A stretch of DNA of 62,264 bases from Escherichia coli (lineage in GTDB: Bacteria > Pseudomonadota > Gammaproteobacteria > Enterobacterales > Enterobacteriaceae): the NCBI RefSeq assembly GCF_003334305.1, contig NZ_QOWS01000027.1. One strand, written 5' to 3'. The position numbers were made by a program, and so were the translations under genes. The notes under the pieces are model-generated. The model had not been told where the DNA came from, made no database searches, and worked only from the letters and a program-made list of their open reading frames with translations. Positions 1-62,264 of the stretch are shown here, one piece after another. How positions within the stretch are numbered: the first letter of the stretch is position 1; each line of letters opens with the position of its first letter.

Positions 1-9932: not shown

Positions 9933-10017
9933 GTAACATTATCCGGTTTTAACCATCTCATACACAGACCCTGGGACTTCAGTTCCAGGTCTTGCCGATA
10001 AGATTAAGGACGACTGC

Positions 10018-10605
10018 ATGTTACGACGCATGATCCTTTCGGTACTGTTTCTCTGGTGTGCAGTGGCTCAGGCTCTGCCATCAGCTTCTTTTCCACCACC
10101 GGGGATGACTTTGCCCGAGTACTGGGGAGAAGAACATGTCTGGTGGGATGGGCGGGCCAGCTTTAAAGGGCAGGTTATCGCTCCTGCCTGTACGCTGTCC
10201 ATGGAGGATGCCTGGCAGGAAATTGATATGGGAACCACGCCACTCAGGGACTTACAGAACAGTCCTGCCGGTCCCGAGAAGAAATTCCGGCTACGGCTAC
10301 GCAACTGTGAGCTTACAGGTGCAGGAAAGCAGGTCTATACGGCAACCCGGGTGCGTGTGACTTTTGATGGCATTCCCGGAGAAACACCGGACAAATTCTC
10401 GCTGACAGGTCAGGCTGAAGGTATAAATCTGCAGATTATGGATAATTACGGATATCCGGCGAGAGCAGGAAAAAGCATGCCACCTTTAATTCTCAGGGGG
10501 AATGAAGACGGGCTTGATTATTCTCTTCGCATTGTCAGAAATGGTTATCCATTAAAGGCTGGCGATTACTACGCTGCATTGCGTTTTAAACTGGACTACG
10601 AATAA
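10018..10605 (+). CDS. Fimbrial minor subunit (PapH-like anchor/terminator)
   Basis: 195 aa pilin-like with signal peptide and C-terminal FKLDYE strand; sits between the major subunit and usher as papH does. Confidence 0.55.
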   Translation: MLRRMILSVLFLWCAVAQALPSASFPPPGMTLPEYWGEEHVWWDGRASFKGQVIAPACTLSMEDAWQEIDMGTTPLRDLQNSPAGPEKKFRLRLRNCELTGAGKQVYTATRVRVTFDGIPGETPDKFSLTGQAEGINLQIMDNYGYPARAGKSMPPLILRGNEDGLDYSLRIVRNGYPLKAGDYYAALRFKLDYE

Positions 10606-10725
10606 ATACAACCGGAGTAGCCGGGCTCACTGCTATCAGCGATAGCGTTAATAATACATTCCTGAATGTTGAAGAGGGTTGGTTGCGCCCCTCAAAGTGT
10701 TTTTGTATTAAATCGGCTGCATATA

Positions 10726-13236
10726 ATGAAAAAAAATAAATCGACTTTTACCATCAATTTTATTACGTATTCATTGATGCTTTCTCTGGCAGGAGTGCCT
10801 GTCTATGCCGTCGATTTTAATACGGATGTTCTGGATGCCGCAGACAGACAGAATATTGATTTTTCCCGGTTCTCCCGGGCCGGCTATATTATGCCCGGAC
10901 AGTATCAGATGGAAATAAGGGTGAATGGTCAGGATATTTCACCATCGGCATTTCAGATTGCGTTTCTTGAACCACCTTTTTCGGATTCGGATAACGAGAA
11001 ACCGTTACCAGAACCCTGCCTGACACCGGAGATAGTCAGCCGGATGGGACTGACTGAGGCGTCACAGGAAAAAGTTACGTACTGGAATAACGGACAATGT
11101 GCGGATTTCCGACAGTTATCCGGAGTGGAGATACGCCCGAATCCGGCAGAAGGGATGCTGTACATCAATATGCCACAGGCCTGGCTGGAATATTCCGATG
11201 CCTCCTGGCTGCCGCCGTCCCGCTGGGATAACGGTATTCCCGGACTGTTGTTTGACTACAACATCAACGGGACAGTGAATAAGCCGCATCAGGGGAAACA
11301 GTCCCAGTCGCTGAACTATAACGGAACTGCGGGGGCTAACTTCGGTGCCTGGCGTCTGCGTGCGGACTATCAGGGCAACCTGAATCACACCACCGGCAGT
11401 GCGCAGGGGACGGACAGCCAGTTCACCTGGAGCCGTTTCTACATGTACCGCGCCATCCCGCGCTGGCGCGCAAATCTCACACTGGGTGAGAACTACATCA
11501 ATTCTGAGATTTTCAGCTCCTGGCGCTACACTGGTGCCAGTCTGGAAAGTGATGACCGCATGCTGCCGCCAAAACTGCGCGGTTATGCACCGCAGGTCTC
11601 AGGGATTGCGGATACGAATGCGCGTGTCGTGATTTCGCAGCAGGGACGCATACTCTATGACTCCACTGTGCCGGCAGGTCCGTTCACCATTCAGGACCTG
11701 GACAGCTCCGTGCGTGGCCGCCTGGATGTTGAAGTTATCGAGCAGGACGGGCGGAAAAAAACGTTCCAGGTGGACACGGCATATGTGCCGTATCTGACCC
11801 GTCCGGGCCAGGTTCGTTACAAGCTGGTTTCCGGTCGTTCGCGTACCTATGAGCACACCATGGAGGGTCCGGTCTTTGCTGCCGGTGAGGCATCCTGGGG
11901 TATCAGTAACACGTGGTCGCTTTATGGAGGCAGTATTGTTGCCGGGGATTATAACGCTCTGGCTGTGGGGCTGGGCCGGGACCTGAGTAAGTTCGGCACT
12001 GTTTCCGCTGACGTAACCCAGTCCGTGGCCCGTATACCGGGTTATGACACAAAACAGGGAAAATCCTGGCGTCTGAGCTATTCCAAACGTTTTGATGAAG
12101 TGAATACGGATATCACTTTTGCGGGTTACCGCTTCTCTGAACGCAATTACATGACGATGGACCAGTACCTCAATGCCCGTTACCGGAATGATTTTACGGG
12201 ACGTGAGAAGGAGCTGTACACCGTCACACTCAACAAGAACTTCGAGGACTGGAAGGCATCGGTCAATCTGCAGTACAGCCATCAGACTTACTGGGACCGC
12301 CGGACATCTGACTATTACACGCTGTCGGTGAACCGCTACTTCGATGCGTTCAGCTTTAAGAATATCGCGCTGGGGATATCTGCATCCCGTTCGAAATACC
12401 TGAACCGGGATAACGATTCGGCGTTTGTTCGTCTGTCCGTGCCGTGGGGAACCGGTACGGCCAGCTACAGCGGCAGCATGAGCAACGACCGTTACACCAA
12501 TACGGTGGGTTACAGCGACACACTGAATAACGGCCTGAGCAGTTACAGCCTGAATGCCGGCGTGAACAGTGGCGGTGGTCAGCCGTCACAACGGCAAATG
12601 AGTGCCTATTACAACCATAACGGTTCCCTGACAAATCTGTCAGCCAGTTTCTCTGCCGTGGAGAACGGATACAGCTCATTCGGGATGAGTGCATCGGGGG
12701 GGGCGACGGTCACGATGAAAGGAGCCGCGTTACATGCCGGAGGAATGAACGGAGGAACCCGTCTTCTGGTGGATACCGATGGTGTCGGAGGTGTGCCGGT
12801 TGACGGTGGTCGGGTTTATACCAACCGGTGGGGAATTGGTGTGGTGACGGATGTGAGCAGTTATTACCGCAACACCACATCAGTAGACCTGAACAAGCTG
12901 CCGGAAGATATGGAAGCCACCCGCTCGGTGGTGGAGTCGGTTCTGACGGAAGGGGCCATTGGTTATCGTGAGTTCGAAGTTCTGAAAGGTAGCCGTCTGT
13001 TTGCTGTGTTGCGGATGTCTGATAACAGCTATCCGCCCTTTGGTGCCAGCGTGACAAATGCGAAAGGCCGTGAATTGGGGATGGTGGCAGACAGCGGTCT
13101 GGCCTGGCTGAGCGGAGTGAATCCGGGAGAAACCCTGAACGTCGGCTGGGACGGCCGGACACAGTGTGTGGTGGACATCCCGGCACATCCGGACCCGGCA
13201 CAACAGTTGCTGCTGCCCTGTCGTCAGGTGAAGTGA
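10726..13236 (+). CDS. Fimbrial outer-membrane usher (PapC-like)
   Basis: ~836 aa from ATG at 10726 (track ORF starts at 10666); typical usher composition (YNxxG, repeated Gly/Ser-rich beta segments). Confidence 0.85.
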   Translation: MKKNKSTFTINFITYSLMLSLAGVPVYAVDFNTDVLDAADRQNIDFSRFSRAGYIMPGQYQMEIRVNGQDISPSAFQIAFLEPPFSDSDNEKPLPEPCLTPEIVSRMGLTEASQEKVTYWNNGQCADFRQLSGVEIRPNPAEGMLYINMPQAWLEYSDASWLPPSRWDNGIPGLLFDYNINGTVNKPHQGKQSQSLNYNGTAGANFGAWRLRADYQGNLNHTTGSAQGTDSQFTWSRFYMYRAIPRWRANLTLGENYINSEIFSSWRYTGASLESDDRMLPPKLRGYAPQVSGIADTNARVVISQQGRILYDSTVPAGPFTIQDLDSSVRGRLDVEVIEQDGRKKTFQVDTAYVPYLTRPGQVRYKLVSGRSRTYEHTMEGPVFAAGEASWGISNTWSLYGGSIVAGDYNALAVGLGRDLSKFGTVSADVTQSVARIPGYDTKQGKSWRLSYSKRFDEVNTDITFAGYRFSERNYMTMDQYLNARYRNDFTGREKELYTVTLNKNFEDWKASVNLQYSHQTYWDRRTSDYYTLSVNRYFDAFSFKNIALGISASRSKYLNRDNDSAFVRLSVPWGTGTASYSGSMSNDRYTNTVGYSDTLNNGLSSYSLNAGVNSGGGQPSQRQMSAYYNHNGSLTNLSASFSAVENGYSSFGMSASGGATVTMKGAALHAGGMNGGTRLLVDTDGVGGVPVDGGRVYTNRWGIGVVTDVSSYYRNTTSVDLNKLPEDMEATRSVVESVLTEGAIGYREFEVLKGSRLFAVLRMSDNSYPPFGASVTNAKGRELGMVADSGLAWLSGVNPGETLNVGWDGRTQCVVDIPAHPDPAQQLLLPCRQVK

Positions 13237-13304
13237 CGTTATACACGCCGGCGATCGTCTGTATATCCCGGCAGAAAAATGTAAAGAAACAGAGAGCAGA
13301 AAAT

Positions 13305-14036
13305 ATGCAGAAAATGAAACCGGCGCTGAAAAAAACGCTGATGGCGGTAGCGTGTCTGAGCGCAGTACCTGCAGCCCAGGCTGCTGTCTCCCTGGACCGC
13401 ACACGTGCGATTTTTAATGGCGATGAGAAATCGATGACACTGAATATCGCCAATGATAACAAACAGCTTCCCTATCTGGCCCAGGCATGGGTGGAGAATG
13501 AAAAGAAAGAAAAAATCACCACAGGCCCGATTATTGCCACTCCGCCAGTACAGCGTCTGGAACCCGGCTCAAAGAGTATGGTTCGTCTGACCAGTACACC
13601 TGACATCAGTCGCCTGCCACAGGACAGGGAATCCCTTTTTTACTTCAGTCTTCGGGAAATTCCCCCTAAAAGCGATAAAGCAAATGTGTTGCAGATAGCC
13701 CTGCAGACAAAAATAAAACTGTTTTATCGGCCTGAATCCATTAAAGCAAAGCCCAATGCGGTATGGCAGGATCAGTTGGTGCTGAATAAGACCAGTGGAG
13801 GGTATCGGATTGATAATCCGACACCGTATTACGTGACTGTAATTGGCATTGGCGGCAGCGAAAAGCAGGCCAGAGAAGGTGAATTTGATGCTGTGATGCT
13901 GGCACCGAAGTCAACGCAGATGGTGAAATCAGGAACATACAACACACCATACCTGAGTTACATCAATGACTACGGCGGACGTCCGGTGCTGCAGTTCTCC
14001 TGTGGTGGTAGCCGCTGTACCGCAGTGAAGAAATAA
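13305..14036 (+). CDS. Fimbrial periplasmic chaperone (PapD-like)
   Basis: 243 aa from ATG at 13305 (MQKMKPALKK signal peptide); immediately follows the usher. Confidence 0.85.
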   Translation: MQKMKPALKKTLMAVACLSAVPAAQAAVSLDRTRAIFNGDEKSMTLNIANDNKQLPYLAQAWVENEKKEKITTGPIIATPPVQRLEPGSKSMVRLTSTPDISRLPQDRESLFYFSLREIPPKSDKANVLQIALQTKIKLFYRPESIKAKPNAVWQDQLVLNKTSGGYRIDNPTPYYVTVIGIGGSEKQAREGEFDAVMLAPKSTQMVKSGTYNTPYLSYINDYGGRPVLQFSCGGSRCTAVKK

Positions 14037-14063
14037 GAAAGCAGGAAAAAGAATTGTCCGGAG

Positions 14064-14636
14064 GTGTCGGAGATGAACAGGGCAACGATAGGATTTTATC
14101 TGGCAGTTGTGCTGGGGAGTTGCAGTATGAACGGTGTCTCACAGGCGGATGAATTGTTGACGCGGGATGATTTTTTCGTAGCAGATGAAAGCCGTCATCA
14201 GTGGGTCACTGAGCACAATGGGCGGACAGGAGCTCTGAACGTCAAAGGTGCATTAGTGTCATCTCCGTGCATACTGGATACGCCAGAAGTTAACTTCCCC
14301 CTGCAGAAAGATAAAGGGAGATATGTACTCAATCTTAAGGTATCACGTTGTGGTGATGGGCATTCTGACATACCGGAACGCCAGTCAACAGAGCATGGGA
14401 ATATTGTTGTGAAGCAAAGCGCTGTGTTGAAAACAGGCAAAGATCAAATTCTGCTATCCGCATGGCGAAACGGTGGATTAAGTAGAAAGAATTTACAACA
14501 TGGTGATAATCAGATCACTTATTATATAAATGAAGCTCAATATCAAAAGATAGCTAAAACACAAATGCCTGTTACTGCGCATAAAACATCTGACAGTAAC
14601 AGGGGGGTAATGCATTTGAATATAATGTATGAATAG
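14064..14636 (+). CDS. Fimbrial assembly/minor protein (PapJ-like position)
   Basis: 190 aa with signal peptide; position after the chaperone as in pap/pix operons. Confidence 0.4.
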   Translation: MSEMNRATIGFYLAVVLGSCSMNGVSQADELLTRDDFFVADESRHQWVTEHNGRTGALNVKGALVSSPCILDTPEVNFPLQKDKGRYVLNLKVSRCGDGHSDIPERQSTEHGNIVVKQSAVLKTGKDQILLSAWRNGGLSRKNLQHGDNQITYYINEAQYQKIAKTQMPVTAHKTSDSNRGVMHLNIMYE

Positions 14637-14719
14637 GCACAGTACGCTGGCATCATTATTATCTCGTTGTGTCTTAATAACCATCTTGTTACCTCCTTGT
14701 TTTATATCAGGAGAAAGAT

Positions 14720-15238
14720 TTGAGAATAACAGTCTTTTTATTAACGTTCCTTTCCTTTTTATCTGATTTATGGGCAGTTGATATTCCAATCAACATCACG
14801 GGAACGATTATAATTCCGCCATGCCAGATAAATAACAGTAATCCTGTTGATGTTGATTTTGGTAATATCAGGGTGAGTGAACTTGACACAAAGGAACATA
14901 TCAAAGTAGTTAGTTTCCCGGTTTATTGTCCATATCATCAGGGCGAGGCATATGTAAAGATGACTGGACAGAGTATGACCGGGAAAGATAATGTTCTGGC
15001 GACAAATATTGATGGACTTGGAATTGAACTTTATCAGGGGGGGGAGGGAACTGGAAACCATCTTATCTTAGGTAGTGACTCATCCGGGTATGGATACGAA
15101 GTTATTAATGCGCTCTCTGAAAAAAATGTTGAGAGGACGACGTTCACGTTTACAGCAAAAATATATAAGGCTGAAGGTGTTACAATTAATAGCGGGGAGT
15201 TTAGTGCCAGTGCACTTATAAACATAGTTTATTTGTGA
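14720..15238 (+). CDS. Minor fimbrial subunit (adaptor pilin, PapF/PapK-like)
   Basis: 172 aa pilin-like; signal peptide, Cys pair, C-terminal strand ALINIVYL. Confidence 0.6.
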   Translation: MRITVFLLTFLSFLSDLWAVDIPINITGTIIIPPCQINNSNPVDVDFGNIRVSELDTKEHIKVVSFPVYCPYHQGEAYVKMTGQSMTGKDNVLATNIDGLGIELYQGGEGTGNHLILGSDSSGYGYEVINALSEKNVERTTFTFTAKIYKAEGVTINSGEFSASALINIVYL

Positions 15239-15260
15239 GTTTAGTTTTTAGAGATTACAT

Positions 15261-16253
15261 ATGAAATATGTCAAAAAAATATTGGGAATATCTTTCTTTT
15301 CTTTACTCCCATTATCTGCAGAAGCCGAAAGCTACTGTAACCTCCTTTGGGCGAATAATACTCTACCAAGTGCCTCAGTCAATGTCAGTTTTGATGGCAA
15401 TACATCCGGGATTTTTCCTCTCAATTTACAGGCGGGGGGCTTGTCAACTGTAATAAAAAGAGCTGCAAAAAATATGGATACTTTTGTAACGCTTGATGGA
15501 ACTTATCGATACTGGATACAGTATCCGGAAGCATGGCAGACAACCCCTGACGGACTAAAATATCGAATAACCAGCGAACTGGAGGTTTCGGGCACTCAAA
15601 CTGCAGGTGTCAAAACAGTTGTAACGCCTGTAGGTTACCATACATGGGTAAATACATACGGATGCAGGGATGTCGGGGGAACTTATGATTTTGGGGTTGC
15701 ATCTGTCAGTGGGGTGAATATTGAAATAGACAGGGGCACTGCATGGCCGGGGGTTTATTCTATACAGTTACCAGTAAAAGTTGCATATGAAGAGAATAAA
15801 GGGAATTATGACGGTAAAAATGGCGGAGGCTGGCAAGAATTTCCTGTATCCATGAAATCTTTTTCTCCGGTAGACTCTAAAGGCATCAGCATAACGATAA
15901 GCTCAAAGTGTAATGTTGGTGAACAAAGTTTGAGTGTTAATATGGGGGATAATATTACTCCGGATGAAGCAAAATCAGGTGTGGAGAAAAAGGTTAATTT
16001 TTCTCTTACTTGTAATGCCCCGGCAAAGGTATCACTATCTCTTAAAGGTACCGATATCGTCGATGGGGTCAATAACAAAACAAAATGTGGTTCTGGTAGC
16101 TGCTCTCTGAATTTTGATAATGATAGTTCATCTAAAATTCTGGAAGTAAATCAAGGAACATATCAGGTGCCGATTACAGTACGTTTTCAGGACGCAAACC
16201 CCGTTGCCGGAGGGTTTGATGGTAGTGCTGTATTATCCGTTGATATTCTATAA
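15261..16253 (+). CDS. Putative fimbrial tip adhesin (two-domain, PapG/PixG-like)
   Basis: 330 aa with signal peptide; size and last-structural-gene position typical of a tip adhesin; C-terminal pilin-like domain. Confidence 0.5.
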   Translation: MKYVKKILGISFFSLLPLSAEAESYCNLLWANNTLPSASVNVSFDGNTSGIFPLNLQAGGLSTVIKRAAKNMDTFVTLDGTYRYWIQYPEAWQTTPDGLKYRITSELEVSGTQTAGVKTVVTPVGYHTWVNTYGCRDVGGTYDFGVASVSGVNIEIDRGTAWPGVYSIQLPVKVAYEENKGNYDGKNGGGWQEFPVSMKSFSPVDSKGISITISSKCNVGEQSLSVNMGDNITPDEAKSGVEKKVNFSLTCNAPAKVSLSLKGTDIVDGVNNKTKCGSGSCSLNFDNDSSSKILEVNQGTYQVPITVRFQDANPVAGGFDGSAVLSVDIL

Positions 16254-16305
16254 TATATATTGATGTAGTCTTGCTGATTAACAAATAAATAAAGGAGTAC
16301 TTCAA

Positions 16306-17088
16306 GTGTTTAATGATATCAGAGGTGACGTCACATCGGGTTCTGATAGTTTATTGCAGGCAATACAGAAACGAGAATTCAAACCATACATTCAGCCTAT
16401 TGTTTGTGCCAGCAACCATAAAATTATTGGTGGCGAGTTGCTTGTCCGTTGGCATACATCTCATAGAGGAGTAATTTATCCAGATAGTTTTATAGATAAT
16501 ATGGAGAAAGCTGGGATTCTGTCTGAGCTTACTTGTTCTATAATCAATGAGGTGGTTGTTAATTTTGATGGTGAGAATAAATTTAATGGTGAGGATTTTA
16601 TTCTTCACGTAAATGTCGCTCCATCTCTATTGCATAATAAAAAATTCATATCCACCTGTATAAACGCTGCAAAAAAAAACAACCTGTCATTAGTTCTTGA
16701 ATTAACTGAACAGTATTTTTTTACTGTGGATAGCAAAACCATATCCACCTTTCATTGTCTAAAGGAGTCGGGTGTGCAATTTGCTTTAGATGATTTTGGG
16801 ACGGGGTATTCAAACTTATTTTATCTAAAATATTTTACAGTGGATTTTATAAAAGTAGATAAGATGTTTACCCAGGATTTAGAAGGTTGTAAACAGTCTC
16901 GTTACATTATAGAAGCAATTCTTGAATTATCCAGGAAGTTAAATATAAAAACTATCGTGGAAGGAGTTGAAACCATGGAGTTAGTAAATAAATTAATGTT
17001 GCTGGGGGTTGATTATTTTCAAGGTTATTACTTTGGTCAGGCTATTGAGCTATGTTCGTTTATTAGAGAATATAGAAAGACTGTATAG
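16306..17088 (+). CDS. EAL-domain protein (putative c-di-GMP phosphodiesterase), fimbria-associated (SfaY/PapY-like)
   Basis: 260 aa; EAL signature residues present (ELLVRW, NVAP, ELTE, DDFGTGYS, KVD, EGVE, QGYYFG); GTG start preceded by AAGGAG. Confidence 0.8.
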   Translation: MFNDIRGDVTSGSDSLLQAIQKREFKPYIQPIVCASNHKIIGGELLVRWHTSHRGVIYPDSFIDNMEKAGILSELTCSIINEVVVNFDGENKFNGEDFILHVNVAPSLLHNKKFISTCINAAKKNNLSLVLELTEQYFFTVDSKTISTFHCLKESGVQFALDDFGTGYSNLFYLKYFTVDFIKVDKMFTQDLEGCKQSRYIIEAILELSRKLNIKTIVEGVETMELVNKLMLLGVDYFQGYYFGQAIELCSFIREYRKTV

Positions 17089-17152
17089 TGATCTTGTTTG
17101 CTAATCTGTGTAAGTGACTTTTCTTAAAAATGCTCGAGTACACATTCCCGTT

Positions 17153-17851
17153 TTAGTTCCATGCATTTTTTGAGATCCCGGCCAAATAATGGTGCTGACG
17201 ATATTCCTCTGGCATCATATTGTTTAGTGATTCATACGGGCGTTCACAGTTATATTCTGACACCCATCTTTCAGTGATTTCCCGCACTTCATTCAGTGTT
17301 CTGAACAGATAAAAATCGAGTATTTCTGTACGGTATGTCCTGTTAAAACGCTCGATGAAAGCGTTCTGCGTCGGCTTACCCGGCTGGATAAACTCCAGTT
17401 TTACTGCATGTTTCTCTGCCCATTCAGCCAGTGCCAGTGAGATAAATTCCGGACCATTATCCATACGTAGCATGACCGGATAGCCACGGTTTGACGCGAT
17501 CCTGTTGAGTACACGAACCACTCGCAGAGCTGGCAGATTCAGATCGATTTCAATCGACAACGCCTCACGGTTAAAGTCATCAACGACATTAAACGTGCGA
17601 AAACGACGGCCACAGACTAGGGCATCATGCATAAAATCGACAGACCAGCTCTGGTTCAGCGCTTCCGGCGTGGCCAGTGGCGAGGGATTACGCACCAGCA
17701 ACCGCTGTTTGCCCTTACGGCGAAAGTTCAGCTTCAGCAGACAATAAATACGATGGATCCTTTTGTGATTCCACGGGTATCCCTGCCGCCGCAAAACCTG
17801 GAAAAGTTTCGGAAAACCGTATCGTGGGTATCGCTCTGCCACTGCCTGCAA
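17153..17851 (-). CDS. IS3-family transposase OrfB (DDE integrase core), expressed by -1 frameshift from orfA
   Basis: DDE-region motifs (NGPEF, QNAFIERFNRTYRTE, ERPYESL); true coding region extends upstream to the slippery site near 18004. Confidence 0.8.
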   Translation of the reverse strand: MQAVAERYPRYGFPKLFQVLRRQGYPWNHKRIHRIYCLLKLNFRRKGKQRLLVRNPSPLATPEALNQSWSVDFMHDALVCGRRFRTFNVVDDFNREALSIEIDLNLPALRVVRVLNRIASNRGYPVMLRMDNGPEFISLALAEWAEKHAVKLEFIQPGKPTQNAFIERFNRTYRTEILDFYLFRTLNEVREITERWVSEYNCERPYESLNNMMPEEYRQHHYLAGISKNAWN

Positions 17852-17984
17852 AGCGACAATAACGAGTTCGTCAGGCGTGGTATCCGGGCGGTAATGGTAA
17901 ACCGTTCTGCTCAGGTTCAGACTCCGGCAGGCCTGACGGATACTGAGTCCGAACGTCGTTATCAGATGAGTAACCAGCTCACGC

Positions 17985-18263
17985 TTAAAGGCTAGTTTTA
18001 AAGCTTTTTTCGATAACGTCTTTCAGCGCCCTGTTCTCAAGACTCAGGTCGGCAAACATCTGTTTGAGACGTGGGTTCTCGTCCTCAAGATCCTTGATCT
18101 TTTTAATATCAGAAGCCTCCATGCCACCGTATCTGGACTTCCAGTTGTAGTAGGTGGCTTCAGAAATACCGGCCTCCCGGCAGACATCTTTAACGGTTCG
18201 TCCGGCTTCAACTGACTTAATCACAGCGATGATCTGATGCTCAGTAAAACGGGCTTTACGCAT
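17985..18263 (-). CDS. IS3-family transposase OrfA (HTH)
   Basis: 92 aa, MRKARFTEHQIIAVIKSVEAGRTVKDVCREAGISEATYYNWKSRYGG; strong SD GAAGGAG upstream. Confidence 0.85.
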   Translation of the reverse strand: MRKARFTEHQIIAVIKSVEAGRTVKDVCREAGISEATYYNWKSRYGGMEASDIKKIKDLEDENPRLKQMFADLSLENRALKDVIEKSFKTSL

Positions 18264-18474
18264 AGCGATCTCCTTCGTTAGCAGATTGATTATGCCGGAT
18301 GATCTCTAAATATGAATGGCACGATTATGCGGGATACTTACACCCCCGGGCCACCATTTCTCGCCATATCCGGCTGGTATTATAATTACCTCTTTCTCGT
18401 TGTGTAAAAGCCAGCTCAAGGACTGAAAGCCTTAAAATACATGCTATTAACAAATATTAAAAGAGAATAACCTT

Positions 18475-18502
18475 GAGTGCCCTATAGGACTTTAGGGCAC
18501 TC
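18475..18502 (-). terminator. Putative terminator hairpin downstream of the large helicase gene
   Basis: Perfect inverted repeat gagtgcccta...tagggcactc just 3' of the stop at 18513; weak T-tract. Confidence 0.4.
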
Positions 18503-18512
18503 AATACTGCTA

Positions 18513-21500
18513 TCAGCGCAACAATTTTCTAATATTTTGATGCGCTTGTGGCAGATTTGAACGAAGAAGATATTCATTAAAGGCTATATGAGCATTAGTA
18601 TTCTTTGACTTATATACGTCGTGTTGAAAGTCGGGTCGATCAATAAGACCAGGGTAACTTCCCACTGCAACAGAACGGTCATTCAAACTCACAATCATAG
18701 GTGCCTCCTGAGTTCCCTTAATTAGGCATTGAAAACCATCCAATTCCAGACTTGCCCTCAATTGAGACAATTTTTCTACCTGAATATCAGGTGAAGCACA
18801 ACGAGGAACCATTCCGTATAGAGCATAACGAAGTAAAGATGCACCTAGTTTCCTATCGAGACGGCTTTGTATATGCTGGTTGTGGAAATGATTGAGACAA
18901 TCTGTACAGGAGGTATCGCACTCACAACCTTCTAACAATGCGAGTGTTGCAGTAAGAATGTCATCTAGATTCGCTGCTGCTACTTCCGCATAACCCGCAC
19001 CGCCAGATAAAGTATCATAAAGGAAGAGATCCAATGCCTGAGTATCTTCCTCTATAGTGGGTAAAATTCTGAAACCAGAGCCAAACTCAGCAGGATCAAG
19101 ATCCAGTTGTTTATGGCGACTAGCTGCAAGCCTTAGTGCTTCCGCTATTGTATATAATGCATCTTCATACATCCGTAAAACGATAGCATTTGAAGTATCA
19201 GTTACAAGCGGAGACCCAACGGTTATTCGTAATAAAAGCAAATCAGTACGGAAATCATGTCCGAGAAAAACGCGTTTATACTCGCCAGAGCATAAGCGAG
19301 GCGTTTCCTTAGTTGCTATATATTTATACGGTCTTTCATGTGCCCCCTTTGCCGGTGAGTAGGAATCATAAACGGAGGCCGCACCACATTCGCAACATAC
19401 TGAAAAACCACTGGACCCCCCCTCATTTTTCCCTCGGTTCACCGTCACCAGTTTCTGATCTATTGCGTGAGTAAAAACAATATGAGCACCTCCATTATTG
19501 AACTTAAAATCTTCAGGATCAACAGGTTGTGGATATTGTGCCGCAGTTACATAGGTGATTTCTTGCTCTCTGTCGTCCTCATTAAGTTCCTTGGCATTTT
19601 CAGGTCCAAAGACTTCGGGCTGAATCATTATTTCTACTTTTAGAATGCCACCACAGATCGGACAAGTATTTTCGCTATTCTGATTATTATGAGGATCGCG
19701 GACAAAAGAGCACTTATCGCAATGAATAAACTTTTTGGGATTATTGAAAAGCTTTCTTGCCCGGTTTAGTTCGCCTTTCAATGCATTAGAAAAAACACCA
19801 CCAGAGCGATAGGTTTTCCTATCAATAACAATCAAACGTCCCGGGGCATATTCACTCAGAGCCTGAGAAATTGATTGCTGAGGCTGTTGTACTGTTCGCA
19901 CCTCAAAAGAACCTCTAATATTCTTTACAATTTTTTCTACCAAGAAACTACAGAGGCTTGTAGGAAATGCATAACTTGGTAATAAACCATGGTAAAACAG
20001 GAACTCAAGTAATTCTTCTTGTGCAAATTTCATTCCACCAGAAGTCTGCTCATCATCTTCATTTTCCTCATCAACAAGAACGGCAATTTGTGGAACAATT
20101 TCAGCCAGCCCATGGAGTGTATTTAAAAATTCCTCTGCTACCTTAGCAAACCAGTCACTGGCAGAAAGCCCTCCAGTTTCAAGAACAGGAGGAAGCCATG
20201 CTGCAACACTTGTTCTCAAATCACCATTAGTAGATAGAATACGGTTTTTAACCCAATTATTAAAGCTATCGAGATTTAGGCCAGTATCTTTTGCTCCATG
20301 AAAAAAATCTCGTGTAGTACCAAGTGCTTTCTCAAGTATGGCAGTTTTCTCTGTGGGATTATAAATTCCTTGTTCCATTAACTCGTGAAAAAAGGTCTGA
20401 ACTAAAAAAGAATGAACGTGTCTTCTGGCTATTTTGGGATTATTTACTTTCACTTCAGGTGTACGAGGAGAACCTGCAACAATGCGTTCAGGATTAAGGA
20501 AATAATAACTATCATGAGGGCCATTTTGAGAATATGTAACCACCGTTGAAACAGATGCGCCACGGCGGCCTGCTCGCCCAGCACGTTGCTGATAATTTTC
20601 TCGTTGCGGAGGGACGTTTCTTAAAGCAACAGCAACCAGAGATCCAATATCAACCCCCACTTCCATCGTCGTCGTACAACTAAGTACATCAATGGGCTTG
20701 TCGTTATCATTAATAAGAACATCTTGGAATCTCAGTTCGTAGAGTTCTGTAGTGGCATGAACGCTGGCCCTATCTCTATGTGAGAGTTGAGCAGTATGCT
20801 CTTCAACGCTAAGGTTTAGAAGCCGCGAATTTGAAACCAAAACTTCTTCTACCGGCGAACGCCAGAATCCTTTTCGTGCATTAATATAGCTGCTTTCCGA
20901 CGGCTCGACTGTTTTGACACTGTTACTACCACAAGCAAGGCAAGTAGAATGTTCTAAAGCAAATGGCATTAGTGCCGTGCAGTCATTACATTGTTTCCAG
21001 ACATGCAAGAGATCTATTTTCAGACGTAGTGCATTTGGAGCAAGAAAGTAGACACCATCTTTTCCTAATGTCAGATGAGTACGAAAAATCTCCTCCAAAA
21101 CTTCCACATAAAGCTCCCCCATAGCAGGATGCTGTATCAGGGTTTTCCTAAGAGCTTTTCCAAACCGTCCTTGACTACCCCAAGTGGGTTTGTAGAATCC
21201 AGCGGCTTTGATTCGTAGTGTCGAATCAATAGATTCATCAAAAGCAAATTCAGTGAGTAAGGTATCAATCCAAGCAACAGCTAAAGCATGAACATCCTTG
21301 CTCTCAATATTGAGCTTCTTGGACTGCACATCTTCCCACATTTTTTTTGATTTAAGCTGCGATGGTTCAACAAAACCAACTGTTGTTCCGGAAAGAGAAT
21401 AGTAATTGCTACATAAAAGTTTAAGCAACGCTATTTTATATCGTGACGGTGACTCTTGGGGACTGAAGTTATCATCAAAAGCTTGAGCCAGATCGCTATT

Positions 21501-24023
21501 ATAATCACGATAAAATTCATCACGGGCCATTACAACTTTTCGTGAATCTTCCCCATCAAAAATAAGCAAGTCATGTTCAGAAAGGACTGATAGGAAAGCA
21601 AGGTAAAGTACTGATGTTGGTTTGGGTTCCCGATTGATATCTTTCAGTTTAGAACAGGCGAGAGCAATGGATTGCCGAAACAAATCAAGCTCAATATCTC
21701 TAGGAATATCACGTGCAAGCCGAGCTGCTTTTTGTCGGCCATCAGAAAAAATAAGTACTTTTTTTCCCCCATTGGGATGTTTACCATCAATAGGACGACT
21801 CGCTGGCTGGTGAGATATCTGTGTACGTACTAACGTTGTAAAAGGTGCTTCCCCTTTTGTAACATGATCCATAATTTTAGACGGTTCATTCTGAGCACTT
21901 CTTGTCTTACGCATACAAACAGGGCATTCATCAAATGTAATTTCAGATCCAGACTTAACTCGGTCAGGTATAAAGACTTTACGATAACCAGAATCCTCAT
22001 CTTGACACTGTTTAGAAAGGCGTCCTGTTGCTATATGTAGCCATCTGTCCTGGTAATCACTATGTACATGAGGTGTTTCCTCGACCAATATATCTATGGG
22101 AACAAGATCGATATCCTCATCTTCTGATAATGGTCCGTTCGGCTGGTGCCATACAAAGTCCATTTCGGAACTAACGTATCCACGAATAAAAGCCGCACCG
22201 CAGTCACGGTGGGTAAATAATTCGTAGACTCGCCCTTTTGAAGCGCATTTACATTGATCCAGTGGTTTCGTATAAAGGCGGCCAAGTATAGTTGGCCCAC
22301 TATGGTTACCCAAACGTTGATTACAATCGGGATCTATACAGGCATAAAGACCTGGTAATCCCCGATAAAAAAGATGCATGCGAGTTGGAATAAGCACTCT
22401 GCCATCGGATGCCCTCTGAGCATAGCAACCCAATGCGAGTAATGCATCTGTCGCTCGCTCTGCAATTTGCTGTGGAGAGTCTGGAAAAAGGTTTTCACTC
22501 AAGATATTTAGCTTAACCGCTTTACCTGAAACTATTTCAATAAGCGTTTCAATAGGACCAAAACCAGTCAAATTATCAAATAACCAATTACGTAGTGTAC
22601 TATGATCTTTTATCATCGGCTTTTGCCAGCCCATTCGTTCGGCAAGAGACTCTATTGCTGCATATGCAGATTCAAGATCCTCAGCTACGCACTGAAATGA
22701 ATTTAGGTCGAATTCAGCCAGTGCATTAGCTTCTTTACTGGTAACAATTTGTGACTCAGGACGCGATTCCCTTGTACCCTCAATAATTCGAAATTTCCTC
22801 GAAGAGGTTGGTGATAAGCCAGTTAAGTCTTGGGCAAAACGTTCTCCATCCTCAATGGACCCTAGACTAGCACTGGTAAGGATGCAGCGCATACGTTCCC
22901 GGGGAATATCCAACCGAGCACAGAGGCGACGTATTAAAAGGGCTACCTCTGCTCCCCCTGCTCCTCTATACATATGCGCTTCATCAAGCACTAAGATAAG
23001 CTCATTCATCTCATCAGCTTTGAGCCATTCCTTAGTCTGCTCAAAAATATTACGCTCGATAGGTCGCATCAGCATATACTCAAGCATGGAGTAGTTCGTT
23101 ATCAGTAATTCTGGACAGCGATTCTGCATTTCATGCCGGGTCATTAGCTCACGATCCTCAGGCTGGGTAATTAGCCTCTCCCCCCAATTGTTCAAAACAA
23201 ATTGCTTACCCGTTTTTTTGCCTGAGACGTAGGTTTTAGCCTGAGATGCGCTTTGCCCATAAAAAGCATCAAGATCTTTACTTGGCCAGCGACCAATGCG
23301 GTTCAGTTCCGCACGTACGGGGGCGTTATTTGCGAGTTTATTGTAAAACTCATCGAAAAGGGGTTTGATAAAAAGCTCGTCTCGTCTAGAGCTACGACGA
23401 CCAGGGTAAGGCGTTCTTCCCGTATAAGCGCCAAAGCGTACAGGGGCACATCTTCCAGATCTCAGTATTTTAGAGGCTTCAGAATCACCAAAAAGACGTC
23501 TGATACGAGCAAGTTGATCGTTAACTAATGCATTCATTGGATATAATAAAATTGCTCTACAACCTGGAAGGGATGCAGATTTAGGTCTCTCGGAAGATTC
23601 AATCGCCAATTTACCAATAATTGGCATTAGAAAGCTTTCAGTCTTACCGGAGCCTGTACCTGTTGCAATGACCAGATCAGAAGCGTCTTCGCCAAGAAAT
23701 GACTCAAGTGCCTGTGATTGGTGTTTATAGGGGCGTTGATAGAGGCCAATTCCAAGTTCTGATAGTTGAGTTAGCACATTACTTGCTGCTTCGGGAATAG
23801 GCAATTCACTGTATGGCGCACCAGGTTCATAAATTGGGGTTGCTTCTATATAAGGAGCTTGAGCAATAGTTTCATTTTGCTGTAAAAGCGCTCGTCGCTC
23901 AGCAATTAACCCTTCATCCCGGATATGATATTGTGCCTCAATGTATTTTCTCAGATTCTCACTAAGGCTTTTCACGGTATCATGTATACCTGAACGTTCA
24001 GTTACTTTATTTTTATTAATCAT
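18513..24023 (-). CDS. druE: Giant SF2 DEAH-box helicase with Cys-rich C-terminal region; DruE-like (Druantia type I)
   Basis: 1836 aa; Walker A ATGTGSGKT (nt ~23643-23666), DEAH box ILVLDEAHM (~22971-22997), motif VI QRAGRAGRRG (~20559-20591), C-terminal Cys clusters (CDKCSF...CPICGG, CCECGAA, CECDTSCTDC) consistent with a DUF1998-like zinc-binding module. Confidence 0.8.
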   Translation of the reverse strand: MINKNKVTERSGIHDTVKSLSENLRKYIEAQYHIRDEGLIAERRALLQQNETIAQAPYIEATPIYEPGAPYSELPIPEAASNVLTQLSELGIGLYQRPYKHQSQALESFLGEDASDLVIATGTGSGKTESFLMPIIGKLAIESSERPKSASLPGCRAILLYPMNALVNDQLARIRRLFGDSEASKILRSGRCAPVRFGAYTGRTPYPGRRSSRRDELFIKPLFDEFYNKLANNAPVRAELNRIGRWPSKDLDAFYGQSASQAKTYVSGKKTGKQFVLNNWGERLITQPEDRELMTRHEMQNRCPELLITNYSMLEYMLMRPIERNIFEQTKEWLKADEMNELILVLDEAHMYRGAGGAEVALLIRRLCARLDIPRERMRCILTSASLGSIEDGERFAQDLTGLSPTSSRKFRIIEGTRESRPESQIVTSKEANALAEFDLNSFQCVAEDLESAYAAIESLAERMGWQKPMIKDHSTLRNWLFDNLTGFGPIETLIEIVSGKAVKLNILSENLFPDSPQQIAERATDALLALGCYAQRASDGRVLIPTRMHLFYRGLPGLYACIDPDCNQRLGNHSGPTILGRLYTKPLDQCKCASKGRVYELFTHRDCGAAFIRGYVSSEMDFVWHQPNGPLSEDEDIDLVPIDILVEETPHVHSDYQDRWLHIATGRLSKQCQDEDSGYRKVFIPDRVKSGSEITFDECPVCMRKTRSAQNEPSKIMDHVTKGEAPFTTLVRTQISHQPASRPIDGKHPNGGKKVLIFSDGRQKAARLARDIPRDIELDLFRQSIALACSKLKDINREPKPTSVLYLAFLSVLSEHDLLIFDGEDSRKVVMARDEFYRDYNSDLAQAFDDNFSPQESPSRYKIALLKLLCSNYYSLSGTTVGFVEPSQLKSKKMWEDVQSKKLNIESKDVHALAVAWIDTLLTEFAFDESIDSTLRIKAAGFYKPTWGSQGRFGKALRKTLIQHPAMGELYVEVLEEIFRTHLTLGKDGVYFLAPNALRLKIDLLHVWKQCNDCTALMPFALEHSTCLACGSNSVKTVEPSESSYINARKGFWRSPVEEVLVSNSRLLNLSVEEHTAQLSHRDRASVHATTELYELRFQDVLINDNDKPIDVLSCTTTMEVGVDIGSLVAVALRNVPPQRENYQQRAGRAGRRGASVSTVVTYSQNGPHDSYYFLNPERIVAGSPRTPEVKVNNPKIARRHVHSFLVQTFFHELMEQGIYNPTEKTAILEKALGTTRDFFHGAKDTGLNLDSFNNWVKNRILSTNGDLRTSVAAWLPPVLETGGLSASDWFAKVAEEFLNTLHGLAEIVPQIAVLVDEENEDDEQTSGGMKFAQEELLEFLFYHGLLPSYAFPTSLCSFLVEKIVKNIRGSFEVRTVQQPQQSISQALSEYAPGRLIVIDRKTYRSGGVFSNALKGELNRARKLFNNPKKFIHCDKCSFVRDPHNNQNSENTCPICGGILKVEIMIQPEVFGPENAKELNEDDREQEITYVTAAQYPQPVDPEDFKFNNGGAHIVFTHAIDQKLVTVNRGKNEGGSSGFSVCCECGAASVYDSYSPAKGAHERPYKYIATKETPRLCSGEYKRVFLGHDFRTDLLLLRITVGSPLVTDTSNAIVLRMYEDALYTIAEALRLAASRHKQLDLDPAEFGSGFRILPTIEEDTQALDLFLYDTLSGGAGYAEVAAANLDDILTATLALLEGCECDTSCTDCLNHFHNQHIQSRLDRKLGASLLRYALYGMVPRCASPDIQVEKLSQLRASLELDGFQCLIKGTQEAPMIVSLNDRSVAVGSYPGLIDRPDFQHDVYKSKNTNAHIAFNEYLLRSNLPQAHQNIRKLLR

Positions 24024-25063
24024 ATTTCATTCCGTCGCGTGAATTCGTTAATCCAAATAATACCAAGCCCTTCAAAAGCGCTACGCACTATGGGTAATAT
24101 TTCCTCGGGGAATACATGGTGTGTTATTCCTGAATGTTCATTTTCAAAACCTGATTCTCTCCAGCCTAGCAGGAGTACCTTCGTTTCTCGTCTTGGTAAT
24201 CTTCTGGTTAATCTTAATCTTGCTAGCCCATTAGATATTTTGATACGGATCTTTAGCGGACAATTATCTTTTGTATCGAGAAAAAAACGTAATCTTCTGA
24301 CATCATCAGACGATTCTAACGAATTCATTCTACATAAGCGTCCAGCTTCAATTTCTCCTAAATAATAGGAAAAGTGATTATCAACGGACATTCTGCATAA
24401 GTAGATTTGCTTTTTATTAAAAGAAAGTTCTGACAAATGGAGCCATTTTCCCCGCACATATGCAGTCGTTTCACTCATATTGCTAGGCGCATCGATAAAG
24501 CCGGAAATAGTTCCAGATAGTAGTCTGGATGACCATTCTTCATTGCCTTCTGCTGGGGCACCAATCCACTCATTTGCATCCCAGATTTCAACACTTCCAG
24601 TACACACTTTTTCTTCAACCAAGCGAACTCTTCCAGCAGATTTAGCTACCACGCCCGTTGAAAATGTACAGGAAGGCTCTCCACCAAAAAAAACAGCCAT
24701 CTTATTGTCAATTCGTACTGCATGTGGGGGAGCTGTGAGCCAATTACCACCTTCTAACTTAATCATGTCACCCAATTCAGCCAAGCTGTTCAATATAGAC
24801 ATAATGCCCGGATGTATAGCATTATCAATATCAGCAATGTCTGGCCATAAAGGTACCAATTTTCGCCTTACTGCACTAGTGAGTCGAAGCGAGGTTACAG
24901 TTTGCCTAGCTTCTTCTGTTTCAGATATAGAATATTGATATAATACGCTCCTTAAGCATTCTGAAACTGCTGAAATTCTTAACCCTTCATCATCAAATCG
25001 ACAATTTAATGCAGTTGATAACATATCCAGTGCTTTGTCTCGTGATACTGCTCTCCACTCCAT
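24020..25063 (-). CDS. druD: DruD-like protein (Druantia type I component, unknown function)
   Basis: ~347 aa from ATG at 25063 with SD GAGGAGG (track ORF extends to 25078); stop overlaps the druE start (ATGA). Confidence 0.6.
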   Translation of the reverse strand: MEWRAVSRDKALDMLSTALNCRFDDEGLRISAVSECLRSVLYQYSISETEEARQTVTSLRLTSAVRRKLVPLWPDIADIDNAIHPGIMSILNSLAELGDMIKLEGGNWLTAPPHAVRIDNKMAVFFGGEPSCTFSTGVVAKSAGRVRLVEEKVCTGSVEIWDANEWIGAPAEGNEEWSSRLLSGTISGFIDAPSNMSETTAYVRGKWLHLSELSFNKKQIYLCRMSVDNHFSYYLGEIEAGRLCRMNSLESSDDVRRLRFFLDTKDNCPLKIRIKISNGLARLRLTRRLPRRETKVLLLGWRESGFENEHSGITHHVFPEEILPIVRSAFEGLGIIWINEFTRRNEI

Positions 25064-25074
25064 TAACCACCTCC

Positions 25075-26958
25075 TCAAGAAGATATTTTTGCACTATAAT
25101 TTTTTAATTCACGATTGGCAATATCTTCTATCTTTTGGACGGGGCCACCTTTAATTTTTGCCCATGTAAGAGTATAAAAAGACAAGACAGAATAAAGATC
25201 ATAAATATAATTTCCATTAGGGACTCTTATGAGTGAAGTATAGAAAATATGAACCATTCTCTTCCACAAAGTTCCCCCATCAAATCCAGCTTCGTCCAGT
25301 AATGCTCTTAATTCATCTACATAATCATCAACACTATCAAGCTGTAGTCCATCAATATTTGTCCATTTATCCTTGGCAAGACAACCTGGTTTCAATTGGG
25401 GTAAAATAGCAGATAAACCACGCATTTTTAATGTATCAGTATCAATAACTGGTCCCAACTCGGCCAACATTCCTCCATCAGGGAATGTAGCAGGGCCTTG
25501 TTTCCAAGTAGCTATCAATGCCAGATGGTCATAATTTGTTGGATGTATTTGCCGTTGAACAACTATATCTCTAATTGCCGCTCCATAAATCTCAAATGCT
25601 GAAAGATTGGCCCCTTTCAAAAGGAGACAGCGAGATGATTCAGCTATAGTCTCTATAAAATCAAAAGAATCCATGTCAGAAATAATACCAACTGGAACTC
25701 TCCATATGTGATAACGTGGTGCACCAATAGCAATGGCAATTGCATCCGCGATAATATCTGCCAAAGAGCCACTGAATTGAATGATTTGTCCAGAAACGAA
25801 GGTAGCTAATGTCAATCTAGCCAATGTTTCTGCTGAATTTTTTGTTAACCCAACAGCCTGTAAATTTAAAGAAATTCTATTAGATATGTCTTCGGAGGAT
25901 GAAAGATATTCATAATTTTCATAGTGCGCTATTTCATGGAATTTTGTAAATCTATTGGTGACACTCACTTTGCTAGCTTGAGATGTGTTTATTTCCAGTG
26001 TATCTATTCGTTCAGTGAGTTTTTTTAATTCATTGATATAATCTAACTCGTTGTTCTTTCTTTTATTATCACACAAGATAGTTAATGCATTTTTTAACTC
26101 TGAAATTTCATTAGCCATACTTTTTATCAATTTTTCATGCTCAGAAATGTCATTCATAGCCAGAGCATTAAAATCTAATTTCTCTTGAAGAGATAATATT
26201 AGCTGTTTGTTTTTTTCATTAAAATGATAAAGCTCGTCAATAGATTTATTAGCAATATCAGATTGTTTAGTCTCTGAGTTTATTAAGGATTGTAGTTCGT
26301 TAATTATTTTTAAATTGCTCTTTTCATTATTAAAGTAATTATCAAACCGTTCGGAAAAAGCATCTATTTTTAACTCAAGCTCTTTAATATGGTTATTTTT
26401 TTTCTCCACATTATCGGCAATTAAACTAATACGTGCTTCAAGCTCATCTAAACGAATTGGAAGAGTATCAACCACGATATCGCGGGCAAGAACAACTGCA
26501 GGAGGAAAAAGGTTAAATGCATTTATAACGTCTGGATCATTAGCAAACCCACTAAAGATAAACAGGCGCTCGATATTCTCTCTAGCAACTTTAGGAAAGT
26601 TTTTAGCAAGCTCTCTAATAAAAATAGAGCCAGAGTTTTCTTTTAATCCTAAATTATTAATCATACTAAATGATTTGTCAATTTTCTCTTCAGCCCAAAA
26701 CTGCCAAAAAAGAGAAAAACTTTTCCATGCTTTTCTCTCCTCAGAGGAAGGATGTGACTGGAACATATACCCAATCAATCTTTTCTGTTTTTCTTTAATT
26801 TCAGTGGGATGTCCTGCCCTGAATCCCGGTACTTTTGGTAAACAACCAAAAGCTTTACGTCGTAAAGTTGGAGAAATCTCATTGATAAAGTTAACAATTT
26901 CGGATTGTCCCAACTTAGAGATCCGTTCCTTTGCCTCTTGGCTATATTGGTAACTCAT
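25075..26958 (-). CDS. druC: DruC-like protein (Druantia type I component) with predicted coiled-coil region
   Basis: 627 aa; K/E/L-rich heptad-like central segment; ATG start at 26958. Confidence 0.6.
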   Translation of the reverse strand: MSYQYSQEAKERISKLGQSEIVNFINEISPTLRRKAFGCLPKVPGFRAGHPTEIKEKQKRLIGYMFQSHPSSEERKAWKSFSLFWQFWAEEKIDKSFSMINNLGLKENSGSIFIRELAKNFPKVARENIERLFIFSGFANDPDVINAFNLFPPAVVLARDIVVDTLPIRLDELEARISLIADNVEKKNNHIKELELKIDAFSERFDNYFNNEKSNLKIINELQSLINSETKQSDIANKSIDELYHFNEKNKQLILSLQEKLDFNALAMNDISEHEKLIKSMANEISELKNALTILCDNKRKNNELDYINELKKLTERIDTLEINTSQASKVSVTNRFTKFHEIAHYENYEYLSSSEDISNRISLNLQAVGLTKNSAETLARLTLATFVSGQIIQFSGSLADIIADAIAIAIGAPRYHIWRVPVGIISDMDSFDFIETIAESSRCLLLKGANLSAFEIYGAAIRDIVVQRQIHPTNYDHLALIATWKQGPATFPDGGMLAELGPVIDTDTLKMRGLSAILPQLKPGCLAKDKWTNIDGLQLDSVDDYVDELRALLDEAGFDGGTLWKRMVHIFYTSLIRVPNGNYIYDLYSVLSFYTLTWAKIKGGPVQKIEDIANRELKNYSAKISS

Positions 26959-26969
26959 TCGAAGGCACC

Positions 26970-28616
26970 TTATCTAAAGCGATTACATTCAAATCCATTG
27001 GTCTTAACTTCTTTTACCAATGCTCTATAATGCGGTAATAAGTGTGGTTCCGGCTGCAAATCCACTAATTTCTCAACTAATAAAAAATCATTATTTAAAC
27101 TAAAACCATGGAGGGTGTGCCCCATTTGAAGTATAAAACTTAATATCCGTGAGCGAAGATTAGGAGATAATTCAATAAATTCCCCGTCATCTAATGATAA
27201 CATAGAAGAACTAGGTAAAAATATTTTACCAAGACCTAAAAAATCTATTTCTACATGACATGTTAAGTTTGCTAAGCAATCAGATAATTGAGATAACGCA
27301 ACAGGAGATAGTAACCGCATGCTCTTATCATGAGCTGCAATGTCATCATTAGAAACTAACTTAATAACACTACTTTCAGTTTGTCTTTGAATTCTTGCCA
27401 CTCCTTCAACACCAGAAGGCATAGACATGTATTCTAATTTATGGCCAAACATTCGTGCTTCCATCATAACTTCAATGCATCTTCTTTGATGTAAGGAAAC
27501 GATGGTCTTTTCTTTATTCCTCTTAGTAAAAACCAAATCTATTGAGGGATATTTTCTGGGTACAGAAACGTTTTTTTTATAGAAAGAAAAAAATAAGTTT
27601 ACGTCCTGCTCAATTGAGCCAGAAACGCCCACAAAGTCATTTTCTCCAGGATTAAGAATGAAGAAAGCAGGTGATTTTTCAACACCAATCGCTGAAAGTA
27701 ATAAAGAGGAACCTTGTGCGTACATAGTTGGTCCAACATTTTCTGATGATGTTGGTGCCATATTTGCTGACAACAATATTGTGTCAGAATGAACACATTC
27801 GACATGATTAATACTTGTTTTTTGATTTAGGAACGGCCAAATTGCTGTAATAGATGTTCTGGCAGGAACAACAGGAAGGTATGTAAAAGATTTTAGCCAT
27901 GAAATACTCTCCACAGAAGGGACTTCAGGAATTGTAACAAGAGCTAAATTCCATCCCTGTTTACTAGCTAAACTTTTTATTTCTAATTCATCAGGAAAAT
28001 CTGGAGCAACAGGGTGTCGCCAAAGAAAGGCAAATGTTTCAGTACATCTTAACTCTTGTGCTCGTGGAAATCCCTTCGATGCCCCACGCCCTAAAGCAGT
28101 GAAAACTGCTGCTCCCTCAGAAGGTAAACCGGGGCATTCTCTTTCAACTTCTGTTACAAATTTTGGATCGGGTTCACCACTATATGAAACAATACGGTAA
28201 GATTTTACTGATAATTCAGCACCAATCTGGCGACTCTTTACCATACTCCTCATATCAAGCGTTTGGCTTCTGCCTCCTACATCTAACGTTATCTTTGCTC
28301 TACATAAATTACAGGTTGGCAACACTAATTCTAATGACCACTCTCGACTATTACTTCCGACAGGAATCAATAAGCGCAAATCCATATATCGCTTTGAAAT
28401 AGTTTTAATAGTTTCGATAATGATGGAATTTCCGGGAACAAAATTTTCACAGTCTGACGTACCATGTCCGGGCAAATGAGCAAAATATGGGGGTATAACC
28501 TTCCCTTTACGGAGGTTAACACCTTTTTTACAAACTGGGCAAACATATTGAGCATATTTCGTTGCTCGAGCTGCTAATATCAGTGTCCCGGTGAACTTAT
28601 CAATAGCGTAATTCAC
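26970..28616 (-). CDS. druB: DruB-like protein (Druantia type I component)
   Basis: 548 aa; apparent GTG start with SD GGGGGAG; N-terminal CPVCKK...HLPGHGTSDC zinc-ribbon-like motif. Confidence 0.6.
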   Translation of the reverse strand: MNYAIDKFTGTLILAARATKYAQYVCPVCKKGVNLRKGKVIPPYFAHLPGHGTSDCENFVPGNSIIIETIKTISKRYMDLRLLIPVGSNSREWSLELVLPTCNLCRAKITLDVGGRSQTLDMRSMVKSRQIGAELSVKSYRIVSYSGEPDPKFVTEVERECPGLPSEGAAVFTALGRGASKGFPRAQELRCTETFAFLWRHPVAPDFPDELEIKSLASKQGWNLALVTIPEVPSVESISWLKSFTYLPVVPARTSITAIWPFLNQKTSINHVECVHSDTILLSANMAPTSSENVGPTMYAQGSSLLLSAIGVEKSPAFFILNPGENDFVGVSGSIEQDVNLFFSFYKKNVSVPRKYPSIDLVFTKRNKEKTIVSLHQRRCIEVMMEARMFGHKLEYMSMPSGVEGVARIQRQTESSVIKLVSNDDIAAHDKSMRLLSPVALSQLSDCLANLTCHVEIDFLGLGKIFLPSSSMLSLDDGEFIELSPNLRSRILSFILQMGHTLHGFSLNNDFLLVEKLVDLQPEPHLLPHYRALVKEVKTNGFECNRFR

Positions 28617-28637
28617 TTACTCCCCCTTCAGTTAAGA

Positions 28638-37906: not shown

Positions 37907-39163
37907 TTAGTGGCTAACCGTCTGTGTGCCTGTCGGGACACGAACGTGTTTATATTTGAACATCGCCATGAACGCGAAGGCCAGAACCACGGAGTAACCA
38001 GCGAAAATCAACCATACGGTCTGCCAGTCGGTAATGCCGTTTTGGGTGTACATCTCAACAACTTTACCGCTCACGATGCCGCCGAGGATACAGCCGAAGC
38101 CGTTAGTCATCATCAGGAACATCCCTTGTGCACTGGCGCGAATTGCCGGGCTAACTTCTTTTTCGACAAACACCGAACCAGAGATGTTGAAGAAGTCGAA
38201 TGCGCAACCGTAAACGATCATCGACAGTACCAGCAGTACAGTACCGAACGGAGTCGGGTCGCCGTAAGCAAACAGCGCAAAACGCAGGATCCACGCCACA
38301 ATACTGATCATCATTACGTTCTTAATACCGTAGCGGCTTAAGAAGAACGGGATGGTCAGAATGAACAGGGTTTCAGAGATCTGCGAAATCGACATGATGA
38401 TTGACGCATGCTGCACAATAAAGCTGCTGGCAAACATCGGATCTTTGTCGAAGCTGTGCAGGAAGGTATTACCGAACATGTTGGTAATCTGCAGTTCCGC
38501 GCCCAGCAGCATTGAGAAGATAAAGAAGATTGCCATACGCTTGTTTTTAAACAGCGCGAATGCATCGAGGCCCAGCAGGGTTGTCCAGCTCTGATTCGCT
38601 TGCTGTTTAGCAACCGGAATATGCGGCAGAGTCAGGGTAAACAGAACCAGAATGGCGGAAAGTGCTGCGCCAATATACAGCTGCATGTGGCTTAATTCGA
38701 AGCCAGACAGGCTCACCACCCACATTGCCATGATAAAGCCGATGGTGCCCCAGATACGGATTGGCGGGAAGTCAGTAACGATATCCATCCCGGCATTTTG
38801 CAGGCGATAGTAAGAGATGGTGTTGATTAACCCAAGCGTTGGCATATAAGCAAACGAGTTAATCAATATCACAAGGAACATCGCCTCCGGTGTCGTGACC
38901 TGTGCCGCCATGAACAGCGTGATAGCGCCAATGGTGTGGCAAATGGCATATACCCATTTCGCACTTAACCATTTGTCGGCCACAATCCCCAGCAGCGCAG
39001 GCATAAAGACCGCGGCGATACCCAGTGAGCTATAAACTGCGCCAATAGAAGCACCGTCGAACTTCAGGGTAACAAACATATAGGAGCCGAGGGTCGTCAG
39101 CCAACTTCCCCACAGACAGAACTGCAGAAAAGAGAGGATTTTCAGCTGCAGCTTAAGATTCAT
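37907..39163 (-). CDS. nupG: Nucleoside:H+ symporter NupG
   Basis: 418 aa from MNLKLQLKILSFLQF; MFS transporter; K-12 synteny. Confidence 0.95.
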   Translation of the reverse strand: MNLKLQLKILSFLQFCLWGSWLTTLGSYMFVTLKFDGASIGAVYSSLGIAAVFMPALLGIVADKWLSAKWVYAICHTIGAITLFMAAQVTTPEAMFLVILINSFAYMPTLGLINTISYYRLQNAGMDIVTDFPPIRIWGTIGFIMAMWVVSLSGFELSHMQLYIGAALSAILVLFTLTLPHIPVAKQQANQSWTTLLGLDAFALFKNKRMAIFFIFSMLLGAELQITNMFGNTFLHSFDKDPMFASSFIVQHASIIMSISQISETLFILTIPFFLSRYGIKNVMMISIVAWILRFALFAYGDPTPFGTVLLVLSMIVYGCAFDFFNISGSVFVEKEVSPAIRASAQGMFLMMTNGFGCILGGIVSGKVVEMYTQNGITDWQTVWLIFAGYSVVLAFAFMAMFKYKHVRVPTGTQTVSH

Positions 39164-39364
39164 GTTAATTTCCTCACATCGTGATGCGGATGAGTGTTTG
39201 AAAAAGCACATTTGACCGTGCGAGATGATGGGATTCTATCAACTTCGCGGACTGGTTTTTTGTTACCTGTGGCAAATAATTGCAAACATTCCCAATTTGC
39301 AAAACGAAATTGTGATGTGGATAACATTTTTGCCCCTGAGCATCGTCAGGGGCGGTTAATGGAA

Positions 39365-40471
<1,107 letters not shown>

Positions 40472-40508
40472 TTATGCAAGTTGCCGGAGGCGTGCTCCGG
40501 CACTGTTT

Positions 40509-40787
<279 letters not shown>

Positions 40788-40811
40788 TCATCCTCTTTAT
40801 CGACTCACGCG

Positions 40812-41864
40812 CTAAACCGGCGCGCCAGTGCGTAACTGCTGTAACAAACGCTCCACGGGAGCCGCCAGGCCAACTGACGGCGGTTGCGCTAAGTTATACC
40901 AGAGCGCATTGCCTTCATCCATGCAGCCGGTGAATGACGACACGGGAAGCCACATAGGCACAATATCTAAGTGGAAATGGCTGAAGGTATGGCGAAACGC
41001 GGTCAGCTGCGTCAGGTTATCGGCAGCAATCTGCCGTTGCGCCAGCCAATGCCGCAAACTTTCTTCGTCGGCAAACTGCGGGAAACAGTATAAACCGCCC
41101 CACAATCCGCTCGGCGGACGCTGCGCCAGCAATACTTCATCTTCGTGCTGTAATAGCAAAAAGTAGCCGGTGCGCTCCGGCAGCGTCTGTTTCGGTTTTT
41201 TGCCCGGATAAAGCGACCAGCTATTGTTGGCGGCGGCAATACATCCGTTTTGTAGCGGACAGAGCGAACATTTCGGTTTCGAGCGCGTACAAATCATCGC
41301 GCCCAAATCCATCATCGCCTGATTAAACCGTTCCACGCCGACCGCGGGCGTCACCTGCTCGCTTAAACTCCATAATTTATTCTCGACCTCTTTTTTCCCA
41401 GGCCAGCCGCTTACAGCATAGCAGCGCGCCAGCACGCGTTTGACGTTACCGTCGAGAATCGGAAAGTGCTTACCCAGAGAAAGCGAGAGAATCGCGCCTG
41501 CGGTGGAACGCCCGACGCCCGGCAGTGCTGCAACTTCCTCAAAGGTTTCCGGGAATTTACCGCCGTGTAAGGTCGCCACTTGTTGTGCCGCTTTATGCAG
41601 ATTGCGCGCGCGGGCGTAATAGCCAAGCCCGGTCCACAAGTGGAGAACTTCGTCGAGCGGCGCATTGGCGAGATCGGTCACCGTCGGGAAGCGCGCCATA
41701 AAGCGTTCAAAATAGGGGATAACGGTCGCAACCTGAGTTTGTTGCAACATCACTTCTGAGAGCCATACTTTGTAGGGCGTCTTGTCAATTTGCCAGGGCA
41801 GAGTTTTTCGCCCGTATTTATCGTACCAGTCCAGAACCTGGGCTGAAAATTGCGACGCTTGCAT
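40812..41864 (-). CDS. mutY: Adenine DNA glycosylase MutY
   Basis: 350 aa from [25 protein letters not shown]; 4Fe-4S Cys cluster; synteny. Confidence 0.95.
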
Positions 41865-42024
41865 GGTCACCGAATTCACTGTTGTTGGGGGCAAGATTGC
41901 AGCACAGCGACGGCAGGGTGTAAACCGGAACTTTCCGCAGCCACGGCCTTATCATGCTTGCATCCGGCAACTAACTTTGGATAATGCCCGTTTTCAGAAC
42001 ACTTTCACAAGCGACTAAATCTTT

Positions 42025-42744
42025 ATGAAAAACGACGTCATTTCACCGGAATTTGATGAAAACGGCCGCCCACTGCGCCGTATCCGTAGTTTTGTGCGCC
42101 GCCAGGGGCGACTGACCAAAGGCCAGGAACATGCGCTGGAAAACTACTGGCCGGTGATGGGCGTTGAGTTCAGCGAAGATATGCTGGATTTCCCCGCGCT
42201 TTTTGGCCGTGAAGCGCCGGTGACGCTTGAGATTGGTTTTGGCATGGGGGCGTCGCTGGTGGCAATGGCTAAAGATCGCCCCGAGCAGGACTTCCTCGGC
42301 ATTGAAGTGCATTCACCGGGCGTTGGTGCGTGCCTGGCTTCTGCGCATGAAGAGGGCTTAAGCAACCTGCGCGTGATGTGTCACGATGCGGTTGAAGTGC
42401 TGCATAAAATGATTCCTGACAATTCATTGCGCATGGTGCAGCTCTTTTTCCCTGACCCGTGGCACAAAGCGCGCCATAATAAACGCCGTATCGTTCAGGT
42501 GCCGTTTGCCGAACTGGTAAAAAGCAAACTGCAGCTGGGGGGCGTATTCCATATGGCGACCGACTGGGAACCTTATGCGGAACATATGCTTGAAGTGATG
42601 TCTTCTATTGACGGTTATAAAAACCTGTCAGAGAGCAATGATTACGTACCGCGTCCGGCATCACGTCCAGTGACGAAATTTGAACAACGTGGTCATCGTC
42701 TTGGTCACGGAGTATGGGACTTAATGTTCGAGAGGGTGAAATAA
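42025..42744 (+). CDS. trmB: tRNA (guanine46-N7)-methyltransferase
   Basis: 239 aa; SAM-binding LEIGFGMG; synteny. Confidence 0.95.
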
Positions 42745-43070
42745 TGGCAAAGAACCGTAGCCGTCGTCTGCGTAAAAAAATGCACATCGACGAATTCCAG
42801 GAATTAGGATTTTCGGTGGCATGGCGATTCCCGGAAGGTACATCGGAAGAACAGATTGATAAAACCGTTGATGATTTTATTAACGAGGTTATCGAACCGA
42901 ACAAACTGGCCTTTGACGGCAGCGGTTATCTGGCCTGGGAAGGTCTGATCTGCATGCAGGAAATCGGCAAATGCACCGAAGAACATCAGGCAATTGTGCG
43001 TAAGTGGCTGGAAGAGCGCAAACTGGATGAGGTACGCACCAGCGAACTTTTCGACGTTTGGTGGGACTAA
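42744..43070 (+). CDS. yggL: DUF469 protein YggL
   Basis: 108 aa from [18 protein letters not shown]; start overlaps the trmB stop. Confidence 0.9.
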   Translation: MAKNRSRRLRKKMHIDEFQELGFSVAWRFPEGTSEEQIDKTVDDFINEVIEPNKLAFDGSGYLAWEGLICMQEIGKCTEEHQAIVRKWLEERKLDEVRTSELFDVWWD

Positions 43071-43102
43071 GAAAGCATACGGGCGATGACAAATGCAAAA
43101 CT

Positions 43103-43185
<83 letters not shown>

Positions 43186-43253
43186 AAAACGCGTACTTTG
43201 TTATCAATCTGGGGCCAGCAAATGCTGGCCTGATTTGTTCTTGAGGGAAGACT

Positions 43254-43973
43254 ATGATGCGCAAAATGCTGCTGGCGGCAGCACTTTCAGTGACGGCAAT
43301 GACCGCTCACGCCGACTACCAGTGCAGCGTCACGCCGCGTGACGATGTGATTGTCAGCCCGCAAACCGTGCAGGTGAAGGGCGAAAACGGCAATCTGGTG
43401 ATCACGCCAGACGGCAACGTGATGTATAACGGTAAGCAATATTCCCTGAATGCCGCCCAGCGCGAGCAGGCGAAGGATTATCAGGCTGAACTACGTAGCA
43501 CGCTGCCGTGGATTGATGAAGGCGCGAAAAGCCGCGTCGAGAAAGCCCGTATTGCTCTGGATAAAATTATCGTTCAGGAGATGGGCGAAAGCAGCAAAAT
43601 GCGCAGCCGTCTGACCAAACTTGATGCGCAGCTGAAAGAGCAGATGAACCGCATTATCGAAACGCGCAGCGATGGCCTGACGTTTCACTATAAAGCCATT
43701 GATCAGGTTCGCGCCGAAGGCCAGCAATTAGTGAATCAGGCAATGGGCGGAATTTTACAGGACAGCATTAATGAAATGGGCGCGAAAGCGGTGCTGAAAA
43801 GCGGCGGTAACCCATTACAGAATGTGCTGGGAAGCCTGGGGGGGCTGCAATCCTCAATCCAAACCGAGTGGAAAAAGCAGGAAAAAGATTTCCAGCAGTT
43901 TGGCAAAGATGTTTGTAGCCGTGTTGTGACTCTGGAAGATAGCCGCAAAGCCCTGGTCGGGAATTTAAAATAA
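43254..43973 (+). CDS. yggN: DUF2884 periplasmic protein YggN
   Basis: 239 aa with signal peptide; K-12 synteny. Confidence 0.9.
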   Translation: MMRKMLLAAALSVTAMTAHADYQCSVTPRDDVIVSPQTVQVKGENGNLVITPDGNVMYNGKQYSLNAAQREQAKDYQAELRSTLPWIDEGAKSRVEKARIALDKIIVQEMGESSKMRSRLTKLDAQLKEQMNRIIETRSDGLTFHYKAIDQVRAEGQQLVNQAMGGILQDSINEMGAKAVLKSGGNPLQNVLGSLGGLQSSIQTEWKKQEKDFQQFGKDVCSRVVTLEDSRKALVGNLK

Positions 43974-44148
43974 TCCTCTATTTTAAGACGGCATAATACT
44001 TTTTTATGCCGTTTAATTCTTCGTTTTGTTACCTGCCTCTAACTTTGTAGATCTCCAAAATATATTCACGTTGTAAATTGTTTAACGTCAAATTTCCCAT
44101 ACAAAGCTAAGGGATAATGCGTAGCGTTCACGTAACTGGAGGAATGAA

Positions 44149-45195
44149 ATGGAGTTTTTCAAAAAGACGGCACTTGCCGCACTGGTTATGGGTTTTAGTG
44201 GTGCAGCATTGGCATTACCCAATATCACCATTTTAGCAACCGGCGGGACCATTGCCGGTGGTGGTGACTCCGCAACCAAATCTAACTACACAGCGGGTAA
44301 AGTTGGCGTAGAAAATCTGGTTAATGCGGTGCCGCAACTGAAGGACATTGCGAACGTTAAAGGCGAGCAGGTAGTGAATATCGGCTCCCAGGACATGAAC
44401 GATAATGTCTGGCTGACACTGGCGAAAAAAATTAACACCGACTGCGATAAGACCGACGGCTTCGTCATTACCCACGGTACCGACACGATGGAAGAAACTG
44501 CTTACTTCCTCGACCTGACGGTGAAATGCGACAAACCGGTGGTGATGGTCGGCGCAATGCGTCCGTCCACGTCTATGAGCGCAGACGGTCCATTCAACCT
44601 GTATAACGCGGTAGTGACCGCAGCTGATAAAGCCTCCGCCAACCGTGGCGTGCTGGTAGTGATGAATGACACCGTGCTTGATGGCCGTGACGTCACCAAA
44701 ACCAACACCACCGACGTAGCGACCTTCAAGTCTGTTAACTACGGTCCTCTGGGTTACATTCACAACGGTAAGATTGACTACCAGCGTACCCCGGCACGTA
44801 AGCATACCAGCGACACGCCATTCGATGTCTCTAAGCTGAATGAACTGCCGAAAGTCGGCATTGTTTATAACTACGCTAACGCATCCGATCTTCCGGCTAA
44901 AGCACTGGTAGATGCGGGCTATGATGGCATCGTTAGCGCTGGTGTGGGTAACGGCAACCTGTATAAATCTGTGTTCGACACGCTGGCGACCGCCGCGAAA
45001 AACGGTACTGCAGTCGTGCGTTCTTCCCGCGTACCGACGGGCGCTACCACTCAGGATGCCGAAGTGGATGATGCGAAATACGGCTTCGTCGCCTCTGGCA
45101 CGCTGAACCCGCAAAAAGCGCGCGTTCTGCTGCAACTGGCTCTGACGCAAACCAAAGATCCGCAGCAGATCCAGCAGATCTTCAATCAGTACTAA
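44149..45195 (+). CDS. ansB: L-asparaginase II (periplasmic)
   Basis: 348 aa; signal peptide and active-site TGGTIAG; matches AnsB. Confidence 0.97.
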   Translation: MEFFKKTALAALVMGFSGAALALPNITILATGGTIAGGGDSATKSNYTAGKVGVENLVNAVPQLKDIANVKGEQVVNIGSQDMNDNVWLTLAKKINTDCDKTDGFVITHGTDTMEETAYFLDLTVKCDKPVVMVGAMRPSTSMSADGPFNLYNAVVTAADKASANRGVLVVMNDTVLDGRDVTKTNTTDVATFKSVNYGPLGYIHNGKIDYQRTPARKHTSDTPFDVSKLNELPKVGIVYNYANASDLPAKALVDAGYDGIVSAGVGNGNLYKSVFDTLATAAKNGTAVVRSSRVPTGATTQDAEVDDAKYGFVASGTLNPQKARVLLQLALTQTKDPQQIQQIFNQY

Positions 45196-45202
45196 TCACC
45201 TC

Positions 45203-45228
45203 GCCCCGGTATCGTGCCGGGGCTTTTT
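45203..45228 (+). terminator. Rho-independent terminator of ansB
   Basis: Hairpin gccccggtatcgtgccggggc followed by TTTTT. Confidence 0.7.
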
Positions 45229-45311
45229 CACTTCAGACTTACGTCCATTGCCAATTTTCATTACCCTAATGATAATCACCGGAATAAATTATTCCGCGTG
45301 AGGTTTTTCGG

Positions 45312-46319
45312 GTGAAAAAGCAATGGATTGTTGGCACGGCACTGCTTATGTTGATGACTGGTAATGCCTGGGCAGATGGCGAACCGCCAACTGAAAATAT
45401 CTTAAAAGATCAATTCAAAAAGCAGTATCACGGCATTCTCAAGCTTGATGCTATCACCTTAAAAAATCTTGATGCTAAGGGTAATCAGGCCACCTGGTCA
45501 GCGGAAGGCGATGTCTCTTCCAGTGACGATCTCTATACCTGGGTCGGTCAGTTGGCAGATTACGAACTGCTCGAACAGACCTGGACGAAAGATAAACCGG
45601 TAAAATTCTCGGCGATGTTAACCAGTAAAGGAACGCCCGCGTCTGGCTGGTCGGTGAACTTTTACTCTTTTCAGGCGGCAGCCAGCGATCGTGGGCGGGT
45701 GGTCGACGATATCAAAACGAATAATAAATATCTGATCGTGAATAGCGAAGATTTCAATTATCGCTTTAGTCAGCTTGAATCTGCGTTGAATACCCAGAAG
45801 AACTCGATTCCTGCGCTGGAAAAGGAAGTGAAAGCGCTTGATAAGCAAATGGTGGCGGCGCAGAAAGCAGCGGATGCATATTGGGGAAAAGATGCAAACG
45901 GTAAGCAAATGACCCGCGAAGAAGCCTTTAAAAAAATTCACCAACAGCGTGATGAGTTTAATAAACAGAACGATAGCGAGGCGTTCGCGGTTAAATATGA
46001 CAAAGAGGTTTATCAACCGGCGATTGCGGCATGTCATAAACAGAGTGAAGAGTGTTATGAAGTGCCGATTCAGCAGAAACGAGATTTCGATATCAACGAA
46101 CAACGGCGACAGACTTTTCTGCAATCACAAAAACTCAGCCGTAAATTGCAGGATGACTGGGTAACGCTCGAAAAAGGGCAATATCCGTTAACGATGAAAG
46201 TTTCAGAAATAAACAGTAAAAAAGTCGCGATTTTGATGAAAATTGACGATATCAACCAAGCTAATGAACGCTGGAAAAAAGATACCGAACAACTGCGGCG
46301 CAATGGGGTGATTAAGTAA
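45312..46319 (+). CDS. yggM: DUF1202 protein YggM
   Basis: 335 aa with signal peptide; synteny. Confidence 0.9.
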   Translation: MKKQWIVGTALLMLMTGNAWADGEPPTENILKDQFKKQYHGILKLDAITLKNLDAKGNQATWSAEGDVSSSDDLYTWVGQLADYELLEQTWTKDKPVKFSAMLTSKGTPASGWSVNFYSFQAAASDRGRVVDDIKTNNKYLIVNSEDFNYRFSQLESALNTQKNSIPALEKEVKALDKQMVAAQKAADAYWGKDANGKQMTREEAFKKIHQQRDEFNKQNDSEAFAVKYDKEVYQPAIAACHKQSEECYEVPIQQKRDFDINEQRRQTFLQSQKLSRKLQDDWVTLEKGQYPLTMKVSEINSKKVAILMKIDDINQANERWKKDTEQLRRNGVIK

Positions 46320-46329
46320 GTTTGATATA

Positions 46330-46470
46330 GTGCACGATTTGTAGCAGGATGCGGCGTTGACCCCGCATCCGGCAATCAACGTCTGATGCGACGCTTGCGC
46401 GTCTTATCAGACCTACAACCGCTGCCACATGTCGGCTGGATAAGGCGTTCACGCCGCATCCGGCAATACA
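46330..46470. repeat. BIME/REP cluster
   Basis: Multiple palindromic REP units (gcggcgttgaccccgcatccggca, gataaggcgttcacgccgcatccggca). Confidence 0.65.
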
Positions 46471-46473
46471 AGT

Positions 46474-47610
46474 TTACTCAGCCAGAAAAAGCTCCAGCAG
46501 CGAATTTAAAAACAGCTTCCCATGTTCCGTTATCTGCCAGTAATCCGCACATTCGGTGAGATAACCCTGGGCAATCGCCTCGTCTAACTGTGGGCGAATC
46601 ACATCTTCGCAAAGCCCGGTATACGCAATAAACTCCACGCGCGGCGCGGCCTCCAGCAGACGGAAGCGATTCATAAAGAACTCAAACGGCTTATCTGCGG
46701 CTTCGACATCACGCTGGCTTTCCAGATACCTTCCTTGCATAAAACCACGCGGATGACGCGTTTTAGTGGTACGCAGAATGCGCCCATCCGGGAAGGTCAC
46801 TTTGCCGTGCGCGCCGCAGCCAATACCGATGTAGTCGCCAAAGCGCCAGTAGTTGAGATTGTGCTGGCACTGATAACTGGGTTTGGCGTAAGCGGAAGTT
46901 TCATATTGCTGATAACCCGCTGCGGTTAATAACTGATGCCCCTGTTCGAATATATCCCACAGCGCGTCGTCGTCCGGCAGTACCGGCGGGCGTGAACCAA
47001 ACAGCGTATTAGGTTCGATGGTCAGTTGATACCAGGAAAGATGCGGCGGATTCAGTTCAATGGCCTGGCGTAGATCGCCAAGCGCCTCTTCCAGTGATTG
47101 ATCCGGTAGTCCATGCATCAAATCGAGGTTAAAGCTACGCAGCCCCAGCCCGCTCGCCAGCTTTGCCGCGCGTTTCGCTTCTTGCGGGCCATGAATACGC
47201 CCAAGTCGTTTCAGCTTGTCTTCGCTAAAACTCTGCACACCAATAGAGATGCGGTTCACACCAGCACGCTGATAATCGACAAAGCGATCGGCTTCTACCG
47301 TACCAGGGTTCGCTTCCATAGTAATTTCTGCATCCGCTGCCAGCGGCAAACGCGCACGCACGCCGTCCAGCAGCGTTTGCATCGCCGGGCCGGAAAGCAG
47401 GCTCGGCGTACCACCGCCAATAAAGATTGTCTTTACTTCACGGCCCTGAGCGTAAGCCACATCGTTGTCCAGATCGCAAAGCAGATGCTGAACGTAATCG
47501 TCGTGCGGCACTTCTCCTTTCAACGCGTGAGAGTTGAAATCGCAGTACGGGCATTTCTGCACGCACCACGGGATGTGAATGTAGAGACTCAGCGGCGGTA
47601 ATTTAACCAT
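46474..47610 (-). CDS. hemW: Radical-SAM heme chaperone HemW (YggW)
   Basis: 378 aa; radical SAM CxxxCxxC ([10 protein letters not shown]); synteny. Confidence 0.95.
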
Positions 47611-48196
47611 TACGTAAAGCGTCCAGCAGCAGTTTCAATGCCTGACCACGGTGGGAAATGGCGCTCTTTTCTTCGCGGGTCAGTTCGGCGGCGGTTTTCC
47701 CTTCGGAAGGTACGAAGAAGATTGGATCATAACCAAAGCCACCAGTGCCCGCTGGTTCACGAGTAATCACGCCCGGCCAGCTACCGTGGCATACCAGCGG
47801 AGTCGGATCTTCCGCGTGACGCAGATATACCAGCACGCAGTGGAAACGCGCCTGACGTTGGTCATCCTGTACGTCTTTCAGTGTTTCCAGCAGTTTTTGC
47901 AGATTCTTTAGATCGGTCGCGTCTTCACCGGAATAACGCGCGGAGTAAATGCCCGGCGCGCCGCCAAGCACATCTACCGCCAGACCAGAGTCGTCGGCAA
48001 TTGCCGGTAAACCGGTCACTTTTGCCGCATGGCGCGCTTTCAGAATCGCGTTTTCGATAAAGGTCAGGCCGGTTTCTTCAGCGGAATCTACGCCGAGGTC
48101 TGTTTGGGCCACGATATCAAGACCGAAGTCGCTAAGCAGCGACGCCAGCTCACGCACTTTACCGGCATTGCCGGTTGCGAGGACAACTTTTTGCAT
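47603..48196 (-). CDS. rdgB: dITP/XTP pyrophosphatase RdgB
   Basis: 197 aa, [17 protein letters not shown]; Ham1 family. Confidence 0.95.
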
Positions 48197-48203
48197 AGGA
48201 TAC

Positions 48204-48494
48204 CTAATTAATTAACGCCGCGATTTCTGGCGGGATTTGTTGCGGATTAATGATTTTAATTTGTTTGTGGCGGCCAAGTTCGCCTTTTTCAATCACCACC
48301 TGGCTTTTGGCAACCCGGAATTGCTTACCGAGAAACTTCACCAGATGACTGTTGGCCTGACCGTCAACCGGCGGCGCGGTAATGGCGACTTTAACTTCGT
48401 CGCCATGTAAACCGACAATAGAATCACGGCTGGCTTTCGGCTGAATATAGAGCCGTAAAACCAGACCGTCATCATTAACTGTTACGGCACTCAT
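48204..48494 (-). CDS. yggU: DUF167 protein YggU
   Basis: ~96 aa from the internal Met; synteny. Confidence 0.85.
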
Positions 48495-49057
48495 AACGCC
48501 ATCCACAGCCCCGGCAGCAGCATGTTTCCGGTTGCCTGTAATACTTCTGCGACACCCATATTGATGACATACAGCAGCAGAACGAGGATCATCGGCGAGA
48601 AATCAATCCCACCCATTGCCGGTAGCAGGCGGCGAATCGGGCGCAGCAGCGGATCGGCCAGCTGAATCAGCACGTATTCAATCGGGCTACGACCCTGGCT
48701 TACCCAGCTCATAATCGCCATCACCAGCAGGACCCAGAAAATCAGCAGGCCGATGGTTTTCAGCAGAATCAGTAAACCGGCAATCCAGATGATTGGCAGG
48801 AAGGTCACCACTTTAAACAGCACGATGGCTTTGATAAAACTGAGAATATAGGCAACCAGCAGCGAGGCGCTGTCAATGGGGCCCATTGCCGGAATAACGC
48901 GGCGCAGTGGCCCGATAATTGGCTGCGTTACCTTCACTACAAACTGTGAGAAGGGGTTGTAAAAATCACAATGAGCCCACTGCATCCAGATGCGTAATAA
49001 CAGCACCATGGTATACAGCTCAATGACCGTTGAAAGCAGGAAAGTCAACGTATTCAT
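48491..49057 (-). CDS. yggT: YggT family inner membrane protein
   Basis: 188-aa membrane protein; synteny. Confidence 0.9.
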
Positions 49058-49074
49058 GGCGTTCCTTTAATTCC

Positions 49075-49779
49075 TTATTTTTTAGAGTAATCACGCGCAC
49101 CAAAAATTGCAGTGCCGATACGAACCATCGTGCTACCTGCCGCAATGGCGGCTTCCATATCGTCCGACATTCCCAGAGAGAGCGTGTCGATATGCGGGTA
49201 GCGCGTTTTCAGTCCGGCAAATGCTACAGCCATTTGGCGTGCAACTTCAAACTGCCTTACATATTCTGACTCAGGTGCAGGGATTGCCATCAGCCCGCGC
49301 AGACGTAAACGCGGTAGTTCAGCGACCGCAGCTGCCAGCTCGTCCAGTTCTGCCAGTTGAATCCCGGACTTACTGTTTTCATCACTAATATTAATTTGAA
49401 TCAGTACGTTAAGAGGGGGAAGTTCTGCCGGGCGCTGATCGTTGAGGCGGGTAGCGATGCGCAAACGGTCGATGGTATGACACCAGTCGAAATGCTCTGC
49501 CACCAGGCGGCTTTTATTAGACTGCAACGGGCCAATAAAATGCCATTCTAATCCTGTTACGCCCAGTTCCTGAAAGTGGCGAATTTTATCCACCCCTTCC
49601 TGAACGTAGTTTTCACCAAATTGACGCTGCCCGGCATCAATGGCTTCTGCGATGGCGCTCGCAGGTTTTGTTTTACTGACTGCAAGCAGCGTAATTTCTT
49701 CTGGAGAACGGCCGCAACGCGTTGCAGCCGCTGAGATTTTGTCCCGGACCTGTGCCAGGTTATGCGCAATATCGTTCAT
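49075..49779 (-). CDS. yggS: PLP homeostasis protein YggS
   Basis: 234 aa; alanine-racemase-fold PLP binding (LLAVSKTKP); synteny. Confidence 0.95.
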   Translation of the reverse strand: MNDIAHNLAQVRDKISAAATRCGRSPEEITLLAVSKTKPASAIAEAIDAGQRQFGENYVQEGVDKIRHFQELGVTGLEWHFIGPLQSNKSRLVAEHFDWCHTIDRLRIATRLNDQRPAELPPLNVLIQINISDENSKSGIQLAELDELAAAVAELPRLRLRGLMAIPAPESEYVRQFEVARQMAVAFAGLKTRYPHIDTLSLGMSDDMEAAIAAGSTMVRIGTAIFGARDYSKK

Positions 49780-49796
49780 TTTCCGAGGATCTTAGT

Positions 49797-50777
49797 ATGA
49801 ATATGGAAGAAATTGTGGCCCTTAGTGTAAAGCATAACGTCTCGGATCTACACCTGTGCAGCGCCTGGCCCGCACGATGGCGCATTCGCGGCAGAATGGA
49901 AGCTGCGCCGTTTGATGCGCCGGACGTCGAAGAGCTACTGCGGGAGTGGCTGGATGACGATCAGCGGGCAATATTGCTGGAAAATGGCCAGCTGGATTTT
50001 GCCGTGTCGCTGGCGGAAAACCAGCGGTTGCGTGGCAGTGCGTTCGCGCAACGGCAAGGTATTTCACTGGCATTACGGTTGTTACCTTCGCACTGTCCAC
50101 AGCTCGAACAGCTTGGTGCGCCACCGGTATTGCCGGAATTACTCAAGAGCGAGAATGGCCTGATTCTGGTGACGGGGGCGACGGGGAGCGGCAAATCTAC
50201 CACGCTGGCGGCGATGGTTGGCTATCTTAATCAACATGCCGATGCGCATATTCTGACGCTGGAAGATCCTGTGGAATATCTCTATGCCAGCCAGCGATGT
50301 TTGATCCAGCAGCGGGAAATTGGTTTGCACTGTATGACTTTCGCATCGGGGTTGCGGGCTGCATTGCGGGAAGATCCTGATGTGATTTTGCTCGGAGAGC
50401 TGCGTGACAGCGAGACAATCCGTCTGGCACTGACGGCGGCAGAAACCGGGCATTTGGTGCTGGCAACATTACATACGCGTGGTGCCGCGCAGGCAGTTGA
50501 GCGACTGGTGGATTCATTTCCGGCGCAGGAAAAAGATCCCGTACGTAATCAACTGGCAGGTAGTTTACGGGCCGTGTTGTCACAAAAGCTGGAAGTGGAT
50601 AAACAGGAAGGACGCGTGGCGCTGTTTGAATTATTGATTAACACTCCCGCGGTGGGGAATTTGATTCGCGAAGGGAAAACCCACCAGTTACCGCATGTTA
50701 TTCAAACCGGGCAGCAGGTGGGGATGATAACGTTTCAGCAGAGTTATCAGCAGCGGGTGGGGGAAGGGCGTTTGTGA
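49797..50777 (+). CDS. yggR: PilT-like type IV pilus retraction ATPase homolog YggR
   Basis: 326 aa from MNMEEIVALS; Walker A GATGSGKST. Confidence 0.9.
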   Translation: MNMEEIVALSVKHNVSDLHLCSAWPARWRIRGRMEAAPFDAPDVEELLREWLDDDQRAILLENGQLDFAVSLAENQRLRGSAFAQRQGISLALRLLPSHCPQLEQLGAPPVLPELLKSENGLILVTGATGSGKSTTLAAMVGYLNQHADAHILTLEDPVEYLYASQRCLIQQREIGLHCMTFASGLRAALREDPDVILLGELRDSETIRLALTAAETGHLVLATLHTRGAAQAVERLVDSFPAQEKDPVRNQLAGSLRAVLSQKLEVDKQEGRVALFELLINTPAVGNLIREGKTHQLPHVIQTGQQVGMITFQQSYQQRVGEGRL

Positions 50778-50809
50778 CGTTGCCATGCCCGATGCGCAAG
50801 TTTATAGGG

Positions 50810-50925
50810 CCTATAAAGGCAATAAATGTCTGATGCGACGCTAACGCGTCTTATCAGACCTACAGCCGCTGCCAGATGTGTGCTGGATAAGGCGTTCACG
50901 CCGCATCCGGCAAGATGGCGGTAAC
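50810..50925. repeat. BIME/REP cluster
   Basis: REP palindromes (tgatgcgacgctaacgcgtcttatcagacctaca; ggataaggcgttcacgccgcatccggca). Confidence 0.65.
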
Positions 50926-50952
50926 GACTATCCGCCAGGCTTTTAGATCGCC

Positions 50953-62264: not shown

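Follow-up and report, generated by a model that had tools for sequence, protein, structure and literature searches.

The window analysed here is a 62,264-nucleotide stretch of DNA which sequence comparison assigns to E. coli; across 30.5 kb, it differs from the chromosome of strain RS571 by four mismatches. From one end, its gene order runs from pgtP and pgtC-B-A through an IS21 remnant, the pix genes, pdeX (a gene for a stand-alone EAL-domain protein and the subject of this analysis) and an IS3-family element to the Druantia genes druE–druA. ISEc18, a broken (frameshifted) phosphoethanolamine-transferase gene and a P4-type integrase gene then lie between Druantia and tRNA-Phe (34436–34511, − strand). 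As the flanks beyond this tRNA gene carry dicD-dsbD-cutA, up to about position 36000, the attachment site of the island is pheU.

The Pix operon and its island

Judged by sequence comparison, the window represents a phe-tRNA island of E. coli that belongs to the PAI V(536) type. In uropathogenic E. coli 536, the corresponding pgt–fimbrial–EAL block adjoins the pheV integrase, so that the two strains share a pgt–pix island beside a phe-tRNA integrase but differ in the site occupied (pheU in the window, pheV in 536). A 2024 study of GI-pheV reported that 536_GI-pheV has the pix cluster, encoding Pix fimbriae, together with pgtABCP, and the operon in the window is therefore Pix. Pix is a P-like fimbria of the pi class that has PixB but no PapI.

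The whole Pix fimbrial operon (9106–16253, + strand) lies 5′ of pdeX, with all of its genes on the + strand: the PapB-family regulator gene pixB (9106–9381), the major-subunit gene pixA (9426–9932), a pixH-like gene for a PapH-like subunit (10018–10605), the usher gene pixC (10726–13236), the chaperone gene pixD (13305–14036), two minor-subunit genes (14127–14636 and 14720–15238) and pixG (15261–16253), which encodes an adhesin of 330 aa. The minor-subunit names pixH, pixJ and pixF are presumably as in Lugering et al. 2003. Within pixA, the segment at 9496–9865 (+ strand) is 58–75% identical to the 536 allele, with indels, whereas the flanking operon is about 100% identical—the pattern expected of antigenic pilin variation through recombination. 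PixG (15261–16253, + strand) matched no NCBIfam model and is named ‘hypothetical protein’ or ‘nuclease PIN’ by RefSeq, depending on the genome; the latter label is probably an annotation artefact.

Between pixG and pdeX lies an AT-rich spacer of 52 nt (16254–16305, + strand), with genes on the same strand at both sides. A crude consensus scan of the + strand, which overall gave no more sites than shuffled sequence, returned neither a promoter-like nor a terminator-like site in this spacer, a silence that carries little weight. An earlier, sequence-only reading of this DNA had placed a stand-alone EAL gene at the 3′ end of a fimbrial operon, and this position was borne out: the operon is of the chaperone-usher type, and the EAL gene starts 52 nt past the pixG stop codon. 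In E. coli 536, pdeX likewise directly follows pixG and is itself followed by IS3-derived sequence.

On its 3′ side, pdeX is bordered by an IS3-family element (17137–18342, − strand; ends defined by homology to other copies), whose transposase ORFs—orfA (17985–18263) and orfB (17153–17851)—match IS3-family models. The end beside pdeX (17137) lies 48 nt past the stop codon and is degenerate, with AG... for TG.... The sequence-only reading had put the element about 20 bp past the stop, which is approximately right: TGTAAGT, exactly the 7 nt with which the terminal repeat at the other end of the element begins, occurs 20 nt past the stop (17109–17115). The 28-nt stretch that opens with this heptamer (17109–17136, + strand), between the pdeX stop region and the IS3 end, may be left over from an IS end that preceded the present one. 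Neither candidate end of the element showed a target-site duplication, and an inverted-repeat search with default seeds yielded nothing useful. E. coli 536 shares this sequence from the stop codon of pdeX on into its IS remnant, which makes the junction older than the divergence of the two pdeX alleles described below. By this comparison, the IS3 junction is old rather than a recent insertion in the window strain, and the native terminator of pdeX, if any, would then have been lost long ago. At the opposite end of the pix operon, a degraded IS21-family istA remnant (7808–8676, + strand) splits pgtA from the pix regulator gene; it is common to E. coli 536, so the pgt–pix junction is old, too.

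Directly past IS3 lies a type I Druantia anti-phage system (18513–29852, − strand) that is complete, with druE, D, C, B and A as annotated by RefSeq. While the window has a full IS3 plus Druantia 3′ of pdeX, E. coli 536 has IS remnants only at this place. As the matching 536 island lacks it, Druantia seems to have joined the island later, via IS-mediated rearrangement. A functional tie between pdeX and Druantia was ruled out, E. coli 536 and most other carriers having pix–pdeX without Druantia.

pdeX and its EAL domain

The pdeX coding sequence (16306–17088, + strand) runs from a GTG start to a TAG stop and encodes a protein of 260 aa with an EAL domain only. In the near-identical RS571 chromosome, RefSeq annotates a CDS with the same coordinates (WP_000481334.1, ‘EAL domain-containing protein’). 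The sequence reads AAGGAG, a Shine-Dalgarno motif, at 16292–16297 (+ strand), 8 nt 5′ of the GTG. Upstream, the frame is first interrupted by a stop at 16279, and the first internal in-frame Met is residue 66, past the catalytic E44 and R48, which a start at this position would remove; GTG is therefore the only plausible start. The earlier proposal of a GTG start with a strong Shine-Dalgarno motif was right in this respect, and the ORF is intact. The exact protein is already public, being listed by UniRef under Q707K1_ECOLX (‘uncharacterized protein’), and was present on at least 1000 contigs. We conclude that pdeX is a real, intact and ordinary gene that RefSeq had annotated already.

In the 2016 work of Povolotsky and Hengge, PdeW, PdeX and PdeY are reportedly the EAL-only proteins. 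By sequence, the window gene is pdeX; it belongs to the accessory genes of E. coli and already has this name, which is credited to Povolotsky & Hengge 2016 by Cimdins et al. 2017 (PMC5635171). For its reference residues, our assignment is built on the latter as a secondary source: the supplement of Cimdins et al. places the EAL domain of the PdeX reference at residues 8–251 and lists the differences L102V, T105A and C151F for Tob1 (PMC5635171). The gene is pdeX because the 536 orthologue at this locus carries L102, T105 and C151, which are the PdeX reference residues; at positions 102 and 105, the window protein shows the residues of Tob1 (V102 and A105). Both the window and the 536 protein are EAL-only and 260 aa long, and they are identical at 243 of 260 residues (93.5%). 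PdeU1–3 of Cimdins et al. were considered and set aside, PdeU1 being a membrane protein of roughly 495 aa and PdeU2 and PdeU3 being degenerate. On the function of PdeX, the searched literature contained nothing beyond Cimdins 2017, and no biochemical, expression or functional study was found.

A Pfam search, as suggested by the sequence-only reading, matched a full-length EAL domain (PF00563; model positions 2–235 of 236, E=3.9e-58). This is the sole domain of PdeX, to which about 14 additional N-terminal residues are joined. NCBIfam profiles gave sub-threshold matches to the EAL parts of multidomain phosphodiesterases; as equivalogs they were rejected for the identity of PdeX, since all scored far under their curated cut-offs and describe multidomain enzymes, and they carry domain-level information only.

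The motifs of PdeX read E44-L-L-V-R48, N103, E132-L-T-E135, D162-D163-FGTGYS, K183-V-D185, E219-G-V-E222 and Q239. The catalytic codons (all + strand) lie at 16435–16437 (E44), 16447–16449 (R48), 16612–16614 (N103), 16699–16701 (E132), 16708–16710 (E135), 16789–16794 (D162-D163), 16852–16854 (K183), 16960–16962 (E219) and 17020–17022 (Q239). Every EAL residue that had been picked out from the sequence at first sight (ELL, N, E, DDFG, K, EGVE, Q) is there, loop 6 (DDFGTGYSN) is intact, and the metal-binding set E-N-E-E-D-K-E-Q is complete, with none of the substitutions that the same reading had named as evidence against activity.

In an alignment of 46 PdeX relatives at 33–93% identity, the invariant columns were Q30, E44, L46, R48, W49, F62, N103, E132–E135, L152, L161, D162, D163, K183, D185, E219 and Q239; they include the substrate-binding residues Q30, R48, D162/D163 and D185. 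Spurbeck et al., comparing active with degenerate EAL proteins of E. coli, described an active-phosphodiesterase signature consisting of QRDD for substrate binding, TE for catalysis and ENEEDKEQ for Mg binding (PMC3484386), and the invariant set of PdeX covers all of it. The motif spacing also equals that of the active-EAL signature which Cimdins et al. 2017 (PMC5635171) print in their supplement, except for an N-to-ELTE interval that is 3 residues shorter and that also shows as a gap in the alignment with YahA.

Among solved structures, the best relatives of PdeX were active phosphodiesterases, namely the EAL domain of E. coli YahA/PdeL and PA3825 of P. aeruginosa, with E values of about 1e-42 to 1e-41. 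The closest was the EAL domain of PdeL (PDB 4LJ3/4LYK/4KIE; E=1.5e-42), in which all catalytic residues align with those of PdeX. The two share about 34% identity, and PdeL differs in being encoded by a core-genome gene and in having an N-terminal LuxR-type DNA-binding domain. An AlphaFold2 model of PdeX, built on the family alignment, reached a mean pLDDT of 89.7 and a pTM of 0.88, and superposed on the Mg-bound YahA EAL domain with a TM-score of 0.90 and an rmsd of 1.6 Å. In silico, then, the suggestion that PdeX is plausibly an active c-di-GMP phosphodiesterase stands: the residues for hydrolysis are all conserved, and the predicted fold is that of active EAL phosphodiesterases. An active EAL domain requires these residues to be conserved, but their conservation alone does not guarantee activity.

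Distribution, alleles and homopolymer tracts

pdeX was present in 248 of 5426 complete E. coli genomes (about 4.5%), in each case as a chromosomal gene; for 246 of these genomes, identity was no less than 90%. pixF–pixG, at 90% identity or above, likewise occurred in 246 of the 5426, the two carrier sets being compared by count and spot checks rather than genome by genome; in every locus inspected, pixG and pdeX were adjacent. Carriers stemmed from human, livestock, poultry and environmental sources.

From pixH to pixG, the window and E. coli 536 are 99.5–100% identical, and pdeX is identical up to nt 16457. Over the remaining 3′ segment of the gene (16458–17088, + strand), identity drops from 100% to about 94.5%, which places a recombination breakpoint inside pdeX, and in the IS downstream it is down to about 85%. 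The 17 amino acid differences between the two proteins, all past residue 52, arise from this breakpoint, and by sequence comparison pdeX alleles are mosaics. The window-type 3′ segment represents the minority allele—48 genomes were at least 99% identical to it, while 191 were at 95–99%—and travels with the full IS3 and Druantia junction (50 records). Between the window and 536 alleles there are 15 synonymous and 18 non-synonymous changes; the resulting dN/dS of 0.30 indicates purifying selection on pdeX. Each full-length allele was found on at least 1000 contigs.

Two homopolymers within the gene are subject to length variation. The first is an A9 tract (16671–16679, + strand; codons Lys-Lys-Asn), of which A8 alleles found elsewhere truncate PdeX at residue 128; the second is a T7 tract (16716–16722, + strand), whose T8 form, present in strain B2, breaks the ORF in two. 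Among the complete genomes opened, two had A8 and one had T8, each annotated as two partial CDSs, and frameshifted pdeX (an 830-nt or 832-nt match) was counted in 8 of 60 evenly spaced complete genomes. As NCBI, ENA and Logan assemblies together gave 187 contigs with the 128-aa product of A8 alleles, sequencing error alone, such as that of long reads, is unlikely to account for these alleles. One frameshifted copy also has E44K, consistent with decay after inactivation. From these minority frameshifted copies it follows that the gene is dispensable.

Proposed role and other fimbria-linked EAL proteins

Based on its sequence and structural model, we consider it probable that PdeX is a c-di-GMP phosphodiesterase at the end of the pix operon which is co-expressed with Pix fimbriae. 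For the enzymatic activity, the EAL domain with its intact site argues in favour; for co-transcription of pixG and pdeX, their adjacency does, with a 52-nt gap and a strong Shine-Dalgarno motif. pdeX would probably be read through from the pix promoter and translated off the distal end of the pix transcript. The protein would act as a dimeric, Mg2+/Mn2+-dependent phosphodiesterase that converts c-di-GMP to pGpG, like the isolated EAL domain of YahA/PdeL. Pix-ON cells would receive extra phosphodiesterase and have lower c-di-GMP, which in turn would reduce c-di-GMP-dependent outputs, curli and cellulose among them, and relieve the YcgR flagellar brake—matrix and motility effects that we extrapolate from SfaY and from what is generally known of c-di-GMP in E. 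coli. Should PdeX be active and co-expressed with Pix, it would be another case of a pathogenicity-island adhesin that brings its own c-di-GMP sink, and a phase-variable fimbria could reprogramme biofilm matrix and motility in the expressing subpopulation.

The base composition of pdeX (33.8% GC, GC3 29.6%) contrasts with that of the pix operon (47% GC) and suggests an origin separate from it; such foreign GC could also mean silencing or separate regulation. A separately acquired module might be an active phosphodiesterase expressed from a promoter of its own, in the 3′ end of pixG or the AT-rich spacer, and hence an island-borne cytoplasmic c-di-GMP sink uncoupled from Pix phase variation. 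We regard this as quite unlikely. A promoter-like site does lie within pixG (15533–15561), and EAL genes of the PdeX clade do occur on plasmids without an intact fimbrial operon, beside AraC-type regulators. Yet the gap to pixG is just 52 nt and contains no promoter-like hexamers, and Pix, Pix-like and F4/K88-like operons have all kept the EAL gene immediately behind that of the adhesin.

Alternatively, pdeX could be silent or decaying cargo: an AT-rich, horizontally acquired remnant with a minor role in most hosts, in the course of pseudogenisation by A9/T7 slippage. The frameshifted alleles at both homopolymers (with the 128-aa product on 187 contigs), the E44K copy and the IS element abutting the 3′ end of pdeX would fit such a fate, which nevertheless strikes us as distinctly improbable: the window copy is intact, either full-length allele is carried by at least 1000 contigs with a dN/dS of 0.30, catalytic residues are invariant down to 33% identity, and the gene has been kept in a Pix-like operon at 53% aa identity. 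Hardly credible is an inactive c-di-GMP sensor or protein-binding regulator after the manner of YdiV or LapD-type degenerate EALs, for although E. coli and Salmonella have non-enzymatic stand-alone EALs (YdiV and STM1697; PMC10333796) and RefSeq labels the analogous SfaY a ‘transcriptional regulator’, degenerate EALs characteristically lack (PMC3484386) the metal-binding, substrate-binding and catalytic residues that, together with loop 6 (DDFGTGYS), are intact and family-wide invariant in PdeX, and the nearest structures are active enzymes.

The closest relatives of PdeX (43–53% identity) are stand-alone EALs that close a divergent Pix-like operon and F4/K88-like operons. The Pix-like operon, on a leuX island, has the same gene order at about 68% nucleotide identity; its adhesin is 64% and its terminal EAL protein 53% identical to the Pix counterparts at the amino acid level, and the latter has kept the catalytic residues. 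Plasmid- and island-borne EAL relatives in E. coli and Salmonella are 43–48% identical to PdeX, and the plasmid relatives are possibly the ‘PdeW’ variants mentioned in bioRxiv 10.1101/2025.05.09.653004. Elsewhere, EAL genes of the clade neighbour a different chaperone-usher cluster, which has an AraC regulator, or remnants of PapB or AraC regulators. Two further candidate homologues, P0003 (76%) and P0005 (55%), were left unused, being identical to PdeX over one part (the N-terminal ~170 and the C-terminal ~110 residues, respectively) and unrelated elsewhere; by sequence, both look like chimeric assemblies.

The EALs encoded by F4(K88)-like operons and other loci on IncF plasmids match PdeX in length and share its invariant catalytic residues; on pF16EC0617-1, the EAL gene of an F4(K88)-like operon has the orientation of faeJ, which it directly follows. 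They differ from PdeX in that the fimbriae are of the kappa rather than the pi class and the genes are plasmid-borne. A conserved gene of unassigned function encoding 182–227 aa often lies 5′ of the plasmid or F4-like EAL gene (L012:8328–9011, L020:9422–9970, L021:9349–9990), its stop overlapping or abutting the EAL start. Its copies share 45% identity among themselves and have no NCBIfam match, and the window contains none.

PdeX-clade EALs may, on a speculative reading that we hold to be rather unlikely, form a mobile ‘terminal cassette’ that has repeatedly joined unrelated chaperone-usher operons (Pix, the Pix-like operon on the leuX island and F4/K88-like operons on IncF plasmids), tying the fimbrial ON state to c-di-GMP depletion, with A9/T7 slippage as a second heritable and possibly reversible switch. 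Neither fimbrial linkage at the level of the clade nor homopolymer switching of pdeX was found in the searchable literature. The practical value of our analysis is modest and consists in the correct name and the non-orthology to SfaY; what interest remains lies in an EAL clade that has become attached to one fimbrial operon after another, and in frameshifts at the homopolymers of a gene on which no experiment was found in the literature.

The SfaY/PapY proteins had been the comparison offered by the sequence-only reading, and the likeness holds for position and domain class, but not for sequence: PdeX aligns with CFT073 SfaY at 24% identity over 83 aa (E=1e-4), which rules out orthology to SfaY/PapY/FocY (PdeY). 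Like PdeX, SfaY/FocY/C1246 (= PdeY) consists of an EAL domain only, and its gene lies beyond that of the adhesin in a fimbrial operon (S/F1C) on a pathogenicity island. Its motifs are unlike those of PdeX, with F-E-M-L-S-D, and K-I-S in place of KxD (tabulated as EMLD/EDDS/SE; PMC3484386). SfaY/C1246 was reported to be an active stand-alone phosphodiesterase that lowers biofilm formation, its loss raising it (PMC3484386), and, encoded at the ends of sfa/foc operons, it offers by analogy a functional precedent for PdeX. In CFT073, sfaY lies after focH and before the MarR-type gene sfaX, whereas pdeX is without a counterpart of sfaX/papX/focX, there being no ORF between pdeX and IS3 and none annotated. 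As judged from these sequences, EAL genes have evidently been recruited to the ends of fimbrial operons more than once.

Fimbria-linked EAL regulators are also known from Klebsiella: FimK has an extra DNA-binding domain, and MrkJ acts via the PilZ activator MrkH. The annotated pix locus contains no dedicated PilZ partner of the MrkH type. In Salmonella, STM0551 (PMC3487979) is an EAL-domain gene in or next to a chaperone-usher fimbrial cluster that links fimbriation to c-di-GMP, and as such a candidate parallel to pdeX.

Follow-up and report, generated by a model that had tools for sequence, protein, structure and literature searches.

We analysed a window of 62,264 nucleotides of Escherichia coli DNA (contig NZ_QOWS01000027.1; all coordinates refer to this stretch), in which an insertion sequence (IS) lies on the minus strand between druE, a gene of the Druantia defence cassette, and a module consisting of an EAL-domain gene and a fimbrial operon. 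Among E. coli chromosome matches, strain A7 (NZ_CP028767.1) is 100% identical to the window across this region. The IS is already annotated in RefSeq. The features discussed below are the following.

16306-17088, plus strand: EAL-domain gene, right-hand neighbour of the IS, at the end of the Pix-like fimbrial operon
17109-17146, minus strand: 38-nt tail AATGTGTACTCGAGCATTTTTAAGAAAAGTCACTTACA, present in place of the canonical TCTATTTACA and ending in an IS-like TGTAAGT tip
17147-17163, minus strand: 17-nt block CATGGAACTAAAACGGG, shared without mismatch by the younger-type IS and the old remnant (see below), holding the orfB stop
17153-18022, minus strand: orfB frame with HTH_21, rve and rve_3 domains, open, in +1 phase relative to orfA
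17985-18263, minus strand: orfA, open reading frame of 92 aa with HTH_Tnp_1 domain
18004-18010, minus strand: AAAAAAG run (A6G), the canonical A7G of the family minus one A
18336-18342, minus strand: left terminal tip (IRL) TGTAAGT, where homology of relatives starts; the IRL continues TGTAAGTATCCCGCATAATCG...
18343-18464: 122-bp spacer, from the druE terminator to the left end of the IS
18513-24023, minus strand: druE, last gene of type I Druantia, left-hand neighbour of the IS
24020-25063: druD
25075-26958: druC
26970-28616: druB
28638-29852: druA

The IS resides in the pheV (tRNA-Phe) island, whose tRNA gene occupies positions 34436-34511. The island begins with an integrase, a pseudogene together with ISEc18, druA-E (type I Druantia) and the IS; these are followed by the EAL-domain gene, the Pix-like chaperone-usher fimbrial operon, an IS21 remnant and pgtABCP. 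According to the RefSeq annotation of the identical region of strain A7, druA-E (18513-29852) make up a complete type I Druantia anti-phage system. Within the island, Druantia genes are flanked by a copy of ISEc18 on one side and by the IS studied here on the other. At 30229-32711, between the island integrase and druA, the ISEc18 (IS481-like) transposase adjoins a frameshifted phosphoethanolamine transferase pseudogene. Beyond the fimbrial operon, at 1240-7463 and 7808-8676, pgtP, pgtC, pgtB and pgtA (phosphoglycerate transport) are found along with an IS21 (istA) pseudogene, a layout resembling PAI V of UPEC 536. The pheV locus of UPEC 536 used for comparison covers the integrase-to-fimbrial part only.

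Assignment of the element to the IS3 family, made in an earlier note on this DNA, agrees with domain and family-model matches of its HTH OrfA and DDE OrfB. When the conceptual OrfAB fusion is searched, Pfam detects HTH_Tnp_1, HTH_21, rve and rve_3 domains, and the NCBIfam IS3-family model NF033516 scores 281 bits (cut-off 160); the copy combines, as expected of the family, an HTH-containing OrfA with an rve-domain OrfB that fits the family transposase model. The DD(35)E spacing of OrfB, read by inspection of the translation, is intact.

An OrfA with 93% identity carries the depositor's name "IS1400 transposase [E. coli]" in public records. IS1400 is tabulated as a member of the IS3 family, IS407 group, with a 4-bp direct repeat and TG ends (PMC10425158). 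Judging from sequence and from the depositor's label of the 93%-identical OrfA, the element is IS1400-like (IS3 family, IS407 group), and it may represent an isoform of IS1400 or a sister IS. By ISfinder convention, copies belong to the same IS at about 95% nucleotide or 98% amino acid identity. The IS type represented in the window, hereafter the younger type, is approximately 93-95% identical to plasmid and prophage copies. IS1400 (X94452) was first described in the high-pathogenicity island of Yersinia enterocolitica. It resembles the present element in its two-ORF layout (HTH OrfA, DDE OrfB) and TG ends, and relatives of the window copy, about 1.2 kb long, have 4-bp target duplications. 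In comparison with these IS1400-like relatives, the window copy contains A6G instead of A7G and is devoid of both the canonical right tip and the duplication. The earlier note also proposed comparison with other copies in the same genome; strain A7 carries no second copy, and none was found inside the window.

The element was originally delimited at 17107-18345, and both boundaries have to be shifted. Copies from unrelated contexts begin TGTAAGTATCCCG, and this common start fixes the left end at 18342. A longer left end, suggested by six flanking bases seemingly common to pks-island copies, was rejected: the flanks differ and the apparent similarity is a BLAST extension. On the right side, homology with family members stops at 17147 and not at 17107. 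Relatives terminate with ...AAAACGGGTCTATTTACA, 16 nt past the orfB stop, and are thus about 1207 bp long; their right-end sequence is ...TGGAACTAAAACGGGTCTATTTACA, or GGGATACTTACA / GGGTGTGCTTACA in a 76%-identical branch. The last stretch of the window homologous to relatives, up to 17147, is ...AAAACGGG. The ten bases that follow, AATGTGTACT, differ from the canonical tip, so that the last 10 nt of the canonical element, TCTATTTACA, are missing from this copy. The window then runs CGAGCATTTTTAAGAAAAGTCACTTACA down to 17109, the site of TGTAAGT.

Other observations made at the ends were confirmed. TGTAAGT is present at each of the proposed tips, reading on the minus strand at 18342-18336 and on the plus strand at 17109-17115, and the terminal repeats do match weakly, as no correspondence extends beyond these 7 nt. 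Of the TG...CA terminal repeats typical of the IS3 family, the left TGTAAGT at 18342 is in place and the canonical right tip is absent; the second TGTAAGT lies 38 nt outward, on DNA inherited from another insertion. The 4-bp target-site duplication of the IS407 group and IS1400, seen in relatives at two loci (ACAT in L010, ATAC in L022), is not found here, just as previously reported. The left flank is GGGG; to the right stands CAGA if the end is placed at 17109, or CGAG, likewise unmatched with GGGG, if the canonical-length end at 17137 is taken. GGGG is not repeated at any candidate right end.

The 38-nt tail proved to be confined to a single locus. Among 5,426 E. coli genomes it was not found outside the EAL locus, neither plasmids (PLSDB) nor IMG/VR contain it, and all ten of its matches in metagenomes (JGI) are situated at the same EAL locus. 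At 95% identity it also occurs in a second haplotype, which shares the tail, the EAL gene and the fimbrial operon with the window at 93-98% identity. This second haplotype is the more widespread one: it was detected in islands at selC, pheV (UPEC 536) and leuX and accounts for 9 of the 10 metagenome matches. Its IS part is a different one, namely a 200-bp 3' remnant encoding OrfB residues 304-370 with about 52% amino acid identity. At the nucleotide level, the last 148 nt of the window IS are 92-94% identical to canonical copies and 87% to plasmid copy L003, versus 74-76% to this old remnant. We considered whether the old remnant is simply a decayed form of the same insertion, and rejected this possibility on account of the 74-76% identity of the IS part against 93-98% in the adjacent flank.

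Site-by-site comparison locates the transition between the two types of sequence. Toward the right end, 17164 is the last position at which the window has a base specific to the younger type, and 17146 is the first at which it has one specific to the old haplotype, which it follows from there on. The switch therefore falls within the 17-nt identical block (17163-17147). Taken together with its distribution, this suggests that the tail is inherited from an older insertion or its flank. The proposal that one end had been remodelled is hence upheld, with the specification that the right terminus is not the element's own and derives from an older resident IS remnant. The alternative offered along with it, a deletion mediated by the element, is not supported: a simple IS-mediated adjacent deletion would keep the element's own right tip, and this tip is missing.

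The two sides of the IS differ in their stability. The exact OrfA of this copy is always found beside druE with the same 122-bp spacer, and its linkage to druE was seen in every context examined; the right side varies, the IS being cut at 17481, 17418 or 17320 in other strains. The spacer (18343-18464) is in turn always linked to this IS copy and has no match in E. coli outside its own haplotype. A terminator hairpin of druE lies at approximately 18475-18502, and the Druantia locus of strain CE0032f departs from the window at 18465. On the opposite side, the EAL gene belongs to the module in which the older IS remnant was carried. A search for the locus in an IS-free state gave none, because this gene is without close homologue among 100,044 species-representative genomes (best matches only 28-36% identical). 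The EAL/fimbrial module with the 200-bp remnant was recovered at L008, L036, L037 and L038 (SC516, BEN5202, UPEC 536 and SCEC020022) and at L119-L128. IS110 and other transposase fragments precede the module with the old remnant. The EAL/fimbrial module is present at three tRNA genes (selC, pheV and leuX) and behaves as a portable unit.

Could the window nevertheless contain a complete, distinct IS variant of about 17109-18342, with a right inverted repeat TGTAAGTGAC... and a right end 38 nt longer than usual, from which only the duplication has been lost? The exact and correctly oriented TGTAAGT 38 nt past the end of homology speaks for it. This heptamer occurs 5 times on both strands of the 62 kb (6.2 expected), and the probability of meeting it by chance at that position and orientation is roughly 0.002-0.005; moreover, it is conserved in every haplotype that has the tail. 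We nonetheless hold such a variant to be unlikely. No other IS end was found to carry the tail, whether in PLSDB, IMG/VR, JGI metagenomes or 5,426 E. coli genomes; its companions are the EAL flank and a different IS remnant of 75% identity. The relatives with an examined right end (76-95% identity) all stop 16 nt past the orfB stop. The ends of the supposed variant are unmatched beyond the 7-nt tip and are not accompanied by a duplication.

A second peculiarity of the copy concerns the site of translational frameshifting. Both reading frames are indeed open (orfA 18263-17985, orfB 18022-17153), with no stop codon or further frameshift outside the A-run, and the AAAAAAG letters are present at 18010-18004, 16 nt upstream of the orfA stop codon (17987-17985). 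The earlier note took them for an intact A-AAA-AAG signal, which is not correct, since the heptamer is out of phase and orfB is in +1 and not in -1 phase. The orfA frame passes through the run as ...ATC GAA AAA AGC TTT AAA ACT AGC CTT TAA and the orfB frame as TCG AAA AAA GCT TTA (+1). Phase arithmetic gives the same result (18263-17851 = 412 = 1 mod 3). The -1 frame reads CGA AAA AAG CTT TAA, so a -1 slip adds Lys-Leu and then encounters a stop. The arrangement characteristic of the IS3 family, with orfB in -1 phase and the heptamer read in the orfA frame, is found in A7G relatives and not in the window copy. The string AAAAAAG alone is consequently no proof of a working frameshift site, and its phase has to be checked. 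A frameshift-stimulating RNA structure 3' of the run was searched for as well, and nothing significant was predicted (z = 0.38).

Intact relatives have one more A. In the scan of viral contigs (IMG/VR, 75-95% identity), 22 of 24 true family members contain A7G, in the layout ATC GAA AAA AAG CTT TAA, where the orfA stop follows one codon downstream and orfB is in -1 phase. Of the copies outside this locus, seven possess full-length orfA and orfB together with a run in phase for -1 slippage, and each of them has A7G. Of seven A6G loci, five have additional stops or frameshifts, the other two being otherwise intact. Among E. coli records, A6 is present in 54 of 54 that match the frameshift region of this copy at ≥99%, and it is present too in seven contexts with this copy's exact OrfA; when the sequence supplemented with an extra A was used as query, no perfect match was obtained among E. 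coli records. Since all close matches have A6 and relatives have A7G, this copy has lost one A, a deletion that has become fixed here. The -1 arrangement is accordingly lost by this copy and not absent from the family. The loss also explains the C-terminus of OrfA: canonical OrfA of the family has 88 aa and ends with IEKKL, whereas the SFKTSL tail seen here results merely from the missing nucleotide. The suggestion that a functional OrfAB transposase is plausible thus finds no support: intact relatives have A7G where this copy has A6G, orfB is in +1 phase, and a -1 slip ends at once.

RefSeq annotation does not reveal the lesion. The protein is recorded in strain A7 (WP_097344025.1 / UMT19773.1) as a CDS at 17153-18263 with the label "programmed frameshift". 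This CDS spans 1111 nt (1 mod 3), compared with 1112 nt in an A7G relative, and the 370-aa product (...VIEKKALKLAF...) requires a -2 join. The label seems to follow an annotation convention behind which a 1-nt deletion goes unseen. As it is applied despite the -2 join, automated counts of intact IS3 transposases will be inflated. Plasmid copy L003, with the same RefSeq label and likewise a 1111-nt span, also implies a -2 join.

A5 (an in-frame OrfAB fusion), A6 and A7 all exist among OrfA homologues, A6 in several genera, which shows that the A-run is mutable. An A6G-type tail was counted in about 45 of the best 120 OrfA clusters, some of them represented on many contigs, in a tally of C-terminal tails that is biased toward the query's own tail and was used solely to establish the existence of A5, A6 and A7. 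In one branch of the IS1400-like family, 130-aa forms of OrfA arise from A6.

This variety raises the question of whether A6G is functional, with OrfAB arising from a tRNA-Lys shift of +1 or -2 on the run or from omission of one A during transcription by RNA polymerase. A5, A6 and A7 would then be states of a reversible, hypermutable switch, with OrfAB constitutive in A5, regulated by frameshifting in A7 and off or very low in A6, and A6 copies would be reversibly silenced or non-canonically expressed. Besides the coexistence of the three lengths and the occurrence of A6 in several genera, the otherwise undamaged orfA and orfB of this copy fit such a scheme. The codon following the run in the orfA frame, AGC, is not known to be of the rare or stop type that drives efficient +1 shifts. 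Five of the seven A6G loci have suffered further stops or frameshifts, the exact OrfA is found only beside druE, which gives no sign of movement, and the right end is defective regardless. We regard both a switch of this kind and the production of even traces of OrfAB from A6 copies by a non-canonical shift as improbable. A precedent for the +1 phase is provided by the IS1447 subgroup of the IS3 family, in which orfB in +1 is expressed by transcriptional slippage on A9 (PMC6211511). The present copy is similar in that orfB is in +1 phase to orfA beside an A-run. In IS1447, however, slippage needs at least 7 A, and 0-6 A gave no fusion product (PMC6211511); the window copy has only six. IS1447 further belongs to Firmicutes and to a different sequence family, and the +1 phase is a derived lesion in our copy and not the family norm. 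A parallel also exists with IS911, IS3 and IS150, which use -1 frameshifting at A AAA AAG in the orfA frame: their layout is the same as in intact relatives of the window copy, whose own seven letters are shifted by one base from the orfA frame, with orfB in +1.

Although some sequencing platforms are prone to errors in homopolymers, it is hardly conceivable that faulty sequencing or assembly produced the missing A or the odd right end, as the same A6 and junctions occur in one metagenome contig and in more than 50 complete genomes of E. coli that were sequenced independently.

In our opinion, the element is probably a chimera of IS1400-like type (IS3 family, IS407 group) that has become immobile. 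A younger IS1400-like member would have arrived together with the Druantia cassette and been fused with what remained of the 3' part of an older, diverged member already located downstream of the EAL/fimbrial module. The joint lies in the 17-nt identical block spanning the orfB stop. It may have been made by homeologous recombination, or else by an insertion nearby followed by deletion between short direct repeats; for the former, 17 nt of identity is short for a RecA-dependent event. Such joining would remove the 10-nt right tip of the younger element and any target duplication. Loss of the tip and separation of the original flanks would account for the weak inverted repeats and for the missing duplication. 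Separately, the A7G run has lost one A, moving orfB to the +1 phase, after which normal -1 slippage is expected to yield an OrfA-like protein only and no OrfAB transposase. Having neither its own transposase nor a matching right end, the copy would persist as a fixed fossil at the module boundary in the pheV island. The phase, the difference between A7 and A6, the end coordinates, the common tail and the switch interval were observed directly, while we infer the order of these events and which of the two mechanisms made the joint.

Several points weigh against this proposal. A6G is no rarity among family members, low-level OrfAB may be formed by a +1 or -2 tRNA-Lys slip or by transcriptional loss of one A, orfA and orfB are otherwise undamaged, and the search among the 100,044 species representatives yielded no empty site. 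Overall, the element is a fixed and almost certainly immobile relic of a known IS family.

The copy is of an already known kind and changes nothing in IS3 biology. As its hybrid right end indicates, an IS remnant served to join the Druantia defence cassette to the fimbrial module in the pheV pathogenicity island. In the literature, the remnant in the pks (colibactin) island of E. coli is named IS1400 (PMC11707995); to it corresponds a family copy that adjoins clbA at the edge of this island in Nissle 1917. That copy (L138) has kept A7G but has an internal deletion and a frameshift.

Follow-up and report, generated by a model that had tools for sequence, protein, structure and literature searches.

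An open reading frame at positions 18513..24023 on the minus strand of a 62,264-nucleotide stretch of Escherichia coli DNA (contig NZ_QOWS01000027.1; hereafter the window) encodes a protein of 1836 aa (5511 nt, ATG start) with widely separated helicase motifs and several cysteine clusters. What is this protein, and what are its inserted and C-terminal regions? A reading of the sequence without database searches (the sequence-only reading) had called it DruE-like. The protein is indeed a helicase of the DruE kind, but it is DruE itself: by sequence, the frame is the last gene of a complete type I Druantia operon, druABCDE. The PADLOC model DruE1 (PDLC00013) matches residues 9–1835 over model positions 3–1774 of 1776 (E=0, 2468.5 bits). 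This score exceeds those of DruE2 (next best, 638 bits), DruE3 and DruE4, and the DruE3 models match the protein only in part. RefSeq also labels the gene druE (WP_021548590.1, "DruE"; 100% identity). The genes druD (24020..25078; PADLOC DruD1, E=7e-178), druC (25075..26958; DruC1, E=0), druB (26970..28616; DruB1, E=3e-270, Pfam CoiA_N) and druA (28638..29870; DruA1, E=5e-218, Pfam PF14236 DruA) lie directly upstream on the same minus strand, with RefSeq in agreement, and the druD stop overlaps the druE start by 4 nt. A search of NCBIfam returned nothing for DruA–D and only sub-threshold helicase matches for DruE.

The operon is carried by an E. coli tRNA-Phe genomic island, which is mobile, and druE is 100% identical in nucleotide sequence to its counterpart in annotated E. 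coli chromosomes. Strong protection has been reported for type I Druantia from E. coli with genes more than 98% similar to the cloned reference (10.1101/2024.04.14.589459). Searching the literature for "UMEA 4076-1", the strain from which the original type I system came, gave no results.

DruE is a very large superfamily-2 (SF2) DNA helicase of the YprA/MrfA family. Motifs I (GTGSGKT, aa 122–128), II (DEAH, aa 347–350), III (TSAS, aa 383–386), V (TTTMEVGVDIG, aa 1117–1127) and VI (QRAGRAGRRG, aa 1146–1155) are intact on two RecA-like lobes. The sequence-only reading had correctly placed motifs I and II near the N-terminus; its position for motifs V and VI, around aa 1050–1100, was about 50–70 aa too low. 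The wide separation that it described is real: motif V follows motif II after 767 aa in DruE compared with ~170 aa in MrfA, and motif II follows motif I after 225 aa compared with ~110 aa. Among 102 type I sequences (the query and 101 representatives with 27–51% identity over aa 400–1100), motif I is near-invariant (101 of 102), while D347, E348 and H350 of motif II and the whole of motifs V and VI are invariant. The first lobe is itself divided. Pfam DEAD matches it in two pieces, aa 100–180 (model positions 2–71) and aa 295–388 (model positions 88–161), which correspond to the first half of RecA1 with motif I (aa 95–180, 23484..23741, minus strand as are all segments below) and to the second half with motifs II and III (aa 296–415, 22779..23138).

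The second lobe was probed by excision in silico. In intact DruE, Pfam Helicase_C matches aa 1102–1155 at model positions 56–110 (30.7 bits). Removing aa 787–1064 widens this match to model positions 14–110 (38.6 bits). Because the excision extends the match, we conclude that RecA2 is split as well: it starts at about aa 746 and is then interrupted for ~280 aa (aa ~787–1065). The single insertion of roughly 700 aa between the lobes, as previously proposed, therefore does not hold. The first strand and helix of RecA2 (aa 746–786, 21666..21788) were assigned from conservation and an AF2 model, with a strand at 755–759 and a helix at 763–795. They contain the motif IV-like sequence GGKKVLIFSDGRQ at 752–764, in which G753, K755, F759, D761 and R763 are invariant among type I sequences. 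The remainder of RecA2, with motifs V and VI (aa 1066–1190, 20454..20828), includes the Helicase_C match and aligns to MrfA 352–444. The RecA1/RecA2 motor thus comprises ~370 residues, interrupted by three accessory modules, and AF2 predicts that both lobes nevertheless pack into a normal SF2 ATPase core. AF2 was applied to DruE in two separately modelled, zinc-free segments with 43-sequence alignments (pLDDT 88.6 with pTM 0.87; pLDDT 87.0 for the C-terminal segment). Since domain boundaries were drawn from DSSP strings and conservation, they are good to about ±10 aa.

The motor is preceded by helices at the N-terminus and by a conserved strand, PYIEATP (aa 1–94, 23742..24023; AF2 helices 13–31 and 37–48, strand 58–61), with P57, E60 and Y65 conserved. 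Judged from the model, this strand is a candidate for the NTR strand of YprA-family helicases, NTR being a concept from this family (PMC12458937). In that family the NTR strand is inserted into the RecA2 sheet, where the DruE strand may pack; the zinc ligand geometry given below is likewise a prediction. The module that divides RecA1 measures ~115 aa and consists of helices and a hairpin (aa 181–295, 23139..23483; gap between the Pfam DEAD matches, AF2); an "HTH insertion" in RecA1 of type I DruE has been described (PMC12458937). The inter-lobe module (~330 aa, aa ~416–745) combines a helical domain with a double-zinc beta domain. The all-helical part (aa 416–545, 22389..22778; AF2 helices 429–534, pLDDT ~90) is poorly conserved, with 3% of positions at or above 85%, and appears in the literature as a BrxA-like, WH or five-helix domain (PMC12458937; 10.64898/2026.05.12.722862). 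The beta-rich double-zinc domain spans aa 546–745 (21789..22388), as judged from Cys conservation and AF2 beta strands between 547 and 686.

The third module, inside RecA2, begins with a fast-evolving helical insertion (aa 787–984, 21072..21665; AF2 helices 804–984), which has been described in the literature as MarR-like, Cap, duplex-binding or Stalk. Between aa 801 and 1000, only Y807 is conserved at 85% or above. It is followed by a zinc ribbon and return helices (aa 985–1065, 20829..21071), identified from Cys conservation and from short AF2 strands between 985 and 1039. A search with aa 960–1110 against PDB sequences gave nothing meaningful (best E=0.44).

We then analysed the 37 cysteines of DruE, 22 of which are clustered and 15 of which are not. 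C-x(1–4)-C motifs occur 12 times with 2.8 expected, and CxxC motifs seven times with 0.72 expected; none of 20000 shuffles reached either number. All strings listed in the sequence-only reading are present, namely CLACGS (1028), CDKCSF (1435), CPICGG (1454), CCECGAA (1543) and CECDTSCTDC (1700). Most of them do lie in the C-terminal ~700 aa to which they had been assigned, but CLACGS precedes motif V, where it pairs with CNDC (1012–1015). The latter had gone unnoticed, as had the interruption of RecA1 and a cluster of seven cysteines (562, 567, 591, 593, 608, 700 and 703). The 22 clustered cysteines do not vary among 118 type I sequences (51–100% identity), and in the 102-sequence set, at 27–51% identity, each remains conserved at 98–100%. 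Neither result named beforehand as overturning the sequence-only reading, contiguous helicase motifs or cysteines that vary among homologs, was observed. Of the non-clustered cysteines in the same set, none exceeds 83% and 13 of 15 fall below 40%. All five representatives that were classified are DruE1; therefore, this conservation is demonstrated within type I only, and conservation across types rests on two PDB alignments and the literature.

The 22 clustered cysteines are predicted to form six zinc sites. We infer that the seven between 562 and 703 (98–100% conserved) divide into two, with C562, C567, C591 and C593 in one and H605, C608, C700 and C703 in the other. The ribbon inside RecA2 would provide a site from C1012, C1015, C1028 and C1031 (99–100% conserved), the OB/connector region two sites from C1435, C1438, C1454 and C1457 and from C1543, C1546, H1562 and C1578 (Cys 99–100% conserved), and the MZB domain a predicted site from C1700, C1702, C1706 and C1709 (98–100% conserved). 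Position 605 is occupied by His (54 sequences), Cys (24), Asp (22) or Glu (2), all of which are metal ligands, and a His is found at either 1562 or 1580, mutually exclusively, in 100 of 102 sequences. H605 and H1562 (alternating with 1580) are thus probable fourth ligands. As structural zinc sites, the six Cys/His clusters are predicted to keep small beta-rich accessory modules in shape.

According to the AF2 model, the C-terminal third of DruE is an OB-CON-MZB canopy like that of MrfA and DrmB, both of which the model matches, followed by a degenerate Vsr-like domain. The OB-fold and connector canopy typical of YprA/MrfA-like helicases is therefore present. RecA2 leads into a helical, extended winged-helix-like domain (aa 1191–1345, 19989..20453; AF2 helices 1196–1307) with an acidic disordered loop at about aa 1317–1329 (pLDDT below 50 at model residues 128–140). 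Next come the OB-fold/connector with its two inserted zinc sites (aa 1346–1640, 19104..19988; fold matches to MrfA and DrmB) and the MZB/DUF1998 domain with the four-Cys site (aa 1641–1740, 18804..19103), which is recognised by Pfam MZB (PF09369, E=4e-11, aa ~1640–1710) and aligns to MrfA 638–730. The protein ends in a small alpha/beta domain with a Vsr or PD-(D/E)xK-like fold (aa 1741–1836, 18516..18803), predicted to be catalytically dead.

Could so long a frame be an artefact of fusion or assembly, or a pseudogene in decay, and its insertions unrelated sequence? The gene lies between insertion sequences, IS3 downstream of druE and ISEc18 upstream of the operon, and it is poorer in GC than the sequence that flanks it. 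However, the 5511-nt frame is intact, and 69 complete E. coli genomes match it at 99% identity or more. In 63 of them the match spans 80% of the frame or more, and the top ten hits are 100% identical. Full-length homologs number 117 (51–88% identity) and come from many genera. The inserted region queried alone retrieved 1348 cluster representatives at E≤0.001, and hundreds of proteins of ~1800 aa carry a homologous region at this position. With the genome matches, the full-length homologs and the shared insertion position, we can rule out this explanation for all practical purposes. Some DNA helicases and nucleases, such as XPD, DinG and AddB, use four-Cys iron–sulfur clusters, and on this precedent the Cys clusters of DruE could be iron–sulfur or redox/disulfide sensors instead of structural zinc sites. 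We rejected this idea as highly improbable, since the CxxC...CxxC spacing at 1012–1031 and 1435–1457 is that of zinc ribbons or knuckles, and both the ligand exchange at 605 and the relocation of His between 1562 and 1580 are typical of zinc sites. Moreover, crystallography shows zinc at the MZB cluster of MrfA (Pfam "MrfA Zn-binding domain"), and the cryo-EM models of type III place zinc in the homologous clusters (10.64898/2026.05.13.724758).

The proposal that the inserted and C-terminal regions are effector or sensor modules fared unevenly. An effector, for example a nuclease destroying phage DNA, would have a parallel in type III, where two groups describe the C-terminal PLD domains as an active nuclease (10.64898/2026.05.13.724313; PMC13192584), although in two other studies these domains were dispensable for defence (10.64898/2026.05.12.722862; 10.64898/2026.05.13.724758). 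For the type I protein, this role is unsupported and in our view quite unlikely. Pfam found no PLD family in DruE, and neither Pfam nor PADLOC detected a catalytic domain in aa 400–1100. In aa 1736–1836, P1825 is the sole position conserved at 85% or above among the 102 type I sequences, and no conserved acidic, Lys or His residue remains. We therefore rejected an active C-terminal nuclease; the ~96-aa Vsr-like tail is predicted to be a dead nuclease fold and not an obvious effector, and Bell et al. likewise called the Vsr domain of type I DruE inactive (PMC12458937). The other half of the proposal, DNA-sensing accessory domains, is reasonable by analogy because the equivalent type III inserts bind duplex DNA and gate the channel. 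Altogether, we consider it very probable that type I DruE is, jointly, a YprA/MrfA helicase with three core insertions, six structural zinc sites and a dead nuclease tail.

This architecture is a real family trait that is already known, published in 2025 by Bell et al. for the split core and the Cys clusters. The published type I DruE is the same protein, and our domain plan equals the published map without a difference of substance. That map comprises an HTH insert in RecA1, a BrxA-like domain, a ZBM beta-barrel, a MarR-like domain with ZBM, OB-CON-DUF1998 with two ZBM inserts and an inactive Vsr (PMC12458937). What we add are residue-level boundaries, a direct test of the split RecA2 and the probable fourth ligands (H605; H1562/1580).

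Cryo-EM structures of type III DruE became available in 2026 preprints (9tu7 series, 2108 aa; 9wae series, 1970 aa), and the family profile matches both chains (9tu7, E=9e-187; 9wae, E=6e-166). Like type I DruE, these proteins have an SF2 core with accessory domains beside and inside RecA2, a helical domain, an OB-fold with two zinc motifs and an MZB domain. They also share the double-zinc domain, called "dZBD" or "ZBM_L" and containing two Zn in type III; cysteines 562, 567, 591, 593, 608, 700 and 703 all align in 9tu7. INS and Stalk domains have been described as embedded in RecA2 (10.64898/2026.05.13.724313). In contrast, the 9tu7 alignment shows that the ~115-aa insert in RecA1 is missing from type III-A, and by sequence we could detect no counterpart of aa ~790–1078, including the C1012–C1031 ribbon, in the solved type III structures. 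Five zinc motifs are reported for type III-A, whereas six are predicted here; two PLD-like domains form the type III C-terminus instead of a ~96-aa degenerate Vsr-like fold; and the partner is DruH instead of DruA–D. According to one preprint, other types do not have the dimerisation subdomain of type III (10.64898/2026.05.12.722862).

MrfA/YprA from Bacillus subtilis (6ZNP/6ZNQ/6ZNS) shares RecA1, RecA2, the OB-CON-MZB canopy and the four-Cys zinc site, and the DruE family profile matches it in four colinear stretches. This 751-aa repair helicase has none of the three core insertions, contains one zinc site compared with six, and lacks a tail resembling a nuclease. In DISARM, DrmA/DrmB (7S9V/7S9W) is also a YprA-family helicase of a defence system, but its motor and canopy reside in different polypeptides, and the inserted domains and partner genes differ.

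How may type I DruE work? A literature search for experiments on type I DruE itself found none, and polarity, substrates and insert roles are transferred by analogy from type III proteins that share partial sequence similarity only. Type III DruE unwinds DNA with 3'–5' polarity, contains five zinc motifs and requires its MZB domain (10.64898/2026.05.13.724758; 10.64898/2026.05.12.722862), and according to the same preprints its inserts serve for duplex binding, for locking or gating of the channel and for dimerisation. On the model of type III DruE and MrfA, single-stranded DNA would pass through a tunnel that has the RecA lobes as its floor and the canopy as its roof, while DruE moves 3'-to-5' on ATP. 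The inserted domains beside RecA2 would, as in type III, bind the duplex in front of the motor and act as a gate to the channel. Since no active nuclease is evident in type I DruE, self/non-self discrimination and killing presumably come from DruA–D. It is conceivable, though unlikely, that the intra-RecA2 module (helical aa ~787–984 with the invariant ribbon C1012/C1015/C1028/C1031) couples DruE to DruA–D or reads the modification state of DNA that has been reported for type I Druantia. If so, sensing or docking by this module would set the five-gene system apart from DruH–DruE.

The split core and zinc clusters open no new question, and the value of the finding lies mainly in correct annotation: the type I Druantia system in the window is intact and located on a mobile tRNA-Phe island, and type I Druantia reportedly ranks with the strongest phage defences of E. 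coli. The residue-level map of DruE, with three core insertions, six predicted zinc sites with their probable ligands and a presumably dead nuclease tail, can serve as a guide for mutagenesis and construct design.

The open reading frame at 18513–24023 (minus strand; 5511 nt, 1836 aa) gives a full-length match to the PADLOC DruE1 model (E = 0, 2468 bits), and the four co-directional reading frames just upstream match the DruD, DruC, DruB and DruA models. The sequence-only reading of this protein as a DruE-like helicase was therefore correct, and RefSeq already names the gene druE. The operon is a complete type I Druantia system. Among 5426 complete E. coli genomes, 69 match druE DNA with at least 99% identity, and the ten best matches are 100% identical.

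The operon (GC 34–44%, below the ~50–53% of the core genome) lies on an island adjoining tRNA-Phe (~34436–34511), with a P4-type integrase (~32976–34238) and IS elements on its flanks; this mobile block spans 17481–34559. The same ~17-kb block (IS3 remnant, druE–A, ISEc18, pseudogene, integrase, tRNA-Phe) is also found in strain Ecol_224, at a different tRNA-Phe locus adjoining dicD/dsbD, where the neighbouring cargo differs (CbtA/YeeU toxin-antitoxin and antirestriction genes). A phosphoethanolamine-transferase gene (~31440–32700, +) adjoining the ISEc18 (IS481-like) transposase (30229–31200, +) is annotated in identical RefSeq records as frameshifted with an internal stop, and is decayed island cargo. 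Downstream of the IS3 element, an EAL-domain gene (16306–17088, +; 260 aa) is intact in the window and broken into two reading frames (120 + 128 aa or 104 + 128 aa) in two other contigs with an identical DruE (L003, L004). Further cargo beyond the IS3 element (1–17100) includes a chaperone-usher fimbrial operon (usher at 10666–13236, +), an IS21 remnant and the pgtP/pgtCBA locus for phosphoglycerate transport. These are all 100% identical in E. coli strain A7, whose sequence agrees with the window at 100% identity over positions 1–47,341.

DruE's helicase core is indeed split in sequence. Motifs I (GTGSGKT, aa 122–128), II (DEAH, aa 347–350) and III (TSAS, aa 383–386) are followed only much later by motifs V (TTTMEVGVDIG, aa 1117–1127) and VI (QRAGRAGRRG, aa 1146–1155). 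The latter two had been placed ~50–70 residues too early, at aa 1050–1100, but their wide separation from motif II is real: 767 residues from motif II to V, versus ~170 in the Bacillus subtilis helicase MrfA. This distance does not reflect a single ~700-aa insertion between the two RecA-like lobes. The Pfam DEAD model falls in two pieces (aa 100–180 and 295–388), which indicates that RecA1 carries an insert of ~115 aa. On intact DruE, Helicase_C matches with only the second half of the model (aa 1102–1155). Upstream, a near-invariant GxKxLxFSDxRQ segment (aa 752–764) forms a strand (755–759) followed by a long helix in an AF2 model. In silico excision of 278 residues, fusing aa 740–786 to aa 1065–1200, extended the Helicase_C match to model positions 14 to 110 and raised its score from 30.7 to 38.6 bits, so RecA2 is interrupted too. 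The insertion is thus two modules: an inter-lobe module (aa ~416–745; helical domain 429–534 and beta-rich double-zinc domain 547–720) and an intra-RecA2 module (aa ~787–1065; helical domain 804–984 and zinc ribbon 985–1039). Since the AF2 model of aa 1–1200 is confident (pLDDT 88.6, pTM 0.87), the motor is split only in primary sequence; ~370 residues, or ~20% of DruE, make up a canonical motor. The inserted region alone retrieved 1348 cluster representatives (E ≤ 0.001) with an equal position in ~1800-aa proteins, and is a family trait.

The cysteine strings attributed to the C-terminal ~700 aa all exist, except that CLACGS (1028) lies upstream of motif V, where it pairs with CNDC (1012–1015); a seven-cysteine cluster at aa 562–703 had been overlooked. 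Cysteine pairing is far above chance (C-x(1–4)-C: 12 observed, 2.8 expected; CxxC: 7 observed, 0.72 expected), and none of 20000 shuffles reached either count. In 118 type I sequences (51–100% identity), 24 of 37 cysteines are invariant, compared with 20% of all columns, including all 22 clustered ones. Among 102 sequences, comprising the query and 101 representatives with 27–51% identity over aa 400–1100, these 22 are 98–100% conserved, so that homologues do retain the clusters, a within-type statement because five of five representatives classified were DruE1. The other 15 are more variable (C1116, adjoining motif V, 83%; C871, 43%; the remaining 13, <40%).

Sequence patterns predict a total of six zinc sites. 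All 102 sequences have His, Cys, Asp or Glu at position 605, which suggests a site formed by H605, C608, C700 and C703, adjoining a second one (C562, C567, C591, C593). In 100 of 102 sequences, exactly one of positions 1562 and 1580 is His (both or neither almost never), as expected for a ligand swap completing a predicted site with C1543, C1546 and C1578. The others are C1012/1015/1028/1031, C1435/1438/1454/1457 and the Pfam MZB site C1700/1702/1706/1709. The variation at 605 and the 1562/1580 alternation are evidence of zinc-ligand turnover in type I DruE, of which we found no description in the DruE literature compared.

The architecture itself is already in the literature. Bell et al. (2025) modelled type I DruE exactly as found here: NTR, RecA1 with an HTH insert, BrxA-like helical domain, zinc-binding beta-barrel, MarR-like domain with an additional zinc module inserted in RecA2, a helical extension, OB-CON-DUF1998 carrying two zinc inserts, and a Vsr domain that is inactivated (PMC12458937). 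Cryo-EM structures of type III DruE, reported in four May 2026 preprints, show 'INS' and 'Stalk' domains embedded in RecA2 (10.64898/2026.05.13.724313); a double zinc domain, a duplex-binding and a dimerisation domain, five zinc motifs, two of them touching DNA, and MZB-dependent 3'-5' unwinding (10.64898/2026.05.13.724758); and a topologically closed ring that becomes active with 3'-overhang DNA (10.64898/2026.05.12.722862). The type I family profile hits deposited chains 9tu7 at E = 9e-187 and 9wae at E = 6e-166. Unlike type I DruE, type III-A lacks the RecA1 insert, ends in PLD domains instead of a dead Vsr-like fold, and partners with DruH instead of DruA–D; no counterpart of aa ~790–1078, including the 1012–1031 zinc ribbon, was detected in it by sequence. 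A newer Pfam release assigns DruE to YjiV_N (PF27116), named for a K-12 helicase-like gene adjoining mcrBC, which ties DruE to ARMADA/DISARM-like cassettes.

The proposal of an effector C-terminus was not supported. We infer that the Vsr-like fold matches belong to the terminal alpha/beta domain (aa ~1741–1836), where P1825 is the sole conserved position and hence no catalytic residues are kept. The split core and the cysteine clusters are real and non-random; the initial interpretation of DruE was thus right in these respects and wrong about the single inter-lobe insertion and the effector.

By analogy, DruE would act as an ATP-driven 3'-5' ssDNA translocase/helicase, with the OB-CON-MZB canopy as a roof over the motor. 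The zinc sites would serve as structural staples of small beta-rich modules, some probably lining the DNA path, and the modules flanking RecA2 may handle duplex and gate loading. Type I DruE shows no evident active nuclease in its sequence, and one preprint reports an m6A mark on host DNA that depends on type I Druantia, as well as escape by means of a phage methylation factor (10.1101/2024.04.14.589459); for these reasons discrimination and killing probably reside in DruA–D. DruB (26970–28616, −) matches Pfam CoiA_N (PF25164), and its motif YVCPVC...FAH...C (aa ~24–56), which is related to the competence protein CoiA, is probably a further zinc finger. This CoiA-like N-terminus is a possible lead to DruE's partner in nucleic-acid handling in type I systems.

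What the first reader, a model, noticed from the sequence alone, without database searches (positions are those of the whole stretch)
25075..28616. DruB-like and DruC-like proteins: N-terminal zinc-ribbon-like motif and long coiled coil
The 548-aa protein starts (apparent GTG start) with CPVCKK(x17)HLPGHGTSDC, a treble-clef or zinc-ribbon-like arrangement. The 627-aa protein has an extended K/E/L/N-rich heptad-like segment (ELKNALTILCDNKRKNNELDYINELKKLTERIDTLEI...) suggestive of a coiled coil. Both are unannotated features in proteins of unknown function.
Basis: seen in the sequence. Interest (0 to 1): 0.4.

Follow-up and report, generated by a model that had tools for sequence, protein, structure and literature searches.

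The report
Known Druantia DruB and DruC features
The two genes are the already catalogued DruB and DruC of an E. coli Druantia type I anti-phage operon: the zinc-finger motif and the long coiled coil are real and conserved, but both are already in Pfam or a 2025 preprint, so this is a sound, ordinary finding.

Summary
Both observations hold. The window is E. coli chromosome, and 25075-28616 (minus strand) is exactly druC plus druB of a Druantia type I operon (druA-E), 100% identical to RefSeq-annotated genes.

**DruB.** C26, C29, H47 and C56 are invariant in 49 homologs down to 37% identity. H51 is not conserved. The motif matches Pfam CoiA_N (PF25164, E=4.7e-8), the putative zinc finger of competence protein CoiA. 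No CoiA nuclease domain follows. The rest is mostly beta-rich, with weak tandem FN3/Ig-like matches.

A 2025 preprint already describes Druantia I/II as encoding inactivated McrB-like (CnuB) homologs with extended coiled coils.

Not verified: zinc geometry, oligomeric state and function. My working model, which is inferred, is that both proteins are non-catalytic adaptors for the DruE helicase. Novelty is low.

The parts
26970..28616 (-). druB coding sequence (548 aa, GTG start, Shine-Dalgarno-like GGGGGAG upstream)
   Evidence: ORF list; translation; upstream sequence; PADLOC DruB E=3.4e-270; identical RefSeq druB coordinates
28440..28559 (-). DruB residues 20-59: CoiA_N-type CCHC zinc-finger motif. 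Ligand codons: C26 28539-28541, C29 28530-28532, H47 28476-28478, C56 28449-28451
   Evidence: Pfam CoiA_N PF25164 E=4.7e-8 and DUF7830 E=7.5e-4. All four residues are invariant in 49 homologs and H51 is variable. AF2 places the CxxC before strand 32-36 and H47 at the end of strand 44-47, with pLDDT 83-88 up to residue 50 and 65 for 51-60
27207..28394 (-). DruB residues 75-470: mostly beta-rich body, with helices at 235-245, 380-390 and 438-449. Weak tandem FN3/Ig/macroglobulin-like similarity, no recognisable catalytic domain. Contains a second conserved Cys trio (C102, C105, C161)
26973..27179 (-). DruB residues 480-548: C-terminal helical region
   Evidence: AF2 helices 485-497, 510-518 and 524-539
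25075..26958 (-). druC coding sequence (627 aa)
   Evidence: PADLOC DruC E=0; RefSeq druC
26509..26958 (-). DruC residues 1-150: conserved all-helical N-terminal domain with no detectable relatives
   Evidence: AF2 helices; 24 invariant columns; no PDB or Pfam hit
25999..26499 (-). DruC residues 154-320: coiled-coil rod (AF2 helix 154-299, short break, helix 307-320)
   Evidence: AF2. The profile hits only tropomyosin, myosin and MCP coiled coils over 157-347. Heptad periodicity z=4.8 here and median 5.5 in 53 homologs, with segment length 152-165 aa. Almost no Pro at 168-330, and the only internal insertion is exactly 7 residues. Sequence conservation is low, 0.31-0.42
25078..25941 (-). DruC residues 340-627: degenerate AAA+ module (alpha/beta base plus helical lid). 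Walker A position reads QFSGSLAD (394-401, DNA 25756-25779). Walker B position reads CLLLKGANLSAFE (444-456, DNA 25591-25629)
28638..29852 (-). druA (context; RefSeq start)
   Evidence: PADLOC; Pfam DruA PF14236; RefSeq
24020..25063 (-). druD (context; RefSeq start)
   Evidence: PADLOC; RefSeq; no Pfam, PDB or McrC similarity
18513..24023 (-). druE, YprA-like SF2 helicase (context)
   Evidence: PADLOC DruE E=0; RefSeq

Best explanation
**What it is (shown).** These are DruB and DruC, the second and third genes of a horizontally acquired Druantia type I anti-phage operon (druA-B-C-D-E) in an E. coli genomic island.

- **DruB** begins with a small CCHC zinc-finger-type module (C26-x2-C29-x17-H47-x8-C56). 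It is of the same Pfam family as the N-terminal finger of competence protein CoiA. A flexible linker follows, then mostly beta-rich domains with weak FN3/Ig-like matches, then a helical tail. No enzyme domain was found.
- **DruC** is a three-part rod-shaped protein. It has a conserved helical head with no known relatives, then a proline-free heptad-repeat helix of about 130-165 residues whose length is nearly fixed across the family, then an AAA+ module of the MoxR/McrB/dynein clade.
- In the DruC AAA+ module the Walker A lysine is absent in every family member examined. The Walker B Asp-Glu pair is replaced by Lys/Arg-Gly in DruC proper and mostly by Glu-Gly in distant members.

**How it most likely works (inferred).**
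- Neither protein is an enzyme. Both probably act as assembly or recognition subunits for the DruE helicase.
- The dead AAA+ module and the coiled coil of DruC probably drive oligomerisation. They would hold the N-terminal head at a fixed distance, as a scaffold or ruler derived from a McrB/CnuB-like motor.
- The basic zinc finger of DruB probably contacts nucleic acid, or a partner subunit, to help direct DruE to phage DNA.
For: **Identity and context.**
- Megablast gives 100% identity to RefSeq-annotated druB/druC in 64 E. coli genomes.
- PADLOC hits are full length for all five genes.
- The same druA-E order is found at 37% identity in Rheinheimera.
- G+C is 0.34-0.42 over the operon, against about 0.50 for the chromosomal flanks beyond the tRNA-Phe. 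A tRNA-Phe and an integrase lie next to the island.

**DruB finger.**
- Pfam CoiA_N E=4.7e-8.
- The four ligands are invariant in 49 homologs.
- CoiA is described as having a putative N-terminal zinc finger (10.1101/2024.02.06.579203).
- Net charge of residues 1-59 has a median of +4 across homologs.

**DruB has no nuclease.** There is no CoiA nuclease hit even at E<=10. Fold searches return only beta-sandwich matches.

**DruC rod.**

**DruC AAA+ module.**
- G397 and S398 are invariant, position 400 is Ala/Ser, D401 is 52/53, K448 is K50/R3, and G449 and N451 are invariant.
- No Walker A lysine in 144 representatives. The wide-family motif is h-h-h-h-E-G-[IVA]-N-R-S-A, which resembles McrB FIIDEINRAN (sequence seen).
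- The published statement that Druantia I/II encode inactivated CnuB homologs with extended coiled coils agrees.
Against: - Zinc binding and ligand geometry were not measured.
- The oligomeric state of the rod is unknown, because AF2 was run on a monomer only.
- DruD shows no similarity to McrC, so a McrBC-like pairing is unsupported.
- The degenerate Walker positions are invariant rather than drifting. They could therefore still bind some ligand.
- The scaffold and adaptor roles are pure inference. No experiment on DruB or DruC was found in the literature searches.
Confidence: 0.6

Rival explanations
1. DruB is a CoiA-family nuclease, as some NCBI and UniRef records name it ('competence protein CoiA family protein'). 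On this reading it cuts phage DNA or recombination intermediates.
For: Pfam CoiA_N match. Source names for homologs. CoiA is a PD-(D/E)XK enzyme acting on D-loops. Conserved acidic and polar residues lie in the first beta domain: D/E79, E96, D112, Q118, D150.
Confidence: 0.05
2. DruC is an active McrB-like NTPase motor that translocates or remodels DNA.
For: Complete AAA+ fold with lid. Strongly conserved pocket residues, and conserved R463/R469 that could act as sensor or finger residues.
Against: The Walker A lysine is replaced by Ala/Ser in 53 of 53 homologs and is absent in all 144 family representatives. The Walker B Asp-Glu is replaced by Lys/Arg-Gly or Glu-Gly.
Confidence: 0.04
3. The DruB finger is a protein-protein interaction or purely structural module, for example docking onto DruA, DruC or the zinc-binding modules of DruE. 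On this reading it is not a nucleic-acid reader.
For: Small zinc fingers often mediate protein contacts. DruE-family helicases carry several zinc-binding modules. The finger is tethered by a disordered, variable linker (residues 60-73, pLDDT<50).
Against: The finger region is consistently basic, and its only characterised relative (CoiA) is a DNA enzyme. Neither point is decisive.
Confidence: 0.3
4. The long DruC helix is a single stable alpha-helix spacer or a folded-back hairpin, not an intermolecular coiled coil.
For: AF2 monomer draws one straight helix. The segment is highly charged, 34% KRED.
Against: Hydrophobic a/d periodicity is well above shuffles and is conserved. The profile matches two-stranded coiled coils. 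There is no conserved Gly/Pro turn at the midpoint, and the only internal insertion is exactly one heptad.
Confidence: 0.1

Closest known systems
Druantia type I DruB and DruC (Doron et al. 2018 system; PADLOC PDLC00005/PDLC00006; RefSeq WP_021548591.1 and WP_000122057.1)
   Same: Identical proteins: 100% nucleotide identity, full-length model matches and the same five-gene operon.
   Different: Nothing. This is that system.
Competence protein CoiA (Pfam CoiA_N PF25164 plus the PF06054 nuclease)
   Same: The N-terminal CxxC...FAH...C finger.
   Different: DruB lacks the PD-(D/E)XK nuclease and the CoiA C-terminal region. It carries mostly beta-rich domains instead.
CnuB/McrB-like coiled-coil GTPases of CoCoNuT systems (Bell et al. 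2024, 2025)
   Same: The architecture is a coiled coil followed by an AAA+ module of the McrB/MoxR clade. The preprint explicitly files Druantia I/II as 'Type IV CoCoNuT' with inactivated CnuB homologs. There is a remnant -G-x-N-R/L-S-A- motif, compared with McrB -DEINRAN-.
   Different: The Walker A and B catalytic residues are lost. There is no sequence-profile match to McrB. No McrC-like partner was detected.
MoxR-family AAA+ ATPase RavA (PDB 3nbx)
   Different: Only 11% identity. RavA is an active ATPase without the N-terminal head or the coiled-coil rod.

Membership tests
Druantia type I DruB / DruC | Full-length match to the family models | tested here: met
   PADLOC DruB 1-548 E=3.4e-270 and DruC 1-626 E=0
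Druantia type I DruB / DruC | Location in a druA-druB-druC-druD-druE operon | tested here: met
   All five genes are co-directional with 11-21 nt gaps, or a 4-nt overlap at druD/druE. Same order in Rheinheimera
Druantia type I DruB / DruC | Protection against phage | not testable with these tools
   Rests on published work on the E. coli type I system (cited)
Zinc finger (CoiA_N type) | Four conserved metal-ligand residues | tested here: met
   C26, C29, H47 and C56 are invariant in 49 of 49 sequences. Pfam PF25164 E=4.7e-8
Zinc finger (CoiA_N type) | Tetrahedral ligand geometry and bound zinc | not testable with these tools
Only the secondary structure is known
Classical zinc ribbon / treble clef | Two CxxC knuckles on beta-hairpins (ribbon), or the last two ligands from a helix N-terminus (treble clef) | tested here: inconclusive
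   Only one CxxC knuckle is present. The second ligand pair is H-x8-C, with no helix predicted after strand 44-47
Competence protein CoiA family | PD-(D/E)XK nuclease domain (PF06054) after the finger | tested here: not met
   No hit even at E<=10. The downstream fold is beta-rich, with Ig/FN3-like matches only
Coiled coil | Long uninterrupted helix with heptad hydrophobic periodicity, conserved in homologs | tested here: met
Coiled coil | Two or more helices packed together | not testable with these tools
   Only a monomer prediction was possible
AAA+ (MoxR/McrB/dynein clade) | AAA+ alpha/beta base plus helical lid fold | tested here: met
Active McrB/CnuB GTPase | Walker A GxxGxGK[ST] and Walker B hhhhDE | tested here: not met
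   The motifs read QFSGSLAD and LLLKG. There is no Walker A lysine in 53 homologs or in 144 representatives
Active McrB/CnuB GTPase | Sequence-profile homology to McrB | tested here: not met
   hhalign probability 0.3% and 0.15%. PDB profile searches returned nothing relevant. The target was a single sequence, so sensitivity was low
McrBC/CoCoNuT module | Adjacent McrC/CnuC-like nuclease partner | tested here: not met
   DruD profile against E. coli McrC gives probability 0.09%. No PDB or Pfam hit.

The most novel reading that the evidence does not exclude
DruC may be a pseudo-AAA+ scaffold. Its nucleotide pocket would be filled by a conserved charge swap: an Asp where the Walker A Ser/Thr sits, and a Lys where the Walker B Asp sits. 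Its fixed-length coiled coil would act as a molecular ruler between an unknown N-terminal sensor head and the DruE helicase. DruB would use a CoiA-type finger to read branched or D-loop-like DNA. Together this would give Druantia type I a structure-sensing front end distinct from DruH of type III.
Probability: 0.15. Interest if true: 0.5.

Novelty: already known. Interest (0 to 1): 0.18.

Why it matters
Druantia type I is one of the broadest-acting E. coli defence systems, yet the literature searched here offers no mechanism for DruA-D. Three points narrow the hypotheses: DruB carries a CoiA-type finger without a nuclease, DruC is a dead AAA+ on a fixed-length coiled coil, and no catalytic domain is detectable in either. 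This gives direct mutational targets: the four finger ligands, the rod length, and D401/K448. It does not change the picture a specialist already has from Pfam and the 2025 YprA-helicase preprint.

Tried and rejected
- **McrB homology for DruC.** Profile-profile comparison of DruC against E. coli McrB gave no signal, using both the full alignment A2 and the wide C-domain alignment A4.
- **PDB profile searches for DruC.** The C-domain profiles returned nothing relevant. The N-domain returned nothing significant, and Pfam found nothing in 18 members.
- **DruD as a McrC-like partner.** I built a 35-sequence alignment. hhalign against McrC and a PDB search were both negative, and Pfam was empty.
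- **Other family libraries.** NCBIfam and PHROGs gave no hits for any of the proteins tested.
- **Whole-protein PDB profile search for DruB.** The only hit was a spurious portal protein at E=0.03.
- **CoiA-like nuclease reading of DruB.** Rejected, because no nuclease domain was found.
- **HNH-like reading of the CxxC...H motif.** Considered and dropped, because no helix follows the His strand.
- **Literature.** I looked for any experimental work on DruB or DruC and found none. The searches returned type III DruE/DruH studies, one type I anti-defence preprint and one in-silico survey.
- **Zinc geometry.** Ligand distances in the AF2 model could not be measured, because coordinates are not exposed to the scripting tool.
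Full report
**Location and identity**

The interval 25075-28616 holds two minus-strand ORFs: 26970-28616 (548 aa, GTG start) and 25075-26958 (627 aa). Upstream and downstream on the same strand lie three more ORFs. PADLOC models identify the five as DruA, DruB, DruC, DruD and DruE of Druantia type I, each matched over its full length.

Megablast finds the 3.5 kb stretch at 100% identity in E. coli chromosomes. It occurs in 64 of 5426 complete genomes, where RefSeq already labels the genes druB and druC. The neighbourhood in strain A7 shows:
- an IS3 element and an ISEc18 element flanking the operon
- a tyrosine recombinase and tRNA-Phe (window 34436-34511)
- G+C of 0.34-0.42 over the operon, against about 0.50 for the chromosomal flanks beyond the tRNA-Phe

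It is therefore a horizontally acquired defence island. The GTG start of druB has a GGGGGAG Shine-Dalgarno-like sequence 4 nt upstream. It agrees with RefSeq, and homologs align from residue 1.

**DruB**

The quoted motif is present. A search of 5.8 billion proteins returned 95 homologs. In an alignment of 49 of them, reaching down to 37% identity, C26, C29, H47 and C56 are invariant. The likely ligand set is therefore C-x2-C-x17-H-x8-C.

Pfam assigns residues 20-50 to CoiA_N (PF25164, E=4.7e-8), with a weaker hit to DUF7830. Most homologs carry the same precomputed assignment, and some source names read 'CoiA-like N-terminal domain'. A preprint on CoiA describes this region as a small putative zinc finger preceding the PD-(D/E)XK nuclease (10.1101/2024.02.06.579203).

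DruB does not have that nuclease:
- No further Pfam domain appears even at E<=10.
- The AlphaFold2 model (mean pLDDT 83.4) shows a disordered linker at 60-73, then about 25 strands, then a small alpha/beta region and a helical tail.

In the model the CxxC pair precedes strand 32-36 and H47 ends strand 44-47. No helix follows, so neither a textbook zinc ribbon nor a treble clef can be asserted. I could not measure ligand distances because the coordinates are not exposed. The finger region is consistently basic, with a median net charge of +4 in 59 residues. This is compatible with nucleic-acid binding but weak as evidence.

**DruC**

Pfam finds nothing significant. A 53-sequence alignment shows conserved N-terminal (1-160) and C-terminal (365-600) parts. 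They are separated by a poorly conserved middle, with column conservation of 0.31-0.42.

AlphaFold2 (mean pLDDT 79.8) gives the following:
- a helical head
- one uninterrupted helix at 154-299
- a short break, then helix 307-320
- a disordered linker
- an alpha/beta domain with a helical lid

The middle part behaves as a coiled coil:
- The family profile hits tropomyosin, myosin and chemoreceptor coiled coils over positions 157-347.
- Hydrophobic 3.5-residue periodicity is z=4.8 above shuffles in the query (5.0 in a separate shuffle run). The median over 53 homologs is 5.5. The flanking domains give 0.1-1.0.
- The segment length stays within 152-165 residues.
- Proline is essentially absent from 168-330 in every homolog.
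- The only internal insertion is exactly seven residues.

**The DruC C-terminal domain**

- The Walker A position reads Q-F-S-G-S-L-A-D. G397 and S398 are invariant, Ala or Ser replaces the lysine, and D401 is present in 52 of 53.
- The Walker B position reads L-L-L-K-G. K448 is K50/R3 and G449 is invariant. An invariant N451, S453, A454, F455 and E456 follow.

A profile of this domain searched against 1.84 billion representatives found 284 clusters. All of them are proteins of about 600-740 residues with the domain at the C-terminus, and the ten sampled are all DruC by PADLOC. None of 144 aligned representatives has a Walker A lysine. The family-wide Walker B region is h-h-h-h-E-G-[IVA]-N-R-S-A-[FL]-[ED] (residue numbers printed there are one too low). 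This resembles E. coli McrB FIIDEINRANLSKVFGE, whose sequence is visible. From memory, MoxR proteins share a DEINRA motif too, so this does not discriminate between the two.

Sequence-profile tests against McrB and against the whole PDB were negative. The fold-level assignment to the MoxR/McrB clade is therefore solid. The specific CnuB/McrB ancestry rests on the literature, not on my tests.

**What was already known**

I found no experimental work on DruB or DruC. The 2026 Druantia papers concern type III DruE/DruH, and one 2024 preprint reports a phage anti-Druantia-I gene and methylation changes.

**Mechanism**

Shown: a conserved CCHC finger of the CoiA_N family, the absence of a recognisable catalytic domain in DruB, a conserved heptad rod of near-constant length, and a complete AAA+ fold with lost catalytic residues in DruC.

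Inferred: both proteins are non-enzymatic subunits that assemble with, position or target the DruE helicase.
- The DruC rod and dead AAA+ module would act as an oligomerisation scaffold or ruler descended from a McrB/MoxR-type motor.
- The DruB finger would be a nucleic-acid or partner contact.

I put about 0.85 on the structural description and about 0.35 on the functional model.

DruD, which would be the expected McrC-like partner under the CoCoNuT reading, shows no similarity to McrC, the PDB or Pfam. That part of the analogy is unsupported here.

**Verdict**

The genes and features are already known, so interest is low.

Noticed in passing
window 28134-28313 (DruB C102, C105, C161): A second cysteine cluster in DruB is nearly invariant: C102 46/49, C105 45/49, C161 48/49. 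Each exception loses only one Cys of the CxxC pair. H376, H429 and H529 are also conserved (41-47 of 49). This could be a second metal site or a structural cluster in the first beta domain.
   Followed up: partly
window 25756-25779 and 25591-25629 (DruC 394-401, 444-456): The dead Walker positions are themselves invariant, and they look like a charge swap. D401 sits where the Walker A Ser/Thr would be, and K448 sits where the Walker B Asp would be. In more distant DruC relatives the second position is mostly Glu, followed by G-[IVA]-N-R-S-A.
   Followed up: partly
window 25999-26499 (DruC rod): Rod length is held to 152-165 residues across 53 homologs despite only 31-42% column conservation. 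The only internal insertion (3 sequences, after residue 249) is exactly one heptad.
   Followed up: yes
window 17153-18263, 30229-31200, 32976-34238, 34436-34511: The operon sits between an IS3-family element and ISEc18. Next to it are a frameshifted phosphoethanolamine transferase pseudogene (about 31210-32711), a tyrosine integrase and tRNA-Phe. This is a tRNA-Phe-integrated island that also carries pgt and fimbrial genes.
   Followed up: partly
L003 521-5233 and 16874-17545: In Rheinheimera marina the homologous druA-E operon lies immediately downstream of Tn7-like genes (TniB/TnsC, TniQ/TnsD, TnsE). A gene with a weak Mom-domain hit follows it. The system therefore also appears to travel as transposon cargo.
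   Followed up: no
protein P0230 (742 aa, metagenomic): A distant DruC-family member combines the DruC-type dead AAA+ domain (residues 440-697) with an N-terminal part matching the type II DruG model (residues 21-374, E=9e-9). This hints that DruC and DruG share their head and rod.
   Followed up: no
window 25063-25078 and 29852-29870: The longest-ORF starts for druD (TTG at 25078) and druA (TTG at 29870) are probably too long. RefSeq starts at 25063 and 29852, and the PADLOC models begin at residues 6 and 7 of the long ORFs.
   Followed up: yes

Follow-up and report, generated by a model that had tools for sequence, protein, structure and literature searches.

What is the palindromic DNA between the convergent genes yggM and hemW, and what may it do at the 3' ends of their transcripts? 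In the window, i.e., the whole 62,264-nucleotide stretch of Escherichia coli DNA analyzed here, yggM (45312-46319, + strand), which encodes a DUF1202 protein, and hemW (46474-47610, - strand), which encodes a radical SAM heme chaperone and stands last in the yggS-yggT-yggU-rdgB-hemW run, converge on a 154-bp spacer (46320-46473) that is occupied by three REPs. The original prediction had put REP palindromes at 46.3-46.5 kb, and the three units are indeed located there. By its sequence, its palindromes and its extragenic position, the cluster is a member of the REP family. REP elements and BIMEs have been known since the 1980s. Our joint reading, to which we give a probability of about 0.9, identifies 46341-46464 as E. 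coli REP217, in which three REPs form a cluster of the BIME-2 type; this cluster would act as a two-way array of 3'-end hairpins and was presumably spread by a RAYT/TnpA-REP enzyme.

The first unit, REP1 (46341-46373), is a degenerate Y unit that is listed on the + strand and has a head-to-tail orientation of -. Its GTAG foot is found at 46341-46344 of the + strand, 21 nt after the stop codon of yggM (46317-46319). It is picked up by the covariance model (40.2 bits, E 1.6e-9) and not by the consensus scan, and its bulge, usually AA opposite GC, is now paired as GC/GC, as seen in the sequence and in the alignment to the Rfam naRNA4 family. REP2 (46381-46416, + strand, 44 bits) is a Z2 unit with the sequence GTCTGATGCGACGCTTGCGCGTCTTATCAGACCTAC, which has 1+1 mismatches to the Z2 consensus and is closed by CTAC at 46413-46416. 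Its outer stem carries a compensated C>T/G>A change and its bulge, GC opposite TT, is kept. REP3 (46431-46464, - strand, 53 bits, E 2.5e-13) is a Y unit that reads GCCGGATGCGGCGTGAACGCCTTATCCAGCCGAC on the - strand, with two mismatches to the Y consensus over head plus tail in the consensus scan. Its end is 9 nt away from the stop codon of hemW, and it has also kept its bulge (AA opposite GC), as two of the three units have. The foot of REP3 is GTCG (46431-46434), one change away from the GTAG that is found in O157-like strains and in strain 08-3914. The palindromes are imperfect inverted repeats, two of which, I2 (REP1) and I3, were found by the inverted-repeat search. With GCCGGATGCG taken as the head of a unit and CCTAC as its tail, the three units are oriented -, + and -, with a head-to-head linker of 7 nt between REP1 and REP2 and a tail-to-tail linker of 14 nt between REP2 and REP3. 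This alternating order, Y'-Z2-Y, is the BIME-2 pattern.

The spacer and its flanks are identical to positions 3098387-3098577 of K-12 MG1655 at 191 of 191 bases, and REP217, catalogued as 'Convergent, hemW/yggM' at MG1655 3098414-3098534 (supplement table, bioRxiv 10.64898/2026.03.23.713779), corresponds to 46343-46463 of the window. The name REP217 is taken from the supplement of this preprint and not from RefSeq annotation; in the stretch that matches the core of the window, the current RefSeq record of MG1655 contains no REP features. Sequence, flanking genes and orientations are all the same as in K-12 and nothing differs; the spacer carries the K-12 element itself, in a different strain. 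The surroundings are equally familiar: positions 34436-62189 are collinear, in reverse orientation, with MG1655 3110441-3082692 at 98.8% identity, and each of the 5,426 complete E. coli genomes contains a match to a 2.4-kb query around the site, where the flanking genes are annotated as yggM, hemW and rdgB. The original prediction had called this part K-12-like core DNA and its REPs not novel, and had named a comparison with K-12 as a check. That comparison bears out both statements, with orthologous copies present and the focal spacer 100% identical. The focal element is already known; it is real and ordinary, and it is not new. Given that REP217 had already been catalogued, the discovery value is small.

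One alternative is a small-RNA gene in the spacer, of the nucleoid-associated naRNA4 type, whose Y+Z2 transcript would be processed and act with HU to condense the chromosome. The Rfam family RF02564 (naRNA4) matches 46343-46413 on the + strand along the entire model; the score, 60.9 bits, barely exceeds the gathering score of 59.5. The family model, however, derives from a single Y+Z2 unit of REP325, the yjdM-yjdN element, and at a relaxed threshold it also matches the other clusters of the window on both strands with 34-53 bits, below the gathering score. Because it models a single REP325 Y+Z2 unit, the match at the focal site shows a BIME-2 unit only, and to judge from these sequences RF02564 effectively detects any Y+Z2 unit. 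The linker at the match is 6 nt shorter than that of the model, REP1 contains non-standard pairs, and a scan of 45200-47700 gave no promoter-like site inside the spacer. Moreover, neither REP325 nor naRNA4 was found to compact the nucleoid, nor was a ternary complex of HU, cruciform DNA and naRNA4 found (bioRxiv 10.64898/2026.03.23.713779). We therefore reject naRNA4 identity as a family-wide resemblance and regard such a gene as very improbable here. The likeness to REP325, an array of 12 alternating Z2 and Y units and the source of 'naRNA4', is that of one BIME-2 array to another: both alternate Y and Z2, have short linkers, vary in tandem number and match the naRNA4 model. The focal element, in contrast, has three units only, a degenerate REP1 and a head-to-head linker of 7 nt versus about 13 nt in the model, and it lies between convergent genes rather than inside an operon.

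A second alternative, that the spacer is a plain bidirectional intrinsic (Rho-independent) terminator which is palindromic by chance and stands outside any repeat family, would fit the location between convergent genes and the strong, GC-rich hairpins, and 78 REPs do lie within computationally defined bidirectional terminators (bioRxiv 10.64898/2026.03.23.713779). No T-run follows any of the hairpins, however, and a search for a hairpin plus T-run in 46320-46473 yielded none on either strand. The units also belong to a dispersed family, with 11-12 copies in the window and with matches to a 561-bp query at a median of 13 places in each E. coli genome, and their number changes from strain to strain, which is unexpected for a simple terminator. 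For want of a hairpin with a T-run the intrinsic terminator is rejected, and we consider it highly unlikely.

For REP217, we propose a role in two-way 3'-end formation that is borrowed, at the RNA level, from what other REPs do. RNA folding of the spacer gives -67.1 and -70.9 kcal/mol for the two strands, with z about -5.2, and none of 200 shuffles folds as well. In the published model, REPs act both as terminators and as stabilisers, blocking 3'-5' exonucleases and causing leaky, partly Rho-dependent termination. According to published work, about 30% of the E. coli convergent spacers contain a REP, and the convergent pairs that bear one are more highly expressed. A Rho-binding region determined in vitro (MG1655 3098511-3098610, +, the hemW sense strand) overlaps REP217, and the effects of REPs are described as having a large locus-to-locus variance, with no general effect on half-life (bioRxiv 10.64898/2026.03.23.713779). 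The strong folds, the lack of a T-run, the published behaviour of REPs and the overlap with the Rho-binding region lead us to infer that the cluster is a two-way 3'-end element for yggM and the hemW operon. Transcription of either gene into the spacer would produce RNA that folds as stable hairpins; these hairpins would stop 3'-5' exonucleases and so stabilise the upstream message, while leaky, partly Rho-dependent termination at the REPs would lessen the antisense transcription that reads through into the gene opposite. Liang, Rudd and Deutscher (2015) are also said to have found that REPs near a stop codon interfere with translation termination. Since REP3 starts only 9 nt after the hemW stop codon, its hairpin may also damp the termination of hemW translation.

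Strains differ in how many REPs they carry in this spacer: 1, 3, 5 or 7 units are found, and each step adds about 88 bp. The spacer is 64 bp long with one REP in C43(DE3), 154 bp with three REPs in K-12 and the present window, 242 bp with five REPs in strain 08-3914 and 329 bp with seven REPs in strain 118. A BIME-type spacer is found in 3,911 genomes at a query coverage of at least 80%, and in 1494 of the 5426 genomes the spacer is a REP-free, 3.2-kb TRAP transporter operon. In this TRAP allele, yggM is followed by a canonical terminator, i.e., a hairpin with a T-run, which is consistent with the BIME taking a terminator's place. On the yggM side, the BIME and TRAP alleles are homologous up to about 5 nt short of REP1, and on the other side up to the stop codon of hemW; the last hemW codons differ synonymously between them. 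Strains with one REP or, in the TRAP allele, none are common, and the array is thus not essential. Such an allelic series illustrates REPs as variable 3'-end elements. A more speculative idea, which we think improbable, is that the number of Y-Z2 units works as a lineage-specific dial on the expression of hemW and yggM and on antisense read-through; if it were true, the yggM-hemW site would be a natural allelic series relating REP dosage to 3'-end formation.

How the units came to be there can be considered from what is known of TnpA-REP. REP217 would be a non-autonomous repeat, presumably spread and amplified by a single RAYT/TnpA-REP enzyme that acts on REPs which are single-stranded, folded and carry GTAG at the foot; tandem units could also multiply by slippage or recombination among themselves. 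TnpA-REP requires both the bulge and GTAG in vitro (PMC8266576). By these rules REP1, whose bulge is lost, and REP3, whose foot is GTCG, are probably poor substrates today. Present-day mobility at the yggM-hemW site is doubtful for this reason, and the transposase may contribute less to changes in copy number than replication slippage or recombination does. In a similar way, the REPINs of Pseudomonas, which are RAYT-mobilised doublets, are inverted REP pairs with a spacer and are read, like the present units, as non-autonomous elements moved by a single-copy Y1 (HUH) transposase. They belong to another sequence family, whereas the E. coli units are group 2 REPs with a bulge.

The family extends across the window. 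A head-plus-tail Hamming search with the published Y, Z1 and Z2 consensus sequences (Methods of PMC11208160) gave 43 raw matches, versus a mean of 0.05 and a maximum of 1 in 100 shuffles; such a search with the REP consensus was the check named beforehand, and the units align to it. A covariance model was then built from nine of the window copies and run unfiltered over the whole window, where it recovers these nine at 40-57 bits (E 1e-9 to 1e-14). As it was built from the window's own copies, the model is circular for its nine members and is informative only for the extra copies and for absence from the island. The short Z1 unit at 43103 was left out of the model, because MAFFT misaligned it, yet the model detects it with 21.3 bits. 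In the nine copies, pairing holds for 92.9% of the stem cells, versus 20-41% with slid partners, and compensated changes occur at two positions of the stem (CG/UA and GC/UA/AU). That the palindromes arose by chance as unrelated, GC-rich inverted repeats, a reading with nothing in its favour except that short inverted repeats are common, is refuted by the shuffles (43 raw matches versus 0.05), by covariance-model E-values down to 1e-14 and by the orthologous copies in K-12, and it has next to no weight.

In total, the window contains its 11-12 REPs at five sites, 43.1, 46.4, 50.8, 56.9 and 62.1 kb, all of them in the core (34436-62189) and all between annotated genes, on the 3' side of genes. 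The original prediction had listed REP palindromes at these five places between convergent or terminating genes. All five do hold REPs, as the scan and the covariance model together show, although the site at 56.9 kb is a single decayed REP and not a cluster; likewise, all lie 3' of genes, but only three sites are convergent and two, yggL>yggN and metK>galP, are tandem.

At 43.1 kb (43103-43181), between the tandem genes yggL (stop 43070) and yggN (start 43254), a Z1 unit (43103-43131, +, 21.3 bits) and a Y unit (43148-43181, -) stand tail to tail with a 16-nt linker. This cluster shares the family of palindromic units with BIME-1/RIP, in which Y and Z1 flank an L motif with an IHF site (Y-L-Z1), and it likewise pairs Z1 with Y, but its Z1-Y linker is only 16 nt long. 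The IHF consensus WATCAANNNNTTR has no match in the REP clusters of the window, and because it is absent from every one of them no window cluster is a BIME-1/RIP; a RIP with an L motif is thus rejected.

The cluster at 50.8 kb (50787-50911) lies between the convergent genes yggR (stop 50777) and yqgF, i.e., ruvX (stop 50953), and consists of a decayed Z1 (50787-50815), a Z2 (50828-50863, +) and a Y (50878-50911, -). The covariance model gives a borderline match at 50787-50814. The Z1 at 50787-50815 is intact in K-12 (…GCTTATCGGGCCTAC) and is decayed here by three substitutions, one of which changes CTAC to CTAT. Adjoining the cluster, positions 50914-50930 differ from K-12 by 8 bases of indels. 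The Z2-linker-Y segments at 46.4 and 50.8 kb are 91.7% identical over 96 bp. Their Z2 units (46381-46416 and 50828-50863) have in common a compensated change of the outer stem, GTCTGAT…ATCAGAC instead of GCCTGAT…ATCAGGC. The identity, the common outer-stem change and the same linker fit a spread of Z2-linker-Y as a block, and the comparison suggests that it was copied between the two sites.

The single unit at 56.9 kb (56931-56961, +) is a degenerate Y with 18.4 bits and an E of 0.005. It lies between the terminator hairpin of metK and the promoter region of galP, two genes in tandem on the - strand, and the metK-galP element is REP215 in the K-12 catalogue (supplement, bioRxiv 10.64898/2026.03.23.713779). 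In 56925-56970, a 13-nt insertion relative to K-12 directly follows the REP215 remnant. The cluster at 62.1 kb (62045-62189), between speB (stop 62004) and loiP, which are convergent in K-12, comprises a Y (62045-62078, +), a unit of Z2 length (62090-62125, -) and a further Y (62158-62189, +). The REPs that had been predicted here are present, but the last of them is interrupted by IS621.

Homology with K-12 stops at 62189, in the tail of the third speB-loiP REP, and the remaining bases, 62190-62264 (+ strand), are the first 75 nt only of IS621, a member of the IS110 family, from its left, non-coding and bridge-RNA-encoding end; the element itself stands outside the REP system and uses the REP as its target. 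These 75 nt are 100% identical to strain A7 (NZ_CP028767.1), which shows the whole element with an annotated IS621 family transposase, after which loiP resumes; in K-12 the site is empty. IS621 is inserted at the CT of the REP tail, in the target ATCTGAC-CT-AC (the ATCTGACCTAC target). The junctions read ...ATCTGACCT/TGTATTATCCC and, in strain A7, ...ACAGTATCT/ACGTTCG, with a CT core. The bridge RNA of IS621 directs its insertion into REPs (PMC11208160), and the target found here has two mismatches to the natural IS621 target ATCAGGCCTAC given in the same report. Among the best matches listed, only four genomes cover the junction query in full, one at 100% and three at 99.6% identity, and no Rfam family matches the non-coding ends of IS621. 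The insertion illustrates REPs as landing pads of an insertion sequence that a bridge RNA guides. In the focal cluster, the tail of REP2 (46406-46416, ATCAGACCTAC) is one mismatch away from the natural IS621 target.

The distribution of REPs also follows the composition of the window. GC content is about 0.34-0.49 over most of 1-34 kb and about 0.49-0.54 over 34-62 kb, and the covariance model has no match at E<3 in the low-GC segment (1-34435). The 34-kb low-GC island adjoins a tRNA-Phe gene (34439-34511) at the junction of island and core, which corresponds to pheV of K-12. pheV is a classical site of island integration. The original prediction had held that REPs mark the compositional contrast between core and island. 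The GC profiles do differ, and since all REPs lie in the K-12-like core and none in the island, that interpretation holds. As landmarks confined to the core (34.4-62.2 kb) and absent from the pheV-adjacent island, REPs support the line drawn between the ancestral backbone and the DNA gained by horizontal transfer. The island itself carries a full-length match to Rfam isrN, an Hfq-binding sRNA, at 17857-17999 with 149 bits.
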